Both the position numbers and the translations under genes were made by a program. The notes beneath the pieces were generated by a model, which saw nothing but the letters and a program-made list of their open reading frames with translations, ran no database searches and was not told where the DNA came from. From contig JBAYJY010000002.1 of assembly GCA_041664945.1 (NCBI GenBank), forward strand, positions 8,721-72,720: a stretch of DNA of 64,000 nucleotides, in the 5' to 3' direction. The DNA comes from a bacterium (lineage in GTDB: Bacteria; UBP15; UBA6099). Each line of letters begins with the position of its first letter. Positions within the stretch are counted from its first letter, which is position 1. Positions 1 to 64,000 of the stretch are shown here, one piece after another.

Positions 1-481
1 TGTCGGCGGACGCGCCGGAAAGGGCGGAGGAGTCGGCTTCGAGAAACCTGTCGACGCCGCCGGGCAGTCCGCGCCGCAACAGTCGCCATTTAGCTCCGTC
101 GGTGATTATGCCCCAGTCGATACTTTCGCTTTCGAGCGTTGAAATCAGGCGGCATCTTTCGGAAACGCTGTTCGGGTCTGCCGCCCGCAGAAGAACCGGT
201 TTAGATTTTTCCTGAGAGTTTGCGAGAACGATGCAGCCGCCGGTTTCGCGGATCGCGCGCAGGCCGAGAGCGTCGAGCGCCATGCCGGTGCGGCCGTTTT
301 TCGCCGCGTCATCCAGAGCTCCGCAAAGCGCATCAGACGTTTCGGGCGCTCTGCGCCATTCGCGCCACTTTTTCATTTCACGATCGAAAACAATATCGGA
401 AAACAGACGCTTGTTGGATAGCGGCGGAGTTGCCGGCGCGGCGGTTTCATCGCCGAAAATGGAAATTTGTTTCGCAGCCAT
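1..481 (-). CDS. partial CDS (N-terminal ~160 aa; gene continues past the left window edge), possible restriction-modification/BREX-type enzyme N-terminal domain
   Basis: The frame is open from ATG (complement of 479-481) to position 1. It is absent from the ORF track because it has no stop inside the window. My translation is MAAKQISIFGDETAAP...ESIDWGIITDGAKWRLLRRGLPGG. From memory, the WGIxTxGxxWRL motif recalls N-terminal nuclease-like domains of type IIG/BREX-like methyltransferase fusions; this is unverified. Confidence 0.35.
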   Translation of the reverse strand, partial: MAAKQISIFGDETAAPATPPLSNKRLFSDIVFDREMKKWREWRRAPETSDALCGALDDAAKNGRTGMALDALGLRAIRETGGCIVLANSQEKSKPVLLRAADPNSVSERCRLISTLESESIDWGIITDGAKWRLLRRGLPGGVDRFLEADSSALSGASAD

Positions 482-702
482 ATGAAGCCTCTCAAAATAT
501 ATCGGACATTGCCGGGCGCATTTGAAAATGCGTTCGGTTTGTCTCAAACGCTATATTACCACATCTGAGGCAAAAAGCGCCATGTTCGCGCGCGGAAGCG
601 CCGCGGCGCGGAATTTGGTGTATAATCAGAAATGCGAAAAGCCGACGCGAAAAAGTAAACGGATGAAATCCGGGCGAGCGGCCGCGGAGAGAGGCGACAA
701 CG

Positions 703-1305
703 ATGGAAAGATTCAACAACGAAATTGAAAGACTGAAGAATTATTTCGACGGAATTGATAAGGAGCGGGAGAAGGCGTATATAATCGCGCGCGAAATGAG
801 GCGCGATTCTGTGCAGGCGGTGCGCGTCATGCATCGCGGAAAATTCGACGAAGCGCGCGAGCTGATTGCGAAAGCCACCGTCACCGCGGGGCAACTGTCC
901 GAGTGCGGCGGCAGATTCGGGTTCGCCGAGGAGGCGCATCAGGAATATGTCGAGGCTGCGCTCACTCTCGCGTTTTTGCTGCATGAATCGCCTCCGACGC
1001 AGGAGGAACTCAAAACGACCGAGCGCGGCTATCTGCTCGGCCTCGCGGACGCCATCGGCGAACTGAGACGCCACATTCTCGGACTGCTGACAAAAGGCGA
1101 CATCGAAAACGCGAATGAATACATGGACCTCATGGACGATTTGTTCGGGATGATTATGAAGTTCGACCACACGGACGCCGTGTTGCCGCTGCGCCGCAAG
1201 CAGGACGCGTTCCGCTCGATCATCGAGCGCACGCGCGGCGACCTTACAAACATCATCTGCCAGCGGCGTCTCGAAAAATGCATCACCGATTCAACGGTGG
1301 AATGA
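703..1305 (+). CDS. translin-family protein
   Basis: 200 aa. The segment GYLLGLADAIGELRRHILGLLTKGDIENANEYMDLMDDLF...LPLRRKQDAFRSIIERTRGDL parallels the translin/TRAX C-terminal signature (DYLxGxxDxxGELxR ... LRKKxDxLK...E). The protein is predicted all-helical. Confidence 0.6.
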   Translation: MERFNNEIERLKNYFDGIDKEREKAYIIAREMRRDSVQAVRVMHRGKFDEARELIAKATVTAGQLSECGGRFGFAEEAHQEYVEAALTLAFLLHESPPTQEELKTTERGYLLGLADAIGELRRHILGLLTKGDIENANEYMDLMDDLFGMIMKFDHTDAVLPLRRKQDAFRSIIERTRGDLTNIICQRRLEKCITDSTVE

Positions 1306-1375
1306 GTTCGGGACGAAGTCGGGAATAAATCTCGCCGCGCCTGATATACCGTAGAAATTCGTATAAAATATCGAA

Positions 1376-3202
1376 ATGAACGAACGCAGGCCGAAAGTCA
1401 TATTGTTTCTCATGCTGGCGGTCGCGTATGCATATTTTTTCCACCCCGTTCTTTACGACAACCAGACGACGCGACTCGATTTGACGTGTTCGGTCGTTAC
1501 GCGCGGCGTGACGAACATCGATCTTTACGCGGACAACACGATGGACAAGGCGGTTTCCGGCGGGCATATCTATTGCGACAAGGCGCCCGGGCTGTCGCTG
1601 GCGGCGGTTCCGCCGGCGATGGCGCTGCGGGCGGCATTTTCGCGAGGCGGAGAGTTCGCGCTTTGCGCGCCGAACGGGTTGAAACTGCTTCATTTTATTC
1701 TTTCGCTTTTGCTTCTCGGAATTCCGACCGCGCTTGCGGCTGTGTTGCTGTATGGCATACTGCGCGACGTCGGCGCGGGGCCGGCGGGCGCTTTCCTGAT
1801 CGCGGCGGCGTGGGGGCTCGGAACGAACGCGTTCACGTATGCCACTCATTTTTACGACCATCAGTTCGCGGCGGTTCTGACGCTCGCCGCGCTTTATCTG
1901 ATATGGCGGCGCCGTGACGGCGAGGCCGATTACTGCGCAGGGCGTCTCGCGCTCATCGGCTTTTTAATCGCCTACGCGGCGATTTCGGAGTATCCGTCGG
2001 CGCTCACCGGCGCGATTCTCGGAATATTTCTGCTGACGCGTCTGAAAAAAAAGAGCCGGATACTGTGGGTTGCGCTCGGCGGCGTCGCGCCGCTCGCGCT
2101 GCTGGCTTATTACAATCATATTTCGTTCGGTTCCGCGTTCGCGCTTGGATATTTTCATGAAGCGCACCCATACTTTAAAGCGGAGATGGGGAAGGGGCTC
2201 GGCGGCGTGACCTATCCGCGACTTGATCGTCTGTTCGCGATATTGTTCACGCCGGAGAGAGGCCTTTTCTGGGGATCGCCGTTTTTGCTTGCGGCGGCTC
2301 CGGGTTTCGTGTTTCTGATCCGCCGCATGCGGGGCCTGGGATGGGCGTGTCTGGCTGTCGCCGTTGCGCGACTGCTTGTAAACTCTTCGTACTATGGTTA
2401 TATGGGCGGCTTTACGCCGGGACCGCGCTTTCTCGCGCCGGCTCTGCCGTTCTTAGCGATAGCGGTCGCCGCGTGCTGGAGAGAGGCGAAGCCGCGCGCT
2501 CGAATGGCGCTCGCCGGTTTGTGCGCGGGCTCAATTGCGTTGCAGACTGCTTTGAACGCGGTAGAACCGCACGCGCCGGAGATTTTCACTGCGCCGTTTA
2601 CCCAATACGGACTTAAACTTCTGTCTCTCGGATTCATTCCTGCAAACGCAGGCTCAGCAGTCGGTATGTCGGCGGCCGCTTCATTGGCGTTGATATCGAT
2701 TATTATTGTTTTTTGTCTCACATCAATTTATGTGACATATTCGCAGCGAGAGGGAATGGCGATTCGGTTTGCGGCTGCGCTCGCGGTGGCGACGCTGACC
2801 GTCGGCATCTACCTGACAGCCGGACTTTCGCTCAAGCAGCAAAAAAGCTATTTGGCGCATTTCTATATAGGCACGGCGCTTAGCCAGAACGGGCGGCAGG
2901 AGGCTGCGGTTCGCGAGTTGAGCGAATCCGTGAAAGAGCGACCCCGGTTCGCGCGCGCGCATTTCGGTCTTGGAAGCGCGTATGCAAAGCTCAAGAACTA
3001 TGAGAAAGCCGAGGAGGCTTTTCAGAAATCCTGTGAACTGAATCCGGATGATTTTCAATGTCTTATAAGCTGGTCGGCGTCGCAAATGATTATCGGCAAA
3101 ACGGCCGCGGCGCGGATCAACTGCGCGCGCGCTATGAAGTTGCGGCCCGGCAATCCGCTTGCGATTCAACTAATGAATGCGATCGACAGCTCGAATCAAT
3201 GA
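1376..3202 (+). CDS. polytopic membrane protein, ArnT/PMT-like (GT-C fold) glycosyltransferase candidate with C-terminal TPR repeats
   Basis: 608 aa with many hydrophobic segments. An early loop reads YADNTMDKAVSGGHIYCDKAPGLS, which is GT-C-like. The C-terminus has TPR-like repeats (AHFYIGTALSQNGRQEAAVRELSESVKERP / AHFGLGSAYAKLKNYEKAEEAFQKSCELNP). Confidence 0.5.
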   Translation: MNERRPKVILFLMLAVAYAYFFHPVLYDNQTTRLDLTCSVVTRGVTNIDLYADNTMDKAVSGGHIYCDKAPGLSLAAVPPAMALRAAFSRGGEFALCAPNGLKLLHFILSLLLLGIPTALAAVLLYGILRDVGAGPAGAFLIAAAWGLGTNAFTYATHFYDHQFAAVLTLAALYLIWRRRDGEADYCAGRLALIGFLIAYAAISEYPSALTGAILGIFLLTRLKKKSRILWVALGGVAPLALLAYYNHISFGSAFALGYFHEAHPYFKAEMGKGLGGVTYPRLDRLFAILFTPERGLFWGSPFLLAAAPGFVFLIRRMRGLGWACLAVAVARLLVNSSYYGYMGGFTPGPRFLAPALPFLAIAVAACWREAKPRARMALAGLCAGSIALQTALNAVEPHAPEIFTAPFTQYGLKLLSLGFIPANAGSAVGMSAAASLALISIIIVFCLTSIYVTYSQREGMAIRFAAALAVATLTVGIYLTAGLSLKQQKSYLAHFYIGTALSQNGRQEAAVRELSESVKERPRFARAHFGLGSAYAKLKNYEKAEEAFQKSCELNPDDFQCLISWSASQMIIGKTAAARINCARAMKLRPGNPLAIQLMNAIDSSNQ

Positions 3203-3229
3203 AAAATAATAACATTCAATAGAATACCG

Positions 3230-5044
3230 CTATTTTATCCCTGTGAAAAAGTCGTCGTATTCTTTTTTCGCGGCGCGGGCGATCATCGGCTGCGCGAAGC
3301 GCCACGCGAATTCCTCGAGTTTTTTGAATGCCGGCGCGAGGAACTTCATTATGGATTCGCTCTTCGGAAGGATTTTTTCATCGAGAAGCGAAGGCAGCAT
3401 TTCGCAGATGAGTTTTTGCTCGCGTTCTACTCCGACTATGCCCTTGCGGTTGAATCCCTGCTGATATTTGTGGTTGCGCATCGGACTCTTGAAGTCGCGG
3501 TAGATCCAGATGAACCATCCGGAAATCCAGTCGAGTCCGTTGATCGTCCGGATGTAATGCGCAAGAAATTCAGCCTGCCGGTTCTCGGAATATTTTGAGC
3601 GCCGTTTCGGTGAGCGGAATCCCGAGCGTGCGCAGGCGCCGAACTCGGTGACGAGCCACGGCTTGTCAGGCGCTGTCTCACGCGTCGCTGTGAGCAAACC
3701 GGCGAGTTCCTTTTCGTCTCCGAAGTACCATCCGAGGTAGCAATTGACGCAGCAGACGTCGGACGCCTTTCGCGTTTCGTCTATGAGAAAGCGGGATGAA
3801 ACGTAAGTGACGAGTCGCGTTTCGTCGAGCGAGCGCGCTTCAGCCAGAAGGCGCTGGATGAACAGGTCGCATGCCTCGTTCTCCACAGGAACTTCGTTTC
3901 CGACCGACCACTGAATCACCGACGGATGATTGAAATCACGCGCTATCATATCGCGCAGCATGCTTTCTGCTTTTTCGTACACCGAGCGGCTTTCGTAATC
4001 GATGTCCCAGTAAACGGGGATTTCTTCGAGGACGAGCAGTCCTATTTCATCGGCTGCGTCGAGAAGCGCCTCGTCGTGCGTGTAGTGAGCGGTTCGCAGA
4101 GCGTTGAATCCGAGTTTTTTAATGTCGCGCGCGTCGCGGAAACGTTCTTCCCGCGGGATCGAGCGCCCGTAAGGCATAAGCTCTTCGTGCAGGCTGTCTC
4201 CTTTGAGCTTGATCGGTTTTCCGTTGAAAATGATGCGCGGACCGAAAGTTCTGATTTCGCGGACACCGAAGCGGACAGAGTGATTTTCGGCGTTCACGCC
4301 AGGCGCCGGTTTGAGTTCAAGCATATATAAAGAGGGTGTTTCCGGCGACCAGAGTTTCGCGTTTGGAATTATAATTTCGAACGAGCCGTCGAGCGCATGG
4401 CTTTCGATCACTCCCGAAGCTATCGGTTTATCCGGTTCGCCGCATTCGGTCACCAACCAGGAAAACGGGAACGTCTGTATTTGCTGATAGTTTACAGTGA
4501 TCTCCGCGCCGCCGTCCGAAAGGATGCTTGTTCTGACGCGCGCGTCTTTGAATCTGAACGGGCTGCGAATGAGAAGTTCAACGTCGCGGACAATTCCGCC
4601 GTAGTTGAACCAGTCGAAGAGCGCGCCGGGAATTCTGCGCGATGAGCGGAAATTTTCAGCCATTACGACGAGACGGTTGCCGCCTGGAAGCAGGCGTTCA
4701 TTCGGGACATTGAACTCGAAGGGCAGATAACCGCCCTCGTGGATGCCTATCTCGCGTCCGTTGACCCAGGCGCGGCAGAGATAGTTAACGGCGAGAAAAC
4801 GAATCGCGATTTCGGAATCGGCTTCGCCGGGGAGATCGAAATCAGTCGCATACCAGAAAATGCCTTCGTACCGCTCATAGCGCGGATCGGCATTCCAGCA
4901 TGACGGGACATCGACGCTTTTCCATTCCGGAATATCCGGCCCGGAGTTATTGACCCGGAACCATTCCTGATTCAGTCCCGTTTGTTTCGGGTCGGGACGT
5001 CCGCGCCATTCGCCGGAAAGCAATATATTCATTGATGACTCCAA
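3230..5044 (-). CDS. glycoside hydrolase family 2 (beta-galactosidase/beta-glucuronidase-like)
   Basis: 604 aa. GH2 hallmarks are present: FNALRTAHYTHDE, HPSVIQWSVGNEV (acid/base Glu) and PWLVTEFGA (nucleophile Glu). An N-terminal sugar-binding-like region contains FWYATDF. Confidence 0.85.
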   Translation of the reverse strand: MESSMNILLSGEWRGRPDPKQTGLNQEWFRVNNSGPDIPEWKSVDVPSCWNADPRYERYEGIFWYATDFDLPGEADSEIAIRFLAVNYLCRAWVNGREIGIHEGGYLPFEFNVPNERLLPGGNRLVVMAENFRSSRRIPGALFDWFNYGGIVRDVELLIRSPFRFKDARVRTSILSDGGAEITVNYQQIQTFPFSWLVTECGEPDKPIASGVIESHALDGSFEIIIPNAKLWSPETPSLYMLELKPAPGVNAENHSVRFGVREIRTFGPRIIFNGKPIKLKGDSLHEELMPYGRSIPREERFRDARDIKKLGFNALRTAHYTHDEALLDAADEIGLLVLEEIPVYWDIDYESRSVYEKAESMLRDMIARDFNHPSVIQWSVGNEVPVENEACDLFIQRLLAEARSLDETRLVTYVSSRFLIDETRKASDVCCVNCYLGWYFGDEKELAGLLTATRETAPDKPWLVTEFGACARSGFRSPKRRSKYSENRQAEFLAHYIRTINGLDWISGWFIWIYRDFKSPMRNHKYQQGFNRKGIVGVEREQKLICEMLPSLLDEKILPKSESIMKFLAPAFKKLEEFAWRFAQPMIARAAKKEYDDFFTGIK

Positions 5045-6055
5045 TCATTTGTTTAATAGCAGAATCGATGTGAGAAAAACGAATAAAGAGATAAAGAAAG
5101 CCGCGCGCCGCGCTCCCGCGGGCAAAGCGGCCATGAGGCGTGTTGAGAAAAGATGCGCGCCGGCGAACCCGGCGGTGACCATGACGATCGGCAACCACGG
5201 AACAGGTCCCGCCGCGACTGAAAAGGCGGCCCCCGCGCCGGATTTTGAGAAGACGATTTTTCCGACTATAAGCGGCATGGCGGCGAAAGGCAGGCCGTGA
5301 ATGATTCCCGTGATGTCCTCATTCATGAAAAACAGATATGAGAAATAGAGGAGCGCGACGAGCGACACCGTCCAGGAGAACTCAAGATATCCGAACCAGA
5401 AGCCGATGACCGGCCCGGCGGCGAGACTCCATGCCCAGTGGCGGCCGCCTGAACCGTCGGAGCGCATCGCCCACTTGGAGATTCCGAGAATTATTGTGGC
5501 GGCTGCGATGAACCCGGTCGGGTATGGGCCGGCGAACACTCCCCTGAACAGTTCATAAAATGACGCTGAAGTTTCGCGCATCTGCATGGAGAGGTACATC
5601 ACCGGAAGCGCGGTCGCAGGGATGAGAACGGCCGGTTCGTAACGTATTCTCTGCTTTTTAATGCCGTCGTAAGCGGCTACGGCTGCCATGACAAAAGTAA
5701 AAAATAAAATCGAAAGTTCGGGAGTGAAATAACGGTGCAGAAGCCCGGAAGGGAAACATGCGACGACAGACGGCGGCGCGCCGTAGTAAGCGGCAATTCT
5801 TGCCGGGAGCGAGTACCAAAGAGGGTTGCCGGAAAAACCGGCGAGCATGCCAGACGCGAGCGAAGCGGCATATCTAAGCGTGGAGCCGGCGCCGAGCAGC
5901 GCTTCAAACGCAAAAACGAGGCATACGGAAGCGAAGAGTATCGCCGCGAACATGATCGACGGCCTGAGACCGGCGTCGGATCCGGCGGGCGATTTCTTTT
6001 TCGACGCCGGCTTTTTCCCTCCGCCTTTTTTTGATTGCTTCGCTTTTTTTGCCAT
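5045..6055 (-). CDS. hypothetical polytopic membrane protein with Lys-rich N-terminus
   Basis: The ORF abuts the GH2 start with no intergenic base. Its start is ambiguous: ATG at 6055 (MAKKAKQSKKGGGKK) or TTG at 6088 as in the track. It has 8 or more hydrophobic helices and no motif I recognise. Confidence 0.5.
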   Translation of the reverse strand: MAKKAKQSKKGGGKKPASKKKSPAGSDAGLRPSIMFAAILFASVCLVFAFEALLGAGSTLRYAASLASGMLAGFSGNPLWYSLPARIAAYYGAPPSVVACFPSGLLHRYFTPELSILFFTFVMAAVAAYDGIKKQRIRYEPAVLIPATALPVMYLSMQMRETSASFYELFRGVFAGPYPTGFIAAATIILGISKWAMRSDGSGGRHWAWSLAAGPVIGFWFGYLEFSWTVSLVALLYFSYLFFMNEDITGIIHGLPFAAMPLIVGKIVFSKSGAGAAFSVAAGPVPWLPIVMVTAGFAGAHLFSTRLMAALPAGARRAAFFISLFVFLTSILLLNK

Positions 6056-6164
6056 CGTACCTGTCGCCAGTCCCCGGAACAGCCGCAATTTTCATTTTTT
6101 CACTTCTATAATATCAAAATATAGAGAGGATTATTTCATAGTTGCAAATACAGGCATGATAAAT

Positions 6165-6193
6165 TTGATTTGCACGTGACGGCGCTTCATAAT
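6165..6193 (+). promoter_or_regulatory. candidate sigma-70 promoter (TTGATT-N17-CATAAT)
   Basis: TTGATT lies at 6165-6170, followed by a 17-nt spacer and CATAAT at 6188-6193. This is about 15 nt upstream of the inositol monophosphatase-family ORF. Confidence 0.35.
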
Positions 6194-6207
6194 AATCGGA
6201 ATACAGA

Positions 6208-7023
6208 ATGCGAGGGATGACAGTGGAAATTCAACCGAGCGAGTTGCTGAAAAAAATCCGGCGCGCTACCGATCCGGCCTGCGAGACAGCGCTTAAATAT
6301 TTCGGAAAGGTCCAGGGCGAACTAAAGCCGGACAAAACATACATGACGGAGGCCGACACTGAAATCGAGACGCTTTTGATGAAGAAGTTGCCGAAGATCA
6401 TCGAGGGCTCGGTAGTTGTCGGAGAAGAAACGGCGCCGGATCGGGCGGCGACACGCGAGCTGAAGCGAAGGGAATTCGTCTGGGTGATAGATCCGATAGA
6501 CGGGACGGCGTCGTTCATAGACGGGTTGCCGATGTTCTGTATTTGCGTCGGGTTGATGAGGGCCGGCGAGCTTTATGCGGGCGTGTTGCGGTTCCCGGCG
6601 ACCGGGGAAATATATGAAGCTGTGAGAGGATACGGGGCGTTTTACAACGGGAAAAGAATACGGATCGACGCGAAAACAGAATTGAGACACGAGGCGCCGA
6701 TCTACGTTCCGCCGAAGGCGCACCTGAAATATAAGATTGCTTATACCGGAAAGACGAGGAGTATAGGGAGCGCGGCGGCGCATGTGGCGATGGTGTCGCG
6801 CGGAGCGGCGCTGGCGTCTGTGGCGAACGCCTATCTGTGGGACTTCGCGGCTGCGGCTGCGATCCTGACCGAGGCGGGCGGCGAGTTGCGATATCTCGAC
6901 GGCAAGCGGGTAAACTGGCCTTCTTTGATCGCGAGTCGCGAGAAGCTGCGCATGCCGGTCCTCGCCGCCGAACGCTCCCGCTGGCGCGATGTCGCCTCAA
7001 TGATTAAGTTTATTGGAAAATAA
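6208..7023 (+). CDS. inositol monophosphatase family protein
   Basis: 271 aa. It carries the WVIDPIDGTASFIDGLPMF motif and an upstream EADTEIE metal-binding motif. The start is uncertain (ATG 6208, ATG 6217 or GTG 6223). Confidence 0.85.
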   Translation: MRGMTVEIQPSELLKKIRRATDPACETALKYFGKVQGELKPDKTYMTEADTEIETLLMKKLPKIIEGSVVVGEETAPDRAATRELKRREFVWVIDPIDGTASFIDGLPMFCICVGLMRAGELYAGVLRFPATGEIYEAVRGYGAFYNGKRIRIDAKTELRHEAPIYVPPKAHLKYKIAYTGKTRSIGSAAAHVAMVSRGAALASVANAYLWDFAAAAAILTEAGGELRYLDGKRVNWPSLIASREKLRMPVLAAERSRWRDVASMIKFIGK

Positions 7024-7077
7024 ACGTGAAGCGTATATGCCTGAGATTAAAAACAGATCGCATTAACTGAAACGATT

Positions 7078-8082
7078 TTACAATGAGCCTTTCCAGATAA
7101 AAGAGCCGGAAACATTGATATAGCCGATCTTTCTGCCTGCCATTTCGACGTATATGTAACCGCCGGGTTTTATATCCGCGTCTCTGAATTGAGGATTGAA
7201 CAGGAATTGGCCGTCTTTGACGATGACTCCCCACTTGCCGCTCGATTTCACCGCCGCAAGACCGGAGTTGAATAATGTTACATCGTCGTATTGCGGCGCG
7301 ATCACTACTTTCCCTGATTTATCGATATATCCCCAGCGGTTCCCTTTTGCGATGCCTGCCCGGCCTTCGCGAAAACCTGTCGCTCCGTCGTACTTCGGCG
7401 GGAAAATCATTTTCCCTGTTTTGTCTATATAACCCCATTTGTCTTTGATTCTCACCGCCGCAAGGTTTTCCTCGAATGGTTTCGCCGCATCAAATTTTTG
7501 TTTGAAAGCCTGCTTGCCTGTCGCGTCAATGAACATATACCGGCACTCTGTTTCAGAACACGTGTCAGCGACCGCCGCCAGCCCCTGGGAAAAATCCGAT
7601 GCGTTGTTGAATTTCGAATCGATGACGATCTCTCCGCTTGCGTTTATATAGCCCCATTTCTCGCCGATTTGAACGGGCGCAAGTCCGCCTATGAAGGAGC
7701 CGGCGGCGATATATTGCGGCGCTATAACCACCTCGCCGGATGTGTTAATATAGCCCCACGAGCTGTCGATCTGCGCTCCCGCGAGTCCTTCGGAGAACGG
7801 CATTGTATTCTCGAATTGCGGTTTTATCGTCACGTTGCCTTGCGCGTCGATATAACCCCATTTTGAACCGACGGTCATGTCTGCCAAGCCTTCGGAAAAA
7901 GTTCCGATACCATTATATTTAGGAGGCACGATAACTCGGCCGAGCCTGTCTATCAGCCCCTGTTTGCCGCTGACATATATCAAAAGAAGGTCTTTGCCCG
8001 CGGCTGTGTTATCGGCGCCGAAACATGAGGAAGCGCTTAGAGCCGCCAGCAGCAATAACAGCGAGGCGCTTAACTTTTTCAT
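7078..8082 (-). CDS. secreted WG-repeat (KWG-type) protein
   Basis: 334 aa. The signal peptide is MKKLSASLLLLLAALSASSCFG. About 9 tandem ~35-aa repeats follow, of the form KWGYIDxxGxxVIxPxYD. Confidence 0.8.
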   Translation of the reverse strand: MKKLSASLLLLLAALSASSCFGADNTAAGKDLLLIYVSGKQGLIDRLGRVIVPPKYNGIGTFSEGLADMTVGSKWGYIDAQGNVTIKPQFENTMPFSEGLAGAQIDSSWGYINTSGEVVIAPQYIAAGSFIGGLAPVQIGEKWGYINASGEIVIDSKFNNASDFSQGLAAVADTCSETECRYMFIDATGKQAFKQKFDAAKPFEENLAAVRIKDKWGYIDKTGKMIFPPKYDGATGFREGRAGIAKGNRWGYIDKSGKVVIAPQYDDVTLFNSGLAAVKSSGKWGVIVKDGQFLFNPQFRDADIKPGGYIYVEMAGRKIGYINVSGSFIWKGSL

Positions 8083-8376
8083 AAATCAATCTCCCGCTCA
8101 TCGTCATTTCAATCGGTTATATTATATCGCAAATCGAACTCCGACAAACGTTGATTTTCTGATCTGACATTACACATGACGAAATGAACCTCTTGGCGTC
8201 GACAAATCCGACATCATTTTCTACTGACGTTCTAACGGTGAAACATTTTATTGCATTTATGATAGTTATTATGTTTTCATACGTTTAAAGTTAACTTATC
8301 GGGGAAGATATTAATCAGGCAAATTATTTTTCGCATACGACCAGTTGCATTAAAGTAAATATTTTTGGGGGAATAA

Positions 8377-11300
8377 ATGGCGTCAGCTAAGAAACGCTCA
8401 TTCCGGCTCATATTGTCATTTTTTATCATTTTCATTTCAACACAAGCGGGGGCAAAAGAGCTAAAGCTAACTCAGGGTTGGCAAATAGTAAGTGTTCCGG
8501 TCAAAGCCATCTCGTCAGGCGAAACGCCAAGCGACATAGCGGCAAATACTTCGATATATTCGTATGATGCCGGTCAAGTGGCAGAGGCGGTAGGCAAACC
8601 GCTTGTTTCCGGACGGGGCTATTGGATATACATGCGCGAAGCAAAGACAATAAGCGTCCCCGAAGTGAAGGCCGGACCGGACAGCGCATTCAAGGTGAAA
8701 CTCGAACCGGGCTGGAACATCATCGGAAACCCATACGAATATCCGCTGGACCCGGCTGTGTCGTTGCGCATATCAGGCGCCGCGTTTCAGGACTCGAAGA
8801 AAGTGATTCCCGTTTTGTTGACGTATGACGGCGATAGCGGAACATATCGATACGCGCAGATTCTCGAACAATGGAAGGGGTATTGCGTTTATGCGAATGA
8901 GGCGGCAGAACTGGAGATAATTCCGGCGATATATGAAGGGCCTGTGCCCGATATGCCGGATTTGTATGTGTTTCCGTTTAACGGAGGGGCTCAGATAGCG
9001 GATGCGGGCAACGGGGTAAAGTATGTAGCCGGCCAGTTGATCGCGGCGTTTGGCTCCGGAATTACGTATGAAGAAGCGTCGCGCGTCGCGCGCGAGGCAG
9101 GATTGTCCGTGGCCGGCGGGGATCGCGATGCCGGCGTGTACCAATTACAGATACCGCCGGGAATGAATGCAGAAGCGGCGGAGTCGGCGCTCGCAGCCGC
9201 TGGAGGCGTAATAGAGGTAGCGAAAAATTATCTATTTAAAGTGCAGGCTGTTCCGAATGATCCGGTTTTCACCGTGCCGCCGGTTGCAGGGGCGGGGTGG
9301 GGTTTTGAGAAGATTGGAATGCCGGGACTATGGGCGGAGTTCGCGCCGAAGAACGCGCCGGTTGTCGCCGCGCTTGACACCGGCGTCGACAAAACGCATC
9401 CTGAACTCGCCGGCCGCGTTTTGGAAGGCAGGAACTTCGTGAACTCCTCGGCGGGCGCGGACACGAGTGATGAGAACGGGCATGGAACGCAGGTAGCGGG
9501 GGTGATAGCGGCGGCTGGCAACAACTCGGCGGGCATGGCAGGCGTGTGCTGGAACTGCCGGATTCTGCCGGTGAAGGTGTGCGACGCGTCGGGACAGTGT
9601 CCCATGATGTCGATAATGAACGGAATAAGTTATGCGGCCGACATGAAGGCTCCGATAATAAATCTCGGAATCGGCGGCGACATGCCGCTCGACGACGCTG
9701 CGAAAGCAATAATCAGGATTTATGTAAAGTTGGCCCGGTCGAAGGGATCGATAATTGTGGCGCCCGCCGGGAACTCGTCTACGGACAATTTCGGAACTCT
9801 CACCGGAACGGACTCCGGGGTGGTGAATGTCGCGGCGACGGACGCGAACGACAATCGAGCGACATTCTCGAACTATGGCGGCATGGTAAACGTGGCGGCT
9901 CCAGGAGAGAATATTTATACGACCGATATGAACGGCGGATATAAGACGGTGAGCGGCACATCGATGAGCGCCGCGTTTGTATCGGGCGCGGCGGCGCTGC
10001 TGATTTCCGCAGGCGACAATTTAACTGTTGCGAATGCGATAGACCTGATCGCGGTGACTGTTGACCCGGTAAGCTCGAACGAGCCGATCGGCGGAAGACT
10101 GAACGTATCCTTGGCGATGAAATATTACAGACATTACACAAATAAGGCGCCGGAGATTGTGAATGTCGAAGTGATGCCGGGCGCAACGAACAAATCATAT
10201 ACGCTGAAAGCTAATGTCACCGATCAGGATGGGGACGCAATTACATACAAGTGGGCGGCTGGGAGCGGAGTTTTCAGCGCCGGCGCGGCCCAAAAGACAT
10301 GGACGCTGGACAAAGAGATAAAGGGCGTATACACGATAACGCTGACGGCGACCGACGCTTTCGGAGGCTCTGCTGAAAGCCGCGTTGGCGTGAATGTGAG
10401 CGGAACCGACCCGGCGCAGTTGACGGTGAAGGTCATTGATGCGAACGGCGTGGCGGTGACGGGGGCTATGGCGGAAGTGGGAGGCTCCGGGACGTTCACG
10501 ACCGGAGCGGACGGGCGGTTCTCCGTAAATGCCGGAGCGGCGGACGGCGTTTACGCTATTAAGATAAAGATAATAAAAGAAGGATTTGTCGACAAATTCG
10601 CAACGTTCCGGGTTTTAGCAGGTTCGCTTGAAAACGGAACGCAGAACATGACGGTTGAGCTTGAGCGTACGCCGACAGGTTCTGGAGCGGCGCGAGGACT
10701 TATAGTGCATGCTGACGGCACGACTGACACGGCGCTGCCGTCGAACGGAAGCGCTGCGGCGACGGTGACCGTCGGCGCGACAGACAGGGCTGTAGAGTTC
10801 ATCACGCCCGAGGTTGGCGGCGAACCGGCGAAAGTCGGCATTAAGTTCGGCGATGAAACAGGCGCCGGACCAGGAGCGGCGGCCACGCTCGGAGTTACAG
10901 GCCAAGTCACGGCCTCGATAATTTACGGCGATCCGACATCGGAAAGCGACATATTAAGAATGTTCCCCGGTGAATTTCTGACGAATGGCGACACGGGTTT
11001 CGGCGGTTCGGGAGAAGGCGCGCTTGTAACGGGCGGTTTCGCGCGAATCGATCTGACCGACGCGGCGGGCGCCCCGATCAAGAATTTCGCGGCGGGCGCG
11101 GAGGCGCTGGTGACAATGCGAATGCCGTTCGGCGTGCAGAACCCTGAAACTGGAAAAATGGCGGCGCAGGGCGATACGATTCCGATTCTCTTCTACGACG
11201 AGAATGCTGGCGAATGGATTGTAGAGCATGAAGCGGCCGGCTCGGTGAAACGCGCCGAAATCCAGCAGGACGCGGACGGAATGTTCGTGCAGTTCAAAGT

Positions 11301-14300
11301 GGCGCACCTGACGACATGGAATCTGGATTGGAAATCCATGTTGTGTCCGGAAGGACAGCCGACAATAAAGCTATATGACATGAACGGAATCTCGCTTGCC
11401 GGGCAGTCGGTATATGTGACTATTAACATATCGGGTTGGAACTCATGGCCTAATATAGTAACGGACGGATTTGTAAGTTTCCCAAGGGCGCCCAAGGATA
11501 TAGACTGGCAGTTGTGGGCGCAATGGAACGGATATACGTCAAAAGTGATGACGGTAAAGAATTGCGTTGTAGAGGAAAATCTCCAAGTCGGCCCGTGCGA
11601 TATGAAATGCGGGAACGACGCCGCATGCAGTGATGGGAATAATATGACGTATGACGTCTGCATGAGGCCGGGGCAGTGTACGGCGTCCTGCGTCAACATG
11701 CAATGCGCGCCCGTTTGCAACTCTGACGCCTCCTGCGACGACGGCAAACCGACGACGACGGACACATGCAGGAATGCAGGCGCGTGCGGCGCGTACTGCT
11801 CACACGTTAGCTGCAATGTTGGCTGCGGCTCAGACGCGAACTGCGAGGACGGCGATCCCGACACGCTCGACGTTTGTCTGCTGCCGGGCACATGCAATGC
11901 GACATGCAAAAAATATGACGTTCATTGCGATGTGCAGTTGGATAAAGTGAATTACTTCGCCGGCGATGAGATGCAGATCACTCTGACAGCCGTAAATAAA
12001 GGGCCGGCGGCGGTGACATGCGGAGTGGAGTCGGCGCTGAAAAGGGAACAGTCGATTGCGGTGTGGAATTCTTTCGACGACGGCATTTACATCACAATCG
12101 CTCCGGGTGATTCAGTGACGCAGACAATATATAAAACTATTCCGGACACCTGGGTCGCCACAGATTCCAACGCCGGGTCGGATTATGATTTGTACACAGT
12201 CCGGGAGGATGGAACGCGTTGGGACGGACGCGACAACTTCAACATTCACGTGCACAAGCCATGCGTGGTCGCATGCAAGACGGACGCGGAGTGCGCCGAC
12301 ACAAATCAAAATACTTATGATGTTTGCAAGGCTCCCTATCAATGTTTCTCTGCATGCAATCATCTGACATGCCCAGTGGCATGCGCTTCCGACTACGGCT
12401 GCGATGACGGCAACTCCGCGACAACGGACAGTTGCGCGAACCCGAAAACTTGCGACGCGAAGTGCTTCAACGGCTCGTGCGCGATCAAATGCACAACCAA
12501 TGCCGGATGTGATGACGGCAATCCGATGACCGCCGATTTATGCAGTCAGCCGGGCACATGCTCCTCGGCCTGCGTCAATGCGAACTGCACGCCTGTTTGC
12601 TCGAACGACTCGCAGTGCGACGATACCGATCCGCTCACGAGAGACACATGCGAGAATATCGGTTCGTGCGAAGCGACTTGCGCGCACACTGCCTGTGCGC
12701 CTGCGTGCGAGTTGGACTCGGAATGCGATGACACCGACCCGCTGACGATAGACTCCTGCCTGAATCCGAATACGTGCAATGCAGCCTGTACGCACGTCGC
12801 TTGTTCGCCGATATGTTCTGCTGATGGAGACTGTGACGACAATAATCTGCAAACATTGGATACATGCAAGAATCCGAACACATGCGCCGCTGAGTGCGAA
12901 AACTCGGCATGCACGCCACAATGCACTCAAAACTCTGACTGTAATGACAACAACGCGCTCACGCCTGTCGATGAATGCGTCAATCCGAACACATGCGCCG
13001 CGGAATGCAAAAACTGCACGCCATTCTGCGTAAACGATGTCAAGTGCGATGACTTCAATCTGGCCACGCGCGACAAGTGCGAAAACCCGAACACATGCAG
13101 CGCAACATGCTCCAATACGACATGCACGCCGGCGTGCGTAAATAACGCCGGATGCGACGACGATAACGCAGCTACTGCTGACGAGTGCTCAGCGCCGAAT
13201 ACTTGCGAAGCATTATGTAAAAATGTCGTTCCGGCGTGCAACAATAACGCCGACTGCAACGACAATAATCCGGGAACGGCGGACATCTGCTTGTTTCCGG
13301 GCAAGTTCTCGGCGAAATGCTCCAATACGTACAATTCGGTGTTTGTGTCCACGGCGAAAAACAGTTCGTGCTACATTGATGGCGGAACCGTAAAATGCTG
13401 GGGGTCAAATGGATATGGACAGCTTGGCGACGGCACGACAAATTATTCAGCAACGCTGGTAACTGTCAGTGGAATCACAAATGCGACAGCGCTCACGTCG
13501 GGGACGGACCACACATGCGCTCTGCTTTCCGACGGCGGCGTGAAATGCTGGGGTATAAATGATTACGGAACGCTTGGAAATGGAACGGGGATTGATTCAA
13601 GCGTCCCTGTAAGCGTTACGGATATGATGAACGTTGTTTCGGTTTCAGCAGGAGGCTCAAGCGCATGCGCTGTGATGAGAGACGGCTGGCTGAAATGCTG
13701 GGGGTATAATAAAAACGGAGAACTCGGAGACGGAACAACTAAGAACGCTTTCGTTCCCACGACTGTCGTTGGAATCACGAATGCGATATCCGTTTCGGTC
13801 GGATCCGGCTTTGCTTGCGCGCTTCTCAACAGCGGCGGCGTGAAATGCTGGGGCGATAATGCATTCGGAACTCTTGGGAACGGAACACCGGTCAATTCGT
13901 TATTGCCGGTTGCCGTCAGCGGGATAACCAACGCAGTTTCGGTGTCCGCCGGGAACAAGCAAGCGTGCGCGCTCCTTTCCGGAGGGAGCGTCATGTGCTG
14001 GGGGATGACTATTGTGGACGGGCAATTAAATATTGTGGAAACTCCGATAGAAATGCCCGGCGTAACAAACGCGTCGGCGGTTTCCGTCGGTAGTTTTTAC
14101 GTATGCGCAGTTATATCCGGCGGAAGTATGAAATGCTGGGGTGGCAACACTGAAGGACAGCTTGGGAGTGGCTCTGTTTCCACCATGCTTCCTCCCGCGC
14201 CTGTACCAGTTCTAAACGTCTCTGACGCTGTCAGCATTTCTGCAAGCGTATATCATACATGCGCGTTTCTTGCCTCTGGAAACGTCAAATGCTGGGGGAA

Positions 14301-14460
14301 TAACGATTATGGCAAGCTCGGCAACGGAACTACCGTTAGTTCAGCTACGCCTGTAGATGTGACGGCGTGTTTGACGGATGTCCACTGCGACGACGGCAAT
14401 TCGCAAACTACGGATGTATGCAACAAGCCGGGGCAGCCGGATGCTTATTGTACGCATTGA
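8377..14460 (+). CDS. giant secreted multidomain protein: subtilisin-like (S8) protease, Ig-like domains, Cys-rich repeat arrays and an RCC1-like beta-propeller
   Basis: 2027 aa. The signal peptide is SFRLILSFFIIFISTQAGA, and an SD-like GGGGGAA precedes the ATG. The S8 triad motifs are AALDTGVD (Asp codon 9376-9378), HGTQVAG (His 9481-9483) and GTSMSAAF (Ser 9961-9963). A PKD-like segment lies at ~10165-10400, a carboxypeptidase-regulatory-like segment at ~10417-10615, and a CARDB-like segment at ~11932-12255. Confidence 0.85.
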   Translation: MASAKKRSFRLILSFFIIFISTQAGAKELKLTQGWQIVSVPVKAISSGETPSDIAANTSIYSYDAGQVAEAVGKPLVSGRGYWIYMREAKTISVPEVKAGPDSAFKVKLEPGWNIIGNPYEYPLDPAVSLRISGAAFQDSKKVIPVLLTYDGDSGTYRYAQILEQWKGYCVYANEAAELEIIPAIYEGPVPDMPDLYVFPFNGGAQIADAGNGVKYVAGQLIAAFGSGITYEEASRVAREAGLSVAGGDRDAGVYQLQIPPGMNAEAAESALAAAGGVIEVAKNYLFKVQAVPNDPVFTVPPVAGAGWGFEKIGMPGLWAEFAPKNAPVVAALDTGVDKTHPELAGRVLEGRNFVNSSAGADTSDENGHGTQVAGVIAAAGNNSAGMAGVCWNCRILPVKVCDASGQCPMMSIMNGISYAADMKAPIINLGIGGDMPLDDAAKAIIRIYVKLARSKGSIIVAPAGNSSTDNFGTLTGTDSGVVNVAATDANDNRATFSNYGGMVNVAAPGENIYTTDMNGGYKTVSGTSMSAAFVSGAAALLISAGDNLTVANAIDLIAVTVDPVSSNEPIGGRLNVSLAMKYYRHYTNKAPEIVNVEVMPGATNKSYTLKANVTDQDGDAITYKWAAGSGVFSAGAAQKTWTLDKEIKGVYTITLTATDAFGGSAESRVGVNVSGTDPAQLTVKVIDANGVAVTGAMAEVGGSGTFTTGADGRFSVNAGAADGVYAIKIKIIKEGFVDKFATFRVLAGSLENGTQNMTVELERTPTGSGAARGLIVHADGTTDTALPSNGSAAATVTVGATDRAVEFITPEVGGEPAKVGIKFGDETGAGPGAAATLGVTGQVTASIIYGDPTSESDILRMFPGEFLTNGDTGFGGSGEGALVTGGFARIDLTDAAGAPIKNFAAGAEALVTMRMPFGVQNPETGKMAAQGDTIPILFYDENAGEWIVEHEAAGSVKRAEIQQDADGMFVQFKVAHLTTWNLDWKSMLCPEGQPTIKLYDMNGISLAGQSVYVTINISGWNSWPNIVTDGFVSFPRAPKDIDWQLWAQWNGYTSKVMTVKNCVVEENLQVGPCDMKCGNDAACSDGNNMTYDVCMRPGQCTASCVNMQCAPVCNSDASCDDGKPTTTDTCRNAGACGAYCSHVSCNVGCGSDANCEDGDPDTLDVCLLPGTCNATCKKYDVHCDVQLDKVNYFAGDEMQITLTAVNKGPAAVTCGVESALKREQSIAVWNSFDDGIYITIAPGDSVTQTIYKTIPDTWVATDSNAGSDYDLYTVREDGTRWDGRDNFNIHVHKPCVVACKTDAECADTNQNTYDVCKAPYQCFSACNHLTCPVACASDYGCDDGNSATTDSCANPKTCDAKCFNGSCAIKCTTNAGCDDGNPMTADLCSQPGTCSSACVNANCTPVCSNDSQCDDTDPLTRDTCENIGSCEATCAHTACAPACELDSECDDTDPLTIDSCLNPNTCNAACTHVACSPICSADGDCDDNNLQTLDTCKNPNTCAAECENSACTPQCTQNSDCNDNNALTPVDECVNPNTCAAECKNCTPFCVNDVKCDDFNLATRDKCENPNTCSATCSNTTCTPACVNNAGCDDDNAATADECSAPNTCEALCKNVVPACNNNADCNDNNPGTADICLFPGKFSAKCSNTYNSVFVSTAKNSSCYIDGGTVKCWGSNGYGQLGDGTTNYSATLVTVSGITNATALTSGTDHTCALLSDGGVKCWGINDYGTLGNGTGIDSSVPVSVTDMMNVVSVSAGGSSACAVMRDGWLKCWGYNKNGELGDGTTKNAFVPTTVVGITNAISVSVGSGFACALLNSGGVKCWGDNAFGTLGNGTPVNSLLPVAVSGITNAVSVSAGNKQACALLSGGSVMCWGMTIVDGQLNIVETPIEMPGVTNASAVSVGSFYVCAVISGGSMKCWGGNTEGQLGSGSVSTMLPPAPVPVLNVSDAVSISASVYHTCAFLASGNVKCWGNNDYGKLGNGTTVSSATPVDVTACLTDVHCDDGNSQTTDVCNKPGQPDAYCTH
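9250..10125 (+). other. peptidase S8 (subtilase) catalytic domain of the giant protein
   Basis: The D-H-S triad motifs appear in canonical order and spacing (DTG ... HGT ... GTSMS). Confidence 0.8.
11596..11931 (+). repeat. coding repeat block A: 3 copies of a 36-aa six-cysteine module
   Basis: The three copies are CDMKCGNDAACSDGNNMTYDVCMRPGQCTASCVNMQ, CAPVCNSDASCDDGKPTTTDTCRNAGACGAYCSHVS and CNVGCGSDANCEDGDPDTLDVCLLPGTCNATCKKYDVH. Confidence 0.8.
12262..13332 (+). repeat. coding repeat block B: 10 tandem copies (108-nt period) of the same six-cysteine module
   Basis: The pattern read from the translation is C-x2-x-C-x3-x2-C-[DN]-D-x-[ND]-x2-T-x-D-x-C-x-[NQ]-P-x-[TS]-C-x-A-x-C-x3. An example copy is CSPICSADGDCDDNNLQTLDTCKNPNTCAAECENSA. 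Confidence 0.85.
13364..14364 (+). repeat. seven RCC1-like repeats (predicted 7-blade beta-propeller)
   Basis: There are seven ~50-aa units with [GS]xVKCWGxNxxGxLGxGT ... V ... G[IV]TNAxxVSxGxxxxCAL. Confidence 0.8.
14368..14457 (+). repeat. orphan 14th Cys-rich module at the extreme C-terminus
   Basis: CLTDVHCDDGNSQTTDVCNKPGQPDAYCTH follows the propeller and has the same CDDGNxxTxDxC core. Confidence 0.7.
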
Positions 14461-14497
14461 GTTTCCGGAAGAAGGCAAAAGAATAGATAAAATAAAA

Positions 14498-14535
14498 AGC
14501 CGCCCCGGCCTTCAGGACGGGGCGGCTTTGTTTTA
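14498..14535. terminator. bidirectional rho-independent terminator between convergent genes
   Basis: The sequence is AAAAAGCCGCCCCG-gccttcagga-CGGGGCGGCTTTGTTTT. It forms a 10-bp GC-rich stem flanked by an A-run and a T-run, and lies between the stops at 14460 (+) and 14583 (-). Confidence 0.8.
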
Positions 14536-14582
14536 TCCGAGAAAAATAATCCCGAATTCTTAGTAGAGAAGCTTATTCGAAA

Positions 14583-15617
14583 TTATCTCTTTTCCGAAAG
14601 AGTTCTGCCTTTGAAGAAATCGTCCCACAGTTTGTCGGGAAGGTCCGGGTTGAGGGTCAGGTCGGAGAAGAGCATGACCTGAATCAGTTTGCCGTTCTCA
14701 TATTCCTGCAGTCCGACGAACATAAGCGTTTCTGGATCGATGAATGTTTCAACTTTGGTGATTCCGCGATTCGTTTTCACATTTTTAGGAACCATAGTTA
14801 TCATGTAAATGGAGGCGGGCCGGTTAATGTTTTTCTTAAGGGTGAGCCAGCCGGTGGTTTTGTCGTGGTCGTAATCCTCGCGTGTGTAGAGAGGAACTTT
14901 GGAAAGCGAGACTTTGCCGTCCTTGAAATAGTGTTCGTAACGTTTCATCGTTCTGCCGATGCCGAGGCCGGCGATGTCGTTGCCGCGCAGGTCTCGCATG
15001 TCGGTGATCGGCTTGTGATAGACTTCTTTGCGGGATGCGATCATGAGGAGTTTCATTGCCGCTTTCCACACCATCGGAACCGGCATCGCATTAAACTCTT
15101 TGTCTTTCAGGTATGGGAAAACAATGAAAATTTCGTCATCGTTTTTGTATCCGTAATTAAGCATTGTGCCTTTTGCGAAAGTGAGCATGTAGGCGACGCC
15201 GCGGTCGATAAGGCTGCCTTCTTCGAGATTTTCATTGAGCGATAGATCGTAGCCGAGGAGAGCCTTGTCCGGCTTTTTGAAACGGACGTCGAAAATGCGG
15301 TAATCCCATTTGATTTTGGGCGGTTCCTTGGGTTTTCCTTCGCTGGTTATGAAAACTTCGGGAAAGTTCTTAATGAACAAATCCGTCCTGTAAGTCCACG
15401 AGAACAGCTTGCAGTGATAAGAATTGATATCTTTGTCCCATTTGTTTGCGACTGCCGTCCAAAGAGAAACGGGGGTGTATTTTTCCGCAGCGGCGGTAGC
15501 TTTCGCCGGCGCCTTGGTCTTGGCCGCTTTAGTCGCCGCAAGCGTCATCTGCGTCGAGAACAAAAACGCGCAGACACATAGCGCCATAATGCATTTGATT
15601 TTTGTGTTTCTGCCCAT
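14583..15617 (-). CDS. hypothetical secreted protein (possibly LolA/DUF1571-like fold)
   Basis: 344 aa. The signal peptide is CIMALCVCAFLFSTQMTLAA, followed by a Lys/Ala-rich linker. I recognise no catalytic motif, and the fold suggestion is weak. Confidence 0.5.
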   Translation of the reverse strand: MGRNTKIKCIMALCVCAFLFSTQMTLAATKAAKTKAPAKATAAAEKYTPVSLWTAVANKWDKDINSYHCKLFSWTYRTDLFIKNFPEVFITSEGKPKEPPKIKWDYRIFDVRFKKPDKALLGYDLSLNENLEEGSLIDRGVAYMLTFAKGTMLNYGYKNDDEIFIVFPYLKDKEFNAMPVPMVWKAAMKLLMIASRKEVYHKPITDMRDLRGNDIAGLGIGRTMKRYEHYFKDGKVSLSKVPLYTREDYDHDKTTGWLTLKKNINRPASIYMITMVPKNVKTNRGITKVETFIDPETLMFVGLQEYENGKLIQVMLFSDLTLNPDLPDKLWDDFFKGRTLSEKR

Positions 15618-15972
15618 GTTGCTGTCACCTCAAATGTTATTTGTTACCTACATAAGTTAATATGAAAAGTCGCCTTAAGCTTACAGGCGAACGAAAACTG
15701 AGATCAGATTCTACCCGCGCCGGGTAGGATTTTGAACCCTTTTTTTAAAATATCCGTAACACAAGTCAATGTAGCGGCTGAAATCAGGCTGCGCAGCGGC
15801 GGCCAGCGAATCCGGAATTGTTATTACAGGCAAAAATGAAGCGGCGGCGGCGGCGGAATATTTTGACGGCCGAATACTTTCACAGCGCGTTGTTTCTGAT
15901 AGAATATATATAAATTAAAATCCTTTAAGTAGAAACGGGCGGGTTTCAAATGAAATTGGAGCTCATAATAAA

Positions 15973-16494
15973 ATGACAGTAAATGAAGGCAATAAAACAG
16001 AAGATCAGTTTCGGGTAAAAGCGCACGAGATAATCGACGAGCTATCGGCAGAGGACTTGGTCGAGGCCGCGTACTTTCTTGAAGATTTGTTGATCAACAA
16101 ATGCGCTGAAGCGGCGAAAAGCGGGAAGGCCGAAGTTGTCGGAAGCGAGCGGCGGGTGTTCAAGCGGCTCAGGGCGCATGTGCCGGTGGCATATAAAACT
16201 TTGGATGAGCCAGGCATGCACAAGCGCGTTTCGTCGCTGGACATAAGCACGGGCGGGATCAGCTTTGTGCTATGGTCGGCCGACCGGGTCAGGATGGGCG
16301 ATTACGTTGAACTCAGTTTCACGTTGCCCGGCAAGAGAGGGCTGATAACAGTTCAGGCTCAGATCAAGCGGGTGGCGCCGGCGAAAAGCGGAAGCGGTTA
16401 CGAGGTTGGCGTTGAATTCATTCATATCACGGATGATCAACAGCGGCTGATCGATGAGTTTATAGGCGATACCGGCGACGGAAAGCAGGACTGA
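15973..16494 (+). CDS. PilZ domain protein (putative c-di-GMP receptor)
   Basis: 173 aa. It has an RxxxR motif (ERRVFKRLRAH) and a D/NxSxxG motif (LDISTGGISF) in the correct order and spacing. About 50 aa of helical N-terminal extension precede the domain. Confidence 0.75.
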   Translation: MTVNEGNKTEDQFRVKAHEIIDELSAEDLVEAAYFLEDLLINKCAEAAKSGKAEVVGSERRVFKRLRAHVPVAYKTLDEPGMHKRVSSLDISTGGISFVLWSADRVRMGDYVELSFTLPGKRGLITVQAQIKRVAPAKSGSGYEVGVEFIHITDDQQRLIDEFIGDTGDGKQD

Positions 16495-16635
16495 AACGGC
16501 GTCGCTGTCGCTTTCAGGCGAATTAAACTAATATTTCAAATCCAAATAATTAAAAATATTTGTTGTAAAAACGGCTTGAAGTTCTATATTATATGTCTCG
16601 GAGTTAGGAACGAACTCTTTTGCGAGGTGCGCAAC

Positions 16636-17394
16636 ATGCCCGATAACGAAGTGATTCTCCGAATTAAAAACCTGTCGAAAATTTACGACAACACAGTGCT
16701 TGCCGTGGACAATCTGGATCTCGACATTCACTCGAGCGAGATTTACTGCATGCTTGGCGCGAACGGGGCCGGCAAAACGTCCACGCTGATGCTGATACTC
16801 GGCTTCTCCGACCCGACGGGCGGATCGGTCGAGATATGCGGCATCGACGTTAACAAGGATCCGCTCAAGGCGAAGAAGAAGGTCGCTTTCGTGTCCGAAA
16901 ACGTGCAGCTTTACGGCAACTTCACCGGCCGCCAGAACCTCGATTTCTTCACGAAACTGGCAGGCAGGCCGAACGTGTCCGACGATGAATACAACAAGGT
17001 GCTGCTGCGTGTCGGACTCGCCGAAGCGGCGCACAAGCGCCGCGTGAAGGGCTATTCGAAAGGGATGCGCCAGAGGCTCGGAATAGCGATCGCGATCATG
17101 AAGCAGGCGCAGCTCATACTGCTCGACGAACCGACGTCGGGACTCGACCCGAAAGGCGGCATGGAGTTCCTGCGCCTGTGCGACGAAATGCGGCAGGAGG
17201 GCAAGGGCATTCTAATGACGACGCACGACATCTTCCGCGCGAAGGAAATAGCGGACCGCGTCGGCATTATGAGTTCCGGCAACCTCGTGCGCGAGCTTGA
17301 ACGCAAGGAAATCGAGGATGAAAATCTTGAGGAACTTTATCTGAAATACATCAGTCAGGACATGACGCACGGCAAGGTCATCAGCAAGAAATAA
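16636..17394 (+). CDS. ABC transporter ATP-binding protein
   Basis: Walker A is GANGAGKTS, the signature is YSKGMRQRLGIA, and Walker B is LILLDEPTSGLD. I chose ATG 16636 (MPDNEVILRIKNL) over the track's upstream start at 16576. Confidence 0.9.
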   Translation: MPDNEVILRIKNLSKIYDNTVLAVDNLDLDIHSSEIYCMLGANGAGKTSTLMLILGFSDPTGGSVEICGIDVNKDPLKAKKKVAFVSENVQLYGNFTGRQNLDFFTKLAGRPNVSDDEYNKVLLRVGLAEAAHKRRVKGYSKGMRQRLGIAIAIMKQAQLILLDEPTSGLDPKGGMEFLRLCDEMRQEGKGILMTTHDIFRAKEIADRVGIMSSGNLVRELERKEIEDENLEELYLKYISQDMTHGKVISKK

Positions 17395-17436
17395 GGCCGC
17401 CGCCAGCGGCGCCTTTATCACGGGGTAACGATAGCC

Positions 17437-18840
17437 ATGCTCTATCACATAATAAGAAAAGAAATGCTTCTCAACCTCGTCAGTTTCAGGTTCATCATTT
17501 CGATCTCTTTGTTGTTCGTGCTGGTGGTCGGAAGCATGAACATAATGGCGGTGAATTACGGGCGGCGCCTGCAGGACTACTCGGTCGGCGCTGATATGCA
17601 CGCGACTGATTTGGCGAGCATGAACAGCCGCCCGCAGTTCGAGGCGTTCGGAGTGACGAAGGATCCGCGCCCGGCAATGCTGGGGATTTTCTCGATCGGG
17701 CTGGACCCGCAGATGAGCCGCTCGATCAGCATACCCGGCTTCGCGATGGGCGGCGGGGGCGGCGGCGGCGGACGGATTGTTTTTTCATACTCAAAGCTCG
17801 CAGGAGTCTCGCCGGAGGGCAGCAAGTATGCCAACCCGATTTTTAATCTCTTCCAGCCGCCAGATTTCATATACATCGTAAATATCGTTCTCAGCCTTCT
17901 CGCTATCCTTTTCGCTTTCGACTGCATCTCCGGAGAAAAGGAAAATCAGACACTCAAACTGATGCTCACGAATTCGATTCCCCGCGATGTCATACTGATA
18001 GGGAAATGGATCGGCGGCACTCTCTCTCTTCTTATTCCGTTCATTATATCTTTCGGGATCGGGTTTCTAACGGTGATGATGCGGCCCAACGTTGATTTAT
18101 CGAACGGCGCCGGCTTGCGCGTGCTTCTGATATTATTACTTTCCCTGCTGTTCATCGCGGTGTTCTTTTTGGTCGGAATGGTATTCTCAACATTCGCGGC
18201 GCGTTCATCCACCGCTTTAATTACATCGCTGTTCGCCTGGGTTTTCTTCGTGATCGTGATTCCAAACATCGCGCCGGTAATCTCGCGCCAGTTTGTGCCG
18301 ATCAAGACCTCCGATTCTATAGTTCGAGAGGCCGAGCGAATGGAACAGGACATGACGCACGAGATATGGAAAAAAGAGAGAAGCGATGAAGAACAGAAAA
18401 AAATGGTGGATAAGATGCACAAGGATCTGCCTGAAAAAGTCCGGGCGCTCGAAGACCGATGGCTGAACAGTCTCACGAGCCAAGTCAAACTCGCGATGAA
18501 TATCTCGCGCATCTCTCCGTCCGCCGATTACATCTTCGCATCAACCGCGATAGCCGGCACCGGCGTCGACGACTATCAGAAACTGCGCGATGAGATTCTC
18601 AGATACAGAACCCTCTTAAGCGACAATAGGAAAATATTCATCCAAAATGACGACTCAAAACCTATTCCGATGCTGTACATCAATATACTTATGGATAAAG
18701 TCCCAGTTTTTGAGGATCGCAGGCTGGATGTGGCGTCCAGCGTGAACAACGCGATCGTGGACTTCGCGATTCTTTCCGTTTATATGATCGTTCTATTTCT
18801 GATCGCGTTCCTCAAGTTCCTGAACTACGACGTAAAATAA
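17437..18840 (+). CDS. ABC-2 type transporter permease (large, with extracytoplasmic/cytoplasmic insertions)
   Basis: 467 aa. The N-terminus MLYHIIRKEMLLNLVSFRF is typical of ABC-2/NosY-like permeases. It has 6 hydrophobic helices, a Gly8 tract (GFAMGGGGGGGGR) and a charged helical insert before the last TM. Confidence 0.7.
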   Translation: MLYHIIRKEMLLNLVSFRFIISISLLFVLVVGSMNIMAVNYGRRLQDYSVGADMHATDLASMNSRPQFEAFGVTKDPRPAMLGIFSIGLDPQMSRSISIPGFAMGGGGGGGGRIVFSYSKLAGVSPEGSKYANPIFNLFQPPDFIYIVNIVLSLLAILFAFDCISGEKENQTLKLMLTNSIPRDVILIGKWIGGTLSLLIPFIISFGIGFLTVMMRPNVDLSNGAGLRVLLILLLSLLFIAVFFLVGMVFSTFAARSSTALITSLFAWVFFVIVIPNIAPVISRQFVPIKTSDSIVREAERMEQDMTHEIWKKERSDEEQKKMVDKMHKDLPEKVRALEDRWLNSLTSQVKLAMNISRISPSADYIFASTAIAGTGVDDYQKLRDEILRYRTLLSDNRKIFIQNDDSKPIPMLYINILMDKVPVFEDRRLDVASSVNNAIVDFAILSVYMIVLFLIAFLKFLNYDVK

Positions 18841-18865
18841 ATCCAACGGGAGAGCAAACGACATC

Positions 18866-20812
18866 ATGCTGTTCACCCTTATACGCAAAGAGTTGTTGGA
18901 CAACTTCCTGAGCTTCCGGTTTGTTGTCTCGTCCATTATCGTTGTTCTCATCATGACGCTGAGCGTCGGCATTCTGATGCAGGACTACACGAGCCGGCGA
19001 GACTCCTACAACCAGAACCAGAACGCCTACTACGACGCCGCGAAATCGCTCGACAACTACCTTGAGCTCATGTTCACCGGCATCGGCGCCGACCGGCCGC
19101 CCTCTGAGCTTCAGTTCCTTTACACCGGAACCGAGAAGAATCCAAACCGCAGCACGGTCATCTATCCGTTCTATAAGCCCAGCTTTCAGGGAGAACTGAA
19201 TTTCAACCCGGTGTTCCCGCTGTTCCCGGCGGTTGACCTGCTTTTCGTCGTCAGCATCGTCTTGAGTCTCATCGCTTTCGTTTATTCGTACGACGCTGTC
19301 TGCGGGGAACGTGAGAGCGGAACCCTCAAGCTTCTTATGTCGTACTCAATCCCGAGGGATAAGATTATCCTCGCAAAATGGTTTGGCGGATATATCTCGC
19401 TGATCATCCCATATGTGTTCGGCATTATTCTTTGTTCCCTGTTCATGGTTGTGAACACTTCGGTGAACCTAACCGGCCAGGCGTGGGCCGCATTTTTCCT
19501 GACAACGCTTGTGTCGCTTTTATTCATCGCTGTTATGTATTCAGTGGGTTTGTTCGTCTCGGTCAGGAGCAAGCTGTCATCAACATCGATATCGGTCCTG
19601 CTTTTCATCTGGGTCATATTTGTATTGGTTGTGCCGAACGCGGCCCCGTTTGTTGTAGACAAAATACAGCCTGCGCCGACGCCGAGTCAGGTGATGAGCC
19701 GCATCAAATTCAAGTCGGGCAACGCGATCAACGGTCTTTTGGAAGACATGATTAAGATGTTCGAGGACGCCACCGGATTCAACATCAATCAGATAGATTT
19801 CGGGGGTCAGGGCGGCGATAAAAAGAAGGAAGATTCAGGCCAGCAGGAAACGAAGCAGCAGGAGCAGACTCAGCAGCAGACGGCGTCCGCAAGCGGCGGA
19901 GGCGATTCAGGCGCGACAGCGGCGAAAGCGCCCGCAGGGCTGGACCTGCGCGCTCTCGAAAGCCTAAGCGGAGAAATAACAGACGCCGACCTGCGCGATC
20001 TGCAGTTGAAGGGCTGTTCCAACTGGGTGGACAAGAAGCTCAAAGAGAAGTTCGGCATGACAATGGATCAGGCCAAAAAGATGATCAAGGATTACGGCGT
20101 AGACGTAGATGTCAACGAAATAATGAAGCAGTGCGAATCGAAGAAGAAAGAACTGATCGCATTAAAGAAATCCGGAGCGTCGAACGCCGATATAGCGGCG
20201 CAGGCCGGTTCCGGCGCAGGAGCGCCGGCGGTCGCCGCAGCGCAGCCGGTTCAAAAAGAGCCTGAGAAAAAGGTTAAGCCACAAGAGGTATTTTCGAAAT
20301 TCATGGCTCTTCCGGAAGACGTCAAGGGACAGTTCTTCACCCGTTATTACAACACTTTCGTGGAAGCGTTCAAACAGACAAGCATCATGAGCGGTCAGGA
20401 AGAAGACAAATACAGCCGGGCGGTTGAGTCTCAGATCACGCTCACAAAATGGATTTCGCGTATATCTCCGGTTTCGGCATACGTTTATGCAGTCACCGAT
20501 ATCGCTGACACCGGCATTGAACACGAAAAATATCTCAAAAAGTCCATCTGGACCTATCAGAGCCAGTTCCTCGATTACATCACAAAGAAATTCAATATGC
20601 CCGACTCCGAGCGAACTCACGGCATTTTCGGAGGCGCGCTGCGCGAGCCCCCGTACACTCTCGACGGCCTTTCAAAATATCAATACAAGCCGATGCCGAT
20701 CGCGGAACGCCTGAAATTTGCGCTCGTCGATATCGCTATCCTCTTTATCTTCATCGTCGCTTTCTTCCTCGCGGCTTTCTTCTCTTTCCTCCGCGCGGAA
20801 ATCATCGACTGA
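18866..20812 (+). CDS. ABC-2 type transporter permease paralog with ~165-aa low-complexity/helical insertion
   Basis: 648 aa. The N-terminus MLFTLIRKELLDNFLSFRF is paralogous to the upstream permease. The insertion spans ~19800-20300 (GGQGGDKKKEDSGQQETKQQEQTQQQ...). Confidence 0.7.
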   Translation: MLFTLIRKELLDNFLSFRFVVSSIIVVLIMTLSVGILMQDYTSRRDSYNQNQNAYYDAAKSLDNYLELMFTGIGADRPPSELQFLYTGTEKNPNRSTVIYPFYKPSFQGELNFNPVFPLFPAVDLLFVVSIVLSLIAFVYSYDAVCGERESGTLKLLMSYSIPRDKIILAKWFGGYISLIIPYVFGIILCSLFMVVNTSVNLTGQAWAAFFLTTLVSLLFIAVMYSVGLFVSVRSKLSSTSISVLLFIWVIFVLVVPNAAPFVVDKIQPAPTPSQVMSRIKFKSGNAINGLLEDMIKMFEDATGFNINQIDFGGQGGDKKKEDSGQQETKQQEQTQQQTASASGGGDSGATAAKAPAGLDLRALESLSGEITDADLRDLQLKGCSNWVDKKLKEKFGMTMDQAKKMIKDYGVDVDVNEIMKQCESKKKELIALKKSGASNADIAAQAGSGAGAPAVAAAQPVQKEPEKKVKPQEVFSKFMALPEDVKGQFFTRYYNTFVEAFKQTSIMSGQEEDKYSRAVESQITLTKWISRISPVSAYVYAVTDIADTGIEHEKYLKKSIWTYQSQFLDYITKKFNMPDSERTHGIFGGALREPPYTLDGLSKYQYKPMPIAERLKFALVDIAILFIFIVAFFLAAFFSFLRAEIID

Positions 20813-20832
20813 AGAACACACTTCAGACTATC

Positions 20833-20868
20833 AAAAAAAGAGAGCCGCTAAGGCTCTCTTTTTGTTTT
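20833..20868 (+). terminator. rho-independent terminator after the ABC operon
   Basis: The sequence is AAAAAAAGAGAGCC-gctaa-GGCTCTCTTTTTGTTTT, an 8-bp stem followed by a T-tract. Confidence 0.8.
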
Positions 20869-20991
20869 AAACTATAATCCGAATTGATTCAGGTTGTACG
20901 GATAGAGGCAGAGAAACGACGTGAAATGAAACAAACGGATAAAAATTGCGTGTTGTTTTCAATCAAAAAACATTGTGTTTGACGCTTTTAT

Positions 20992-22542
20992 GTGATTTCT
21001 GTTATTATTTGCGCAGTGGATGCCAAGCATGGAACGACAACTTTCATAAGCTCCAAAGCCAATCAACAGCTTTTAATTATTACTGCTGAGCTGGTGATAT
21101 CCTTTGCTCTTATTTATATTTCCGTTTACCTGGACTGGCCTCAGCATGATATTCTGCGTTACGCGATTCTTGTCCCGGTATACCAGGCAGGCGTATATTA
21201 CGGACTCGTCGGCGGAATTATTGCAAGTGTCGTGTCCGTTCTGTCGTTTCTGCCGCTGATACCCGTTGATCCGTTAATTCGAGCCATGTCGTACGGCGTT
21301 CCAACGTTTATTCTGATGCTTGTGTTCATCATTTTCTTCGGCGCCTATATAGGCGCGACCTTAGGCTACGCCCATAAGACACAGAAATACATTGACGGCC
21401 TTTCTCTCGCAATCATGAAAATTGCGCGCGAAGTGGAGACGAGAGATGTAATGATAAAGCTGGCTGAAGAATCTGTCGCCATGCTTGACGCAATGTACGC
21501 GGCCGTTTTTATTGACGGCGCCGCGAAGGAAAACAGTGGCGGCGAGATACTGGCGCTTGAAGCTCAAAGCGGGGAACTCAGATCACTGAAAGATGTGCCC
21601 GAAGACAATGCGCTGATCAGCGCCGCGCGAGAAGGCTTGACGATTGTTTCAAATTCCATCTCCGGGGATTCGCGCCTTCAGTCTTTGCCGGGCGGCGAGT
21701 TGCTGAAAACAGCGGCGATCATCCCCGTGGTCATGAAGGATCGCTCGATAGGCTCGCTGCTTGTGTGCAACAAAAAAAACGGCGACTCTTTCACGGAAGA
21801 AGACTATGCCGTTCTTAAAATGTTAACGGAGGCGACCGCCGGAACCATTCTCAACATAGAGCAGGAGCGAGAGCGGCAGGAGGAAAAACTTCGCGTGGAA
21901 CAGATGAAGGAACTGTTTTCAAGATATGTATCCGCTTCCGTCGCCGACTTCGTTCTTGAGAATCCGGAAATAATGAAAGGCCACTGGCAGGAAGTGACCA
22001 TGCTGGTGTCCGACGTGCGGGATTTTACAAGAATTTCAGAGACTCTTTCTTCAAAAGAGGTTGTGAGGCAGCTAAACGAATACTTCACACGCATGGTGGA
22101 TGTCATTCTCGACCACAAAGGGACGATAGATAAATTCGTGGGCGATTGCATCATCGCCTATTGGGGCGCGCCGGCGCCCGATCCGGAGCATCCGCTCAAC
22201 GCCGCAAGGGCCGCGCTTGCGATGGCCAGGGCTTTGGACCTGATGAACGCCGAATGGCAGGATGAAGACCGCCCTCAGTTCAAAACCGGCATCGCTATTC
22301 ACACCTGCAGGGCGCTAATGGGCAATATCGGCGACGATCGGAAAAAGGCTTTCACTATCATGGGAGAGGAAGTCGAAAAAACCATACAGATCGAAGCCAT
22401 GACGAAAACCCTGAATGCCGGGATCATCGCTACAGATGAAACCTATAAAGCCATTGCGGGGAAAATTGACTGCGAACTGATATCGCAGTCAGGCGCGGCA
22501 GGAATGCAGAAGCTTTACAAAATACAGACTGGACAATGTTGA
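20992..22542 (+). CDS. membrane (4 TM)-GAF-class III nucleotidyl cyclase, Asn/Arg-deficient ('C1-like')
   Basis: 516 aa with a GTG start per the track, which is uncertain. The cyclase motifs VTMLVSDVRDFT and DKFVGDCIIAYWGAP are intact. The canonical GDTVNxASR segment reads GEEVEKTIQ. A GAF-like region contains IIPVVMKDRSIGSLLVCNKKNGDSFTEED. Confidence 0.8.
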   Translation: MISVIICAVDAKHGTTTFISSKANQQLLIITAELVISFALIYISVYLDWPQHDILRYAILVPVYQAGVYYGLVGGIIASVVSVLSFLPLIPVDPLIRAMSYGVPTFILMLVFIIFFGAYIGATLGYAHKTQKYIDGLSLAIMKIAREVETRDVMIKLAEESVAMLDAMYAAVFIDGAAKENSGGEILALEAQSGELRSLKDVPEDNALISAAREGLTIVSNSISGDSRLQSLPGGELLKTAAIIPVVMKDRSIGSLLVCNKKNGDSFTEEDYAVLKMLTEATAGTILNIEQERERQEEKLRVEQMKELFSRYVSASVADFVLENPEIMKGHWQEVTMLVSDVRDFTRISETLSSKEVVRQLNEYFTRMVDVILDHKGTIDKFVGDCIIAYWGAPAPDPEHPLNAARAALAMARALDLMNAEWQDEDRPQFKTGIAIHTCRALMGNIGDDRKKAFTIMGEEVEKTIQIEAMTKTLNAGIIATDETYKAIAGKIDCELISQSGAAGMQKLYKIQTGQC

Positions 22543-23390
22543 TGCTGTTAAAATACAGGGCGACGGAATCGTTTTACGAGGGTTTTCAAAAAACCAACAT
22601 TTTCGCCGACAGAACCGTGCGAATCACTGCTTTTATCTTTGTCATCGCCGGGCTGATCGACATTCCCTTCAAATTTATATTCCCCGCCGGTTTCAAATCA
22701 GAACTGGGCTCCATGCTCGTTTTTATCCTGTTGATTTTTCCCATATCCACGCGCCTTATCGGCGGAATATCGCGAGCGTCATGGAAATTGTATGCCGGAT
22801 TCGGGATATTCTTTCTTTCCGGGCTGATCCCGACATTATGGGGCTCGCCGGTTTTTCTTCTATTAATGATTCCCTCGGTTTGCTTTCTGGCGCTTCTTCT
22901 TCGCGCCGAGCCCGGCATTCTTCGCAGTTTCGGTTATTCGGAGAAACCGCTTGGCATGCGCGAAGTTCTTATAGCGCTGCTGACGTTTAGTCTATTCGCT
23001 CTTTTCACCTACATAGCGACGGTAATGGTGCAGAAGTCAAAATTCATTCTTCATTCTCCCATATCATATCTGTTGCAGTTTCTTATCGTAGTCCCCGAAT
23101 ACCTTGTTGCATGGGGCATCTTATACGGAGTTTTGATGAAACGTCTGTTGGAGCTGAAATTTGAGCCGATGGTTCCGATTTTTCTCAACATTGTTTTCAC
23201 GCTTGTATGGTGGGTTTCCACAGCGGTCAATGTCAAAGACCCGGGCATGATGTTTGCCGGGATATTCGCATGGGCCATAGCAGTGCATATGATTTCAGGA
23301 ATGGCCTATTATTTCACGGGATCCGTAAGGCCGGTTTTATTTGCGTGGTCGCTGAACTACATTGTTTTTGTCGCTTCATCCGTAACATGA
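22536..23390 (+). CDS. polytopic membrane protein, CPBP (CAAX-protease/Abi)-like fold lacking catalytic residues
   Basis: 284 aa. It overlaps the upstream cyclase by 7 nt. The segment VVPEYLVAWGILYGVLMKRL ... FTLVWW ... GMAYYFTGSVRPVLFAWSLNY parallels CPBP motifs EExxxRG / FxxxH / HxxxN, but the Glu/Arg/His positions are substituted. Confidence 0.5.
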   Translation: MLMLLKYRATESFYEGFQKTNIFADRTVRITAFIFVIAGLIDIPFKFIFPAGFKSELGSMLVFILLIFPISTRLIGGISRASWKLYAGFGIFFLSGLIPTLWGSPVFLLLMIPSVCFLALLLRAEPGILRSFGYSEKPLGMREVLIALLTFSLFALFTYIATVMVQKSKFILHSPISYLLQFLIVVPEYLVAWGILYGVLMKRLLELKFEPMVPIFLNIVFTLVWWVSTAVNVKDPGMMFAGIFAWAIAVHMISGMAYYFTGSVRPVLFAWSLNYIVFVASSVT

Positions 23391-23402
23391 GGGCGCGCAG
23401 CC

Positions 23403-24308
23403 ATGAGTGTTGAAAAAATCGATATCGCGTCTGAAGTCGCCGCGCTGAAATTCAGAACGGGCAGTTTTGACGTCTGGAAAAAAACAAACCTGCTCAGGGA
23501 ACCGATATTCATACATGCTGTTCTCATAATTGCGCTTTATGGCATCGGGAACGCTGTTGTTCAGATATTATTCAAAACAAACCATATATCATTTTCATTA
23601 AAAGAGGCTTCATATCCTTTATTGTATCTATCTCCTATACTTGGAGGTTTGTACATTGCCGGCGGTTTGAACAGACACAGCGTCTGCATCTCTGTCGTTT
23701 ATATGTTTTTATACGCTCTATTTGAATATGTGATTAGCCAATATTTTCACAGTATTCAATCAATTGTCGGAATATTTCAATTTATTCCCGGATGCGCTCT
23801 GATAGTTTGGTGGATAGTGACCAAACCTGAAATTATGGGCAAGCTCGGCATGAAAAAATCCGACTCTCTGACGGTTTCACTGTATGCTTTTATTTTGATT
23901 CTGATCATTGCCTCCTATGCGGCGCACCTTCTTATTGTATATGGTTTCAAGTTGGAGTTCAGGCCAGTTGAAATGGCAGCGTATTTTTTAGGCAATTTCA
24001 TAACCTGCTTGTTTGTTACCAGCTATTGTTTCGGCATGTGGAACCTGCTGAAGAAGCGAGGCGCAAACACATTTCAGGGTATTCTGGCGCTCATGGCGCT
24101 TTTCGGCCTCATAGAGGCCCCGGTCATGATAGCTTTTGCGCTTATTGGAATAGCGAGCCCGGCGATGGCGGTTGCCGGCATCGTCTTGAACTTGATGCTT
24201 ACATTGACCGTGATGCACTTTTCCTTCAGCGCGCTGAAAAACTCATTGACGGCGACATTCCTGTTGGCGATGGTCATGCTGCTTTTGAAGGCGGCGGGGG
24301 TTTTCTAA
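23403..24308 (+). CDS. polytopic membrane protein, second degenerate CPBP-like paralog
   Basis: 301 aa, starting 12 nt after the previous gene. It has 8 hydrophobic helices. The C-terminal half (CFGMWNLLKKRG ... HFSFSALKNSLTATFLLAMV) has the same topology, and I see no intact metalloprotease motif. Confidence 0.45.
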   Translation: MSVEKIDIASEVAALKFRTGSFDVWKKTNLLREPIFIHAVLIIALYGIGNAVVQILFKTNHISFSLKEASYPLLYLSPILGGLYIAGGLNRHSVCISVVYMFLYALFEYVISQYFHSIQSIVGIFQFIPGCALIVWWIVTKPEIMGKLGMKKSDSLTVSLYAFILILIIASYAAHLLIVYGFKLEFRPVEMAAYFLGNFITCLFVTSYCFGMWNLLKKRGANTFQGILALMALFGLIEAPVMIAFALIGIASPAMAVAGIVLNLMLTLTVMHFSFSALKNSLTATFLLAMVMLLLKAAGVF

Positions 24309-24334
24309 AACCGACAGCAGCGCCGGAAAGCCTG

Positions 24335-25801
24335 ATGATGGAACGAAAGAAAAAAATACTTTTTATAATTATCTCAAGCGCGCTATGTCTTGTGGCGACA
24401 ATGAGCGCTCACTATTGGGATATGCCGATGTGCGTGTGGACGAGCCCTCTCGTCGCAGTTCCCGTCGTCTATGCGGGAATCCATTTCCGGCGCGCCGGTT
24501 CCGCCGCCACGGCTTTCATTTTGTTAGTCGCGCAGGTGCCGGTAATACTCATATACGCTTCGCGGCATCTTGAAGGAGGAACGAAGTATTTCACATCTAT
24601 TGTGACGGCTTTGATCGTTGCGATATATGTGGGTCACAGGCAGCGGAAGAGCAGGGATAATTCCCGGCATCTCAACAAAATACACGACACGGTCAGGCGG
24701 ATTCAGCAGAATATCGAACCGAAACTCCTTCTTTCTGAACTGGAGGAACAGTTTAAGGAAATAGGAAGCGCTGATTCGGTTGAAATCTGTCTGCTGGACC
24801 AGGAAGGCATTCTAAGAGAATACAAATCCGGCGAGGAAGTGTCTCCGGACGACCACGCTTACTATAAGATTCTCAAGAATAGGAATTTTGTCGTAAGCGC
24901 CAATGTTCCGAACGATGCGCGTTTTGAGTATATCGGAGGAATGGAAAAAAACGACGCGGCGGAGCAGTTCGCGATATTTCCAATCGAGTATGGAGGCGCG
25001 GCAAGAGGAGTGATATCCATAATCGAATCAAGAGACGGGAGGCTGGGCAAAGAAGAGATTACATTTCTCAACGCGTACAAAAAAGCCATTGAAAATGCCC
25101 TTGAGGTTGTTGAGAAACGAGAGGATAAAATCAAGCACGAGCTTCAGAAGAAACGGATTAGAGACACGTTTTCATCCTATGTGTCGAGAAGCGTCGCCGA
25201 GGAGATATTAAAGGACCCCGACAAGCTTGAGCTTGGAGGGAAAAGCCAGATCGTAACCGTGATGTTCACCGAGATTGTGAATTTCAAGGCGCTTCAGAAG
25301 ACTGTGGAGCCGTCGTTGCTGTTTGACTCCCTTAATGAATATTTCGCCGCCGCGATTGACACTATATTCGAATACGACGGAACTCTGGACAAGTTCATAG
25401 GAGATAACGTCATGGCATTCTGGGGGGCGCCGATTCCAATGCCGGACAGCGAACTGAGAGCCGTTCAGTGCGCGTTGAGTTTGAATAGAAAGGTCAGCGA
25501 ACTAAATTCCCGTTGGAGACAGGAAGGTAGGGAGGAGTTCATTTTCTCGATAGGAATAAACTCGGGGGAAGTGGTTGCGGGCAACATTGGAAGCATTCGA
25601 CGCATGGAATATACGATCATTGGAGACACCGTCAATACGGCCTCGCGAATAAAATCTATCTCTATATCGAAAAGCATCCCGATATTGGTTGGAGAAACGA
25701 CATTTCAAAAAGTTAAAGACAGGGTTCAAATCGTTGAAAGATACGATGCGACTGTCAAAGGAAAAGCGGAAGCGATATCAGTATATCAACTGTCAGTGTG
25801 A
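24335..25801 (+). CDS. membrane (4 TM)-GAF-class III nucleotidyl cyclase, canonical Asn/Arg ('C2-like'), Glu at first metal-Asp position
   Basis: I chose the start at ATG 24335 (MMERKKKILFII), because the track ORF's 5' extension from 24026 overlaps the previous gene. Motifs are VTVMFTEIVNFKAL (Glu where Asp is expected), DKFIGDNVMAFWGAP and YTIIGDTVNTASRIKS. Confidence 0.8.
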   Translation: MMERKKKILFIIISSALCLVATMSAHYWDMPMCVWTSPLVAVPVVYAGIHFRRAGSAATAFILLVAQVPVILIYASRHLEGGTKYFTSIVTALIVAIYVGHRQRKSRDNSRHLNKIHDTVRRIQQNIEPKLLLSELEEQFKEIGSADSVEICLLDQEGILREYKSGEEVSPDDHAYYKILKNRNFVVSANVPNDARFEYIGGMEKNDAAEQFAIFPIEYGGAARGVISIIESRDGRLGKEEITFLNAYKKAIENALEVVEKREDKIKHELQKKRIRDTFSSYVSRSVAEEILKDPDKLELGGKSQIVTVMFTEIVNFKALQKTVEPSLLFDSLNEYFAAAIDTIFEYDGTLDKFIGDNVMAFWGAPIPMPDSELRAVQCALSLNRKVSELNSRWRQEGREEFIFSIGINSGEVVAGNIGSIRRMEYTIIGDTVNTASRIKSISISKSIPILVGETTFQKVKDRVQIVERYDATVKGKAEAISVYQLSV

Positions 25802-25936
25802 CCTATGAACTGCCGTTATGCCGCGCTAATTCAATGTTTCTAAATATCAAAACACAAAGCTTAAGGCATGAATCATCCGTGAAAAGAAGTGTTTTTCTTG
25901 CTATTATGAATTTACTATTCGCTTATTATCTGAAGT

Positions 25937-26485
25937 TCATTTCGGTCGCAAATCAATGTAGTAATTATCGCCTTGGCCGGAGGAGGGCGGCTGCGTTCCG
26001 CCGGTTCCTTCCTTCTGCGTGGCTTTGAGTTTTTCGATTTCAGCTTTCTGTTTTTCGAGTTCTTCCTGCAGTTTCTTAAGCTGTTCGGGCTCGACGTAAT
26101 CAGCCGGTTTCCCGCCGGCTACGCCTGCGGCCTGACCGCCCTGCGCAGCAACGTTTGAGGCGGCGTTCAAGCTCATTCTGGCGGCGCCTCTGTTTATCGC
26201 CACGCTGCCCGCCTGGCCGATTAATGGCCTTACTTCGTTCTCGGGATTCTTCTCTCCCTGCCCGGAGTTGCTCTGCTGCATTCCGGCCGGTTTTGTTTCA
26301 TATATGCCTTCCCGATAGTCTATTATTTCACTTTCCTTGGTCTGGATATCCGTTTTCCCCTGCGGCTCGAAGTAAGCGATCGACAACATGCCGACAAAGA
26401 TTATGATCAGCATGAAACAGAAGTCGATGTAAGGCATCAGAAAAGTGACGCGTTTTTTGCTACCCTTGCTGCTTTCTTGCTTCAT
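25937..26485 (-). CDS. ExbD/TolR-like transmembrane protein with non-canonical low-complexity/coiled-coil periplasmic part
   Basis: 182 aa. The N-terminal TM VTFLMPYIDFCFMLIIIFVGM matches the ExbD pattern PFIDVMLVLLIIFMV, including the conserved Asp. The remainder is Gln/Gly/Ala-rich plus a coiled coil (EQLKKLQEELEKQKAEIEKLK). Confidence 0.55.
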   Translation of the reverse strand: MKQESSKGSKKRVTFLMPYIDFCFMLIIIFVGMLSIAYFEPQGKTDIQTKESEIIDYREGIYETKPAGMQQSNSGQGEKNPENEVRPLIGQAGSVAINRGAARMSLNAASNVAAQGGQAAGVAGGKPADYVEPEQLKKLQEELEKQKAEIEKLKATQKEGTGGTQPPSSGQGDNYYIDLRPK

Positions 26486-27515
26486 AGCCGAATAACATGT
26501 TCAAGATAATCGAGAGCACAAGACCGGTGATGGTCGGCTCGATTTTGACGTAAATGCCATAGCCTATCGCATTGATGTCTCGCTGCGCGATGGCCGGCCC
26601 GATGAGAAGGCCGAGCCCGAACAGCGTACAGATCAGACCCGCGCCCTGCGCGGTTGACGCCATGGTTACAAGCTTGTCCTCATAAGTTTCGGTGGAGACC
26701 AAACCGATCGCCGAAGTAATTAGAATGACGATGCATACCCACCATGTGCTGAGCATGTAGTTGATTGCCAGAACCATGCAGACCGTTAGGAAGAAACCGA
26801 TTACGATCATGTCCTTCCAGCCTTCGGGTTTGCCGCGCACTGCGCCGTGAATCGTCCGGATTATCCACAACAGGCCGATGACAACCCACGCGATCAGCAC
26901 ATAAGGTTTGAGTTTCTTTGTGACCTGGTCTTTTCTCGCTTTTGCGATGATCGGCGCGAGAGGGTTGCCATGCTTTTCGCCGGACAGAATCGTTTCCTTG
27001 CCGGGTTTGTTGTAAGCTTTAATCTTCTCAGGGTCCAGCGTCAGCGCCATCGCATGCTTATTTTCCTCGACCCGGAAAAAGCCGCTTTCCGCAGTGGCTG
27101 CAAGAGGGATCATAGTCCTGTCGCCGTATAAAAAGGGAGATATGGGCAGTATCCTCTGAGTATCGCCGAGGTCGATTTCAGGATTGTTGATTGCCATCCT
27201 GATAGTGCGTCCGCCGGGAAAAGTTATCTCAGCCATCTGGTCTTTTTTATACCATGTAACATCAGCGCGCAACGCCTCCGCCACGAAACGAAGCGGCACA
27301 AAGATAATTCCGCCTCTTTCCACGGGCGTCACGTCGGGCGTGACTACTTGTTTGTTCACAATGATCGTATAGTCGCTGCGCACCTTGATGTCGCCGCCGA
27401 GCGCTTCTTCGGCCATATTGGCAGCCTGCGGCGTGATATCGACAGCAAACGCCGGCAGCGCCGCAAAAATCAAAAAAATCAGGATCAATAAGGTTTTTAT
27501 CCGCAAAAGCCTCAT
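26460..27515 (-). CDS. fusion of a copper-amine-oxidase-N-terminal-like ('stalk') domain with a MotA/TolQ/ExbB-like channel
   Basis: I chose ATG 27515 (MRLLRIKTLLILIFLIFAALPAFA), which is preceded by GAGGAAAGGAA; the track start is GTG 27557. The N-domain reads IIVNKQVVTPDVTPVERGGIIFVPLRFVAEALRADVTWY...DRTMIPLAATAESGF. The C-terminal 3 TM contain AGLICTLFGLGLLIGPAIA and GIYVKIEPTITGLVLSIILN, which is ExbB-like. Confidence 0.6.
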   Translation of the reverse strand: MRLLRIKTLLILIFLIFAALPAFAVDITPQAANMAEEALGGDIKVRSDYTIIVNKQVVTPDVTPVERGGIIFVPLRFVAEALRADVTWYKKDQMAEITFPGGRTIRMAINNPEIDLGDTQRILPISPFLYGDRTMIPLAATAESGFFRVEENKHAMALTLDPEKIKAYNKPGKETILSGEKHGNPLAPIIAKARKDQVTKKLKPYVLIAWVVIGLLWIIRTIHGAVRGKPEGWKDMIVIGFFLTVCMVLAINYMLSTWWVCIVILITSAIGLVSTETYEDKLVTMASTAQGAGLICTLFGLGLLIGPAIAQRDINAIGYGIYVKIEPTITGLVLSIILNMLFGYEARKQQG

Positions 27516-27536
27516 TTCCTTTCCTCTGTCTGGTTG

Positions 27537-27555
27537 GGCGAACACAAGGTTCGCC
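27537..27555 (-). other. intercistronic hairpin (GGCGAAC-cuugu-GUUCGCC)
   Basis: A perfect 7-bp stem with a 5-nt loop lies between the stop of the 83-aa gene (27557-27559) and the SD/ATG of the ExbB-like gene. Confidence 0.5.
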
Positions 27556-27556
27556 A

Positions 27557-27808
27557 CTATGTTTCTTCCGTCTCTATTATCACTTCTTTACGCAGCAGTT
27601 CTTTTGCTGTGAATTCATCCTTATCGAGTGTAAAAATTGGTATATCCACCTGTGACTCGGCAAGCGGATAATTCATTGTAGAAGCGGCATTCTCCTTTAC
27701 GTAGCAGCGTATGCCGTTTGCTTCCAGCAAGCCTTTGATTATATTTGCCTCTTGAATCCCTATCGCCGAATACACTTTGACCCATTTCATGTCTTTTCCG
27801 TGGTCCAT
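27557..27808 (-). CDS. small DUF2007-like protein
   Basis: 83 aa. KVYSAIGIQEANIIKGLLEANGIRCYVKE...VDIPIFTLDKDEFTAKELL resembles the DUF2007 small domain. Its start abuts the stop of the upstream SRPBCC gene. Confidence 0.45.
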   Translation of the reverse strand: MDHGKDMKWVKVYSAIGIQEANIIKGLLEANGIRCYVKENAASTMNYPLAESQVDIPIFTLDKDEFTAKELLRKEVIIETEET

Positions 27809-28369
27809 TCAGCTCTTCACTTTTCTCCGCGCGGCTCGCGTCTCCTCGCGGCACATGGATTCCACAATGCTGAACACCTTCTCGAAGTTCGGTTTCGTCA
27901 TCCTCAGCAGTATTTGCTCGACGAGCGCCGAAACCGGCATCGCAAGCTGCGAGGGCAGGCCGGGTATTCCGTTCGCGTTGATCCTTATGACTCCTTCGAT
28001 CAGGACCGTCGTCCGGCCGGGCGTTTTCTCGTTAAAAAACCAGCGACCGCTGATGTCCACGTTGTCTTTGAAAAAAAGCGCCTCCGTCTCGTAGTCGCAC
28101 GTCCAGTGCGTGGTGTCCCACGTCTGTATGCTATGCCAGATCAACTGCCGCTTGCTCAGAATCGGCTTGAGCAGCGCCGGAATCGGCGCCTCGGCGGTCA
28201 CTTCTGAAACAACGCGCTGGCGGCAATCGCTCTCGAAGCAGTCATCAACGATCCTGCAGCCGGCCATTTGCGGCAGCTTGCAGTTGATCTCCACCTGCCG
28301 GTCCCTAAGAAGATCGAACACAAGCTTTCGGGGCGCGTTTATCTCACGCTCGAATTTTGTCTTCACCAT
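27809..28369 (-). CDS. SRPBCC (START/polyketide-cyclase-like) family protein
   Basis: 186 aa. The N-terminus MVKTKFEREINAPRKLVFDLLRD is typical of SRPBCC ligand-binding proteins. The assignment is by pattern only. Confidence 0.45.
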   Translation of the reverse strand: MVKTKFEREINAPRKLVFDLLRDRQVEINCKLPQMAGCRIVDDCFESDCRQRVVSEVTAEAPIPALLKPILSKRQLIWHSIQTWDTTHWTCDYETEALFFKDNVDISGRWFFNEKTPGRTTVLIEGVIRINANGIPGLPSQLAMPVSALVEQILLRMTKPNFEKVFSIVESMCREETRAARRKVKS

Positions 28370-28643
28370 GTTGTTAAATACCCATACACAATAACTATAG
28401 TATAATTTCCGTTTTTAAGGGAATAAATTGCCGGACTATGTTTTGAGCTTTGTCACAACCAGGTCATTGCCCTATCGGCTGATTACGGGCTAATTCGGGA
28501 AATCAGACGCTTTGAAAGTCCTTTTTTCGCCGCCCGTTGAAAACACGCTCAATGGTATGATATGTTTATGCTCAATGCGGAATCCCGGCGGAGCCGGAAG
28601 CGGGACTGCTGCGGAAAATCTATTCGAAACCGCGAGGTAATTC

Positions 28644-29975
28644 ATGGCTCAGGCAAAAGGACAACAGATTTCCCCGATGAAATTGCAGGCAATGCTGATT
28701 TATTGCCTCGCAAATGTCGGCATGATGGTGCTCGACACATTGCTCGATCAATACACAATGTTCTTTTACGCGCCAAAGAAATCAGGCGCTGAAGCCGTCG
28801 GGCATGCGGCGATACAGTTAGCGCCGATAGCGCTTGTAGGGCTTGCGCTTAACTTCGGTCGCGTTGTCGACGCGATCGCCAACCCGCTCGTCGGGTTCTG
28901 GAGCGACCGCACGAAAACAAAATGGGGACGTCGCATTCCTTACGTCCTCTTCGGCTCGATCCCGATGACGGCTTTCTTCATTCTGCTCTACTCACCGCCG
29001 ATTCATCACCTTTCCAACTGGAACGCTGTGTGGTTCGGCGTGATGTGCGGCGGATTCCTTTTTCTTTATACGCTCACAGTCGCCCCCTACCTCGCGCTTA
29101 TACCCGAAATCGCGCAAACCAGCGACGACCGGGTGAAACTATCTTCGTGGCACGCTCTTGCGAGCATGCTCGGGCTCATCATCGGCGCTGTCGTTTCGGG
29201 GGCGATGATAAAGCCGTTCGGCATTCGAGGAATGGCGATTTCAATGGCTCTTTTCTCTCTCGCCACAATTCTGATCACCGCGTTGTCGGTTAAGGAAAAG
29301 CCGATTCAGGAATCAAAAGTCGCCCGCCTTTCGTTCAAAGACGCGATTATCCCGACTCTGAAAAACAAACATTTCATCATTTACGCTTTCAGCATTTCTT
29401 CTTTCTGGCTCGGTTATAAAGTCATCCAAAGCTCAACCATCTATATCTGCACGGTGATTTTGAAAAAGCCTGAAGGATATGTGAGTATGATAATGGCCGG
29501 GATGCTGGCCGTGTTGTTGCTCACTCTTCCTTTCGTTTTCTGGCTGTACGGCAGAATCGGGAAGAAAAAGCTTTTCATGACAGGGTTGGTTCTCATCATG
29601 TTGTTCTCGCCGCTTCAGTTCTTCGTTCAGAAAGTCGGCGTGTTCATGAGCCCGGTGATTTTTTTCCACATCATAGTCGCGATAATGGGCGTTCCTATCG
29701 CGCTGATGATGGTTATCTATAATGCTGTCATATCCGACATAATCGACTACGATGAAAAGCAGACCGGAATGCGGCGCGAGGCAATGTATTACGGAATGGA
29801 AGGTTTTTTTACTAAGATTGCTCGCGGTGTCGGGGCGTCTCTCAGCGCCTTCCTGTTCGCTATTTTCGGACTCGAAGCGGGAAAGGTCGGAGGACTCCTT
29901 CTGGCCGGACCATTCTGCGCGTTTTTTGCATTAATGGGAGTTATTATTTTCAGTAAATATAAGCTGTCGGATTAG
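28644..29975 (+). CDS. MFS transporter, glycoside-pentoside-hexuronide (GPH):cation symporter family
   Basis: 443 aa with 12 TM. The GPH signature is DAIANPLVGFWSDRTKTKWGRRIPY. Confidence 0.8.
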   Translation: MAQAKGQQISPMKLQAMLIYCLANVGMMVLDTLLDQYTMFFYAPKKSGAEAVGHAAIQLAPIALVGLALNFGRVVDAIANPLVGFWSDRTKTKWGRRIPYVLFGSIPMTAFFILLYSPPIHHLSNWNAVWFGVMCGGFLFLYTLTVAPYLALIPEIAQTSDDRVKLSSWHALASMLGLIIGAVVSGAMIKPFGIRGMAISMALFSLATILITALSVKEKPIQESKVARLSFKDAIIPTLKNKHFIIYAFSISSFWLGYKVIQSSTIYICTVILKKPEGYVSMIMAGMLAVLLLTLPFVFWLYGRIGKKKLFMTGLVLIMLFSPLQFFVQKVGVFMSPVIFFHIIVAIMGVPIALMMVIYNAVISDIIDYDEKQTGMRREAMYYGMEGFFTKIARGVGASLSAFLFAIFGLEAGKVGGLLLAGPFCAFFALMGVIIFSKYKLSD

Positions 29976-30174
29976 AAGACAGTAGCGAGTTACCGGTAGC
30001 GGGAACTCAGGGAAAAGAAAAAAACGGATAGCGCGTCATTGCGAGGAACGTTGTGACGAAGCAATCCAGACCTAAATTATATTAGTAAATTACCAGGTTT
30101 CACATCATTGAAACATTTTCCAGTTCAACAGTGTTTTGACATTATATTATAGCAAGCTGTTTTTGAATGCCGTA

Positions 30175-30197
30175 GGGGCGGATTTCAAATCCGCCCT
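30175..30197. repeat. 23-nt GC-rich palindromic element, copy 1
   Basis: GGGGCGGATTT-c-AAATCCGCCCT forms 10 Watson-Crick pairs plus a terminal G/T. Confidence 0.7.
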
Positions 30198-30234
30198 GCG
30201 ATATATGACTGCGAATATGCGTTCGAACATGTCA

Positions 30235-30257
30235 GGGGCAGGTTTGAAACCAGCCCC
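30235..30257. repeat. 23-nt GC-rich palindromic element, copy 2
   Basis: GGGGCAGGTTT-g-AAACCAGCCCC pairs at 10 of 11 positions. It has the same architecture as copy 1 and lies 37 nt downstream. Confidence 0.7.
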
Positions 30258-30290
30258 TACAACAATCGCTTGATACGGAGGAAACGCGAT

Positions 30291-30968
30291 ATGAAATTCA
30301 GAAAAATTGGGATAATCCTTCTCATACTGGCGGCGGCAGCCGGCGCCGCTATAGCGCTTCAGGCGAAGAAAGCGCCGGACGCGGCGAAGCTGCCGAACGT
30401 CGAAATCAAGGATTACAAGGGCGAAAAACTCGGCTCGGTCAAAGATTTCAGAGAAAACTCGATCAAAGGCCCGCAGAAAGTCGACCGCGACAAGTACCGG
30501 CTTAAAATCACCGGCCTGGTCGAAAAACCGAAAACATATTCATATGCTGATATTTCCGATAAGCGAAAGCATTACAAAAAGATCGTTACTCTGCATTGCG
30601 TGGAAGGATGGAGCGTTAAAATACTATGGGAAGGCGTTCTCGCGCGGGAACTGATAGGCGACTCGGCGCCGAAGCCGGCCGCGAACACTGTTATCTTCCA
30701 CGCCGCCGACGGCTATACAACATCGCTACCCCTCGATTACATCATGGACCCGAAGCGCAACATACTCATCGCGGACAAAATGAACGGCATTGAGATGCCG
30801 CCCGCGCGCGGTTTCCCTTTCGAGCTTGTCGCCGAAAACAAATGGGGCTACAAGTGGATAAAATGGATTAATGAAATTGAATTGTCCGACAATCCGAATT
30901 TTAAGGGCTACTGGGAGAAAAACGGTTATTCGAACGACGGCGATCTGAAAAAGGGATTTTTTGATTAG
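30291..30968 (+). CDS. membrane-anchored molybdopterin-dependent oxidoreductase-like protein (sulfite oxidase/YedY-type Mo-binding domain)
   Basis: ATG 30291 is preceded by GGAGGAAA. The protein has an N-terminal anchor and the motifs VTLHCVEGWSVKILWEGV, ADGYTTSLPLDY and GFPFELVAENKWGYKWIKWINEIEL. Confidence 0.65.
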   Translation: MKFRKIGIILLILAAAAGAAIALQAKKAPDAAKLPNVEIKDYKGEKLGSVKDFRENSIKGPQKVDRDKYRLKITGLVEKPKTYSYADISDKRKHYKKIVTLHCVEGWSVKILWEGVLARELIGDSAPKPAANTVIFHAADGYTTSLPLDYIMDPKRNILIADKMNGIEMPPARGFPFELVAENKWGYKWIKWINEIELSDNPNFKGYWEKNGYSNDGDLKKGFFD

Positions 30969-31057
30969 AGAAATAATCCGTCATATTACAGCTTATTGGC
31001 CTAAAACCGACGGTTAACTTATTTAACTAATTGCCCCAAAATTATTAAAATAATTAA

Positions 31058-31086
31058 TTGAAACATTTTATTATTGGTTTTATAAT
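31058..31086 (+). promoter_or_regulatory. near-consensus sigma-70 promoter (TTGAAA-N17-TATAAT)
   Basis: TTGAAA lies at 31058-31063, followed by a 17-nt spacer and TATAAT at 31081-31086. It ends 8 nt before GTG 31095 and 17 nt before ATG 31104. Confidence 0.6.
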
Positions 31087-31094
31087 CAACTTCG

Positions 31095-32507
31095 GTGATA
31101 AACATGCTAACTACGGTTGAGACATCGAAGGAAAGAGTTTTACTCCGCAATCTACAAGTTCTTGACGTGAAAAAAGGCCAACTATCCGGTCAGACGAACG
31201 TGTTGGTCGAGGGACGTATAATCCTTGACCTCGACGCGCCGGCGGCCGACGCCGTTTGCGACACGATTGACTGCGAAGGCCTCACTCTCATGCCCGGCCT
31301 GATAGATTGCCACTGCCACATCCTGAGTCCCTATCTGTCATCTCAGGACAGTCCGCTGCCGCCCGCGTGGTCGCTGAAGCAGATGCGGCTTAATTTCGAG
31401 GGAACTCTCGCCGGCGGTGTTGTCTGCGTCCGGGACATGCTTTCACCTATTAAAATCATGAACAGCAACCGGCGTAAAATCGCGTCCGGGAAATTTATCG
31501 GACCGGACATCGCAGCTTCCGGGGCGCTGCTCAGCGTCAAGGGCGGCTATCCGGAGTTCATCAACCCGATGCCGTTTCCGCTGTCTCTCGCGAGCGAGCC
31601 GAAAATGCACGCCGACACGCCTGAACATGGCGCGCAGTTCGTGCGCTATCTCAAGAAAAAAGGCGCCGACCACATCAAGGTCGGTTACACAAGTTTCTAC
31701 CGCGATTTCGCGATCAAAAAGCGGATGCCGACTGTCTCCGACGACACGCTCCATGCGATTTGCAAGGCTGCGCATGAACTCGGCCTGATAGTCAGCGTTC
31801 ACCACAACTGGTCGCAGGATCTGGACCATCTTCTTCAGTTCGACATCGATTCGCTCGAACATGTTGTTTACGACAGGGAATTGACCGACGAACAGATAGC
31901 TTTGGCAAAGAAGAAGGGCGTCACCTTTGTTCCCACTCTGACGGTCTCGGACAGTATGGCGCGTTTCGAGGAGAAACTCGGATTTCTCGAAAGCGACCGC
32001 GCGAAAGAAATGTTTGTCGAACCCGCGCGCAAACACCTCCACTGGATCTCAAGCACGTGGCTCGACTTCAAAAACGAAAGATATGACGAGGCTTTCGGAT
32101 TCTGGCGCGCGAACCGGAAAAATTACGCGGGTGTCGAGCGAAGTGTGAAGCGCATGCACGAAGCTGGAATTCCGCTGTGCGCGGGAACCGATCTCGGCGC
32201 TGTAGTCGCATGGCCCGGCGAGATGGCCGACGAAGTAATACGGCTTCACCATGTGGGGCTGACGAAAATCGAAGCGATCCGGGCGGCGACATTGAACGCC
32301 GCGAAGTTGCTGCAACGCGAAAAAACGCTTGGCAGCGTCGAACCAGGGATGTACGCCGACGTTTCTCTCGTAGCCGGCAATCCGCTCGAAGACCTCTATT
32401 CGCTGCGGCGGGTGCGTCTCGTCGGCAAGGGAGGCCGGTGGCACAGGCCGAAACACCCCGAGCTTCCGGATTTCTGGCCCGGCTTCAGCATCACCTTCAA
32501 AAACTGA
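31095..32507 (+). CDS. amidohydrolase family metallo-hydrolase
   Basis: 470 aa. Motifs include PGLIDCHCHI (HxH metal motif), a later SVHH and a C-terminal GTDLG. The start is GTG 31095 or ATG 31104. Confidence 0.8.
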   Translation: MINMLTTVETSKERVLLRNLQVLDVKKGQLSGQTNVLVEGRIILDLDAPAADAVCDTIDCEGLTLMPGLIDCHCHILSPYLSSQDSPLPPAWSLKQMRLNFEGTLAGGVVCVRDMLSPIKIMNSNRRKIASGKFIGPDIAASGALLSVKGGYPEFINPMPFPLSLASEPKMHADTPEHGAQFVRYLKKKGADHIKVGYTSFYRDFAIKKRMPTVSDDTLHAICKAAHELGLIVSVHHNWSQDLDHLLQFDIDSLEHVVYDRELTDEQIALAKKKGVTFVPTLTVSDSMARFEEKLGFLESDRAKEMFVEPARKHLHWISSTWLDFKNERYDEAFGFWRANRKNYAGVERSVKRMHEAGIPLCAGTDLGAVVAWPGEMADEVIRLHHVGLTKIEAIRAATLNAAKLLQREKTLGSVEPGMYADVSLVAGNPLEDLYSLRRVRLVGKGGRWHRPKHPELPDFWPGFSITFKN

Positions 32508-32556
32508 TTCGTTTCAGGATCAGAACACAGAAAAAAATTCAGGTTTAACATTTCCT

Positions 32557-32585
32557 TTGTGACTTTGCGATTTTGTTGTTAGAAT
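32557..32585 (+). promoter_or_regulatory. candidate sigma-70 promoter (TTGTGA-N17-TAGAAT)
   Basis: The spacing is exactly 17 nt, and the site lies about 70 nt upstream of rdgB. Confidence 0.4.
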
Positions 32586-32657
32586 TTTGTAACTATTGGG
32601 TTTGAAGCAAAGCAGTTTCGCGGCAGTCGCAAATGAGCGGAAAATGAGAGGGAATCA

Positions 32658-33251
32658 ATGGAAATAATTCTTGCGTCATTTAATGCGCACAAGGCGCGCG
32701 AGGTTGGAGAGATAATGGCGCCGGTCGCTGTGAAGTCGCTTAAAGAGTTCGGAGTCGCGATAGATTTCGACGCGGTTGAGGACGGCGAAACATACGAGGA
32801 AAACGCGTTCAAGAAGGCGCGCGCTGCCGCGGCGCATGTCGCCGGCATCATCGCCGCCGACGATTCGGGACTTGAAGTTGATGCGCTGGACGGAAGGCCG
32901 GGCCTTCTTTCAGCCCGTTACGGCGGCGCAGAAATTTCGGACTTTGAACGCTGCCGGCTGCTGCTCGAAGAGATGAAGGACGTTCCGGACGGACGGCGCG
33001 GCGCGCGATTTGTGTGCAAGGTCGCCGTTTTATTTTCCGACGGTCGCGAAACGCTGTACGAGGGCGAATGCCGTGGAATTATCACGCGCGAACTGCGCGG
33101 TTCCGGCGGTTTCGGCTACGATCCTGTTCTGTTTCTGCCGGACAGGGGCTTAACCGTCGCGGATTTGTCCGCTGAAGAGAAAAACGAGATCAGTCATCGC
33201 GCCATAGCTTTTCGCGCGTTGAGAAGCGATTTGATGAATAAATGGAATTGA
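32658..33251 (+). CDS. rdgB: RdgB/HAM1 non-canonical purine NTP pyrophosphatase
   Basis: 197 aa. Motifs are ILASFNAHKAREV, ADDSGLEVDALDGRPGLLSARYGG, GFGYDPVLF and EKNEISHRAIA. Confidence 0.85.
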   Translation: MEIILASFNAHKAREVGEIMAPVAVKSLKEFGVAIDFDAVEDGETYEENAFKKARAAAAHVAGIIAADDSGLEVDALDGRPGLLSARYGGAEISDFERCRLLLEEMKDVPDGRRGARFVCKVAVLFSDGRETLYEGECRGIITRELRGSGGFGYDPVLFLPDRGLTVADLSAEEKNEISHRAIAFRALRSDLMNKWN

Positions 33252-33363
33252 TGCGACATTAACAGCTCCTGTTGCGCTATTGTGCCCTGTCACCAAAAAA
33301 TGATAGAATATTGTGGATGGTGCTTTTCGTTTGTCTGTGAGAGAGCGGAAGGCAGGAGGATAA

Positions 33364-35547
33364 ATGCCGGTTGTCTTTAGAGATAAACTGGACGACCTAC
33401 TCCGAAAAGCCGGCGAGTATATGGATTTCGACGGCCTCGAACTTGTGCGCAAGGCGTACGAGTTCACGGTGGAGAGCAACCGGCGGTTTGAGTTTCTTCG
33501 CATGTCGGGCGAACCTGCGATATCGCATCCTCTTGCGGTCGCCTCGCAACTCACCGAGTGGCTCATGGACCCGGAAACAGTTGCCGCCGGAATTCTTCAC
33601 GACATCATAGAGGACCCCAACATTCACGCGCTCCAACTGCGGGCTACTTTCGGAGACACCGTCACGCGCATGGTGGACGGCGTCTCGAAACTGAAAAAAT
33701 TCGAGCTCCCCGGCACGACCACAGCCGACACGGCCTACCATTATAAAATCTTTCTCGCTGTCGCGCAGGACACGCGCGTCGCGCTGATAAAAATCGCCGA
33801 CCGGCTTCACAACCTGCGCACGCTCGACAGCATGCCCGGATACAAGCGCCTGAAAACCTGTTATGAAACAGAACAGATTTTCATTCCGCTCTCGCGGTTT
33901 CTGGGCATGGAAGCCGTCGCCGAGGAAATGGAAGACATCTCGTTCCAGTTCGCCGAGCCGGAAGAGTTCGCGCGGCTGCTCGATTATCTCGAAGAGGTAA
34001 TTCCGGAAGAGAACGAAATATTCGAGCAGGCGATCGGACAGCTTGAGCCGGCTCTTCTCGAACTGGGACTCGATCACCAATCGCACATATTCCGTTACAA
34101 CCTGACGCACACGCGGCGCATTCTCGACTCGCAGGACAGGCCGATGCCCAAAACAGGGTTGGTCGAAGTCACCGTGCCGGAGGAATTGGATTGCTACCGG
34201 GCGCTTCAGGCGGTCCATAAAACGTTCCAATGCCTGTCGATCGGTTTTCAGGACACAATAAATTTTCCGTCGATAGATTTAAAGCGGATGCTTGAGACGA
34301 GTCTGTTAGGCCCGTTCGGGCGTCCGTTTACAGTGCGCATCTTCTCGCGAGAAATGAAAGCGGTGAACCGGTGGGGCATAGTTCCTTTTCTTTCGGAACC
34401 CCATGAGCTTAAGCGCACGGACCTGCTCGCGGACCGCGTCGAACTGATCCAGCGGATAGTCAGCGATTTCAGGGCGCAGGCCGGCGACCGCGACGAAAAA
34501 ACGCTTGTCGATATAATGACCCGCATGGTGCTAAAGCAGAAGATATTCGTGTTTACGCAGGACCGCAGGCGGCTCGAACTTCCGGAATCGTCGACCGTTC
34601 TCGATTTCGCATATCTGATGGGGCCGGAAATCGGCGACCGTTTCAGCAAGGCGATGGTATATCATCAGACGGTGGACATGAGTTATCAGCCGCAGTTGTT
34701 CGACCATTTGAACGTAATCACGGACCGCGACGCAGCGCCGCGCGTCGAGTGGCTGGAACACGCGCACACGCCTGAAGCGCAGATGCATATCAAGAAATAT
34801 CTCGCCGCCGCGCCGCTTGAAAAAGCAGCCGAAGAAGGACGCCGGGCGCTGCTGCAGAGGACACGGGAAGAGGGCATCTCCGCCACAGGAAAACTTGAGG
34901 ATATTGAGCTGCTGCTTCCTCCGGTAATCATGTTCCTCGGTTTCAACACGGAGGAAGAATTTTTTCAGCAGATCGGGCGCGCCGAATTCGATCTGAACGT
35001 CGCTGCGGATTTCCTTAAAGAACAATACAAGCGTAAAGTGCTGATTGACAAAAAAGAACTTGATCCGGTGATCATCGGCCAGCAGATATATCAAACAGCG
35101 CTTCCGATAGGCATCGTTGAGTCTGAGCGCATTCCGAAGGCGCCGCTTTTCTCGTGCGAGATATGTTCGCCCGCGCCGGGCGACGAGATTGTGGTGAGCG
35201 CGTCCGCCAAAAAGGCGACGATTCATCGAAAGGACTGCGCCAACATAGGGCGCGGATTCCTGCGCGGCCCGAAGCAATCGCCCGCAACGTGGAAGGACAC
35301 CGGCGGCCGACGTTTCCCCGTTCGCATCAAACTTAAACTTTTCCCGACGAAGGACATTCATCAGAAAATCCTTAAATTGATAGCTAAATCGGGAGCGCCG
35401 ATCGCCGCCTATCAGTCCGGAGCCGCCGACGAAGGCGGACTTGAACTGATGGAGTTCATTATTGAAGTTCAGAATGTCTCGCTGGCTCAAAATGTCTGCG
35501 ACGAGCTGCTTTCCATTAAGGATGTCGTAATTGCAAAACGAGTCTGA
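33364..35547 (+). CDS. long RelA/SpoT homolog: intact HD hydrolase, degenerate synthetase-like domain, TGS and ACT-like C-terminus
   Basis: 727 aa. HD motifs are HPLAVASQL, AAGILHDIIEDP and KIADRLHNLRTL. The synthetase-region positions read GFQDTINFPSIDLKRMLETS and FTVRIFS, instead of RFKDYIAxPKxNxYQSLHT and EVQIRT. A TGS-like segment reads IFVFTQDRRRLELPESSTVLDFAY. Confidence 0.85.
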   Translation: MPVVFRDKLDDLLRKAGEYMDFDGLELVRKAYEFTVESNRRFEFLRMSGEPAISHPLAVASQLTEWLMDPETVAAGILHDIIEDPNIHALQLRATFGDTVTRMVDGVSKLKKFELPGTTTADTAYHYKIFLAVAQDTRVALIKIADRLHNLRTLDSMPGYKRLKTCYETEQIFIPLSRFLGMEAVAEEMEDISFQFAEPEEFARLLDYLEEVIPEENEIFEQAIGQLEPALLELGLDHQSHIFRYNLTHTRRILDSQDRPMPKTGLVEVTVPEELDCYRALQAVHKTFQCLSIGFQDTINFPSIDLKRMLETSLLGPFGRPFTVRIFSREMKAVNRWGIVPFLSEPHELKRTDLLADRVELIQRIVSDFRAQAGDRDEKTLVDIMTRMVLKQKIFVFTQDRRRLELPESSTVLDFAYLMGPEIGDRFSKAMVYHQTVDMSYQPQLFDHLNVITDRDAAPRVEWLEHAHTPEAQMHIKKYLAAAPLEKAAEEGRRALLQRTREEGISATGKLEDIELLLPPVIMFLGFNTEEEFFQQIGRAEFDLNVAADFLKEQYKRKVLIDKKELDPVIIGQQIYQTALPIGIVESERIPKAPLFSCEICSPAPGDEIVVSASAKKATIHRKDCANIGRGFLRGPKQSPATWKDTGGRRFPVRIKLKLFPTKDIHQKILKLIAKSGAPIAAYQSGAADEGGLELMEFIIEVQNVSLAQNVCDELLSIKDVVIAKRV

Positions 35548-36112
35548 AAAACCGATCCGCGCGTTTATCGCAGTCGAGGCGCCGCCGGAAGTGAAAGAGC
35601 GGCTGTCGGAGATACAATGCGACTTCAAGCCCCGGATTCAGGGCGCGAGCTGGACGCGTCCGGAAGGGTTTCATTTTACCCTTCGTTTTCTCGGCAATAT
35701 AATGCCGGTTCAGGCGGAAGCGGTGAAAGAGGCCCTCGCGCCGGAGTTTAAACAACGACAGTTCGAGGCTGAATTCGATCACACGGGAATATTTCCGAAA
35801 CTTGAAAAAGCGCGTGTTTTGTGGGTCGGACTTGGCAAAGGAAATTTTGAGATGAAGAGCCTTTTCGACGAACTGGAAGAACGTCTGGCTCGCGCCGGCT
35901 TTCCGGAAGAACCGCGGCCGTTCTCCGGCCATCTGACGCTCGCCAGGTTCAGAAATCCGCGACCGATTCTTCCTGCGCTGCTTTCGACTCAGTTTGATTG
36001 CCCGCCGTTCACTGTCGAAAAAATAATTTTATTTCAGAGCGTTCTTAATCCGGCAGGAGCGATCTATACGCCTCTCGCGGTTACAAAATTGCGCAAAGGC
36101 GATCCATGTTGA
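35531..36112 (+). CDS. thpR: RNA 2',3'-cyclic phosphodiesterase (2H family, ThpR/LigT)
   Basis: 193 aa with two HxT/Sx motifs (HFTLRFLG and HLTLARF). The TTG start per the track overlaps the RSH gene end by 17 nt. Confidence 0.75.
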   Translation: MQNESEKPIRAFIAVEAPPEVKERLSEIQCDFKPRIQGASWTRPEGFHFTLRFLGNIMPVQAEAVKEALAPEFKQRQFEAEFDHTGIFPKLEKARVLWVGLGKGNFEMKSLFDELEERLARAGFPEEPRPFSGHLTLARFRNPRPILPALLSTQFDCPPFTVEKIILFQSVLNPAGAIYTPLAVTKLRKGDPC

Positions 36113-36122
36113 TCCTCCGGCG

Positions 36123-36890
36123 ATGAACCCGGACACGGGACGAGAATATTCTGACATGCCCGCAAACGCCACAAAAAAAACGACGCTCGAACGCTGCCGC
36201 TCTCTGTGGGAGCGTATGTATCCAGACATAAAAAAGCCTGAGACTTATTTCCGGGGATGGAATGCGGAATCCGCTGCGGAGGGCAGCGGCCCGACTCTCG
36301 ACGCTGGTTGCGGCTCCGGCGGCTCTGTCGATTTCAAAGCGGTTCCCGGCGCCGGTTTCTCAGTCGGCATGGATATCGATCTCGAAGCTTTGAAAAGAAA
36401 CCCGAACGCGCTGTTCAAAGTCGCCGGCTCGATGGACGCGTTGCCATTCAAGGACGGAACTTTTGGCGTTATCACATCGCAGTACGCATTGGAGCATCTC
36501 GAACGTCCGCGTGAGAGTTTCGCCGAAATAGCGCGGGCGACAAAAACAGGCGGCGCTTTCATATTCATGACGACAAACTCCGGCGGCTATTTAGGAACAA
36601 TGATAAGGCTGATTCCGAACTCCATTCAGTTTGTGATAAAGAGGCGCGTTCTGAAAATGAGCGAGTCTGAGATTTATCCGGTATACATGCGCTGCAATAC
36701 GCGGAAGAAACTGATTCGCGCTCTTCATGAAGCCGGGTTCGGCGCGCCGGAGTTTGTTTTCATCGGCGGCCCGTTTTATTTCGGTTTCTCATACGCCGTT
36801 TTCAGGCTCGCCGTTTTATTCGAACGGCTCACGGACGGCGGGCTGAAACATCTGAAGTTTTATATCGTCGGAAGAGCAAAGCGGCGATGA
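36123..36890 (+). CDS. class I SAM-dependent methyltransferase
   Basis: 255 aa. Motif I is LDAGCGSGGS, and the post-I/II region is FGVITSQYALEHLE. Confidence 0.75.
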   Translation: MNPDTGREYSDMPANATKKTTLERCRSLWERMYPDIKKPETYFRGWNAESAAEGSGPTLDAGCGSGGSVDFKAVPGAGFSVGMDIDLEALKRNPNALFKVAGSMDALPFKDGTFGVITSQYALEHLERPRESFAEIARATKTGGAFIFMTTNSGGYLGTMIRLIPNSIQFVIKRRVLKMSESEIYPVYMRCNTRKKLIRALHEAGFGAPEFVFIGGPFYFGFSYAVFRLAVLFERLTDGGLKHLKFYIVGRAKRR

Positions 36891-36919
36891 CGCGAAGTAA
36901 TCAAGCCGACATTTATCCG

Positions 36920-37330
36920 TCAATCGAATAGACGTTTTGTGAGCGGCAGTTTTTCGAGCACGTTTGTCGCTTTGTCTATGACGTCGAAAGCGCGTTCGAT
37001 CTGCTTCATGCTGTCTTCCATCCGCGACGCCATTTTTTCGAGCCGCACAGTAAGCTCGCCGACGCGGTCGAACGTCACGTTCATCCGCTCCATGACGTCG
37101 TCCATCTTGTCGAAAGTTGAGCTGACCTGATTGAGCGTGCCGTCGATCTTGTCCACAGCGTTGCCTGTCTTATCGATAGTGAAATCGATCTTGCCGATGG
37201 AATTATCCGCGGCTGAAATCACTTCCGATGTGCTGTCTATAGTCGTGTCGAGTTTCGAAATCGCCTTTTCGAGGCGTTTAATAATTTTCTCAAACCGCTC
37301 GAACGCTTTAAATGGCTGAAAAATTTCCAA
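36920..37330 (-). CDS. hypothetical helical-repeat (hendecad-like) coiled-coil protein
   Basis: 136 aa with no hydrophobic segment. About nine 11-residue periods are visible (KLDTTIDSTSE/VISAADNSIGK/IDFTIDKTGNA/VDKIDGTLNQV...). Confidence 0.45.
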   Translation of the reverse strand: MEIFQPFKAFERFEKIIKRLEKAISKLDTTIDSTSEVISAADNSIGKIDFTIDKTGNAVDKIDGTLNQVSSTFDKMDDVMERMNVTFDRVGELTVRLEKMASRMEDSMKQIERAFDVIDKATNVLEKLPLTKRLFD

Positions 37331-37546
37331 GGAACTCTACCTCTTAAGAATCTGTATTATTCACCAGCGTATCGGGCGCAGCATGCCGCGCGCCTACGAA
37401 AGAATTATATTTTATATGCGGCAGCTTTGCCATAGCGCCGTTTCTTTTGGAATTCTAAATCTATCCGGAGATTTAAGATTCAAACCATTATGATGGTATA
37501 ATTGATAAGAGATGCAGAACGGGATAGCCATCGGAGAGCCGGTTTA

Positions 37547-38542
37547 ATGATCAGAAATTCAAAAGGAATATTCAGGTCGATATGCGGAATATTCATAGCA
37601 GCCGGAATTTTTGCGCTTGCCGGCTGCGGCGGCGGGGGAGGCGGCGGCGGAGCCGCAGCGCCGCCTGCTACGACCGGCGCGATCAGCGGCTGGCTTGACC
37701 GCGGCGCGGTGGCCCGGACTACGGGGCGGACGGAAGACAGAGCGGCGTCGATTATTCCCGTTTCAAACGCCAGCGTCACTGTTACATCCGGTTCGCAATC
37801 TTTTCAGACAAACACGAACGGGTTGGGTTATTTTGAAATCGCCGGATTGCCTCCCGGCAATTACATCGAGGCGACCGCAGTATCCGGCGCTCTAACGCTT
37901 AAAGCGTATTACGACGTTACAGCCGGCCAGATAGCTTCGAAGAGCATTAACGCGCGCACGACTGCGGCGGCAATGGTGTATAAGCGGCTGACAGTCGGCA
38001 TTCCGTCGCATGTTTCTTTCATCGAAAATTCGAGACTGATCGCAGATGTCGAGTCGGAGATTGAGACCGCTCTTGCGGCGGGCAATTACAATTACGATAC
38101 GGTTTATGCAGGAGCGAACACTCTGGCCGTTATCGCAAAAGTGAACGCCGGCGCAAGATTCGAGGACACAACAGTTCCAGTGATCTCAGTGATTTACCCG
38201 CAGGCCGCCGCTCAGATATCAGATGTCGATTTCCGCTCCGAATCCTTTTATATTGAAGTTACTTATTCGGACTCAGCGCCGATGGACGCCGGTTCTCTGA
38301 ACGTAACGCTTAAGATGGACAGCGATCCGGCGCAAAACGTAACTTCCTATTTTCAGGCGGTTAATTCAACGACTTTGCGCAGTTCAGGCATTTATGTTTT
38401 CAATCGGACCCTGTTCCTGCTGCCGAGCAACGATCACTCCCGCATTATGACCGTCAGCGTTTCTTTGAAGGACATGTCCGGCAACACTGGAACCGCGAGC
38501 AGGTCGTTCACGGTTTATCCGGTCTCGCCGCCGCCGCAATGA
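37547..38542 (+). CDS. lipoprotein with poly-Gly linker and carboxypeptidase-regulatory-like (Ig-like) domain
   Basis: I chose ATG 37547. The lipobox is IFALAGC, followed by GGGGGGGG. The segment NASVTVTSGSQSFQTNTNGLGYFEIAGLPPGNY is CarboxypepD_reg-like. Confidence 0.6.
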   Translation: MIRNSKGIFRSICGIFIAAGIFALAGCGGGGGGGGAAAPPATTGAISGWLDRGAVARTTGRTEDRAASIIPVSNASVTVTSGSQSFQTNTNGLGYFEIAGLPPGNYIEATAVSGALTLKAYYDVTAGQIASKSINARTTAAAMVYKRLTVGIPSHVSFIENSRLIADVESEIETALAAGNYNYDTVYAGANTLAVIAKVNAGARFEDTTVPVISVIYPQAAAQISDVDFRSESFYIEVTYSDSAPMDAGSLNVTLKMDSDPAQNVTSYFQAVNSTTLRSSGIYVFNRTLFLLPSNDHSRIMTVSVSLKDMSGNTGTASRSFTVYPVSPPPQ

Positions 38543-38642
38543 AGGCCGGTCGCCGGATGCGGCCGGAAAATCGCATTTTTAGAAAGGATGATTCTTTCAG
38601 CTTAAGCATTATGCCCAAAGCCGCTTTCGCTCAAAGTAGAAT

Positions 38643-39326
38643 ATGATTAGAGCTATCTTCTTCGACGCTTTCCGCACTCTGTTTGACAGTTACAAAACTC
38701 ACGATGACGCCACTCACGCGATAATCGAGTATCACAATCTCGATATCGACCCGGATGTTTTCCACACAAAGTGGGACGAGTTCATCCTCGCCGGCTGGAA
38801 AGACGGCGATTTCATTCTGCAGTGGCCGATGTTCGAGCTTTGCCTCGAATTGACGTTCAAACACTTCGGCGTTTCTGATTATGACGCCAAGACAGGAATT
38901 AATTTCTGGCTCGACCTCGTCGCCGGCGCGCCGGTTTTCCCGGAAACCCTGCCGGTTCTCGATTCGCTCGCGGATAAATACGATATTGCGATCTTATCAA
39001 ACACGGATAATTTCGAGATAGGGATGTGTCTGAAAAACCATCCGCTGCCGGTGAAAAAGGTAATTTCGTCAGAGGACTCTCGTTGCTATAAGCCGAACCG
39101 GAAGATATTTGACGACGCGTTGTCAGCATTCGGCGTCAACGCGGACGAGGCGGTTATGGTCGGCGACTCGCAATTCGCCGATGTGCTCGGCGCCGCAAAC
39201 GCCGGGATCAGATCGATCTGGATAAACAGGAACGGGAAGGAGCCGCGCGCGGACCTTCCGTCGCCGACCGCCGAGTTGTCCGACCTGACCGGCGTTCCTG
39301 ATGTAGTTCGCGGTTTCGACGCATAA
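38643..39326 (+). CDS. HAD-superfamily hydrolase (subfamily IA, haloacid dehalogenase-like)
   Basis: 227 aa. Motif I is IFFDAFRTLFD, motif II is ILSNTD, and motif IV is VGDSQFADVLGA. Confidence 0.75.
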   Translation: MIRAIFFDAFRTLFDSYKTHDDATHAIIEYHNLDIDPDVFHTKWDEFILAGWKDGDFILQWPMFELCLELTFKHFGVSDYDAKTGINFWLDLVAGAPVFPETLPVLDSLADKYDIAILSNTDNFEIGMCLKNHPLPVKKVISSEDSRCYKPNRKIFDDALSAFGVNADEAVMVGDSQFADVLGAANAGIRSIWINRNGKEPRADLPSPTAELSDLTGVPDVVRGFDA

Positions 39327-39427
39327 TTCTCAAATTGGAAATGTGAATCAAAACATGCCAGCGCTTGCGTTTCCGCGCGCATGTAATAAAATAGTTAGAT
39401 TATTAAACCGGACTGTCCGATTTATGA

Positions 39428-39991
39428 ATGTTACGGGATGAACAAGCGGATGGCCGAGAGGATAGCAAGTTGGATTTCGACAAGAAGTTTTACCAGCGCA
39501 ACTTTTTCAAGCTCGAACGCTATCGCGTTTCCGCTGACTTGCGCGAGGAAGACAAGGCCGAGGAGAACGAGGCGACGATAAAGATACTTGTGCCCGCCGC
39601 GGCGGCCGCAGGAAAAGTGACCGCCCGTTTTATCGCCGAGTACCAGCCTGAGGACAAGCATTACGTCGCGCTCTCGGCAACCTCGAACGGCGCCGGAACA
39701 GTAGATGCGCTGGACAGTTCGCTGCGAAAGCTGCTTGAGCCGATATATCCGTTCATATCCGACATAAGGCTCGTGCGTTACGGCGTCACGAATATTTCGT
39801 CGAAGCGGGGCACGTCAAGCGAAGTGGAAGTCTTCATTCTCGCCACGAATGGGGAAGGCAAGCTGTATTACTCCGAAGTCAGTTCCGTCAGCGTGATAGA
39901 AGCGTCATTTTTCGCGCTGTCGAATATATATAACAGATATTTCCGCGATGAATATATAAGCTGCAAGGCGGCCGGCGCGAGGAAAAGATGA
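39428..39991 (+). CDS. stand-alone LeuA/CimA C-terminal regulatory (LeuA_dimer-like) domain protein
   Basis: 187 aa. ATSNGAGTVDALDSSLRKLL...IRLVRYGVTNISSKRGTSSEVEVFILATNGEGKLYYSEVSSVSVIEASFFALSNIYN resembles the GxGPVDA...dy.v.a......a.v.v......G.g.diieAs..Al pattern. The assignment is tentative. Confidence 0.4.
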   Translation: MLRDEQADGREDSKLDFDKKFYQRNFFKLERYRVSADLREEDKAEENEATIKILVPAAAAAGKVTARFIAEYQPEDKHYVALSATSNGAGTVDALDSSLRKLLEPIYPFISDIRLVRYGVTNISSKRGTSSEVEVFILATNGEGKLYYSEVSSVSVIEASFFALSNIYNRYFRDEYISCKAAGARKR

Positions 39992-40977
39992 AAGCGCTTG
40001 TAACCGGAGCGACAGGATTTATAGGCTCTCATCTTGCCGAGGTTCTCGCCGACAAGGGGTGGGAAGTTCGCGCGCTCGTTCGCGAGACCAGCGATGTGGG
40101 ATTGCTGAATCGGATCGGCGCGGAACTCGTAGTCGGCGACATCCGGGATAAGGATTCGCTGAAGGATGCGCTTGCAGGGCGCGAGATAATATTTCATTGC
40201 GCGGCGCTCGTGGGCGAGTGGGGCGAACCTGTCGACTTCTACAACATCAACGTCGGCGGTATGAAAAATCTGATAGACGAGGCTGAAAAAGCAGGAGTCA
40301 AACGGGTCATAGATGTTAGCTCGACATCCGTTCACGGCTACGAAGGATTCAAGCGCGACACCGAGGAAAGTCCGTACATATCATTCGGAATTCTTTACAG
40401 CGACACGAAGCAGGAAGCCGAGAAACTGCTTTGGGAAGCGCACGCGCAGGGGCGCATCGAGGCGACATCGATCCGGCCGGCGATGGTGTGGGGCCCGAGA
40501 GATCAGGCTTTTTTCGCGAAGTTTATAAAACTGCTCAAAAAGAAACAGTTTGTATATATCGACGGCGGGCGGCATATCGCGGGCCTGACTCACGTACGGA
40601 ATGTTTGCGACGCAATGTTTCGCTCCGCGCAGAATCCGAACTCGATCGGCAAGGCTTTTATTATCACCGATGATAATGACATTACATATCGCGATGTTGT
40701 CGAAAAACTGTGCGACGAACTTGGATTTAAAAAGCCGCGCTTGAGCATTTCTTATTCAGCCGCGAAATTTATCGCATACTGGTCCGAGAAATACGCCCGC
40801 CGCAAACAGTCCGAGAAAGCGCCGATTCTGACGCGGATGGGCGTTTCCTGCATCGGCAACGATCTTTCCTTCGATATCACGCGCGCGAAAACAATTCTCG
40901 GATACGCGCCGCGCTATTCTTTCCCGCAAAGCCTTCCCGAATATTTGGAATGGCTGAAATCCCAGAATAACATATAG
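39988..40977 (+). CDS. NAD-dependent epimerase/dehydratase (extended SDR)
   Basis: 329 aa. The Rossmann motif is VTGATGFIGSHL, and the catalytic YxxxK is YSDTKQEAE. An ATGA start/stop overlap links it to the upstream gene. Confidence 0.85.
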   Translation: MKALVTGATGFIGSHLAEVLADKGWEVRALVRETSDVGLLNRIGAELVVGDIRDKDSLKDALAGREIIFHCAALVGEWGEPVDFYNINVGGMKNLIDEAEKAGVKRVIDVSSTSVHGYEGFKRDTEESPYISFGILYSDTKQEAEKLLWEAHAQGRIEATSIRPAMVWGPRDQAFFAKFIKLLKKKQFVYIDGGRHIAGLTHVRNVCDAMFRSAQNPNSIGKAFIITDDNDITYRDVVEKLCDELGFKKPRLSISYSAAKFIAYWSEKYARRKQSEKAPILTRMGVSCIGNDLSFDITRAKTILGYAPRYSFPQSLPEYLEWLKSQNNI

Positions 40978-41012
40978 ATTCAAACAATTGTTTATCGAAT
41001 GTTTTTATAAAT

Positions 41013-41363
41013 TCAGTCGCTCGGCGCTTTAGGTTTCAATCGCTCCAAATTGTAGGCGAATCTTGCGAAGTCACACTTTTCGTTTTGCGGCCCGCCAATG
41101 TATGAAGGTTTAACCTCGCGGCAGGGGCTTGGCCGTTTTTCATATATGGAGCAGCGGACGTTTTCCCCGACGATCCCCTCAAGCGCTACGCAATGTGGCT
41201 TTTTAGCGTTTGTGCCTTTCATCGCGCGGAAGAACTGGCTGACATCCTCGGTCAGTTCGACCGGGACGCCGCCGGGCGTCTCGTCGTCGGCTTCCGCCCA
41301 GTAAAAGCTCGCGCGGTAAATAGCGCAGCACGCGCCGCATTCAAGACAGGGATTCTTCCCCAT
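41013..41363 (-). CDS. YkgJ-family cysteine-cluster (CxxCxxCC) protein
   Basis: 116 aa. Motifs are CLECGACC near the N-terminus, and later HCVALEG and RCSIYEKRPSPCREV. Confidence 0.7.
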   Translation of the reverse strand: MGKNPCLECGACCAIYRASFYWAEADDETPGGVPVELTEDVSQFFRAMKGTNAKKPHCVALEGIVGENVRCSIYEKRPSPCREVKPSYIGGPQNEKCDFARFAYNLERLKPKAPSD

Positions 41364-41423
41364 GAACGCTTACCCCGCAGAGATGAAGTGTCACAAAATG
41401 AACGTTATATATAAAACACTATT

Positions 41424-42185
41424 TTATTTCAGCAAATCGCGAACTGTCAGAGTCCGGTAAGGCTCGACGACAAACTCCGGAGCGAAAAGGCCGGCGATAG
41501 CCTGAACTACCGTGTCGGCCGGTATTTTATTGAGATTCTCGACGAGCTTTTTCTGCTTTGCGTCGAGCATGTGTGTCGTCTGGCTTGCGTGAGAAAAGAA
41601 CGCGTCGTATTTTTTGCGGAAAAGCAAGCCGACTGGAATGAACGTGTCGGCTTTGCGGCGCGGCGAATCGAACAGCAGCATGTTAGGGCACTGGTGCGGA
41701 TTGAGGCCTTCGGCGAGGTGTTCGGGGAAATAGTGAGGGAGCAGCGCGAAAGCGTTCGCGCGAAGAGTGGCGAGAGCGACAGCGTGATGGTCCGGGTGGT
41801 GAGCGTAATCCGGCATCGACGGGTCGAAAGTGAGCAGCAGATCGGGGCGATAAAAGCGAATGAGTCTCATCAACTTGCCCTGCAATTCGATCGTCGGGCT
41901 GAGTTCGCCGTCCGGATAGTCGAAGAAAACGGTGTCGGCGACGCCGAGGATTTCGTTAGCGCGTTTCTGTTCCTCGCGGCGGATGCGGGTGAGTTCGTCC
42001 GGGTTTAGGCTGCGGTTAAGCGTGCCTTTCTCGCCGCGCGTGCAGATGGCGTAGATCACGTTCGCGCCCTGCGCGGCAAGCCGGTGCACGAGAGCTCCGC
42101 AATAATAATCCGCGTCGTCCGGGTGCGCTTGCGTCACCAGAACAGTTTTTTTCGAATATTTTCTGTAGTTGAATAAGAAATTCAT
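41424..42185 (-). CDS. PIG-L/LmbE-family deacetylase
   Basis: 253 aa. Motifs are VLVTQAHPDDADYYCG and HPDHHAVA. Confidence 0.8.
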   Translation of the reverse strand: MNFLFNYRKYSKKTVLVTQAHPDDADYYCGALVHRLAAQGANVIYAICTRGEKGTLNRSLNPDELTRIRREEQKRANEILGVADTVFFDYPDGELSPTIELQGKLMRLIRFYRPDLLLTFDPSMPDYAHHPDHHAVALATLRANAFALLPHYFPEHLAEGLNPHQCPNMLLFDSPRRKADTFIPVGLLFRKKYDAFFSHASQTTHMLDAKQKKLVENLNKIPADTVVQAIAGLFAPEFVVEPYRTLTVRDLLK

Positions 42186-42230
42186 ATTTTTAGCGTTCCT
42201 CAGCTTTCAGCTTTTCAGTTCAATAAACCT

Positions 42231-43148
42231 TTAAATTAGATCTCTAAGCGCTCTAATTGACCAGCCGAGCGGTTTTTGAAAGACCTGTTTGCCGGCGCGG
42301 GCCTGCTCGAATAATTCGACGCCGAGGTCGGCGTGATAGTTGATCATCGCTTCGCCGGCTTCTTTGGTCGCTATTGACGGGTTGCCCTGATAGGGCTCCA
42401 TTTTCGGGTCGCTTACCCAAGTGAGCCCGTGTGCGAGGAAATCGAAATCGGTGGCGGCGTCGTTCGCGCCGAGGGAGCGCAAGATTTTCGAGATGCCCGA
42501 AAGCAGGTGGAAGGGGAGTTGTTTCGCCGATTCCCTGCCTGGGCCGGTCTGCTTCCAGATTTCACGAATCTTTTCCGGCGCGATAGCGAGCATGAGAGAA
42601 GTTTCGTTTGTGCCGCCGTGGGCGTCGGCTGAGTCGCCGCAAGAGCCGGGTCCAAGGCCGGTTTTTTCGAGAAGGTCCGGGTCGTGAGCCACCATGCGGC
42701 GGAAAAGAGTATTGAAAGGCGCGATGAGATTAAGCTTTTTGCCTGCGAGTTCGCGGCCTGCGAGTTCGATAGCCATCTGGTGGTGAGGGCCGCCGTGGTT
42801 GTCTGTGAGAATCCAGTATTTGAACCCGAATGAGGATAATGTTTGGCCGGTATCGAGCAACGCGCCCAGGATTGCTTTGTATCTTACGCGCACGGAGCCT
42901 TTTACAGGAATTGCGTCGGAGCCGAGCGCGAGAGTGGGCAGAATGACGAACTGAAGCTCGGGATATTTCGCATCGAGTTTCCTAGCGATGAGGTCGCGAA
43001 GGCTTTCGGCGATAAAAATGTCCGTGCCGAGAGGCAGGTGTGCGCCGTGCGTTTCGAGCGGCGATATCGCGGACAGAAAAACCGTGTTCGCGCGGTCGAG
43101 AGCCTCGAGTTCGAGATAAGTCAAATCCACATAATTAAATGTTTTCAT
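42231..43148 (-). CDS. creatininase-family amidohydrolase
   Basis: Motifs are PLETHGAHLPLGTD, TDNHGGPH and AHGGTNETS. I chose the start at ATG 43148 (MKTFNYVDLTYLE); the track's longer start is at 43184. Confidence 0.75.
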   Translation of the reverse strand: MKTFNYVDLTYLELEALDRANTVFLSAISPLETHGAHLPLGTDIFIAESLRDLIARKLDAKYPELQFVILPTLALGSDAIPVKGSVRVRYKAILGALLDTGQTLSSFGFKYWILTDNHGGPHHQMAIELAGRELAGKKLNLIAPFNTLFRRMVAHDPDLLEKTGLGPGSCGDSADAHGGTNETSLMLAIAPEKIREIWKQTGPGRESAKQLPFHLLSGISKILRSLGANDAATDFDFLAHGLTWVSDPKMEPYQGNPSIATKEAGEAMINYHADLGVELFEQARAGKQVFQKPLGWSIRALRDLI

Positions 43149-43334
43149 GACGCTAATTATTGCGAAAAACCTATAAAAATACAAATGGATGAAGGAGTGA
43201 GAAAGCGCGCAAATGAAGGGGCCGCCGTTGAAACCGTTGATAAATAGGGTTTACAATTGAAGAACGATATGCTATATATCATTGTGAGGCATTAAGGAGA
43301 TTCACCGCTTTCAGCGTCAAATGGCTTTAAGTGA

Positions 43335-43362
43335 TTGACAATCCAAATATTGCCGCTATAAT
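43335..43362 (+). promoter_or_regulatory. consensus sigma-70 promoter of rplM-rpsI (TTGACA-N16-TATAAT)
   Basis: TTGACA lies at 43335-43340 and TATAAT at 43357-43362. Confidence 0.7.
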
Positions 43363-43440
43363 TGTTTGTTTCGTGGGGCAGAGACGCCCGAGATGGGTAT
43401 GTCGCGCGGCCACGGGAAGTAACGAGGGAGCGAAAAAGAG
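43363..43440 (+). promoter_or_regulatory. structured 5' leader of rplM (possible r-protein autoregulatory leader)
   Basis: The leader is about 70 nt. It has nested complementarity: CGTGG (43372-43376) pairs with CCACG (~43411-43415), enclosing GGGC-agagac-GCCC. An SD-like GAGGGAG precedes the ATG. Confidence 0.35.
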
Positions 43441-43875
43441 ATGAAAACGACGACGTACCCGAAAAAAGATGAGACGCCGATGAAGTATTACATATTCGAC
43501 GCGGAAGGACAGGTCTTGGGCCGTCTTGCGGTTCGCGCGGCGTCACTGATACGCGGAAAGCACAAACCGATCTACCATCCGGCGGTGGACACAGGCGATT
43601 ACGTTATCATAGTAAACTGCGCAAAGGTAAAGCTGACCGGCAGGAAACTTGATCAGAAGATGTACTACCACCACTCGAATTATCCGGGCGGTCTGAAAGA
43701 AGTTAAGTATAAAGATTTAATAGAGCGCCGGCCGGACTTCGTTGTCCGCAAGGCGGTTGAAGGCATGCTGCCGCACAACCATCTGGGGCGCAAGCTCATA
43801 CGCAAACTGAAAGTATATGCCGGTCCGGAGCATCCGCACGCGGCTCAGAAACCTGAAAAAATTACACTTGACTGA
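43441..43875 (+). CDS. rplM: 50S ribosomal protein L13
   Basis: 144 aa. Motifs are YIFDAEGQVLGRLAVRAASLIRGKHKP and GDYVIIVNCAKVKLTG. Confidence 0.95.
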   Translation: MKTTTYPKKDETPMKYYIFDAEGQVLGRLAVRAASLIRGKHKPIYHPAVDTGDYVIIVNCAKVKLTGRKLDQKMYYHHSNYPGGLKEVKYKDLIERRPDFVVRKAVEGMLPHNHLGRKLIRKLKVYAGPEHPHAAQKPEKITLD

Positions 43876-43892
43876 ATAGGGGGCGCACAATC

Positions 43893-44294
43893 GTGGCCAA
43901 AGCTACTGTTGAAAAATATTACGGAACCGGACGCCGGAAAGAAGCCATTGCGAAAGTATGGGTAATGCCCGGAACCGGCAAAATAACAATCAACGGCATA
44001 GAGATGTTGACGCTGTTCACCCGCATCGCGCATCAGGCTGAGATACTCGGGCCGCTAAGAGACACAAGGCTCGAAGGCCGAGTGGATGTCATAGCGCAGA
44101 CGGTCGGCGGCGGCATAACAGGCCAGTCCGGCGCGATCCGGCTCGGCATCGCCCGCGCGCTCCTGCAAATGGACGAAAGCCTGCGCAAGCGGCTCCGCGA
44201 CGGCGGCCACCTTACACGCGATCCGCGCATGAAGGAACGCAAAAAGTACGGCCAGCCCGGCGCGCGCAAGAAATTCCAATTTTCAAAACGTTAA
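43893..44294 (+). CDS. rpsI: 30S ribosomal protein S9
   Basis: 133 aa with a GTG start. Motifs are YGTGRRKEAIAKVWV and the C-terminal KKYGQPGARKKFQFSKR. Confidence 0.95.
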   Translation: MAKATVEKYYGTGRRKEAIAKVWVMPGTGKITINGIEMLTLFTRIAHQAEILGPLRDTRLEGRVDVIAQTVGGGITGQSGAIRLGIARALLQMDESLRKRLRDGGHLTRDPRMKERKKYGQPGARKKFQFSKR

Positions 44295-44505
44295 TATTCC
44301 GTTCGCCGGCATATTACCGGCCAGCGGCGGTGCCATTTCCTCCGCCTACCGGAATGTATTATATTTTATTTTCATTTCCCGGTTTATATGGCGGATCAAA
44401 AGGCGTTTTTTACGTTCCGGAAATATCCGGTTCGCTTCTTAAAAACACTGCTTTCTGAAAGTGAAATAATATCGAGAATAATGTGATCGAAGGAAGGTGA
44501 CGGAA

Positions 44506-45561
44506 ATGGCGAAACAAGCGAAACCGGTGAGATGCGCTATAGTGGGCGCGTCGGGTTACGCGGGTCTGGAAACGATCAGGCTGCTCGCCGGCCATCCGGG
44601 GGCGCAGGTTGTTTTCGCGACTTCTAATACTTATAAGTCGAAATCCGTGAGCGAGACGTTTCCGAACTCCGGCGCTCCAGAGGGCCTCTGCTATTCGCCC
44701 CACGAGGACGCGCCGGGATTCAAAGGCGCCGATGTATTTTTTCTCGCGCTCCCGCACGGCGAGTCGTACGGCATGATCGACGGCCTGCTGAAAAGCGCGC
44801 GCGTTGTCGATATCAGCGCGGATTACAGGCTGAGAGCGGCTGCCGATTACGAAAAATGGTATGGATATAAGCATCCGAAACCCGCGCTGCTCAAAGCGGC
44901 TGCATTCGGACTTTGCGAGATATACAGGAAAGAAATCAAAAAAGCGCGTCTTATCGCGAATCCCGGCTGTTATCCGACGAGCGTCGCTCTGGCGCTGCAT
45001 CCGTTGTCGAAGCTGCGCGAGTTCGTGGGAGGGCCGATCATTGTCGACTCGAAATCCGGCTACTCCGGCGCCGGCCGGTCGCTCAAACCGCATCTGTTGT
45101 TCAGCGAGGCAATAGGCGAGTTCGCGCCTTACGCGGTGACCGGCCACCGGCACACGTCTGAAATGTTGCAGGAATCGCGCGCTGCGCTCGGCCGGCCGGT
45201 CCCGCTCACTTTCACGCCGCATTTGATTCCGGTCGCCCGCGGAATCGTCAGCACGATATATGTGCCGTTAACCGGAGAAATTGACGAAAAGAAAATCCGC
45301 GCCGTATATGAAAAGTTCTATAAGGGCGAACGCTTCGCGCAGGTAGCGCGGCCGGGACGCATTCCGTCAATTAAGCAGGTCGTCGGCACGAACAACTGCC
45401 TTATCAATGTGTTTCTGGACAAGGAAACCAATATGCTGAAGATTATTTCAGCGATCGATAATCTGATTAAAGGCGCCGCCGGACAGGCGATTCAGAACAT
45501 GAACCTGATGTTCGGATTGCCGGAAGAAGCCGGCCTTGTCGCGACGCCTTGGGCTCCGTAG
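44506..45561 (+). CDS. argC: N-acetyl-gamma-glutamyl-phosphate reductase
   Basis: ATG 44506 follows AGGAAGG. Motifs are IVGASGYAGLE and the active-site NPGCYPTS. Confidence 0.9.
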   Translation: MAKQAKPVRCAIVGASGYAGLETIRLLAGHPGAQVVFATSNTYKSKSVSETFPNSGAPEGLCYSPHEDAPGFKGADVFFLALPHGESYGMIDGLLKSARVVDISADYRLRAAADYEKWYGYKHPKPALLKAAAFGLCEIYRKEIKKARLIANPGCYPTSVALALHPLSKLREFVGGPIIVDSKSGYSGAGRSLKPHLLFSEAIGEFAPYAVTGHRHTSEMLQESRAALGRPVPLTFTPHLIPVARGIVSTIYVPLTGEIDEKKIRAVYEKFYKGERFAQVARPGRIPSIKQVVGTNNCLINVFLDKETNMLKIISAIDNLIKGAAGQAIQNMNLMFGLPEEAGLVATPWAP

Positions 45562-45594
45562 ACGCATGCATCAGGATTAGATGGAGAAATCACC

Positions 45595-46827
45595 ATGATA
45601 AAAGTTAAGAAAACCACAGATAAAACGAAAATAAAATTCATAGACGGCGGGCCGGCGGCTGTCATAGGCGTCACGGGCGCGGGTGTTCACTGCGGCCTTA
45701 AGCCGGACAAAGAGCTCGACGCAGCATTGTTTTTGTCAGAGAAACCTTGCAAAACCGCAGCGTTTTTTACGACGAATAAGCTGCTGGGCGCGCATATCCC
45801 TGTGTTCCGCGAAAAGCTACAGGCGGGCGGCGGTCTTGTCTCGGCGCTGTTAGTGAACAGCAAGAACGCGAATTGCTCGACCGGCAAACAGGGAGAGAGA
45901 GACAATATCGCTGTGAGCGCGGCGCTCGCAAAGGAACTCGGACTGCCGGCCGAACAGGTTCTGTTCGCCTCCACGGGAGTGATAGGAGTCCGGTTGCCGA
46001 AAGACAAGATTCTATCTGGCTTGGACGCGTTGGTGACTCAGCACGGAAAGCGCGGCATGGCGAACGCGGCGCGCGCGATAATGACAACGGACACGCGTCC
46101 GAAATCGTGCGCGGTGGAAGTCGAGCAAGGCGGGCGGCTATACCACATAGGCGGGGTCGCAAAAGGCTCGGGAATGATCGCGCCGAATTTGGCGACGATG
46201 TTTTCTTTTGTTTTCACGGACGCCGACCTGCCGATGGCGCTTTTGAAAAAAATCGCGGCGGAATGCGTCGAGGAATCATATAACTCGATTTTAGTCGACG
46301 GCGATATGAGCCCGAACGATACGGTTTTGGCTATGGCTAACGGAATGAGCGAAGTGAAGCTCGCCGCGAGCGATGAGGCCGGACTCGCGCTGTTCAAAGA
46401 GGCGCTCGGCTCCGTCATGAAACAGTTGGCGATGGAAATCGTGCGCGACGGCGAAGGAGCGACGAAGGTGATGCACATCGAAGTGAACGGCGCCGCAAGC
46501 GCCGCTGACGCGAAATGCATAGCGCGAGCGATCGCGCTGTCCCCGCTCGTAAAAACAGCCGTCTTCGGAATGGACCCGAACTGGGGACGTATCATCTCCG
46601 CCGCGGGCGCATCCGGCGCGAAATTCGATCCGCTTCGAGCGAGTCTTCTCATCGACGGCGCGCGTGTTTTCAAGCTTGGCAAGCCGCAACAGTTCAAGGC
46701 TAAGATAATGCGAAAGCCCGATGTTTTCATCCAGCTCGACGCAGGCCTCGGAAGCGCGTCCGCTCGCTTTTGGTCTTGTGATCTCTCTATAGACTATGTT
46801 AAGATTAACGCCGAATATATGACGTAG
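45595..46827 (+). CDS. argJ: bifunctional ornithine acetyltransferase/N-acetylglutamate synthase
   Basis: 410 aa. Motifs are MTTDT and the autoprocessing region GMIAPNLATMFSFVFTDA. Confidence 0.9.
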   Translation: MIKVKKTTDKTKIKFIDGGPAAVIGVTGAGVHCGLKPDKELDAALFLSEKPCKTAAFFTTNKLLGAHIPVFREKLQAGGGLVSALLVNSKNANCSTGKQGERDNIAVSAALAKELGLPAEQVLFASTGVIGVRLPKDKILSGLDALVTQHGKRGMANAARAIMTTDTRPKSCAVEVEQGGRLYHIGGVAKGSGMIAPNLATMFSFVFTDADLPMALLKKIAAECVEESYNSILVDGDMSPNDTVLAMANGMSEVKLAASDEAGLALFKEALGSVMKQLAMEIVRDGEGATKVMHIEVNGAASAADAKCIARAIALSPLVKTAVFGMDPNWGRIISAAGASGAKFDPLRASLLIDGARVFKLGKPQQFKAKIMRKPDVFIQLDAGLGSASARFWSCDLSIDYVKINAEYMT

Positions 46828-46840
46828 AAGGTGGTGTGTC

Positions 46841-48055
46841 TTGAAACTCAAGGAAGCGATTGAAAAAGATAAAAAATATGTATTCCAAACATACCGGCGA
46901 ACGCCGCTTCTGCTGACTCATGGGCGCGGAGCGTACGTTTACGATTCCGATGGAAAGCGTTACCTCGATTTTTTGACGGGGATAGCTGTGAACGCGCTCG
47001 GACATGGAAATCCGCGAGTGACAGGCGCTATTGCGCGACAGATAAAAAAGCTCTCGCACGTTTCTAATCTATATTATTCCGAGCCGATGCTGCTTGTGGC
47101 CGAACGGCTGACGAAGCTCGCCGGGATGTCGAAGGCTTTTTTCTGCAACAGCGGCGCTGAAGCGAACGAGGCGGCGATCAAGCTCGTGCGACGCTATCAT
47201 TCAGAGATTCTTAAAGACGGCCGCTCCGAGATTATCTGTTTCGAGCACGCGTTTCACGGGCGGACGCTCGGTACGCTCGCCGCTACCGGCACGGAGGCGT
47301 ACAAGAAGGGTTTCGAGCCGCTCGCTCCGGGTTTCAGGCATGCTGTTTTCAATGATCTCGCGTCGGTCGAGAAGCTTATAACGAAAAAAACGGCGGCGAT
47401 TATGCTGGAGCCGACGCAGGGCGAGGCGGGCGTTTATCCCGCGACCGCAGCGTTCATGCGCGGCCTCAACGCGCTGCGAAAAAAACATGGGATTAATTTG
47501 ATATTCGACGAGGTCCAGTGCGGGCTCGGGCGGACTGGAAAATGGTTTGCTTTCGAGCATTATAAAGTCAAGCCGGACGTAATCACGCTTGCGAAGCCGA
47601 TAGGCGGCGGGTTGCCGTTGGGCGTCATGATGGCGCAGGGCAAGGTTGTTGAAGGATTCACTGCCGGGAGCCACGCGACGACGTTCGGCGCCGGACCTGC
47701 CGCATGCGCGGCGGCGCTTGCGTTCATCGATGAAGTTGAGAAGCTCGGCCTCCTCGAAAACGCGGCGCGGATGGGCGATTACTTTGCAGCGAGCGTGAAG
47801 GAACTGAAGAAAAAGAATCCGGAAATTATTGAAGTCCGCGGAAAAGGATTGATGATCGGAGTCGAGATAGCGGCTGATGCGCCGGCGGCGGCGGATTTCT
47901 TCCGCGAAAACGGGATGCTGATTAATGCGATCAGAAAGAACATCATTCGGATTTTGCCGCCGTATACTGTCACCGAAGCGCAGGCCGACAGGTTCGTAAA
48001 GCTTCTCGGCGAATATCTTGCTGCGGCGCGGCGCGCGGAAGGAGCATCAAAATGA
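46841..48055 (+). CDS. argD: acetylornithine aminotransferase (class III PLP)
   Basis: 404 aa with a TTG start. Motifs are FCNSGAEANEAAIKL, IFDEVQCGLGRTG and TLAKPIGGG (PLP Lys). Confidence 0.85.
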   Translation: MKLKEAIEKDKKYVFQTYRRTPLLLTHGRGAYVYDSDGKRYLDFLTGIAVNALGHGNPRVTGAIARQIKKLSHVSNLYYSEPMLLVAERLTKLAGMSKAFFCNSGAEANEAAIKLVRRYHSEILKDGRSEIICFEHAFHGRTLGTLAATGTEAYKKGFEPLAPGFRHAVFNDLASVEKLITKKTAAIMLEPTQGEAGVYPATAAFMRGLNALRKKHGINLIFDEVQCGLGRTGKWFAFEHYKVKPDVITLAKPIGGGLPLGVMMAQGKVVEGFTAGSHATTFGAGPAACAAALAFIDEVEKLGLLENAARMGDYFAASVKELKKKNPEIIEVRGKGLMIGVEIAADAPAAADFFRENGMLINAIRKNIIRILPPYTVTEAQADRFVKLLGEYLAAARRAEGASK

Positions 48056-48999
48056 GCAACCGGTTCAAGGGCCGCGACCTTCTTACATTGAGGGATTTCG
48101 AGGCCGGCGAAATAATTGAAATCATTGACTTGGCGGCGGCGCTGAAGGGCGAGTTGAAGCGCGCGGGATTTAATTCCGCGCAGCCTCTCGCGAACAAATC
48201 GGTGGCGCTGTATTTCGAGAAGCATTCGTTGCGCACACGCGTCTCGTTCGAGGTCGGAATCCGGCAACTCGGCGGGCAGTCAATTTTCATGAATTCGTCC
48301 ACGACGCATTCCGAGCGCGGCGAGCCGATGATGGACTCGGCGCGAGTTCTCACCCGGTATGTGCATGGCGTTGTTTACCGCGCTTTCAAACACGCTGACG
48401 TGGCCGAGATGGCGCGCTATGCCGACATTCCCGTCATCAATGCGCTTTGCGACCAGGACCATCCTTGTCAGGCGCTAGCGGACCTGCTCACGATATACGA
48501 GCACAAGGGCAGCTCCGGAAAAATCAAAGTCGCTTATATCGGCGACGCTGCGAACAATGTGGCCGCGTCGCTTGTCACAATATTTACAAAAGTCGGAATC
48601 GACTTCGCGCTCGGCTGCCCGGATAGTTACCGGCCTGCGGATGAACTTCTTGCCGAAGCGGAGGCCGACGCGAAAGCGGGCGGTTCGACGCTGAACGTGT
48701 TCAAGAATCCGGCCGACGCCGCTCGCGACGCAGATATTGTATACACGGACGTCTGGATCAGCATGGGAGACGAAGAGGAAGCCGGCGCGCGCAAACAGGC
48801 TTTTGAAGGATACATGGTTGATGTGAAATTAATGTCTGCCGCGGCGCCGAATGCGCTCTTCATGCACGATATGCCGGCTCACCGCGGCGAAGAGGTTCAT
48901 TCCGATGTGATCGACAGCGGCAGTTCGATAATAATCGATCAGGCGGAAAACCGGCTGCATGCTCAGAAAAGCGTGATGGCATTGACGATAGGCGATTGA
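48052..48999 (+). CDS. argF: ornithine carbamoyltransferase
   Basis: 315 aa with a 4-nt overlap with argD. Motifs are FEKHSLRTRVSFE, HPCQALADL and FMHDMPAHRGEEV. Confidence 0.9.
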   Translation: MSNRFKGRDLLTLRDFEAGEIIEIIDLAAALKGELKRAGFNSAQPLANKSVALYFEKHSLRTRVSFEVGIRQLGGQSIFMNSSTTHSERGEPMMDSARVLTRYVHGVVYRAFKHADVAEMARYADIPVINALCDQDHPCQALADLLTIYEHKGSSGKIKVAYIGDAANNVAASLVTIFTKVGIDFALGCPDSYRPADELLAEAEADAKAGGSTLNVFKNPADAARDADIVYTDVWISMGDEEEAGARKQAFEGYMVDVKLMSAAAPNALFMHDMPAHRGEEVHSDVIDSGSSIIIDQAENRLHAQKSVMALTIGD

Positions 49000-49045
49000 A
49001 TAATCGGGAATACGCGCTGTTTAACGAAATGGCGCATGGCGGTTT

Positions 49046-50089
49046 ATGAAAGACGAGAAACCAACGCAGCGTATAGTGTCCGGCGCGAAGACCGAAGACG
49101 AGCAGCGCTCGGAGATGTCCATCAGGCCGTCGAGTCTGGCGGACTACATCGGACAGCGGCAGGTTAAGAATAATCTGTCGATCTCGATCAGCGCGGCTTT
49201 GCAGCGCGGCGAGCCGATGGACCATACGCTGCTGCACGGACCGCCGGGGCTTGGCAAGACTACGCTCGCGCACATTATCGCAAACGAACTCGGCGCCGGA
49301 ATCACGGCAACATCGGGCCCGGCGATCGAGCGCTCCGGCGATCTCGCCGCGATTCTCACAAACCTGAATGACCGCGACGTGCTTTTCATAGACGAAGTGC
49401 ACCGCCTTAACAAAATCGTCGAGGAAACTCTCTACCCGGCGATGGAGGATTATAAGATTGACATCATAATCGGCGAAGGGCCGAGCGCGAGAACGATCAA
49501 GCTGGATCTGCCGAGGTTCACGCTTGTCGGAGCGACAACTCGCGCCGCGCTGCTGACGTCGCCGCTCCGGGACCGGTTCGGGATAACGCATAGAATGGAT
49601 TTCTATGAGGAAAAAGACCTTGTGGAGATCGTGACGCGCGCCGCGCGGGTGCTCGGAGTCGGGATAGAGCCGGACGCGGCGTCTGAACTTGCGCGCCGGG
49701 CGCGCGGAACTCCGCGAGTGGCGAATCGGCTTCTGAAACGCGTGCGTGATTTTGCCCAGGTGCGAGGCGACGGCTCGGTTACGCTTGCGGCGACGCGCGA
49801 GGGTCTTGAGATGCTGGACGTGGATTCTGTGGGATTAGAGAAAATGGACCGCCTAATTCTGGAAACTATTATAATGAAGTTCGGCGGCGGCCCGGTAGGG
49901 CTGGACACTCTCGCCGCGGTTGTCAGCGAGGAACAGGACACAATTAACGACGTTTACGAACCATATCTCGCCAAGCTCGGGTTCATTCAGCGCACGCCGC
50001 GAGGGCGGATTGCGACTTCGAGCGCGTACGAACACATGAAAATCAAGACCGGAAAGGAGAAACGGCAGAGCGAACTATGGGAGGGTTGA
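49046..50089 (+). CDS. ruvB: Holliday junction branch migration helicase RuvB
   Basis: 347 aa. Motifs are [31 protein letters not shown] and [15 protein letters not shown]. Confidence 0.95.
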
Positions 50090-50117
50090 AAATTCTTCCG
50101 CGCCTGCCGCTATATTA

Positions 50118-50921
50118 ATGAAGAAATTTCTTACAGCAGCAATAATCATGATTGCAATGTCGGGTCCGGCGATCGCGGCTCCGTCCGCGCCGGCGGCTCC
50201 AGCGGCCAAGCCGGCTGCGGCAAAAACCGCGCCTGCGCCTGCGGCCGTTCAACCGGCTGTCGTTCCCGAGGCAAAACCGGCGGAGGTTGTCCCGTCGGCG
50301 GAAGAAATTATCGCCGGCGTCAAGGCGGCGTACGCGCCTATCACTTCGTACACCGTCATTTTCGAGATGGTTCAGATGATAAAACCGGTAAATAAGCGCG
50401 ACGAGATCAAAGAAAAGAAAGCAATGAATATATTCGAGATGAAATATCTGCGGCCGGACCCGGAGAAAAAGGAATGGCTAATGAGGCTGACCGCGTTGCG
50501 CGGGAATCACCAGCGCACTGTGGCAGTGTACGCGCCCGACAAAAAAGGGAAGGGCAAATACACCGTTTACAAACCGGCGGGCAAAGTGGTAGTCAGCCCC
50601 GATGATCCGCGAGCGACCGGCCTTGCGATGGCGGATCTGCATTCGTTCATAGCCGATATTGAGACATCCGCGGCCGCGAAGGACGCTAAAACCAATGTGG
50701 CATATCTCTCAGGCACGAATCAATATTCGATAGAAATCGCCGGAGACGCCGTAAGAACAACGACTTATGTTGACCGCGCGACATTCCATCTTGTGCGCCA
50801 GGTTCTTGAATTAAAAACGAGGGGCGGCTATGGTTTCAAGCAAGAAATAAGCTGGCGCGATTTCAAGCCGAACGCAAAACTCAGCCCGGAGGCCATTACA
50901 AAGGCCCCGGCCAAACTATAA
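50118..50921 (+). CDS. hypothetical secreted protein with Ala/Pro-rich linker (possible LolA-like fold)
   Basis: 267 aa. A signal peptide is followed by APSAPAAPAAKPAAAKTAPAPAA. The fold call is weak. Confidence 0.45.
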   Translation: MKKFLTAAIIMIAMSGPAIAAPSAPAAPAAKPAAAKTAPAPAAVQPAVVPEAKPAEVVPSAEEIIAGVKAAYAPITSYTVIFEMVQMIKPVNKRDEIKEKKAMNIFEMKYLRPDPEKKEWLMRLTALRGNHQRTVAVYAPDKKGKGKYTVYKPAGKVVVSPDDPRATGLAMADLHSFIADIETSAAAKDAKTNVAYLSGTNQYSIEIAGDAVRTTTYVDRATFHLVRQVLELKTRGGYGFKQEISWRDFKPNAKLSPEAITKAPAKL

Positions 50922-50934
50922 GGAGCGACAGGAA

Positions 50935-52923
50935 ATGCTGATAACGAAGATCAGGAAGAAAACACATCTCATCATGTGGCTGTTTTTGGGAATCTTTGTG
51001 ATAGGCGGGGTGTTTTTGACCTACGGCGTGTTCATGCCCGGAAGCAGAGGGCAGGGGCCAACGGCAAAAAAATCAAGCGTTCCAAACGATGTTCTGAGCG
51101 TGGACGGCCAAAAAGTAAGCTTGATGCAGTTCGAAAGCGGATATTCAAAGCTCAAAAGGAATTACGAGAGCATGGGCGGCATGAGGTTCGACACTTACCC
51201 CATGCAGATGTATCTCAAAATGCAGGCGCTTGAGATGATGACGACGCAGCAGCTTCTGCTGCAGGAGGCGAAGAAGCGCGGAGTGCGCGCTGACAGCGCC
51301 GAAGTCGCGAAGCGGATAAAACAGGAGCAGGAATTTCTGCTCGGGCCGGAAACGAAAGCCGGCGGCGCGGGCGCGGGCGACAGCGTTAAAAAGTTCTTCG
51401 CGGCTAAAGAGCGCGAGAAAGAGTTTCGCGACAGTCTCAACAGAACCGGCGTTTTGTACGAAACATTCAAATTGGAGATACAAAACGAGGTCAAGCAGAG
51501 CAAAGTTGTGGAGCTTATTGCCGCGGATCAGATGAAAGTCGAAACGGCGAATGCGCGAAAAAAGGCGCTCGATGTTATCGAGAAGCTCAAGACCGGCGAG
51601 CCGTTCGAAAAGGTGGCGGCGCAGTTCTCCGAGGACGAAGCGTCGAAGAACAACGGCGGCGATCTCGGGTGGGTGAAGCGTGGAATGCTTCCGCAGCCGA
51701 TCGAGCAAGCCTCGTTCGCTCTCCAACCCGGCCAGGTAGCGCAGCAGCCGGTTGAGACCCCGGAAGGTTTTCACATAATCCAACTGCTCCAGAAGAAAGA
51801 AGCGGTCGGCCCGGAATTCGAGTCGCAGAAGAATCAGATCATCGCTTCCATCCGCGCGCAGAAGGGCGATGAAACCTTAAAAGTTTCAATGGATGAAATT
51901 AAAAATGCTTATGAAGCTTTTCACGCGCGCGACATAGTGATCCGGATGAAGACGAAGGACCAGATCGCCCAGGAATGGATTCAAAATGAGCGCACAAAAG
52001 GGAAACATAAGATCGATATTATCAACCCCGAGCTTAACGCGTACAAGTATCTATATGGCAACATGTTCTCGCAGACAGCGGCGCCCCCCGATCTTGACAA
52101 AGCGATAAAGCTTTACGAGAAGGCGGCGGACGCGGACCCGGCAAATCCTTATCCGTACTATGAGCTCGGAAATATTTACAAGCAGAAATATTCGAAAGAC
52201 GAGATAAAGAAAGCGGGCGGCGAGAACGACCCGTACGCGAAGGCGATAAGCGAAGAGAAGAAAGCGGCTCCCGCCGGTTCGAGAAAGGCGGGCAAAGATG
52301 AAGAGAATAACATGAAGGAAGCTCTTCGCGAGTACAAACGCGCGAATGAAGTCGCTATTGGCAATAACATTTACGATCCGATATTGCTGATCACTCTCGG
52401 AGACACGGCAAAGACGCTCGGAGAACATAAGGTGGCGATAGACAGCTACGCCGAAGCGGTGGATTTCTCCGCCGGGAATAAGCAGTATCTCACTCAGATC
52501 AAAAACGGCCTTGAGGGATATAAATCGGCAAAGGTCGTGAAGGCTCTGAAAGACGTGAATGAACTGCTCGCCGAGCTTGACGCGATTGAAAAGGAAAACG
52601 CGAAAAAGGCGGCTGAGGCCAACCCGGCGCCGGAAGCGCCTGCCGCTCCCGTGCCGCCTGAAGGCGTGAAGGCTGTTAAAGTTCAGAAGCCAGGCGCGCA
52701 AAACGCTGACAATCAGCAACCGGCTGGATCGTCTGCGGCGCAAGCCGGAAAACCTTTGACCGTTAGAACATTTAAGGTTCAGCCCGGCGGCAAAGCGGTT
52801 GAAGTCCTGAAAAAAGCGCCCGTTGCGAAACCGGCTGCGACGCCGGTAGGGTCAAACGCGTCGCCGACTCCGGCTGAGGCGCCGACTCCGCCTCCGCCCC
52901 CGCAGCCAGCGCCGCAGCAATAA
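50935..52923 (+). CDS. membrane-anchored PpiD/SurA-like parvulin peptidyl-prolyl isomerase with TPR-like region and Pro/Ala-rich tail
   Basis: 662 aa with an N-terminal TM. The parvulin motif is FSEDEASKNNGGDLGWVKRGMLPQPIEQASFAL...PEGFHIIQL. The C-terminal tail reads ...APTPPPPPQPAPQQ. Confidence 0.75.
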   Translation: MLITKIRKKTHLIMWLFLGIFVIGGVFLTYGVFMPGSRGQGPTAKKSSVPNDVLSVDGQKVSLMQFESGYSKLKRNYESMGGMRFDTYPMQMYLKMQALEMMTTQQLLLQEAKKRGVRADSAEVAKRIKQEQEFLLGPETKAGGAGAGDSVKKFFAAKEREKEFRDSLNRTGVLYETFKLEIQNEVKQSKVVELIAADQMKVETANARKKALDVIEKLKTGEPFEKVAAQFSEDEASKNNGGDLGWVKRGMLPQPIEQASFALQPGQVAQQPVETPEGFHIIQLLQKKEAVGPEFESQKNQIIASIRAQKGDETLKVSMDEIKNAYEAFHARDIVIRMKTKDQIAQEWIQNERTKGKHKIDIINPELNAYKYLYGNMFSQTAAPPDLDKAIKLYEKAADADPANPYPYYELGNIYKQKYSKDEIKKAGGENDPYAKAISEEKKAAPAGSRKAGKDEENNMKEALREYKRANEVAIGNNIYDPILLITLGDTAKTLGEHKVAIDSYAEAVDFSAGNKQYLTQIKNGLEGYKSAKVVKALKDVNELLAELDAIEKENAKKAAEANPAPEAPAAPVPPEGVKAVKVQKPGAQNADNQQPAGSSAAQAGKPLTVRTFKVQPGGKAVEVLKKAPVAKPAATPVGSNASPTPAEAPTPPPPPQPAPQQ

Positions 52924-52960
52924 TTCCGTTTACGGCGCGTATGTTTTTGTGTTCGATTCG

Positions 52961-52990
52961 AGGGCGCGATTTTTTTGATCGCGCCCTTTT
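52961..52990 (+). terminator. rho-independent terminator / intercistronic hairpin
   Basis: The sequence is AGGGCGCGAT-ttttttg-ATCGCGCCCTTTTCG, a 10-bp stem followed by a T-run. Confidence 0.7.
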
Positions 52991-53033
52991 CGATAGATGG
53001 ATTTTTTCAAAACGAGGACAAAGGTGTCGGATA

Positions 53034-54467
53034 ATGAAGACAATTAAGGCAAAGCTGGCGATATTTGCCCTTTTATTCCTCTCGCTCTGCCCGGTTATAT
53101 CAGGCGGATGCGCGAAAAAAATACCGGCTGAACGTACGAAAGCCTCGGATGCCAAGCCAGCGGCGGCCTTGATTGTTGACGGCGAACGGATTAACGATGC
53201 GTTTTTCAAATATGAATATCTACGATTCAAACTGCTGTATGAAAAATACGGCGGAGTGAAGTTCGACAACTACCCGGCCGTTATGCGCCTGAAGTCGCAA
53301 GTGGCAGATGTCCTTATAGCGCAGCAGATATTTTTAAATGAAGCGCGAAAGCAGTCAATTACAGCGTCTGACGCGGAGGTTGATGAGCAGATTGAGACGG
53401 AGATGGATGGTTTAATCGGCCCGGCCGAGGGCGCAAAGGGGAACGGCGCGCCGAAGGATCGAATGAAAAGAATGCGCGCTGAACTTAAGAAGCAGGGCAT
53501 ATCATACGATGCTTTTTTAACTACGATAAGACGCGGGATAATTCAGAACAAAGCTGTTGCCGAAATATCGGGAGAGCTTGCTCTTGAATCGGGAAGAAAG
53601 GCGAAAGCCGATGCGGAGGAAGTGATAGGGAAGCTGAAAAATGGCGCGAAATTCGAGGATCTGGCGAAGCAATATTCGCAGGACGAAGCGACTCGCTTGA
53701 AGGGCGGCGACCTTGGACGCATGAAAAAAGGAACGCTGCCGGCGGAGTTCGAATCGGCGGCTCTGAGCATGGCGCCGGGCGCGTTTACGGAGACGCCGGT
53801 GGAAACCGCGGGCGGCCTTCACGTGATTCAATTGCTCGAAAAGGAAGGCGACATATACCGGGCGCGGCACATATATTTTCTCGTGAAATCCGGAAATGCA
53901 ATCGCCGGCGAATGGGTTAGAAATGAACGCGAGAGCGGGAAACACAAGATAGATATCACCGATCCCGAATTGAACGCATACCGGTATCTTTACGGCAGCG
54001 TTTTCAACACCGGGTCCGGGAAGGCGAATTTTAACGGCGCCATCGCGCTCTATAATAAAGCCATAGATTCAGATCCGTCCAATCCTTACCTGTATTTTGA
54101 ATTAGGCAGAATTTACGAGTTGAAAAACGCAAAATCGGAGCTTGAAAAAAAGCGCAACTCGAAGGCGCCTGCCGCGAATGGAGATGATAGCAAGGCGTTT
54201 TTGAACGAAGCGCTGCGTTATTACAAAAAGGCCGAGGGGGCGGCGGAAAAGAAGAATATCACCGACCCATTGCTGCTTATCAGCGTTGCTAAAACGCAAA
54301 AGAAACTGGGCGACAACAAGTCTGCGGAAGCGAACTATATCCGCGCGGTTGAAAAAGCGGCTGGAAACGAACAGTATCTCAAAACGATAAAAGAAGGCCT
54401 TTCAGGATACAGTTCTGAAGCGGCAAAGAAAGCGCTCGAACAAACGAATGAACTAATGGCGAAATAA
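53034..54467 (+). CDS. lipoprotein PpiD/SurA-like parvulin peptidyl-prolyl isomerase (paralog of upstream gene)
   Basis: I chose ATG 53034. The lipobox-like signal is LSLCPVISGGC. The parvulin motif is YSQDEATRLKGGDLGRMKKGTLPAEFESAALSM...AGGLHVIQL. The shared block GKHKIDIxxPELNAYxYLYG matches the upstream paralog. Confidence 0.75.
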   Translation: MKTIKAKLAIFALLFLSLCPVISGGCAKKIPAERTKASDAKPAAALIVDGERINDAFFKYEYLRFKLLYEKYGGVKFDNYPAVMRLKSQVADVLIAQQIFLNEARKQSITASDAEVDEQIETEMDGLIGPAEGAKGNGAPKDRMKRMRAELKKQGISYDAFLTTIRRGIIQNKAVAEISGELALESGRKAKADAEEVIGKLKNGAKFEDLAKQYSQDEATRLKGGDLGRMKKGTLPAEFESAALSMAPGAFTETPVETAGGLHVIQLLEKEGDIYRARHIYFLVKSGNAIAGEWVRNERESGKHKIDITDPELNAYRYLYGSVFNTGSGKANFNGAIALYNKAIDSDPSNPYLYFELGRIYELKNAKSELEKKRNSKAPAANGDDSKAFLNEALRYYKKAEGAAEKKNITDPLLLISVAKTQKKLGDNKSAEANYIRAVEKAAGNEQYLKTIKEGLSGYSSEAAKKALEQTNELMAK

Positions 54468-54551
54468 GCTGGCGGTTCGCTAAAACAATATGTCTCGATA
54501 TCAGAAATTATTTTGTAATCAGCATAAATTCTTGTTCTTGAGGAAAACTCG

Positions 54552-55010
54552 ATGAAGCAGATTCCGAATCCACGAAAAACATTCGGCGTTATTTTCATCG
54601 CCATGTTCCTGTCATGCGCTCTTTATGCTTTTCTCGGCAACGTAATAGCCGGACACAGAGTTCCGGCTGAAGGCAATGGCGTGGAAACAATAAAGTTGAT
54701 TTTTTCGATAGCCGCCGCGGGCGCTTTTTTATTCGGTCTGCAATGGCCGCGATTCGCTTTGACGGAAGAGAAGCTGCGCTCGAAGGGTAACAGGGCGGAG
54801 GCAATGAAGCTGGTTCAGAAAACTGCGATCAATTCGCTTGCCTGTATTGAGTCTGTCGCGATATTTGGCCTTATGTGGTCGTTCATTGCATCCGAAGTGA
54901 AGCAGCTTCCGTATTCGTCCGGCTTTGCGATGCTTACGATGCTGTATTTGCGGATGCAGATAAACGGATATTTTGATAAGGTTGAAAGCCTTTTCCCCAT
55001 GGATAAATAG
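54552..55010 (+). CDS. hypothetical small membrane protein (4 TM)
   Basis: 152 aa with four hydrophobic segments. I recognise no motif. Confidence 0.45.
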   Translation: MKQIPNPRKTFGVIFIAMFLSCALYAFLGNVIAGHRVPAEGNGVETIKLIFSIAAAGAFLFGLQWPRFALTEEKLRSKGNRAEAMKLVQKTAINSLACIESVAIFGLMWSFIASEVKQLPYSSGFAMLTMLYLRMQINGYFDKVESLFPMDK

Positions 55011-55060
55011 ATATATAATTCTTTGAAGTCAGGGCCGGATCATTTTAGGAGGTTTTAATA

Positions 55061-57958
55061 ATGAAAAGGAAGTTTGCATTGGTATTTGCGGCGTTCATGA
55101 TATTTACGCTTCAAGCGTCGGCGAGCGCGGCGTCGGTGAAGATAGTTGTAGCCCCGGGCGCGAAGCCGTGCATTCTGCATGGAGTAGGCGTTCTCGAGAA
55201 CAAGCTTAAGGCGTCAGGTTTCGACACTCAACGCGTCGAGCAGTTAAAATCGGGAGAGAATGTCGAAGCGATAGTGATAGTGGACCTTTCCTCGGGAGCT
55301 GCCGGCGCGATTGAAAAGGATTCGCTGAAGAAAGCGGAGTCGTATATCGTAAAAAAGGATGGCGGACGCCTCACCGGAATAGGGAGCGACGCGGTCGGCG
55401 CAATGTATGCAGCATACGACATAGCCGAGCAGATAGAGATGATGGGCGCTTCGCCGTCGATCGCGAAAGTAGAGCCGCGCACGCGAATTCCGTCCATGGA
55501 CATCCGCGCGATTAATCCTTTCTTCCACGTCGACGCTTTCAACGATCCGAAGTCTTGGTTCTACGACGAGGAATACTGGAAAACCTACTTCGATGAATTG
55601 AGCTGGGACCGCTATAACCTGATTGACATTCACGCTATGTACGAACTGATCTCAACGTTTTTCCCCAATTGTTATCTGTATTTATTGAAGTCCGAAAAAT
55701 ATCCGAACATAGGCATAAGCGCCGCGCAGGCGGAAAAGAATCTTAAAATGTTCAACCGGATAATCGATCTGGCGGACGAGCGCGGAATCCGCGTGTCGCT
55801 GATGAGCTATCACGCGAGCTGGAAACTCACCGACGCCGACAAGACTCAGGAGCCGGATGAAAAGAAGCTCGCCGAATATACAGCCGAGATGGTTAAGAAG
55901 ATAATCGACATGTGCCCCAAGTTATGGATGATAGGATTCCGGATCGGCGAGTCCAGCATGAACGAGAATTTTTTCAAGGAAAGTTATATTAAAGGAATCA
56001 GGGAGGCCGACCGCGAAGTATTCATGTTCACGCGCTCGTGGCTGGCTACGCCCGCGCAGGTTCTCGATATCGCTGACGCCTATCCCGGCCGCACATTTGT
56101 TGAAATCAAATACAACGGCGAACAGCTCGGACTGCCTTACCACGCGATGACAACCCGGCGCCGCGACACTGCGGCAAGCTATTCTTATGAGTCCTATACC
56201 AATTGGCCGCGAAACTATAAGATTTTATGGCAGATACGCGCTAATGGCACACACCGCCTGTTCCGCTGGGGCGATACGGATTTCGCGTCGCGAGTGATGC
56301 GCACCGTCCAGTTCGGCTCCGCTGCGGGCTTCTCCATGGAGCCGATGACTTCATATTATCCGCCGACTGATTTCTTCTTCAAGCCGGAAATGAAGTTCGA
56401 TTTTTTCAAGTGGGATCACCAGCGCAACTGGTTCTGGTACATGGTGTGGGGCCGCAACGCCTACAACCCGGACGAGCCGAAAGAGGTGTGGCTCAACCGC
56501 TTCAAACAGCATTACGGCGCCGCCGGCGACGATACGTATGAGTTCCTCAAGCAGATGAGCAAAATTGTTCCGTTAATTTATTCGTGGCGCTGCCTCGGGC
56601 CCGACCATCGCAATATGGCCCCCGAATATGAAACCGGCGGCGACCTCAACGCGTTCGGAAAGAATTTTCCGCTCGACCCGCAATCGATATATACGATTGA
56701 CGACTATACGAACAATTATTTATTCAACGAACAGTTTCTCGGCGCCAAGCTCGGGCCGTTCGAGGCTGCCGATATGATCGACAAATATGCGGACAACGCC
56801 CGCGCCGCCGCCGAACGCGCCCGCGCCAGCGCCGCTCCGGACAATGTCGAGTTCAAGAGCCTCTATGCGGAGTTCGCAACGCTTGAGCATCTCGCGCGCT
56901 ACTACAGCGCCAAAATCCGCGCTTCGGCTTATCTGAATTTCTACCAGAAAAAACGCACTTATCCCGAACTTAAGCTCGCTGAAAAATTTTCTAACGACGC
57001 AATCGCGCAATGGGACGAACTGGCCAAGACAGGCGAATTGTACTTCGTTCCTCTTTTGGATACGCTTCGCATGCGCGGACAGGTGAAGAAGACCACTTTT
57101 ACATGGCGTGATATTGAGCCGCAGCTCGAAGCCGACAAGAAAATTATCACTGACGAAATGAAGCGATTTGAAATCTCGAAGAATAAAGCTGACGCGGAAC
57201 TTGCAGTCTATCACATTCCGACATTCAAAGCCCGCGAGGGCGAGCCGCTGATGATAACGGCGACCGTTCTCGGAACAGGCGATGAAGCTGCCGGACTGAC
57301 GTTGAGTTACCGTGCGGCAGGGACTGATGCGGTGTTTAATGAAGTTAAAATGAAACGCGACGAAGCTGGCGGGCCGGCTTACGTCGGAGAGATACCGGCG
57401 AAGGCAGCGATCGGAAAGATCGATTATTTCATTGAGGCGACTTCCGGAAGCAGAAAGGGCCGCTATCCGAGCAGTAAAAGCGCCGCAGTTCTCAAAAAAC
57501 GCGCCTACAACGCAGAGGAATATTCGGACGGCACAGCCAAAAGACTCACACGCGAAATGGAAAAACTCGCTGATTTCGAAAAGCGCAAATATGCTACCGT
57601 CTCGTTCACAAATGATTTTGCGGCGCCGGTTTTCACAAATGTCGAAGTAAAAGTTAACTCAGCCGGGGATGTCGCCACGATCACCGCTGCTCTTGAAGAC
57701 ACTGGCCCGGTCGCCAATGTCATTATGTATTATAAGCCGATACCAAGCGGTTTTACCGGATGGAACGTGGCGGAGATGAAGCAGTCCGGAGACAAAAAGT
57801 TTTCAATCGATGTCCCGCTCACGCCGGAAGGGCTTTTGTATTACTTTAACGCCGCTGACGCGTCAGGAAACGCGGCGGCCTATCCAAATTTCATTGAAAT
57901 GACGCCTTATCTTGTCATAGACTCCTGGGATCCGGCGATCAACCCGTATGCCAAATAG
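55061..57958 (+). CDS. large secreted protein, putative glycoside hydrolase of unassigned family
   Basis: 965 aa. AGGAGG precedes the ATG, and a signal peptide ends ASASA. The N-terminal module (IVVAPGA...GIGSDAVGAMYAAYDIAEQIE) resembles N-domains of GH20/GH67/GH115-type enzymes. A TIM-barrel-like core (YNLIDIHAMYE...IRVSLMSYHASW) follows. The coding call is strong but the function call is weak. Confidence 0.5.
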   Translation: MKRKFALVFAAFMIFTLQASASAASVKIVVAPGAKPCILHGVGVLENKLKASGFDTQRVEQLKSGENVEAIVIVDLSSGAAGAIEKDSLKKAESYIVKKDGGRLTGIGSDAVGAMYAAYDIAEQIEMMGASPSIAKVEPRTRIPSMDIRAINPFFHVDAFNDPKSWFYDEEYWKTYFDELSWDRYNLIDIHAMYELISTFFPNCYLYLLKSEKYPNIGISAAQAEKNLKMFNRIIDLADERGIRVSLMSYHASWKLTDADKTQEPDEKKLAEYTAEMVKKIIDMCPKLWMIGFRIGESSMNENFFKESYIKGIREADREVFMFTRSWLATPAQVLDIADAYPGRTFVEIKYNGEQLGLPYHAMTTRRRDTAASYSYESYTNWPRNYKILWQIRANGTHRLFRWGDTDFASRVMRTVQFGSAAGFSMEPMTSYYPPTDFFFKPEMKFDFFKWDHQRNWFWYMVWGRNAYNPDEPKEVWLNRFKQHYGAAGDDTYEFLKQMSKIVPLIYSWRCLGPDHRNMAPEYETGGDLNAFGKNFPLDPQSIYTIDDYTNNYLFNEQFLGAKLGPFEAADMIDKYADNARAAAERARASAAPDNVEFKSLYAEFATLEHLARYYSAKIRASAYLNFYQKKRTYPELKLAEKFSNDAIAQWDELAKTGELYFVPLLDTLRMRGQVKKTTFTWRDIEPQLEADKKIITDEMKRFEISKNKADAELAVYHIPTFKAREGEPLMITATVLGTGDEAAGLTLSYRAAGTDAVFNEVKMKRDEAGGPAYVGEIPAKAAIGKIDYFIEATSGSRKGRYPSSKSAAVLKKRAYNAEEYSDGTAKRLTREMEKLADFEKRKYATVSFTNDFAAPVFTNVEVKVNSAGDVATITAALEDTGPVANVIMYYKPIPSGFTGWNVAEMKQSGDKKFSIDVPLTPEGLLYYFNAADASGNAAAYPNFIEMTPYLVIDSWDPAINPYAK

Positions 57959-58046
57959 GGACTGAAGAAAAACCGGCCGTTTTGTTTCCCGCTCTCTCCT
58001 GTAGCATGGGGGCGAGGCGTTCCGAAAGAATCGAAGGTAATCTATA

Positions 58047-59708
58047 TTGAGTTCATTCAAGGTTGAATTCCCCGCCGATGCGAAACGGATTGCCGTCGTC
58101 GCGGGAATGACGGCGCTTGAAGCCGCTGCTGCCGCCGGATTGGAAATTGCGGCAGATTGCGCCGGGCGCGGAACTTGCGGGAAATGCAAGGCCCGAATCA
58201 GCGGAGACATTTCGAAGCCGACGGAGGCGGAGAAAAAACATCTTTCGGTCGCAGAACTGGCGGAAGGAATGCGGCTCGCCTGCCTGACAAAAATTCTCGG
58301 CGCCACGGAAATTGTTTTCTCCGTTCCTGTCATATCGTCTGAGATACTTCCTTTTCGAATGGATTACGACCCGGATCCGAGATTGATATGCGATCCGCCG
58401 TCGATTGCTATATCCGGTGGCTCTGAAGACGGCCAAGCGAAATTATTCGGCGCGGCTGTTGATGTCGGCACAACATCTCTGAACGCGCGTCTGGCTGATT
58501 TGCGGACCGGGCGCGTTCTTTCTTCGGTTGTAGCCGCAAATCCGCAAAGACTTTACGGCGCGGATGTGGCGTCGCGAATTAATTTTATCATAGAGAATAA
58601 AAACGGACTCGAAATCTTGCGCTCGCTTGTCGCGGGGCGCGTTAATGAAATGATAGGCAAGCTTGCGGCGGAGCAGGGCGGGTCGGCTGAAGATGTTCGC
58701 GGAATCACATTAGTGGGAAATCCGACTATGGCGCATGCGCTTCTCGGCATAGACCCGCGCGCCATCGCTGAATCGCCTTATGTGCCGCCGACTACGCAGG
58801 CGATGATTTTCGACGCGAACGAAGCAGGATTAAAAGCGGCGGCGGGCGCCAGATTGTTTGTTTTGCCGGCCGCCGCCGCATATGTAGGCGCTGACGCTCT
58901 TTCCGCGTCTCTGCGGGCGCGGCTGAACGAGCCAGGCGGACCGAGGTTGCTGATCGACCTCGGAACCAACGCTGAGATTATGCTTTCCAATGGAGACGAC
59001 ATATTTTGCTGCGCGGCAGCCGCAGGTCCCGCGCTCGAAGGCGCGCACATAAGATACGGGATGTCGGCGACGGACGGTGCGATCGACCGCGTTGATTTCA
59101 GGCCTGAAGAGGAGTTGACGACTGTCAACAATGAGCCGGCCGCCGGATTATGCGGAACCGGTCTGCTGGACGCAATCTCCGGTCTTCTCAGCCTCGGAAT
59201 AATATTGCCCGGCGGAAGGATAGTGGCCGAGGCGCCTTCCGAGCTTCCGGAGTCGGTTCGCAGCCGCGTTCGGGAAGGGGCGGGCGGACGCGAGTTTGTT
59301 CTGGCGAGAAAGGGCGAGCGCGGCGCGGCGCGGGACATCGCCTTGACGCAGCAGGACATACGCGAGGTGCAACTCGCGGTTGGCGCGATACGCGCCGGAA
59401 TAGATCTGCTTCTCGAACGCGCCGGCGTTCCCGGAGGGGAGATCGAGACGATATATGTTGCGGGCGCTCTCGGGACATATCTGCGCAGCGAGACCGCGTT
59501 GCGTGTTGGCATTGTTCCCCCAATAGCGCCTGAACGGGTCCGTTTTGTTGGAAACGCAGCTCTCGACGGCGCTACCGAGGCGCTTCTTTCCGGCCGTCAC
59601 TGGGATGAAGCCCGTTCTCTCGGCGATTCGGTTATGTATATCGAATTATCCGCGGAGCCGTCGTTCCAGGCCAGATTCGCAGAGCGCATGACTTTTCCGG
59701 CCGGCTGA
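58047..59708 (+). CDS. 2Fe-2S ferredoxin-ASKHA ATPase fusion (RACo/DUF4445-type corrinoid reductive activase-like)
   Basis: 553 aa with a TTG start. The plant-type 2Fe-2S motif is DCAGRGTCGKCKARI...LACL. ASKHA phosphate motifs are AAVDVGTTSL and LIDLGTNAEI. Confidence 0.7.
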   Translation: MSSFKVEFPADAKRIAVVAGMTALEAAAAAGLEIAADCAGRGTCGKCKARISGDISKPTEAEKKHLSVAELAEGMRLACLTKILGATEIVFSVPVISSEILPFRMDYDPDPRLICDPPSIAISGGSEDGQAKLFGAAVDVGTTSLNARLADLRTGRVLSSVVAANPQRLYGADVASRINFIIENKNGLEILRSLVAGRVNEMIGKLAAEQGGSAEDVRGITLVGNPTMAHALLGIDPRAIAESPYVPPTTQAMIFDANEAGLKAAAGARLFVLPAAAAYVGADALSASLRARLNEPGGPRLLIDLGTNAEIMLSNGDDIFCCAAAAGPALEGAHIRYGMSATDGAIDRVDFRPEEELTTVNNEPAAGLCGTGLLDAISGLLSLGIILPGGRIVAEAPSELPESVRSRVREGAGGREFVLARKGERGAARDIALTQQDIREVQLAVGAIRAGIDLLLERAGVPGGEIETIYVAGALGTYLRSETALRVGIVPPIAPERVRFVGNAALDGATEALLSGRHWDEARSLGDSVMYIELSAEPSFQARFAERMTFPAG

Positions 59709-59852
59709 TCTCTGCAGCATTCTTTTTTGCTTTTCGAATTCGAGACAACAAAATCACAAGCATCTATTTTTCATATAATTTGTCGCTGATGGAACAATTT
59801 ACTTCTTTTAATGTTATTAAACCAATAAGAGAAACCTGATGGAGGCTGAGCA

Positions 59853-60911
59853 ATGAAAAAAATATTTTTAGTATTGTCCGCGGCGCTATTATTGTCGTCA
59901 GCTATGATTTTTGCCGACAATATGGATGGTTCAGGCGATGGAAGCGACATCCCGCCGTTTAAGCAAAAAGCGCCGGGTGAATCGTTGTCTGAAATTAATA
60001 AGATTTTGGTGCAAGGCATATATTGCGGCCAGATAGGGCAGCCGCCGCTGAAATTCCTCGCAGAAAATGAGCCGCCGACGCTTCAATCATTAGGCGTTAT
60101 TCCGGAGACTCCCGGCCCGAATGATCCTATAGAAGTTTCAGCGTTGATTACCAACGATCCGAACAATACGCTGTCCAGAACGATAAAGGCCGATTTGTAT
60201 TATTCCTACGACGGAAAGAAAACGTGGAAACATGTGGAGATGGACGGCCCCAAAGGAGGCGGCTACTGGCAGGCGAAGATACCGCCGGTCGGCGTGAAAG
60301 GGACTCTATATTATTTTTTCACGGCGGCGGATAATGACGAAAATTACTACATGGAAATTCCGAAGGTTGATCTGAAATGGGGGGCGGCCGACAAGCAGGA
60401 GTATTTAAATACGATCATCGTCACAAATGACACAATTAATACCATGCCGGCGGATCTCGATCTGCTTGAAGCGTCAGTCGCTTACGACGGCGAATATATA
60501 TATCTCGACATGTTAGTCAAAGGCGAAATTTCCGGCGGAACGCTTACTCCCGTGTCGATAAATATTTATTCGGCCGGTTTTTATCCCGTGGACCTCAGCC
60601 GCGAGAATCCGACATTCATTCTGATGCATTCGCAGCTCGCGCAGTTCTTCGGTCTGCCGGTAATAGGTTTATTGGATGTGGACAGGAATCTGATTGAACG
60701 GACTGAAGCAGAAGCGCGTTATTTTTCGAAGGGCGGTTCGTTGTCCATGAGAGTGGCTAAAAGCGCTGTTATGTTGCCCGGAAGCAAGGGAGCCCGGATA
60801 ATTTTCGGGACGGCGCGAGGAACGCAGTGCAATCCGATTCGCGCGGAGTCGATAGACACGTCAGGATTCATTAACGCGGTTTTTGGAGAGCGTGAGATAG
60901 AAATCAAGTGA
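59853..60911 (+). CDS. hypothetical secreted protein
   Basis: 352 aa. The signal peptide is MKKIFLVLSAALLLSSAMIFA, and GGAGG lies upstream. I recognise no motif. Confidence 0.55.
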   Translation: MKKIFLVLSAALLLSSAMIFADNMDGSGDGSDIPPFKQKAPGESLSEINKILVQGIYCGQIGQPPLKFLAENEPPTLQSLGVIPETPGPNDPIEVSALITNDPNNTLSRTIKADLYYSYDGKKTWKHVEMDGPKGGGYWQAKIPPVGVKGTLYYFFTAADNDENYYMEIPKVDLKWGAADKQEYLNTIIVTNDTINTMPADLDLLEASVAYDGEYIYLDMLVKGEISGGTLTPVSINIYSAGFYPVDLSRENPTFILMHSQLAQFFGLPVIGLLDVDRNLIERTEAEARYFSKGGSLSMRVAKSAVMLPGSKGARIIFGTARGTQCNPIRAESIDTSGFINAVFGEREIEIK

Positions 60912-61955
60912 TTAGAGCCAGGAAAACGGAATGACGTAATAGAATCGGCCGAAGGTTTCGAGGATTTTCTTGGGGCCGGCGGCGCGCAGATGCGAGCAGT
61001 CGCGCAGCATGCGCGTGTAATATGAATAGTTGTATTCCCGGGCGCCCCAAGCCGCTTTGAAACGGTAGACGCCGCATTCCCGGTTCTCGGATGCGCCCCA
61101 GTTGAAGTAAGAATAACCGGTGTTGCGCGACTCGCGAAGAGCGGCGTCGAGCAGAAAACTATTCCCCTGATATTCCTTGAAGGCGCGATCGAAGCAGGTT
61201 TCGTGGTTCATGGCGCCGTCCCGGAAGAAGAACATGAGAAGTCCGGAAACAAGAACATCGCCGGCGAAAGAGAAGTAGAATTTTGCGCGTCCCGCCGGGA
61301 CCATGCGTTTCGCGACGCTGTCGAAAAAAGAACGCGGTTTCGGGGCGAGGCCGAGGTGGCTCATGTTCGCAAGGTATGCGTTGTAGAACCAGTCGAGATG
61401 CTCGGGCGTGAGTTCAGAGTTCAGCGACACTCCGAGCTTGTGCGCCTTGCTGATGTGGTTTCTGACGCTGGGCTTAAAGGAGTGAGGTTCTGTCAGGTTT
61501 GTGAATTGAGTTATACGATCATAAATAAAATCCGGCTTAAGCGAGTCGATATAGATGTCTCGAAGCCGGTTGCTGAGCGGGGAGGCGATAAAAGTAGCGG
61601 TGAGGCAGCCTGAATCGCGAGCGAAATCGAGCGCGTGTGATAGAAGCGCGTCGGCGATCTCGCCCGGCCGTTCAGCGCCTGAACGGATGCAGACGCCGCC
61701 GTAGCTGCCGCTGAATGCGAGAGAGTTCAGGACGGAGCCGAGCTCTGTCTCACGCGAAAAAGACGGAAGAACCCCGACCGGAGCGCCACCGTCATAGCAG
61801 ACGAAATAGCGGCTCTCGTCTCCGAGCGTGTCTTCGATTACGTTTCGCCATTCGAGAGTGTGAAAGACAGCGCTGTCCGGCGAGTTGTCTATGACCGCCT
61901 GGTAATCGACTTCTGTCGCGTCGCCTTTTTCGACAGTTATAATTTCCATTCCCAT
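60912..61955 (-). CDS. FemAB-like/GNAT-fold acyltransferase family protein
   Basis: 347 aa. The size and the N-terminal FHTLEWRNVIE...YFVCYDGGAPVGVLP pattern resemble FemAB/BioF2-like acetyltransferases. The call is tentative. Confidence 0.45.
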   Translation of the reverse strand: MGMEIITVEKGDATEVDYQAVIDNSPDSAVFHTLEWRNVIEDTLGDESRYFVCYDGGAPVGVLPSFSRETELGSVLNSLAFSGSYGGVCIRSGAERPGEIADALLSHALDFARDSGCLTATFIASPLSNRLRDIYIDSLKPDFIYDRITQFTNLTEPHSFKPSVRNHISKAHKLGVSLNSELTPEHLDWFYNAYLANMSHLGLAPKPRSFFDSVAKRMVPAGRAKFYFSFAGDVLVSGLLMFFFRDGAMNHETCFDRAFKEYQGNSFLLDAALRESRNTGYSYFNWGASENRECGVYRFKAAWGAREYNYSYYTRMLRDCSHLRAAGPKKILETFGRFYYVIPFSWL

Positions 61956-62114
61956 ATTTTATTTAACGGAGACCAAATAGCAAATGGCGGCTTGCAGACC
62001 GGTTCGAGACGTAAGCTGAGAAGGAACGAAGCGCGCCCCAAAGCGAGAAACCCGGCTGCCGGGCCGGGTCTCAGGGTGTTCTTTTTTGATAAATTTCTTA
62101 TTTGATAATATTGT

Positions 62115-62130
62115 GGGGGCTGTAGCCCCC
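62115..62130 (-). terminator. GC hairpin downstream of flagellin (GGGGGC-uaca-GCCCCC)
   Basis: A perfect 6-bp GC stem lies 22 nt after the flagellin stop. The U-tract on the flagellin strand is poor (ACAAUAUUAUC), so terminator status is uncertain. Confidence 0.4.
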
Positions 62131-62151
62131 GTTTTGATCGTTGATGACCGC

Positions 62152-63171
62152 TTATTCGGCTGTCGGTCCGACATGTGAATTGAACGCCATTCTCTGGTTC
62201 AGGCCGTCATAGATCGCTTGCACCAGTTTCGTTGTAATGAGAGGTTCGGCGTTGGCCTGCGAGGCAGCCATAGTCGTGCCTTGCTGCTTGATCATGTTCG
62301 TCGTCATCGCCGCCACTTCAGCGGCCATATCAGCGTCCGAAATTGCGGATTTGGAACCGGAGATCGCGGTGTATTGCGCAGACAGATCATTAATCGTATG
62401 TTGCAGCGTATTGATTTGAGTTCCTAATGAAACCCTTAGATTTGACAGCTTGTCCAGCTTGGCTGTTAATGAAGTTATTTTGTCGTTGGCGTAGTCCTGA
62501 TACCACTGAAGATCGGCGTCTCCGTTGGGGTTCGGAAAAGGATGGTATGGCGTTCCGAAATCAGAGAACTCAGCGGTCAGGTCGTCTATGATAACCTGAA
62601 CCTGATTGGAAACATTGTTGTCCGCGCCGATCTGAGCGGGAAGGCCGGAGTCGAAACCGCTGCCGCCTCCGCCGTTAACGAAAATCTTTTTGAGATTGTA
62701 GTTCAAACGAGTTGTGTCGAAAATGACGGTGGAAGTTGAGTTGTCGCGGTCGGAAAAAGCAATATAAAGATGATCTTTCATCAACTCAATTTCGCGGTGA
62801 AGATTCATGCAGTCGCTGGATAAAGGAGTTGTAAAAGGACTTGTGCCCGGGTTGCAATTCAATGTAGCGGAGTTTGCAAGCCGTACGCTCAGGTCGCGCA
62901 TCCTGGCGAGCGCGTTCCACTGTTCGCCTATGTAGCTGTCCACCAGTTGGAGAAGCGTGGTTGTGTCCTGCGCATTGCCAATGGCAGTGTTGACGCCGTG
63001 CAACTGGGCGTTCATTCCCTGCGAAATAGCGAGCCCGGACGGGTCGTCAGCGCCGCGGTTAATGCGAACGCCGTTTGATAAACGTTCAACCTTTTCGTTG
63101 TATTGGAGTAAATTGAGCCTTGAAAAGTTCTGTGAATAAAGCGCGCTGATATTTGTGTTGACAGAAACCAT
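62152..63171 (-). CDS. fliC: flagellin
   Basis: The start ATG (complement of 63169-63171) is preceded by AAGGAGG 5 nt upstream. The N-terminus MVSVNTNISALYSQNFSRLN...RLSNGVRINRGADDPSGLAISQ is canonical flagellin D0/D1. A conserved C-terminal helix is present (ISDADMAAEVAAMTTNMIKQQ). The track's 5' extension to 63282 is rejected. Confidence 0.9.
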   Translation of the reverse strand: MVSVNTNISALYSQNFSRLNLLQYNEKVERLSNGVRINRGADDPSGLAISQGMNAQLHGVNTAIGNAQDTTTLLQLVDSYIGEQWNALARMRDLSVRLANSATLNCNPGTSPFTTPLSSDCMNLHREIELMKDHLYIAFSDRDNSTSTVIFDTTRLNYNLKKIFVNGGGGSGFDSGLPAQIGADNNVSNQVQVIIDDLTAEFSDFGTPYHPFPNPNGDADLQWYQDYANDKITSLTAKLDKLSNLRVSLGTQINTLQHTINDLSAQYTAISGSKSAISDADMAAEVAAMTTNMIKQQGTTMAASQANAEPLITTKLVQAIYDGLNQRMAFNSHVGPTAE

Positions 63172-63199
63172 ATCTACCTCCTTGCAGATACGACTCTCG

Positions 63200-63223
63200 C
63201 GGAACAAATTCCGTTTTGTTCCG
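63200..63223 (-). promoter_or_regulatory. 5'-UTR hairpin presenting ACGGAA in its loop (candidate CsrA site)
   Basis: The RNA is CGGAACAAA-ACGGAA-UUUGUUCCG, a 9-bp stem that ends about 17 nt upstream of the SD. Confidence 0.4.
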
Positions 63224-63279
63224 TAAACCAGCGGTTTGCATGATTCCCTATGCCGCCAAAAACCTTTAGTCGGCCGGCT

Positions 63280-63326
63280 CAAGCAAATGTTCCGAAAACA
63301 GATGCTTTTCTCTCGACATTTGCTTG
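63280..63326 (-). promoter_or_regulatory. 5'-UTR long hairpin (11-bp perfect stem, 25-nt loop)
   Basis: CAAGCAAAUGU at 63326-63316 pairs with ACAUUUGCUUG at 63290-63280. Confidence 0.5.
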
Positions 63327-63370
63327 CCCCAGGAAAACGGGGCGACCGGGTTGCTTTCCGCTTAATGAAT

Positions 63371-63398
63371 AAATCGGCGTTTATCCAGTAAAACTTTA
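63371..63398 (-). promoter_or_regulatory. sigma-28 (FliA/SigD)-type promoter of flagellin
   Basis: The minus strand reads TAAAGTTTT-actggataaac-GCCGATTT. This compares with the consensus TAAA-N15-GCCGATAA; here the TAAA-to-GCCGA spacing is 16. Confidence 0.6.
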
Positions 63399-63615
63399 GG
63401 AAATGGAAATAATTTTTGTCAGATCATGCGACAGAAGCGGTTCCCGAAAGTCGTTTGTTTCGCTTGAAACGCTTGAAACAGGATAAGTTTACGCTGACTG
63501 AATGGATTCATTTGTTTCATTCATAATGGCTGCCGATGTGGTATGATCTTAATATATGCGCCTTTCAGGCTGGCTTGGTGGAGGCGCGCTCAGACCGCAT
63601 TAGTCAGGAAGACAC

Positions 63616-64000
63616 ATGTTATATGGATTAATACCATATCTTTTGACGTTTGTGTTTGGAATAACCGGAAGCTCGCTATTTTTTCCCAATTGCGAGATAA
63701 CGCTGGTCGCGATGACTAATATCGAACAGACGCCGCCATTCAATTTTTTCAACTTGATGATAGACTTGAGCCATTATCAGGCGCGACTGCCTTTCATGCT
63801 CGCGATTTGCATGGCTGCCGGAAGCGCGATCGGCAGCAGCGCATTTTATTTGATGGGAACCGGATCGATGAAACTCTCGGGGCGGGTCAAAAAGAAAATC
63901 GAGAGTTTCGATTTCTCAAGACTCGAAAGAGCGGGAGCGGCGCTTATATTCGTTTCAGCGGTTTCGAGCATTCCTCCGATTACTCCGCTTGCTTTTGCCG
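63616..64000 (+). CDS. partial CDS: DedA/YqaA-like (VTT/SNARE-associated domain) membrane protein, runs off right edge
   Basis: The frame is open from ATG 63616 to the window end and is not in the track. My translation is MLYGLIPYLLTFVFGITGSS...AAGSAIGSSAFYLMGTGSMKLSGRVKKKIE...RAGAALIFVSAVSSIPPITPLAFA. This matches the YqaA pattern GsxxGaxxxYxlGrxg...ryGxxxlxxsxxxPiPxd. Confidence 0.45.
   Translation, partial: MLYGLIPYLLTFVFGITGSSLFFPNCEITLVAMTNIEQTPPFNFFNLMIDLSHYQARLPFMLAICMAAGSAIGSSAFYLMGTGSMKLSGRVKKKIESFDFSRLERAGAALIFVSAVSSIPPITPLAFA

Follow-up and report, generated by a model that had tools for sequence, protein, structure and literature searches.

The window, a 64,000-nt stretch of metagenome-derived DNA, holds at 8377..14460 (+) one intact ORF, a 6,084-nt frame without interruption that codes for 2027 aa and has an even GC content along its length. 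The public gene call (P0001) begins at a GTG at codon 68, by which the signal peptide is lost. Because homologues of the 2027-aa protein align from residue ~4-7, the ATG at 8377 is favored as the start. The intergenic region upstream (34% GC vs. 52.5% for the window) terminates in GGGGG-N5-ATG, and neither a sigma-70 consensus scan nor an Rfam search gave a match inside it. The upstream neighbor is divergent and the downstream neighbor (14583-15617, -) convergent, the latter sharing the hairpin terminator of the protease gene. Given these orientations, the common terminator and the lack of synteny found with the contig of an orthologue (P0002), the gene is probably monocistronic. A first-pass annotation of this DNA had already proposed the single ORF, its own AT-rich upstream region, a strong bidirectional terminator and monocistronic transcription, and our results agree on all four. 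The window also encodes SurA paralogues, from which a diderm host that has a periplasm can be surmised. The features of the gene are listed in Table 1.

Table 1. Features of the gene for the 2027-aa protein and its flanks, in window coordinates.
Feature	Residues (aa)	Coordinates	Strand	Basis or remark
AT-rich intergenic region, presumed promoter/5' region		8083..8376	+	34% GC; common to the divergent WG-repeat gene
Signal peptide	1-26	8377..8454	+	KKR, hydrophobic core, AGA before KE; translation read directly
N-terminal domain	27-190	8455..8946	+	Common to P0002 and P0004-P0007
Subtilase prodomain, fervidolysin N-pro/I9 type	~200-290	8974..9246	+	PF22148
S8A subtilase catalytic domain		9304..10131	+	D334, H369, S529, oxyanion N466
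PKD domain	589-675	10141..10401	+	PF00801, 29.8 bits, cut-off 23.5
Carboxypeptidase-regulatory-like beta-sandwich, start of arm cassette	679-766	10411..10674	+	PF13620, E 0.002
X1, small sandwich then ZU5/FAM171-domain-2-like sandwich	767-989	10675..11343	+	AF2, profile search
Candidate cis-autoproteolysis site, H977-L978-T979	977-979	11305..11313	+	Turn before last X1 strand
X2, beta-sandwich bracketed by invariant C990 and C1063	990-1063	11344..11565	+	Alignment, AF2
Cys modules 1-3		11596..11919	+	36 aa each, spacing C-x3-C-x5-C-x10-C-x5-C-x3-C
Ig/Fn3/arrestin-type beta-sandwich	1184-1295	11926..12261	+	Conserved C1184 and C1215; ~110 aa
Cys modules 4-12 (six-Cys) and module 13 (four-Cys, without C1 and C5)		12262..13332	+	
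Seven-blade RCC1-like beta-propeller	1655-1997	13339..14367	+	One C-x9/10-C pair per blade
C-terminal four-Cys module	1998-2027	14368..14457	+	Unique to the 2027-aa protein
G+C-rich hairpin, bidirectional terminator-like		14491..14534		A-run and T-run on its flanks

The encoded protein is a secreted subtilisin-type protease fused to a long disulfide-rich arm tipped by a propeller. A signal peptide precedes the head, in which an N-terminal domain without annotation is followed by a fervidolysin-type prodomain, an S8 subtilase and a PKD domain. The arm, of about 1,350 residues, comprises a carboxypeptidase-regulatory-like sandwich, X1, another sandwich (X2), three Cys modules and an Ig-like sandwich, then nine six-Cys modules and one four-Cys module, the seven-blade RCC1 propeller and, last, another four-Cys module. 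The N-terminus, MASAKKRSFRLILSFFIIFISTQAGA followed by KE, was read directly from the sequence, is signal-peptide-like and lacks a lipobox cysteine. Behind it, the N-terminal domain (motifs GWQ..S.P, GRGYW, PGWN.IGNPY and W.GY) had no match in Pfam, just 13 short unannotated matches among 5.8e9 proteins, and no significant match among PDB sequences (best RemA, E 0.21). The ~290-aa N-terminal region initially described as of unknown function keeps that description for residues 27-190, but residues 206-279 are recognized as a Fervidolysin_NPro-like prodomain (26.2 bits, cut-off 21). The signal peptide, the PKD-like domain and the intact subtilase of the first-pass annotation were borne out, the last with 153.7 bits to the Peptidase_S8 profile (cut-off 21.8) and with its catalytic residues, oxyanion Asn included, aligned to those of thermitase (1thm, E 9e-46), whose mature N-terminus PNDP aligns with P292-P295.

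With thermitase and fervidolysin-type subtilases (MEROPS S8A) the protein shares the catalytic domain with its D-H-S order and oxyanion Asn, the prodomain on its N-terminal side and the beta-sandwich domains that come behind it. It differs from them by an extra 165-aa domain before the prodomain and by a four-Cys cluster (C391-x2-C394-x7-C402-x5-C408) on the substrate-cleft segment, which is conserved in P0002 and P0004-P0007 and absent from thermitase; the ~1,350-aa C-terminal arm has no counterpart in characterized subtilases. Furin, PC5/6 and PACE4 are eukaryotic proprotein convertases of the S8B (kexin) type with a P domain and Cys-rich C-terminal repeats, laid out as signal peptide, prodomain, S8, beta-sandwich and tandem disulfide-rich repeats with a presumed tethering or targeting role. 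The layout of the 2027-aa protein is comparable by analogy only. The Cys repeats of the convertases are unrelated in spacing to its own, and Pfam gave no match to P_proprotein (PF01483).

The full domain order is rare, with a single other protein having it, P0002 from an independent MAG, whose annotation goes no further than 'S8 family serine peptidase' and which is collinear over residues 199-1995 (45-51% identity). Repeat-rich sequence of metagenomic origin could reflect an assembly chimera or a decaying pseudogene, which we regard as extremely improbable here: the frame is unbroken, no catalytic residue is lost, the gene shows an even GC content, and internal DNA repeats are just 60-83% identical, with no tandem-repeat array called. 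Chimerism in particular is excluded by the identical domain order of the independent MAG protein (45% identity). Other relatives share parts of the protein. P0004-P0007 have residues ~5-700 in common with it (~40% identity) and continue into PQQ propellers and FN3 domains, and P0010 from Actinomadura combines S8 with RCC1. The combination of protease, disulfide-rich stalk and propeller, noted as unusual at first reading, is hence rare as a full domain order, but protease plus propeller alone is not. Ten further proteins consist of the arm only (CPDreg-X1-X2-Cys modules-(Ig)-Cys modules-(PKD)-RCC1); most carry GCGGGG lipoboxes and none has an S8 domain. The arm is an autonomous cassette, found alone behind a lipoprotein signal in related uncultured bacteria, and the protease head (N-terminal domain, prodomain, S8 and PKD) is a cassette fused elsewhere to PQQ propellers. 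Judged by these sequence comparisons, the 2027-aa protein is a fusion of the two recurrent cassettes.

At the start of the arm, the carboxypeptidase-regulatory-like match proposed earlier is present, but sub-threshold (PF13620, 18.9 bits, cut-off 32.3); the arm-only lipoproteins begin with a domain homologous to this sandwich. In the ~330 aa that followed as unassigned, three units can be told apart, namely a small sandwich, a domain like ZU5/FAM171 and a further sandwich (AF2 model of X1-X2, pLDDT 86.7). A fold search with X1 against the PDB gave no match at E<=1e-3, and a PDB profile search with the sandwich plus X1 gave FAM171A2 (9y6n_A) as its top, weak match (E 0.0016), with an alignment that spans FPG...IP.W..D..G.W...L..W; in relatives, PF10577 stays below its threshold. 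At the sequence level, the sandwich plus X1 thus shows a weak resemblance to the metazoan FAM171 ectodomain, whose domain 2 in FAM171A2 is classed with ZU5 (bioRxiv 10.1101/2025.09.18.675241). The FAM171A1/A2 ectodomain has the same order of a carboxypeptidase-regulatory-like domain 1 and a ZU5-like domain 2, whereas in the bacterial proteins a small additional sandwich separates these domains and a transmembrane helix is absent.

The most conserved block of X1, H-L-[S/T]-x-[WFY]-N-L-D-W, includes H977-L978-T979 and is invariant in 16/16 homologues, distant FCB-group proteins included, down to ~25% overall identity. AF2 places the tripeptide in the turn between the last two X1 strands (pLDDT ~90). 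GAIN and microbial MAIN domains are cleaved at a proven motif, HX(S/T) placed in a beta-turn (bioRxiv 10.64898/2026.05.12.724683). Together with ZU5-UPA, they share with X1 an H-hydrophobic-S/T motif in a tight turn before the hydrophobic terminal strand of a beta-sandwich, within a large secreted multi-domain protein. X1 might accordingly be an autoproteolytic sandwich of the ZU5/GAIN type that cuts between L978 and T979, leaving the protease half and the rod-propeller half joined only by beta-strand pairing and separable or shed. FAM171A2 has Q-L-G at the same site, where the bacterial proteins have the invariant H-L-S/T, so the fold does not depend on His and Ser/Thr there. We nevertheless hold such self-cleavage to be rather unlikely, since the FAM171 match is weak, no GAIN structure occurs among the top 50 Foldseek matches, the sole ZU5 match is marginal (UNC5b, rank 24, E 0.11, TM 0.28), and the conserved tripeptide may be structural or ligand-binding. 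The anchor of the arm-only relatives is moreover N-terminal rather than C-terminal, opposite to its position in MAIN proteins. Self-cleavage would be compatible with a binding role of the arm, to which it adds one step.

The Cys units were first counted as 14 six-Cys modules; there are actually 12, plus two four-Cys modules (1621-1648 and 1998-2025). The second of these follows the propeller, directly after whose last blade the relatives stop at '...PV.V.GF'. AF2 models each module as a helical turn and a beta-hairpin (pLDDT 80-90). The modules of the window had no match at all in Pfam, NCBIfam or PDB sequences, and a profile search gave 619 cluster representatives at E<=1e-3 (81 at E<=1e-30), mostly of the four-Cys form. 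C1 and C5 are generally present or absent together (both in 267 modules, neither in 536, one in 58). Nearly all carriers have signal peptides or lipoboxes, with varied enzymatic or adhesive partners. The module belongs to a family without description so far. It resembles the Dictyostelium repeat (PF00526) and the Myxococcus Cys-rich repeat (DUF4215, PF13948) as a short disulfide-rich tandem unit with a C-[DN]-D-x-N-x-x-T-x-D-x-C core, and four-Cys relatives give sub-threshold Dicty_CTDC matches (E ~6e-4), but the 36-aa period and the Cys spacing are not the same. A ~110-aa beta-sandwich does interrupt the Cys arrays as first described, although its CARDB-like assignment finds no support: Pfam gave no significant match, CARDB included, and Foldseek retrieved Spo0M (1.2e-5), GH3 Fn3-like domains and RbmA, as for a generic Ig/Fn3/arrestin-type fold. 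This sandwich is conserved in eight carriers.

The seven-blade RCC1-like propeller recognized in the first reading is confirmed by 192 bits to WD40_RLD (cut-off 150), 141 bits to RCC1 and seven C-x9/10-C blade motifs; its best PDB sequence match is UVR8 (E 1e-38). Many of its matches have the blade motif CAL..G.VKCWG. Known secreted bacterial RCC1-like propellers include BLIP-II and the Legionella RCC1 effectors. Exported proteins annotated as 'alpha-tubulin suppressor-like RCC1 family protein' likewise have a seven-blade RCC1 repeat propeller, but here it tips a Cys-rich rod, with a further Cys module behind it. Toxin complexes also include RCC1-like propellers, one match (P0003) has them with RHS toxin repeats, and Cys-module carriers include varied hydrolases. 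The arm could then dock on the surface of another cell that the protease damages, an antagonistic or predatory use that we consider very unlikely: the window is without toxin or immunity genes, no secretion-system genes adjoin the gene, and Pfam and NCBIfam searches gave no RHS or toxin domain in the 2027-aa protein.

We think it fairly probable that the protein is a pre-pro-subtilase exported by the Sec route, with a catalytic head joined to a long binding arm by which the enzyme is targeted. Signal peptidase I would cut after residue 26. The prodomain would chaperone S8 folding before being removed near residue 290, and the N-terminal domain, lying upstream of it, would be severed on this maturation. 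The 103 cysteines would form about 50 disulfides in the periplasm, among them a C1-C5 bond in every six-Cys module, a bond in each blade of the propeller and another that brackets X2. Maturation would leave an enzyme of about 1,740 aa in which the rod acts as a rigid spacer. The propeller, perhaps with the FAM171-like module, is the predicted ligand-binding head that would steer the protease to its substrate, either a polymer or a component of a cell surface. A point against such a binding arm is the shorter propeller of P0002 (about 4 blades), which shows that conservation of the head is not strict.

For giant secreted proteins with an S8 domain at the N-terminus, a role of this domain as maturation protease has been proposed (bioRxiv 10.1101/2023.11.21.568195), and very different long arms are attached to the same head. 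The S8 domain might thus act mainly on its own polypeptide or on sibling arm proteins, cutting them into separate functional pieces, rather than on external proteins. This appears quite unlikely, as the catalytic domain is closest to the broad-specificity thermitase and subtilisins, no conserved inter-domain cleavage motif was seen, and the arm-only relatives work without any S8.

For the targeted protease that we favor, an extracellular location is only assumed, because Pfam and NCBIfam searches detected no anchor or outer-membrane export signal, and the protein could stay periplasmic. These searches also gave no C-terminal sorting domain, as the first-pass annotation had noted. Of the surface-displayed or extracellular binding and processing machine that it suggested, an extracytoplasmic multi-domain protease with binding modules stands, but surface display finds no support, given the lack of a lipobox or anchor. 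Surface display fits the arm-only relatives, which carry lipoboxes. Their N-terminus is a membrane anchor, which the protease replaces in the 2027-aa protein, so the arm may not have the same geometry or role in both.

The 2027-aa protein thus belongs to a known kind of enzyme, of which it is an unusual variant with arm modules that lack any database description. Since the Cys-stalk-plus-RCC1 arm recurs as a stand-alone lipoprotein cassette, what is novel here is the fusion together with the unannotated modules, not the kind of machine.

The protease gene is a single unbroken frame encoding a protein of 2027 aa, with a computed mass of ~210 kDa, a pI of 4.4 and 103 cysteines. Its ATG is preceded by a G-run (GGGGG-N5-ATG), and the N-terminus MASAKKRSFRLILSFFIIFISTQAGA/KE, read by eye from the translation, has the appearance of a classical signal peptide, as the first-pass annotation had proposed, and contains no lipobox Cys. 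The public gene call (P0001, 1960 aa) starts at GTG codon 68 (window 8377-8580) and thereby leaves out the signal peptide as well as the first conserved GWQ motif. Since the homologues align from residue ~4-7, the ATG at 8377 is favored over this GTG. Also borne out were the AT-rich region upstream of the gene, which is shared with a divergent gene coding for a WG-repeat protein, and the bidirectional terminator downstream. With a divergent neighbor on one side, a convergent one on the other and the hairpin between the latter and the protease gene, the gene is most naturally taken to be monocistronic, in agreement with the earlier proposal. A promoter scan found no sigma-70 consensus promoter in the upstream intergenic region, and no riboswitch or RNA family was matched in the 5' region of the gene.

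Table. Features of the protease gene, its product and other genes of the window.
Feature	Window position	Residues	Strand	Remarks
Secreted WG-repeat protein, seven WG-containing beta repeats	7078-8082		-	PF14903, E 9e-84
AT-rich intergenic region	8083-8376			34% GC vs 52.5% in the window
Protease gene	8377-14460		+	2027 aa
N-domain	8455-8946	27-190		G.GYW ... P.WNLIGNPY motifs
Prodomain, Fervidolysin-type / I9-like		206-279		PF22148, 26.2 bits vs cut-off 21
Peptidase_S8		326-562		PF00082, 153.7 bits vs cut-off 21.8
Four-Cys cluster in S8 domain	9547-9600	391-408		C-W-N-C-x7-C-x5-C
PKD domain		~589-675		PF00801, 29.8 bits vs cut-off 23.5
Carboxypeptidase-regulatory-like sandwich (CPDreg)		679-766		PF13620, 18.9 bits vs cut-off 32.3, E 0.002 (sub-threshold)
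X1		767-989		
X2		990-1063		
Ig-like sandwich		1184-1295		AlphaFold2 model, pLDDT 79.8
RCC1 propeller, blade motifs		1665-1972		PF25390 (WD40_RLD), 192 bits vs cut-off 150; PF00415 (RCC1), 141 bits
Hairpin AAAAAGCCGCCCCGGCC...GGACGGGGCGGCTTTGTTTT	14491-14534			bidirectional terminator between two convergent genes
344-aa protein with signal peptide	14583-15617		-	no Pfam match; convergent, shares the terminator
PilZ gene	15973-16494			
Two nearby genes (516 and 591 aa) for class III adenylate/guanylate cyclases	20992-25801		+	downstream of the PilZ and ABC-2 transporter genes
Two adjacent SurA-like PPIase genes	50935-54467		+	each with an added TPR segment
965-aa ORF	55061-57958		+	no Pfam match at E≤1e-5

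The N-terminal part of the protein, hereafter the head, comprises the N-domain, a prodomain, the S8 domain and a PKD domain. The S8 domain most resembles thermitase (1thm, E 9e-46), whose catalytic residues align with D334 (ALDTGV), H369 (NGHGT), S529 (SGTSMS) and the oxyanion N466 (AGNSS). With the Asp-His-Ser order and the oxyanion Asn in place, and with PF00082 above threshold, the subtilase is intact, as first described; the PKD-like domain assigned after it also scored above its Pfam cut-off. Two more specific identities were rejected, namely a T7SS mycosin (TIGR03921, 146 bits, below the equivalog cut-off of 278.75) and a proprotein convertase of the S8B type (no Pfam match at E≤0.1 to PF01483, the P domain that follows the catalytic domain in those enzymes). 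The ~290-aa N-terminal region to which no function had been attached now divides in two: a prodomain is recognized ahead of the catalytic domain, while the N-domain indeed has no Pfam match. The mature N-terminus of thermitase (PNDP) aligns to P292-P295, so that prodomain removal probably occurs near residue 290. For the N-domain, searches of Pfam (E≤10), NCBIfam and PDB sequences returned nothing usable, and a profile search yielded 13 short unannotated fragments only, without recovering the known long homologues. Its motifs show a weak resemblance to part of RemA, a gliding adhesin of Flavobacterium (8gl6_D residues 1037-1111, E 0.21), a match that is not significant and that we retain as a lead only.

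The catalytic domain also contains four cysteines (C391-x2-C394-x7-C402-x5-C408) in place of the thermitase segment APKASILAVRVLDNSGSG, a strand plus loop on the substrate-cleft side of the S8 fold. This cluster, kept in the orthologue P0002 and in the relatives P0004-P0007, could amount to a pair of disulfides or to a metal site with an effect on specificity.

A search for orthologues with the same domain order found one protein, P0002 (1920 aa, MAG GCA_040752295.1), whose annotation reads simply "S8 family serine peptidase". Over residues ~199-1995 it is collinear with the window protein at 45-51% identity, and it differs from the latter by a Big-like insert, an added PKD domain and a shorter propeller. 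The RCC1 region of P0002 (aa 1703-1919; locus L001, 1617-7379) has about four near-identical blades and the usual ...VVGF terminus; its short propeller is either a repeat collapse in the MAG assembly or genuine. Because a separate MAG shares the full domain order, an assembly chimera, a concern raised by the first-pass annotation, is ruled out for the window protein, and a pseudogene reading was rejected as well. In addition, the DNA copies of its Cys modules are 60-83% identical and Tandem Repeats Finder reported no array, which makes repeat collapse or mis-assembly unlikely.

The combination of protease, stalk and propeller had been called unusual. This stands for the full order, present in one other protein, but not for its components, as S8 and RCC1 domains also occur together in a cultured actinomycete (P0010) and the head (residues ~5-700) is shared at ~40% identity with P0004-P0007, where PQQ propellers and FN3 domains come next. 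The arm, which is the ~1,350 residues after the PKD domain, recurs too: the cassette CPDreg-X1-X2-Cys modules-[Ig]-Cys modules-[PKD]-RCC1 was found in at least 10 proteins without a protease, mostly lipoproteins (P0081, P0086, P0092, P0096, P0108, P0109, P0113, P0120, P0121 and P0143; also loci L003-L005), some of which have, for example, an FGE-sulfatase-like domain or another propeller instead of the RCC1 head. As head and arm are each recurrent elsewhere, the window protein is a fusion of two cassettes.

The arm contains arrays of cysteine modules. Of the 14 six-Cys modules originally counted, all 14 units exist, but 12 are six-Cys modules of 36 aa each (C-x3-C-x5-C-x10-C-x5-C-x3-C) and two are four-Cys units, one directly before the propeller and the other after it at the extreme C-terminus. 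The arrays are split by a sandwich domain as described, with three six-Cys modules before it and nine after. The modules had no match in Pfam (E≤10, including Dicty_CTDC PF00526 and DUF4215 PF13948), NCBIfam or PDB sequences, and none was seen in the other ORFs of the window; likeness to Dicty_CTDC was limited to sub-threshold matches in some four-Cys relatives (E ~6e-4). A profile of three tandem modules was then searched against 1.84 billion cluster representatives and matched 619 proteins at E≤1e-3, of which 259 remained at E≤1e-10 and 81 at E≤1e-30. Either a signal peptide or a lipobox ("GCGGGG") stands at the N-terminus of nearly all of them, and the partner domains are varied and include PKD, Big, FGE-sulfatase, F5/8C, polysaccharide deacetylase and RCC1. 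In a census of 862 modules from 143 of these proteins, 536 had the four-Cys form (C2, C3, C4, C6), 267 had all six Cys and 58 had just one of C1/C5. The family is thus basically a four-Cys unit (consensus C..D.DC[DN]D.N..T.D.C.NPGT..S.C), to which, given the co-occurrence of C1 and C5, the six-Cys type of the window protein would add a C1-C5 disulfide. For each module, AlphaFold2 predicted a short helical turn and, after it, a beta-hairpin (pLDDT 80-90). A Foldseek search with a module-Ig-module model returned matches from the Ig-like domain only, none yielding a fold class for the Cys module. LDL-A and cbEGF modules are calcium binders and, speculatively, the conserved acidic cluster of the Cys modules may bind calcium too.

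The propeller at the end of the arm has seven blades, each with one C-x9/10-C pair, which together with the PF25390 score agrees with the RCC1-like assignment made at first; in sequence, UVR8 is its closest relative of known structure. All relatives end in "...PV.V.GF" directly after the last blade, and the extra C-terminal four-Cys module (ending ...AYCTH) was found in the window protein only. No Pfam or NCBIfam match was obtained for a T9SS CTD, PEP-CTERM, LPXTG or autotransporter barrel, the signal peptide contains no Cys for a lipobox, and the C-terminus is a Cys module, all consistent with the reported lack of a C-terminal sorting domain.

The sandwich domains of the arm also call for revision. 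The carboxypeptidase-regulatory-like assignment is tentative, as PF13620 matches with a score below the cut-off; the homologous segments of P0084 and P0116 reach 25-29 bits. The domain called CARDB-like is better described as a generic Ig/Fn3/arrestin-type sandwich: CARDB (PF07705) gave no Pfam match even at E≤10, and the best Foldseek matches of the model were Spo0M (1.2e-5), GH3 Fn3-like domains and RbmA. As for the ~330 aa left unassigned, X1-X2 gave nothing usable against Pfam (E≤10), NCBIfam or PDB sequences, but this region can now be modeled. AlphaFold2, run on an 11-sequence alignment (aa 767-1074), predicted an all-beta structure (pLDDT 86.7, pTM 0.82) with a small sandwich, a larger one (X1) and a third one (X2), the latter flanked by the invariant C990 and C1063. 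No PDB structure matched this model at E≤1e-3 in Foldseek. A pilin/CnaB identity was rejected, as the best matches, Gram-positive pilins, had a TM of only ~0.2.

Outside the arm cassette, a GTDB scan located X1 in lipoproteins of ~550 aa from Bacteroidota, Ignavibacteriota and allied groups (29-34% identity). These lipoproteins (loci L006-L017, e.g., L016 7302-8960 from a Chryseobacterium gleum MAG and L011 from Saprospiraceae) have the same invariant HLSWWNLDW block and are otherwise unannotated. PF10577, the N-terminal family of the metazoan proteins FAM171A1/A2/B, matched X1 homologues of the FCB group with an E of 5.5e-5, below the 31.2-bit cut-off, and two of 11 family members at E 0.004, also sub-threshold; the window sequence on its own had no match. 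With a profile of CPDreg plus X1 (13 sequences), the best PDB match was human FAM171A2 (9y6n_A), a weak one (E 0.0016) whose alignment spans FPG...IP.W..D..G.W up to the H-L-S-W-W block. In the FAM171 ectodomain, which forms trimers, a carboxypeptidase-regulatory-like domain precedes a ZU5-like sandwich, as shown in a 2025-26 preprint (bioRxiv 10.1101/2025.09.18.675241), and the two-domain order of the arm is consistent with this. The ZU5 fold match of the X1-X2 model was marginal (UNC5b, 3g5b, rank 24, E 0.11). A relationship between CPDreg plus X1 and the FAM171 ectodomain is probable but weakly supported.

The most conserved block of X1, H-L-[S/T]-x-[W/F/Y]-N-L-D-W, is invariant in 16/16 homologues examined, and in the window protein its H977-L978-T979 was placed by the AlphaFold2 model in the turn that links the final two strands. 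A His, a hydrophobic residue and Ser/Thr in a beta-turn constitute the cis-autoproteolysis motif of GAIN, ZU5/FIIND and Nup98 domains, and a conserved H-X-S/T in a turn before the terminal strand is what X1 shares with GAIN, MAIN and ZU5 domains. By this analogy, X1 is a tentative candidate for GAIN/ZU5-type self-cleavage between L978 and T979, an activity that we consider rather unlikely. The microbial GAIN-like (MAIN) domains cleave at that motif, permitting surface-protein release, according to a May 2026 preprint (bioRxiv 10.64898/2026.05.12.724683). FAM171A2 has Q-L-G where the window protein has H-L-T, so the His and Ser/Thr are not needed for folding. CPDreg and X1 might be a bacterial counterpart of the FAM171 ectodomain that retained or acquired the catalytic residues and cleaves itself, a reading that is likewise rather unlikely. 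Against self-cleavage, no GAIN structure was among the top 50 Foldseek PDB matches to X1-X2 or at E≤1e-3, the UNC5b match is the sole ZU5 one, and the arm-only relatives have an N-terminal anchor, opposite to MAIN proteins. If X1 did cut itself, the 210-kDa chain would be processed into three pieces (N-domain and prodomain; protease-PKD-sandwich-X1; last strand-X2-rod-propeller), the latter two staying joined non-covalently and separable by force or ligand binding. The same cut in the arm-only lipoproteins would release the stalk and propeller from the lipid anchor, and X1 would stand beside the MAIN domains as a distinct, second family of self-cleaving release modules in microbes.

The other neighbors of the protease gene code for an inositol monophosphatase, a PilZ protein and an ABC-2 transporter, and the flanking genes suggest no functional partner; no synteny was found with the P0002 contig. 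Other products encoded in the window are ArgJ, a RelA/SpoT-like protein, two adenylate cyclases, two SurA-like chaperones and a RACo-type activator. The tandem periplasmic chaperone paralogues point to a diderm envelope, and the gene content indicates a chromosomal region of a diderm, the host being probably anaerobic. ArgJ relatives reach 83% identity, and those with a taxon name are all below 50%. Nearly all 2-kb bins show a positive GC skew, with a steadily climbing cumulative skew, and the majority of long ORFs are on the + strand, so the window probably lies inside one replichore with + as the leading strand.

In the best-supported reading, the protein would be exported by Sec, the prodomain would help folding before being removed with the N-domain, and extensive disulfide formation would take place in the periplasm. 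The product would be a mature thermitase-like protease on a rigid rod, and the target would be bound by the RCC1 head of the rod and perhaps by the FAM171-like module. The protease itself is ordinary, large subtilases that are secreted and carry binding domains being common; the window protein is a form of multi-domain secreted subtilase and no separate kind of system. Its interest lies in modules lacking annotation and in the testable self-cleavage idea. Hundreds of secreted proteins from uncultured bacteria, and probably from archaea, carry the disulfide-containing Cys module of 36 aa, which has neither a family entry nor a structure. The recurrent lipoprotein arm, with its stalk and RCC1 head, points to a widespread and little-explored type of surface appendage. 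Finally, a probable bacterial relative of the FAM171 ectodomain with a GAIN/ZU5-like H-L-S/T could provide an evolutionary handle on the human neuronal FAM171 family.

Follow-up and report, generated by a model that had tools for sequence, protein, structure and literature searches.

The question raised by this locus is whether the cysteine-rich units carried by a giant exported subtilase of an uncultured bacterium, encoded in the window (the whole 64-kb stretch of DNA that was analysed), belong to a repeat family that has already been described, and what such units could do in the protein that carries them.

Anatomy of the repeat protein

The cysteine-rich array is in frame within a single large ORF (Table 1). 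The product begins with MASAKKRSFRLILSFFIIFISTQAGA, which has the look of a Sec signal peptide, and the translation shows ALDTGVD, HGTQVAG and GTSMSAA, which resemble the Asp, His and Ser motifs usual in subtilases. An identical protein is present in public collections, both as P0009 (1960 aa, with a later start) and as P0154 (2027 aa). The units are preceded by a domain that we call 'mid', whose AF2 model was all-beta (pLDDT about 80-90) and gave generic beta-sandwich matches only in Foldseek. In the relatives in which jackhmmer detected it (P0012, P0019, P0028, P0031, P0035, P0042, P0073, P0077, P0083 and P0099), 'mid' is invariably placed directly upstream of the Cys units. The RCC1-like propeller was recognised by three Pfam models (PF25390, 2e-56; PF00415, 1.7e-41, 6 stretches; PF13540, 7 stretches), and the order of units followed by RCC1 is also found in P0028, P0031, P0040, P0042, P0073 and P0083.

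A 597-residue model gave Foldseek matches to arrestin/Spo0M, to the GH3 C-terminal domain and to macroglobulin domains (E about 1e-4, global TM 0.12-0.15); these are generic beta-sandwich matches, and we rejected them as a source of functional assignment. We regarded the minus-strand ORFs that run across the array, such as 11193-11909 and 12538-12930, as shadow ORFs of the coding frame, and Rfam identified no RNA in the window.

Table 1. Features of the subtilase gene and of its cysteine-rich units (positions in the window)
Feature	Position	Strand	Residues	Remarks
Subtilase gene with repeats	8377..14460	+		Single ORF, 2027 aa, exported multidomain protein
Fervidolysin-like prodomain			206-279	Before S8 domain; PF22148, E = 1e-05
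Peptidase S8 (subtilase) domain	9352..10062	+	326-562	Pfam PF00082, E = 8.8e-45
PKD domain			589-674	After S8 domain; PF00801, E = 6e-07
'mid' domain	10579..11595	+	735-1073	All-beta
Units 1-3 block	11596..11919	+	1074-1181
Cys-rich unit 1	11596-11703	+		Six Cys, 36 aa
Cys-rich unit 2	11704-11811	+		Six Cys, 36 aa
Cys-rich unit 3	11812-11919	+		Six Cys, 36 aa
Insert without the motif	11920..12261	+	1182-1295	114 aa, beta-sandwich domain, own Cys pair C1184 and C1215
Units 4-13 block	12262..13332	+	1296-1652	Ten units
Starts of units 4-9	12262, 12370, 12478, 12586, 12694, 12802	+
Starts of units 10-13	12910 (35 aa), 13015, 13123 (34 aa), 13225	+
RCC1-like beta-propeller	13333..14355	+	about 1653-1993
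C-terminal unit DVTACLTDVHCDDGNSQTTDVCNKPGQPDAYCTH	14356..14457	+	1994-2027	Four-Cys form (without C1 and C5), up to the stop codon

When all six frames of the 64-kb window were scanned for the motif, the core of the unit turned up exactly 14 times, always in ORF 8377..14460 and in its frame. The arrangement given in a preliminary description of this DNA, with three copies, an insertion, ten tandem copies and one further copy at the C-terminus, was thus borne out, the insertion being 114 aa long. The spacing pattern claimed there also fits the 14-unit consensus, CxPxCxxDAxCDDxNxxTxDxCxNPGTCxAxCxNxx, which has the layout C1-x3-C2-x5-C3-DDxNxxTxDx-C4-x5-C5-x3-C6-x4; unit positions C5, C11, D13, T18, D20, C22 and C32 are invariant in all 14 units. 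A unit of six cysteines, as first described, is found in 12 of the 14 cases, while the remaining two, unit 13 (V for C1, F for C5) and the C-terminal unit, have four each. The number of Cys, whose evenness had been proposed as a check, is even in every block: 18 in units 1-3, 58 in units 4-13 and 4 in the C-terminal unit, plus 2 in the insert. The repeat blocks have a pI of about 4.1.

The copies had also been said to be diverged in their DNA, with only short strings in common, and hence to form an old array upheld at the protein level. Consistent with both claims, the regular units have a mean pairwise identity of 53% in nucleotides and 43% in protein, no 108-nt tandem array was detected in the DNA by Tandem Repeats Finder, and the shared string AATCCGAACACATGC occurs as two exact copies and one with one mismatch, where 0 are expected. 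The idea of a single rod of ~470 residues has to be abandoned, since the beta-sandwich insert splits the run into segments of 108 and 357 aa. In the AF2 model this insert is all-beta, with about 8 strands, and it recurs beside units in P0003, P0012, P0028, P0033, P0035, P0040, P0042 and P0138. In P0003, where it is N-terminal, both of its Cys (C1184 and C1215 in the window protein) are retained; this favours a Cys pair internal to the insert.

A large family distinct from curated repeats

The window protein matched the unit profile with E = 6e-167 over 14 stretches, in a library of 1.84 billion proteins, which excludes chance and confirms that the repeat is real. The search with this profile, suggested in the preliminary description, returned 957 metagenomic protein clusters from the library at E <= 1e-3, 387 of them at E <= 1e-10 and 93 at E <= 1e-30. 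It was the exhaustive profile search that exposed the family: a single-sequence, word-indexed search gave just 6 relatives, and a homologue search with a 2-unit alignment gave no matches. With the protein as query, the GTDB genomes yielded three distant loci only, in Chitinophagales and in two Myxococcales MAGs. Homologues of ArgJ matched at 66-83% identity, and at 62% in the best match that bears a name ('bacterium'). The family includes proteins named from DPANN archaea, namely Pacearchaeota vWA proteins and one Diapherotrites protein, and its members have been named 'hypothetical', 'vWA domain-containing' or 'kelch repeat-containing' by annotators. An N-terminal hydrophobic stretch is present in 122 of 153 family proteins, and the partner domains are of extracellular types (MG2, PKD, CARDB, CarboxypepD_reg, RCC1, kelch and vWA). 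All 14 window units show the features by which we define the family, which are C2, C3, D13, T18, D20, C4 and C6 at fixed spacing, in the pattern C-x5-C-DDxN-x2-T-x-D-x-C-x9-C, and in tandem. We found no link between the family and the 'CysRRep' repeats that the HGT papers describe in eukaryotes, whose consensus is published as a figure only.

The units had been considered reminiscent of, yet different from, the Myxococcus-type repeat (TIGR02232 myxo_disulf_rpt, PF13948 DUF4215, IPR011936), and the profile comparisons agree with that judgement. Both are acidic, Cys-rich, extracellular tandem repeats of about 30-38 residues, and they have in common the core C-D-D-G-N-x5-D-x-C with an identical C-x10-C spacing. 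Using hhalign, the unit profile aligned with genuine Myxococcus-type repeats at 87% probability (E = 4e-06) over unit positions 6-24 only (19 columns), a match that speaks for distant kinship or a common core and not for membership. Were the units simply diverged Myxococcus-type repeats, and nothing new, this match would be accounted for, as would the score of the C-terminal unit, which alone reached 13.0 bits on TIGR02232 (E = 0.067), and the occurrence of relatives in Myxococcales MAGs. We regard this as improbable, however, because the array gave no match at E <= 10 in either Pfam or NCBIfam, whereas genuine repeats used as positive controls scored 46.6 and 84.7 bits on TIGR02232 (the cut-offs are 20.8 bits for TIGR02232 and 27 bits for PF13948). 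The 27-unit relative P0007 gave no TIGR02232 match either. Moreover, the hhalign match spans only half of the unit and the flanks are unlike. In the N-terminal half, the window units have C-x3-C-x5 and the Myxococcus-type repeats CGNG-x6-E-x; in the C-terminal half, T-x-D-x-C-xNPGTC-x3-C stands against GDGC-x3-C. The complete Cys framework is C-x3-C-x5-C-DDxN-x2-T-x-D-x-C-x5-C-x3-C in the former and C-G-[ND]-G-x(6-9)-C-DDGN-x3-GDG-C-x3-C in the latter. The window units have neither the CGNG start nor the GDGC-x3-C end; a regular expression for the Myxococcus form matched only elsewhere, in different regions of other proteins. The two types of repeat are present as separate blocks in six single proteins (P0001, P0014, P0027, P0034, P0044 and P0129). 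No strong full-length match to a described family was found in Pfam or NCBIfam.

A second family with a similar core is the Dictyostelium CTDC family (PF00526), which consists of 24-residue Cys-rich repeats from slime-mould extracellular matrix proteins, with the core CDDxNxCTxDxC. CTDC and the window units are alike in the core C-D-D-x-N...T-x-D-x-C, and the extracellular-matrix context is a further likeness to the family described here. When sets of 8 and of 51 relatives were compared with Pfam, only sub-threshold Dicty_CTDC matches appeared (about 15 bits, with a cut-off of 27), including P0025 (15.3 bits) and P0012 (15.8 bits), with E about 0.01-0.02 over model positions 2-19; in addition, P0118 and P0121 have an extra Cys ahead of the Thr (C-T-x-D-x-C), as CTDC repeats do. 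That the units belong to CTDC is still highly improbable, since these scores fall under the cut-off, the window array has no PF00526 match at E <= 10, the period is 34-36 residues and not 24, and none of the 14 window units has a Cys at position 17, before T18. P0118, moreover, has no NCBIfam match.

Cysteine pairing and predicted fold

In the hmmsearch alignment, four-Cys units (C2, C3, C4, C6) are commoner than six-Cys units (647 vs 241) and, as judged from these sequences, the six-Cys unit of 36 residues is a minority subtype of a larger four-Cys family of 34 residues. The conservation of spacing in homologs, another check that had been proposed, was confirmed: C2, C3, C4 and C6 never vary, and 965 units in 150 relatives retain all four. 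C1 and C5, by comparison, come and go. Among 903 units, 208 have both and 622 neither, with C1 alone in 3 and C5 alone in 70 (Fisher p about 6e-138 for their co-occurrence), and in most of the 70 C5-only units C1 is displaced by 1-2 residues. The commonest period is 36 residues in units with C5 and 34 in units without it. The 46 junctions between neighbouring six-Cys and four-Cys units fit a pairing inside one unit, not between C5 of one unit and C1 of the next. Mean-field DCA produces artefacts on invariant columns; with those removed, only the coupling between positions 1 and 28, which is the strongest, and the hairpin contacts stand out. Since C1 and C5 are gained and lost together, a C1-C5 disulfide within one unit is very probable. 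Of the three disulfides per unit proposed originally, this one is therefore strongly supported by co-occurrence, while the other two are predicted and are presumably formed among C2, C3, C4 and C6. DCA together with predicted secondary structure suggests that C4 and C6 lie opposite one another on the hairpin, with a register of i+j = 54.

The AF2 model of units 5-7, built from a 39-row alignment, has a mean pLDDT of 96.3. Every unit in it shows the same elements, one helical turn at unit positions 8-11 and a beta-hairpin with strands 18-23 and 31-36, and these are repeated in a larger AF2 model. The pTM of the three-unit model is only 0.67, which makes the inter-unit angles, and with them the stiffness of the array, less secure than the single-unit fold. 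A Foldseek search of PDB and BFVD gave no structural neighbour of the three-unit model below E = 0.8 (TM 0.30 for the best hit).

The Cys might instead be free of disulfides, the four invariant ones binding a metal such as Zn2+ in metal-stabilised knuckles that would suit an anaerobe. The invariant Cys do number exactly four, and the host looks anaerobic, with an AcsV-like corrinoid activase of anaerobe type; as no Dsb or VKOR gene, or other visible disulfide-forming enzyme, lies within the window, oxidative folding in this host is an assumption. Metal binding is nevertheless very improbable, for several reasons. The proteins are exported, as indicated by the signal peptide and the hydrophobic N-termini, and the units are found amid extracellular domains. 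To our knowledge, C-x5-C and C-x9-C are not zinc-knuckle spacings. The appearance and loss of C1 and C5 as a pair is the behaviour of a disulfide and not of a metal site, and the suggested placement of C4 and C6 across the hairpin likewise speaks for disulfide bonding.

Calcium-binding EGF tandems, such as those of fibrillin and thrombomodulin, are built from units of about 36-40 residues, in which six Cys form three disulfides and a Ca site lies at the acidic N-terminal end; head-to-tail EGF arrays form stiff rods. We use these arrays as a working mechanistic analogy and not as homologues: Pfam gave no EGF match on the array (E <= 10), the array has no significant PDB sequence match (the best, at E = 0.52, being thrombomodulin EGF5 with its DIDEC...C...C stretch), and there is no significant match in fold. 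The Cys spacing also differs, and the 1-3, 2-4, 5-6 pattern of EGF contrasts with the C1-C5 bond predicted in our units.

A proposed stalk module

We think it likely that the repeat serves exported multidomain proteins as a stalk module, stapled by disulfides and possibly binding Ca. We read the 14 units as copies of an extracellular mini-domain, 34-36 residues long and uncurated, in which an acidic N-terminal loop containing the helical turn would lead into the beta-hairpin. The four universal Cys would close two disulfides, and the window subtype would add C1-C5 as a third, tying the start of each unit to its own hairpin loop as the period goes from 34 to 36 residues. Following one another without linkers, such units could build an extended, stiff and protease-resistant stalk, which would hold the subtilase, PKD and 'mid' domains apart from the C-terminal RCC1 propeller of this Sec-exported protein. 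The loop closed by C3 and C4 contains the invariant polar set D/N12, D13, N/D15, T18 and D20, a plausible Ca2+ site to judge from the conserved Asp, Asn and Thr pattern. A stiff spacer, with nothing exotic about it, is the most likely role; in the literature, exported proteins rich in Cys from uncultured bacteria are interpreted as giving rigidity and/or surface attachment (PMC4736985).

The units could also be mainly binding modules, adhesin- or lectin-like, with polysaccharide, mineral or host-cell surfaces as their targets, instead of a passive spacer. Long arrays are present in giant DPANN surface proteins (Pacearchaeota vWA, Diapherotrites), and DPANN archaea live attached to hosts. P0007 combines its 27 units with Ca-stabilised adhesin repeats, and an adhesive-trail protein of a diatom contains the related DUF4215 repeat (bioRxiv 10.1101/2023.03.06.531300). 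We consider a main role in binding unlikely, because units differ considerably at the surface positions that separate the Cys (43% identity), because proteins carry anything from 2 to over 27 copies, as is typical of spacers, and because the gene neighbourhood in the window hints at no ligand. The spacer role may in any case be compatible with ligand binding.

A bolder version of the stalk model, which we offer as tentative and rather doubtful, would see in the unit an undescribed Ca2+-binding disulfide mini-fold without a PDB neighbour that builds giant surface proteins of DPANN archaea and uncultured bacteria. The length of the array would then set the reach of adhesive or degradative heads, and the gain of C1-C5 would represent an evolutionary 'stiffening' switch from 34 to 36 residues.

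That surface proteins contain Cys-rich acidic repeats is already a known theme, and these results introduce no new biological principle. The unit is small, predicted with very high confidence and without a structural neighbour, and it occurs naturally as a pair of forms, with and without one predicted disulfide, which makes it an easy target for structure determination and a possible stable-spacer scaffold. There is an annotation gap here: in about a thousand protein clusters, many of them giant exported proteins from DPANN archaea and uncultured bacteria, a long stretch goes unlabelled by current domain libraries. A family model would close the gap and flag its carriers as extracellular.

Architecture of the repeat array and its host protein

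The preliminary description had recognized, between positions 11596 and 13332, a repeat with a six-cysteine pattern laid out as three units, an insert, ten units and one C-terminal unit. This observation was confirmed by delimiting the units and by scanning the window in all six frames, where the core motif occurred 14 times, always in the frame of the ORF listed in the table; the short shared string quoted in that description was also found in the array. The 14 units have the consensus CxPxCxxDAxCDDxNxxTxDxCxNPGTCxAxCxNxx, that is C1-x3-C2-x5-C3-x10-C4-x5-C5-x3-C6-x4 when the cysteines are numbered by order within one unit. C2, C3, D13, T18, D20, C4 and C6 are invariant (14/14), unit 10 has only 35 aa and unit 12 only 34 aa, and unit 13 and the C-terminal unit carry neither C1 nor C5. 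The copies share on average 53% nucleotide and 43% protein identity, and Tandem Repeats Finder detected no 108-nt array in the DNA. The array is therefore an old one, maintained by selection at the protein level, as had been proposed. The earlier interpretation was essentially right. The repeat blocks are acidic (pI ~4.1) and contain even numbers of cysteines (18, 58 and 4; the insert has 2). Cys170 (8884-8886), in the N-terminal domain, is a single unpaired cysteine: it makes the total for the protein odd (103), all remaining regions having an even number.

Features of the repeat-bearing protein and its genomic surroundings (window positions unless residues are indicated)
Feature	Position	Strand	Remarks
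Divergent upstream gene	7078-8082	-	Seven WG_beta_rep repeats (PF14903, E = 9e-84)
Repeat-bearing ORF	8377-14460	+	2027 aa; whole array in frame inside this single ORF
N-terminal region			~180 aa; common only to the related protein P0005
Fervidolysin-like prodomain			Between N-terminal region and peptidase S8 domain
Peptidase S8 domain			E = 8.8e-45; segments similar to the typical Asp, His and Ser motifs
PKD domain, then weak CarboxypepD_reg-like domain			C-terminal to peptidase S8 domain
All-beta 'mid' domain	residues 735-1073		
Cys-rich region			Between 'mid' domain and RCC1-like propeller
Units 1-3	residues 1074-1181		Three 36-aa units
Insert	residues 1182-1295		114 aa
Ten units	residues 1296-1652		
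RCC1-like propeller			Seven-bladed; after Cys-rich region, before last unit
Last Cys-rich unit	residues 1994-2027		One unit, at the C-terminus; stop codon directly after
ABC-2 transporter set	16576-20812		Three genes, upstream of both cyclase-domain genes
Adenylate/guanylate cyclase-domain genes	20992-22542, 24026-25801	+	Two, close together; first also with GAF domain
argJ-argD-argF, then ruvB	45595-50089	+	Housekeeping block
SurA/PrsA-like peptidyl-prolyl isomerase genes	50935-52923, 52941-54467	+	Two, adjacent, unusually long (662 and 508 aa)
AcsV-like corrinoid activation/regeneration protein	58047-59708	+	E = 4e-107, below equivalog cut-off

A Sec-type signal peptide, MASAKKRSFRLILSFFIIFISTQAGA, opens the protein, whose sequence shows no evident anchor or sorting signal at the C-terminus. 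Public collections hold two start calls (8377-8577): 2027 aa from Met1 (P0154, JGI/ENA) and 1960 aa from Met68 (P0009, NCBI). The shorter call probably truncates the signal peptide, because only the longer version has one. The segment 10579-14355 forms a cassette: a 330-aa all-beta 'mid' domain, for which there is no Pfam model, is followed by six-Cys units, in some proteins accompanied by the 114-aa beta-sandwich insert, and then by the RCC1 propeller. The cassette recurs in many exported proteins that otherwise differ, those compared being P0012, P0019, P0028, P0031, P0035, P0040, P0042, P0073, P0083 and P0099. This order is shared by at least six other clusters, so the window protein is the cassette fused behind a subtilase. 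The insert adjoins units in eight other clusters too, and it retains its own cysteine pair also when it has no unit in front of it.

The window represents ordinary chromosomal DNA from an uncultured bacterium, with argJ-argD-argF, ruvB, relA/spoT, two SurA-like isomerases, an AcsV-like corrinoid activase, GH2, another glycosidase, ABC-2 transporter genes and two nucleotide cyclases, and with no Rfam match. The repeat-bearing gene appears to stand alone, flanked upstream by the divergent WG-repeat gene and downstream by a convergent one. The closest organism-named relative of ArgJ, labelled only 'bacterium', shares 62% identity with it, and the host lineage is therefore poorly sampled. The AcsV-like protein hints at an anaerobic lifestyle, which bears on where disulfides would form.

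Family size and relation to described repeats

A word-indexed search found only six relatives; when 1.84 billion cluster representatives were searched exhaustively with a profile, 957 proteins were returned at E <= 1e-3 (387 of them at <= 1e-10 and 93 at <= 1e-30), carrying as many as 27 units or more each. Named members include a Candidatus Diapherotrites hypothetical protein, Candidatus Pacearchaeota 'vWA domain-containing' proteins and a bacterial 'kelch repeat-containing' protein, and among GTDB genomes, MAGs of Chitinophagales and Myxococcales contribute weaker relatives. The family thus extends to DPANN archaea, where it occurs in large surface proteins. In the Pacearchaeota proteins P0013, P0014 and P0164, annotated only for their vWA domain, it takes the four-Cys form with a 34-residue period; in the Diapherotrites protein (P0023) most units have six Cys. 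A hydrophobic N-terminal stretch is present in 122 of 153 family proteins, and the domains found alongside the repeats belong to extracellular types (MG2, RCC1, CarboxypepD_reg, PKD, CARDB, kelch, FGE-sulfatase).

The units might belong to the Myxococcus-type repeat (TIGR02232/DUF4215) or to Dicty_CTDC (PF00526), and some likeness exists. Profile-profile comparison aligned the unit with Myxococcus-type repeats at 87% probability, confined to positions 6-24, the C-DDGN...D-x-C core, and in NCBIfam (June 2026) the sole signal was TIGR02232 on the C-terminal unit, at 13 bits versus a cut-off of 20.8. Genuine Myxococcus-type repeats from relatives, used as positive control, scored 46.6 and 84.7 bits; P0007, a relative with 27 window-type units, gave no TIGR02232 signal, and the two repeat types form separate blocks within the same proteins. 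The earlier reading of a Myxococcus-like core in an otherwise different unit is supported. Pfam-A (models up to 2025) matched neither the array nor single units even at E <= 10, and Pfam never covered the repeat in 8, then 51 relatives, where the only traces were Dicty_CTDC at 15-16 bits versus a cut-off of 27. With neither the score thresholds reached nor the cysteine frameworks shared, membership of either family is not supported. Searching the complete set of PDB sequences with a profile gave no significant match (best, a thrombomodulin EGF stretch, E = 0.52), and no description of the repeat was found in the literature searched. The repeat is related to the known Cys-rich acidic repeats, yet distinct from them and uncurated. 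The relatives P0118 and P0121 have an extra cysteine directly before the conserved Thr (C-T-x-D-x-C), the Dictyostelium-type motif, suggesting a continuum between the two repeat kinds.

Cysteine pairing, predicted fold and possible role

Of the 965 units aligned from the 150 top-ranking relatives, 647 had four cysteines (C2, C3, C4 and C6, which never vary) and 241 had six, the commonest period being 36 residues with C5 and 34 without it. C1 and C5 were gained or lost together (both 208, neither 622, C1 only 3, C5 only 70; Fisher p ~6e-138), and in most of the 70 C5-only units C1 was shifted by one or two residues. The pattern at 46 junctions of six-Cys with four-Cys neighbours, one of them window units 12/13, fits C1-C5 pairing within a unit and not pairing of C5 with the C1 of the next. 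In a mean-field DCA of 922 units the strongest coupling joined positions 1 and 28, and we infer that C1 and C5 would form a disulfide within one unit. Hairpin contacts in the same analysis (23-33, 23-31 and 20-34) suggest that C4 and C6 lie opposite each other. A sub-variant in P0008, a relative of 6297 aa (e.g. residues 1293-1326), has C-x2-C at the unit start, no C5 and five cysteines per unit, leaving an odd one without obvious partner.

AlphaFold2 modelled units 5-7 with a mean pLDDT of 96.3 and a pTM of 0.67 (39-row alignment of three-unit segments), each unit having a helical turn (8-11) and a hairpin (18-23 with 31-36); Foldseek found no neighbour of this model in PDB (best E = 0.8, TM 0.30) or BFVD. 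A second model, of residues 735-1331 (16-row alignment, pLDDT 79.9), reproduced these elements and showed an all-beta 'mid' domain and insert, matching generic beta-sandwiches in PDB (E ~1e-4).

The best-supported reading is that the units are disulfide-stapled acidic mini-domains. The cysteines could instead be metal-binding thiols, which is unlikely because the proteins are exported and C1 and C5 are gained and lost as a pair. Ca2+ binding by D/N12, D13, N/D15, T18 and D20 is plausible. As stapled mini-domains, the units would line up as a stalk holding the functional heads of exported proteins apart, stiffened in the window subtype by the third, within-unit C1-C5 bond, although they may bind rather than space. 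The repeat merits a family model and a structure, and its importance is moderate rather than high.

Follow-up and report, generated by a model that had tools for sequence, protein, structure and literature searches.

Can a single class III cyclase active site be encoded by two separate bacterial genes? Class III active sites lie at a dimer interface, where two metal-binding Asp residues of one chain meet a second set on the partner chain: Lys and Thr/Asp for base recognition, Asn and Arg for the transition state, and the Lys of the KGK hairpin for phosphate binding. The structures of tmAC and CyaC indicate the importance of the KGK hairpin and of the residue equivalent to R484 of VC1. In eukaryotes, heterodimeric class III cyclases in which the partner complements missing residues are established (PMC8815786), and bacterial class III cyclases are described as homodimeric, with both of their centres productive (PMC9552081). 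The question is raised by a four-gene cassette in a 64,000-nt stretch of contig JBAYJY010000002.1 (the window), from a bacterium of the GTDB lineage UBP15 (UBA6099). Its outer genes, cyc1 and cyc2, encode cyclases and its middle genes, M1 and M2, encode membrane proteins.

Organization of the cassette

The cassette consists of four plus-strand ORFs spanning 20992-25801 (Table 1). The tight packing described in an earlier reading of the sequence alone was confirmed: the start of M1 overlaps the stop of cyc1 by 7 nt, M1 and M2 lie 12 nt apart, and M2 and cyc2 26 nt. The terminator that had been placed upstream was likewise recovered, as a hairpin followed by a T-run (dG -18.6 kcal/mol, z -4.9), and 0 of 200 shuffles fold equally well. 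Judged from its sequence, this terminator ends the upstream ABC-2 transporter operon and sets the cassette apart. The promoter-like site matches 10 of 12 consensus positions, carries an extended -10 TG, and is the top match in the region. It extends over the first GTG at which cyc1 could begin, the true start being uncertain (GTG 20992 or GTG 21016). A GAGGG motif lies 9-13 nt upstream of the M2 ATG, and the ATG of cyc2 is preceded by GGAAAG. A longer cyc2 ORF, starting from TTG 24026, was rejected, as it overlaps M2 and receives no support from orthologs.

Table 1. Features of the cassette and its upstream region (positions in the window)
Feature	Position	Strand	Description
Intrinsic terminator	20835-20868	+	12-bp stem, 5-nt loop, then TTTTTGTTTT
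Promoter-like site	20979-21008	+	TTGACG, 18 nt, TG-TATTAT; consensus match only
cyc1	20992-22542	+	~4 TM (aa 26-125), GAF (aa 156-288), class III cyclase (aa 331-489)
M1	22536-23390	+	284 aa, polytopic membrane protein, ~9 predicted helices, orphan family
M2	23403-24308	+	301 aa, polytopic membrane protein, ~9 predicted helices, distant M1 paralog
cyc2	24335-25801	+	~4 TM, GAF-like region, class III cyclase (aa 305-486)

The sequence-only reading had taken the outer genes to be paralogs, each with four TM segments, a GAF domain and a class III cyclase domain. The paralogy extends over the full length of the two proteins (25% identity, E 3e-48), and both match PF00211 (55.3 bits for cyc1 and 88.2 bits for cyc2, against a cut-off of 21.9). 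In the PDB, 38 cyclase matches were obtained with cyc1 and 54 with cyc2; the closest relatives with structures are 2w01, 3r5g and 1wc0 (E 1e-22 to 1e-28), sGC and sAC are among the matches of both proteins, and cyc1 matches C1 chains and cyc2 C2 chains. The remaining parts of that architecture are held with more reserve. The four TM segments come from hydropathy and alignment only. The GAF domain of cyc1 is marginal (PF01590 at 24.1 bits vs a cut-off of 22.4, with GAF_2 and GAF_3 under their cut-offs), and precomputed GAF and GAF_2 matches are present in its orthologs. In cyc2 the GAF signal is sub-threshold (GAF_2, E 0.19). The GAF region of cyc1 aligns with cyc2, to which a GAF-like region is attributed because the two proteins are paralogous. 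Class IIIb reportedly is defined by a Thr replacing the substrate-specifying Asp, and is said to include CyaC, CyaB and sAC-type relatives. By this residue and by the structural relatives named above both proteins are assigned to class IIIb, as a Thr (T455 in cyc1, T427 in cyc2) stands seven residues before the Asn position.

Catalytic residues and their conservation

Catalytic columns were set by HMMER alignment to the solved class III cyclases 6fht, 2w01 (Cya2) and 3r5g (CyaB). In cyc1 they are occupied by D341, K381, D385, T455, E462 (Asn position) and Q466 (Arg position), that is, D K D T E Q, and a basic residue is found at the position equivalent to VC1-R484. In cyc2 they are occupied by E313 (metal 1), K353, D357, T427, N434 and R438, that is, E K D T N R. 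Thus the six canonical residues are present together on neither chain, and a complete set is found only across both. The motifs on which complementary active-site defects had been proposed do fall in the catalytic columns of CyaB (3r5g) and Cya2 (2w01), and the alignment to the solved cyclases revealed no Asn or Arg equivalents elsewhere in cyc1, E462 and Q466 occupying those positions. Two features had escaped the earlier reading: the substrate Lys and Thr are kept in cyc1, and the KGK phosphate hairpin is lost from cyc1 and retained by cyc2 (K475/K477).

The predicted conservation of gene order was found. The order cyc1-M1-M2-cyc2 is kept in 10 divergent metagenomic lineages of uncultured bacteria with unrelated flanks, and the four genes are always found together. 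The lowest pairwise identities between cassettes are 31% for cyc1, 34% for cyc2, 20% for M1 and 17% for M2. Start codons often overlap the preceding stop, most commonly at the cyc1/M1 and M2/cyc2 junctions.

The asymmetry of the two cyclases is conserved as well. In the cyc1 family (n=15), the D, K, D and T residues are invariant and the KGK hairpin is deleted in every member. At the Asn position E, D, N, A or R is found, and the Arg position is variable; for instance, Asn and Arg are both present in one ortholog (L018), and Asn in a second (L022). Apart from the KGK loss, the cyc1 defect thus differs among orthologs. In the cyc2 family (n=10), on the other hand, the K, D, T, N, R and KGK residues are invariant, and metal 1 is Glu in nine sequences and Lys in one (L020). 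Residues beside the second metal motif drift in this family (KFIDDG, KFIEDN). The canonical D K D T N R set is present in 132 of 172 catalytic domains drawn from the closest 150 representatives and their cluster members, and among these nearest-relative domains a Glu at metal 1 is confined to the cyc2 family.

The membrane proteins M1 and M2

The middle genes had been described as catalytically dead CPBP-like proteins, and this identity was not supported. The CPBP motifs are said to be EExxxR, FxxxH and HxxxN, and the resemblance to them is superficial (VVPEYLVAWG in M1 and HFSFSALKN in M2). PF02517 matched neither M1 nor M2 nor any of the 26 family members, even at E<=10, and profile searches of PDB sequences with M1 and M2 gave nothing at E<=10. 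In a search for similarity to the Rce1 fold (PDB 4CAD), Foldseek comparison of the M1 and M2 models against the PDB returned no match with E <0.5 or TM >0.25, a weak test given that confidence in the AF2 models is low to moderate (pLDDT 51 for M1 and 67 for M2). Nor are the motif-like residues conserved: orthologs of M1 have K, Y, L or V in place of the Glu of PEY and N, G or Q in place of H251, distant orthologs of M2 have T, S or M in place of H272, and M2 has no EE motif.

M1 gave no match in Pfam, NCBIfam or the PDB, and its eight homologs among 5.8 billion proteins all lie inside the cassette. Profile comparison with hhalign aligns M1 and M2 in register over 248 columns (probability 86%, E 4.7e-6), which identifies them as distant paralogs in an orphan family; this pair mirrors that of cyc1 and cyc2. 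No other components of the cassette are as lineage-specific as M1 and M2, and conserved polar residues are very few in the helices of these two proteins.

A proposed heterodimer and its alternatives

We consider it likely that the outer genes specify a class IIIb adenylyl cyclase, anchored in the membrane and obligately heterodimeric, and that the middle genes specify its two paralogous, polytopic membrane partners. In such an enzyme, cyc1 ("C1-like") would take the metal role through D341, D385 and the basic residue at the VC1-R484 equivalent, and cyc2 ("C2-like"), with its Glu at metal 1, would take the full second role through K353, T427, N434, R438 and K475/477. The Asp residues of cyc1 and the K/T/N/R/K set of cyc2 would together make one complete ATP-cyclising site per cyc1:cyc2 dimer, neither homodimer would have a complete site, and, from the Lys and Thr pair, the product is predicted to be cAMP. 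The second pocket, in which E313 and D357 of cyc2 would meet K381, T455, E462 and Q466 of cyc1, would be degenerate, and could be regulatory by analogy with mammalian tmAC, sAC and sGC. From these residues we infer that the two chains heterodimerise physically, that they make cAMP and that the degenerate pocket has a role. The retention of the Asp pair in cyc1 and of Asn, Arg and KGK in cyc2 is complementary, and its maintenance under selection would be sensible only if the two chains are used together. The obligate C1/C2-like heterodimer of the sequence-only reading thus stands as to the residue split and the asymmetry and synteny conserved in 10 cassettes, from which the dimer and its activity are predicted. 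M1 and M2, probably a heterodimer themselves, may associate with the 4-TM anchors as a sensor or scaffold, because the four genes co-occur and the overlaps favour cyc1/M1 and M2/cyc2; the same overlaps suggest pairwise translational coupling. We entertain only tentatively a fuller reading as a four-subunit signalling machine, in which an M1/M2 heterodimer would sense a ligand, cyc1 and cyc2 would form the split C1/C2-type cyclase, and the degenerate pocket would be allosteric (nucleotide or bicarbonate). All 15 cyc1 sequences retain for this pocket the Lys and Thr that would bind adenine and bicarbonate.

Glu is in principle capable of coordinating Mg/Mn, and cyc2 homodimers might therefore keep some activity. 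It could be argued that the cyc2 homodimer is the real enzyme, with Glu as a metal ligand, and that cyc1 is a purely regulatory pseudo-cyclase, which for example titrates cyc2 into less active heterodimers or acts as a nucleotide or GAF-ligand sensor. The presence of five of the six canonical residues and the KGK hairpin in cyc2, the conservative nature of an Asp to Glu change, and the absence of Asn, Arg and KGK from cyc1 in most lineages would fit this explanation. However, metal 1 is never Asp in the 10 cyc2-family sequences, and the Lys of L020 is evidence against a required metal ligand at this position. The drift beside the second metal motif and the Asp pair of cyc1, which is invariant in 15 of 15 sequences and would not be needed by a purely regulatory pseudoenzyme, likewise make this explanation improbable. 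A heterodimer is also preferred over a cassette without cyclisation, in which cyc1 and cyc2 would be a degenerate nucleotide-binding receptor or scaffold and M1/M2 would carry the real function as a transporter or channel. Each cyclase does deviate from the six canonical residues, and M1 and M2 show the highest lineage specificity in the cassette, but the two-chain catalytic set is complete and invariant across identities as low as 31-34%, as expected of a working composite site and not of decay, and the scarcity of conserved polar residues in the M1/M2 helices also speaks against this explanation; we regard this explanation as very unlikely. Finally, the cassette could be mere adjacency of two independent homodimeric cyclase sensors and unrelated middle membrane proteins, of CPBP type in the sequence-only reading. 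Many class III cyclases are often present in one bacterial genome (PMC9552081), and the CPBP-like stretches of M1 and M2 could be cited in its favour. This explanation is hardly tenable, as it is already contradicted by the four-gene order and stop/start overlaps in 10 lineages with different flanks; the blank Pfam, PDB and Foldseek searches for CPBP and the variation of the motif-like Glu and His among orthologs also speak against it.

A close parallel to the proposed heterodimer is the C1/C2 pair of mammalian tmAC (VC1/IIC2, 1AZS/1CJK; AC9, 6R3Q), which has the same division of labour (PMC8815786). The mammalian pair has one active site and one degenerate regulatory pocket (forskolin), the layout predicted for the cassette. 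In contrast to tmAC, which is one polypeptide of class IIIa (Asp) with 6 TM per half, the cassette halves are separate genes of class IIIb (Thr) with ~4 TM and a GAF each, two membrane-protein genes are added, cyc1 retains Lys and Thr, and cyc2 retains the second Asp. The alpha and beta subunits of sGC are likewise two paralogous gene products, the heterodimer having one catalytic and one pseudo-symmetric site, and sAC (ADCY10, C1-C2) is, like the cassette, class IIIb, as a pseudo-heterodimer. The degenerate site of sAC reportedly binds bicarbonate. Unlike the cassette, sGC and sAC are eukaryotic and soluble, have H-NOX, PAS or coiled-coil sensors or none, and lack accompanying membrane proteins. 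Among bacterial enzymes, the homodimeric P. aeruginosa CyaB (3R5G), Synechocystis Cya2 (2W01) and Spirulina CyaC (1WC0) and GAF-cyclases such as Anabaena CyaB1 have in common with the cassette the Lys/Thr signature of class IIIb and the placement of sensor domains N-terminal to the cyclase. However, these enzymes carry all catalytic residues on a single chain and have two equivalent sites (PMC9552081), whereas each cassette chain is incomplete. The nearest database relatives include tandem two-domain cyclases (such as P0033, P0041 and P0031) that also have complementary defects, but fused in one polypeptide; the first domain of P0033 (R-K-P-T-N-R) lacks the metal Asp residues, and its second domain (D-S-D-T-T-A) lacks Lys, Asn and Arg. 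Metal-Asp and Asn/Arg mutants of M. tuberculosis Rv1625c are said to be singly inactive and jointly to rebuild one active site, the principle on which the proposed heterodimer relies. Those are laboratory constructs of a natural homodimer, whereas the cassette split is natural, conserved and borne on two genes.

The asymmetric C1/C2 arrangement has been ascribed to eukaryotic duplication and fusion (PMC9552081). On our best reading of the sequences, what would be new here is a naturally split, two-gene bacterial pair, heterodimeric class III cyclases themselves being already known in eukaryotes. If the pair is real, a split into metal-binding and substrate/transition-state subunits needs no fusion to emerge and be maintained in prokaryotes, and the cassette would give a simple two-plasmid system with which to study the role of the degenerate pocket. 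It would also tie two orphan membrane-protein families to cAMP signalling, giving them a first functional handle and suggesting a new type of cyclase membrane sensor. Should the four-subunit reading hold, the cassette would be to prokaryotes, spread over several genes, what the pseudo-heterodimeric 12-TM cyclases are to eukaryotes, and the asymmetry of the catalytic dimer would have evolved in bacteria independently of gene fusion.

Catalytic residues of the outer cyclases

The outer genes of the cassette, cyc1 and cyc2, encode full-length paralogs, whose similarity extends through the N-terminal hydrophobic and middle regions (25% identity, E 3e-48), and each contains a class III cyclase domain according to Pfam (PF00211; 55 bits for cyc1, 88 bits for cyc2). 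The sequence-only reading had described them as paralogs with four transmembrane segments, a GAF domain, and a cyclase domain. Paralogy, the cyclase domain, and approximately four N-terminal hydrophobic segments in each protein (hydropathy) were recovered, but the GAF domain of cyc1 is barely above threshold (PF01590, 24.1 vs. 22.4 bits; matches are clearer in its orthologs) and that of cyc2 falls below it.

Catalytic columns were set by HMMER alignment to three solved class III enzymes: the IlaC chimera (6fht), Cya2 (2w01), and CyaB (3r5g). These alignments upheld the residue assignments made earlier from motifs alone, a reading that was nevertheless incomplete, as cyc1 also keeps the substrate Lys and base-specifying Thr and is without the KGK hairpin.

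Residues at the class III catalytic positions of the two cyclases
Position	cyc1	cyc2
Metal 1 (Asp)	D341	E313
Substrate Lys	K381	K353
Metal 2 (Asp)	D385	D357
Base-specifying Thr	T455	T427
Transition-state Asn	E462	N434
Transition-state Arg	Q466	R438
VKGK hairpin	lost (~3-residue deletion)	kept (K475 and K477)

The combination of Lys and Thr is the signature of class IIIb adenylyl cyclases, a class reportedly defined by Linder and Schultz in 2003. Judging from structures of related cyclases, the KGK hairpin and the residue equivalent to R484 would also carry functional weight. According to PDB sequence matches, the best structural relatives of both proteins are class IIIb enzymes.

In a class III active site, one chain contributes the metal-binding Asp residues and its partner the Lys, Thr/Asp, Asn, and Arg (PMC8815786, PMC9552081). 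A cyc1:cyc2 dimer would have one complete site, formed by D341/D385 of cyc1 and K353/T427/N434/R438/K475-477 of cyc2, and a degenerate second pocket that would still hold the invariant K381 and T455 of cyc1; a homodimer of either protein would contain no complete site. Because only the cyc1:cyc2 pairing gives a complete site, an obligate heterodimeric adenylyl cyclase is the best explanation of these sequences, and probably the right one. We infer physical heterodimerization of the two chains, cAMP as the product, and a regulatory use of the degenerate pocket.

Conservation of the asymmetry and of the cassette

Across the cyc1 family (n = 15), both metal Asp residues, the Lys, and the Thr are invariant, the Asn position is occupied by E, D, N, A, or R and the Arg position by Q, H, R, K, E, or A, and the KGK hairpin is absent from all 15 members. 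In the cyc2 family (n = 10), no member deviates at K, D, T, N, R, or KGK, and metal 1 is Glu in nine members, Lys in one (locus L020), and Asp in none. The canonical D-K-D-T-N-R set is present in 132 of 172 catalytic domains of the nearest representatives, a comparison set in which Glu at metal 1 is confined to the cyc2 family. From these patterns, it is the asymmetry that is the conserved feature of the cyclase pair: selection keeps the Asp pair only where the transition-state and phosphate-binding residues have been lost, and vice versa. Alternatively, Glu could simply be a tolerated metal ligand; the Lys found at this position in L020 argues against it.

The two middle genes, M1 and M2, encode membrane proteins with fewer than 10 homologs each among 5.8 billion proteins, all from unclassified bacterial MAGs. 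Word-indexed protein searches, including one with a merged M1+M2 profile, found no relatives outside the cassette, and scans of genomes and metagenomes yielded nothing beyond further close relatives. In every readable contig among these homologs, cyclase, M1, M2, and cyclase follow one another in this order on a single strand, and the neighbors differ: a GH38 mannosidase and a PAS kinase (L001), DAGK and an IS element (L003-L005), or Exo_endo_phos or FecR (L013 and L014). In L003-L005, which are of one lineage, a DDE_Tnp_1 transposase gene (~11434-13107, minus strand) lies directly 3' of the cassette.

More distant cassettes were reached solely through an exhaustive phmmer search of 1.84 billion representatives with cyc1, which returned full-length relatives (P0019-P0027, 34-46% identity) as well as cyc2-like proteins (P0034, P0040). 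All six of the relatives checked (L016/L017, L018, L019, L020, L021, and L022) lie in this same four-gene cassette with unrelated flanks; that of L020 sits between a chemotaxis cluster (MCP, CheW, CheA) and an opposite-strand HAMP-cyclase gene. Junctions in the divergent cassettes are mostly stop/start overlaps of 1-4 nt, chiefly at cyc1/M1 and M2/cyc2. The gene order recurs in ten cassettes among unrelated flanks, over which the lowest pairwise identities are 31% (cyc1), 34% (cyc2), 20% (M1), and 17% (M2).

Gene layout and the middle membrane proteins

The tight packing of the four genes on a single strand was re-found in the ORFs, with a 7-nt overlap (cyc1/M1) and gaps of 12 nt (M1/M2) and 26 nt (M2/cyc2). 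The terminator proposed upstream is likewise supported by folding, as a hairpin with a T-run that is the strongest such structure nearby; a consensus terminator scan missed it, and negatives of that scan are unreliable. The genes 5' of the cassette, for an ABC ATPase and two ABC-2 permeases, end at 20812, before the terminator, and those 3' of it are on the opposite strand, which together mark the cassette as a discrete unit. Folding gave no convincing terminator 3' of cyc2 (z +1.2).

Features of the cassette and other genes in the window
Feature	Position	Strand	Description
Subtilase neighbor	7078-8082	-	7 WG_beta_rep repeats
Subtilase	8377-14460	+	2027 aa; fervidolysin-type prodomain, subtilase S8, PKD/Ig, C-terminal RCC1-repeat propeller
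Terminator	20835-20868		Hairpin and T-run; 12-bp stem; folding dG -18.6 kcal/mol, z -4.9
cyc1	20992-22542	+	ORF, 516 aa
M1	22536-23390	+	ORF, 284 aa
M2	23403-24308	+	ORF, 301 aa
cyc2	24335-25801	+	ORF, 488 aa
Downstream gene	25937-26485	-	Convergent
Downstream gene	26460-27557	-	Convergent
Rel/SpoT-length protein	33364-35547	+	727 aa; HD_4/HD, TGS, and ACT

The start of cyc1 is uncertain, with GTG codons at 20992 and, in frame, at 21016; a Shine-Dalgarno sequence was found before neither. The best promoter-like sequence of the region (TTGACG-18-TG-TATTAT, from 20979) overlaps the first GTG and ends 8 nt before the second, and translation might begin at 21016, possibly from a leaderless mRNA. 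For cyc2, GGAAAG precedes the ATG at 24335 and orthologs start at or near the same position; the TTG at 24026, which opens the longest ORF, was rejected, as it would overlap M2 by 283 nt.

Rfam families, rRNA included, are absent from the window. Of its other genes, the two downstream ones share an overlap of 26 nt; the first codes for a protein with a Cu_amine_oxidN1 (stalk-like) domain and transmembrane segments at its C-terminus, and the second for a 182-aa protein with one transmembrane segment, a low-complexity Gly/Ala/Gln-rich tail, and no family match. The WG_beta_rep gene adjoins the subtilase gene. The Rel/SpoT-length protein has no RelA_SpoT synthetase match at E<=0.001 and, judging from its domains, may be a hydrolase-only enzyme or have a degenerate synthetase domain.

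M1 and M2 had been read as catalytically dead proteins related to CPBP, the Rce1-like intramembrane protease family (PF02517), an identity that we rejected as unsupported. Even with the threshold relaxed to E<=10, Pfam gave no PF02517 match in M1, M2, or 26 members of the family (three alignments and distant orthologs), and NCBIfam and PDB sequence profile searches with M1 and M2 returned nothing. The residues resembling CPBP motifs (the Glu of PEY and H251 in M1; H272 in M2) vary among orthologs. AF2 models contain approximately nine long helices each, and Foldseek with these weak models (pLDDT 51 for M1 and 67 for M2) found no PDB match at E < 0.5; given their weakness, a very remote relationship to the CPBP fold may exist. 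Profile comparison instead relates the two proteins to each other: hhalign gave a probability of 57% with shallow profiles and 86% with deeper ones (E 4.7e-6, 248 columns in register). M1 and M2 are thus distant paralogs, and the cassette consists of two pairs of paralogs. Plausibly, M1 and M2 would form a heterodimer that associates with the 4-TM anchors of the two cyclases.

Relation to known cyclases

The division of labor between cyc1 and cyc2 is the same as that in mammalian tmAC C1/C2, sAC C1/C2, and sGC alpha/beta (PMC8815786), and in engineered Rv1625c mutant pairs, as cited in PMC9552081. For bacteria, class III cyclases have been described as homodimeric enzymes with two productive centers (PMC9552081), and heterodimerization is mentioned in Shenoy et al., 2004 (PMC2447327). 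Neither a natural bacterial class III heterodimer encoded by two genes nor the cyclase-M1-M2-cyclase gene order turned up in full-text literature searches, which were incomplete in coverage.

Five long proteins among the nearest cyclase relatives (P0031, P0029, P0041, P0056, and P0033) contain two cyclase domains with complementary defects. For instance, P0033 has R-K-P-T-N-R in domain 1 and D-S-D-T-T-A in domain 2. By their residues, these proteins are fused pseudo-heterodimers, and because they exist, the asymmetry as such is not unique to the cassette. Although the catalytic principle is established, its occurrence in bacteria as a conserved pair of separate genes, accompanied by two orphan membrane proteins, is new.
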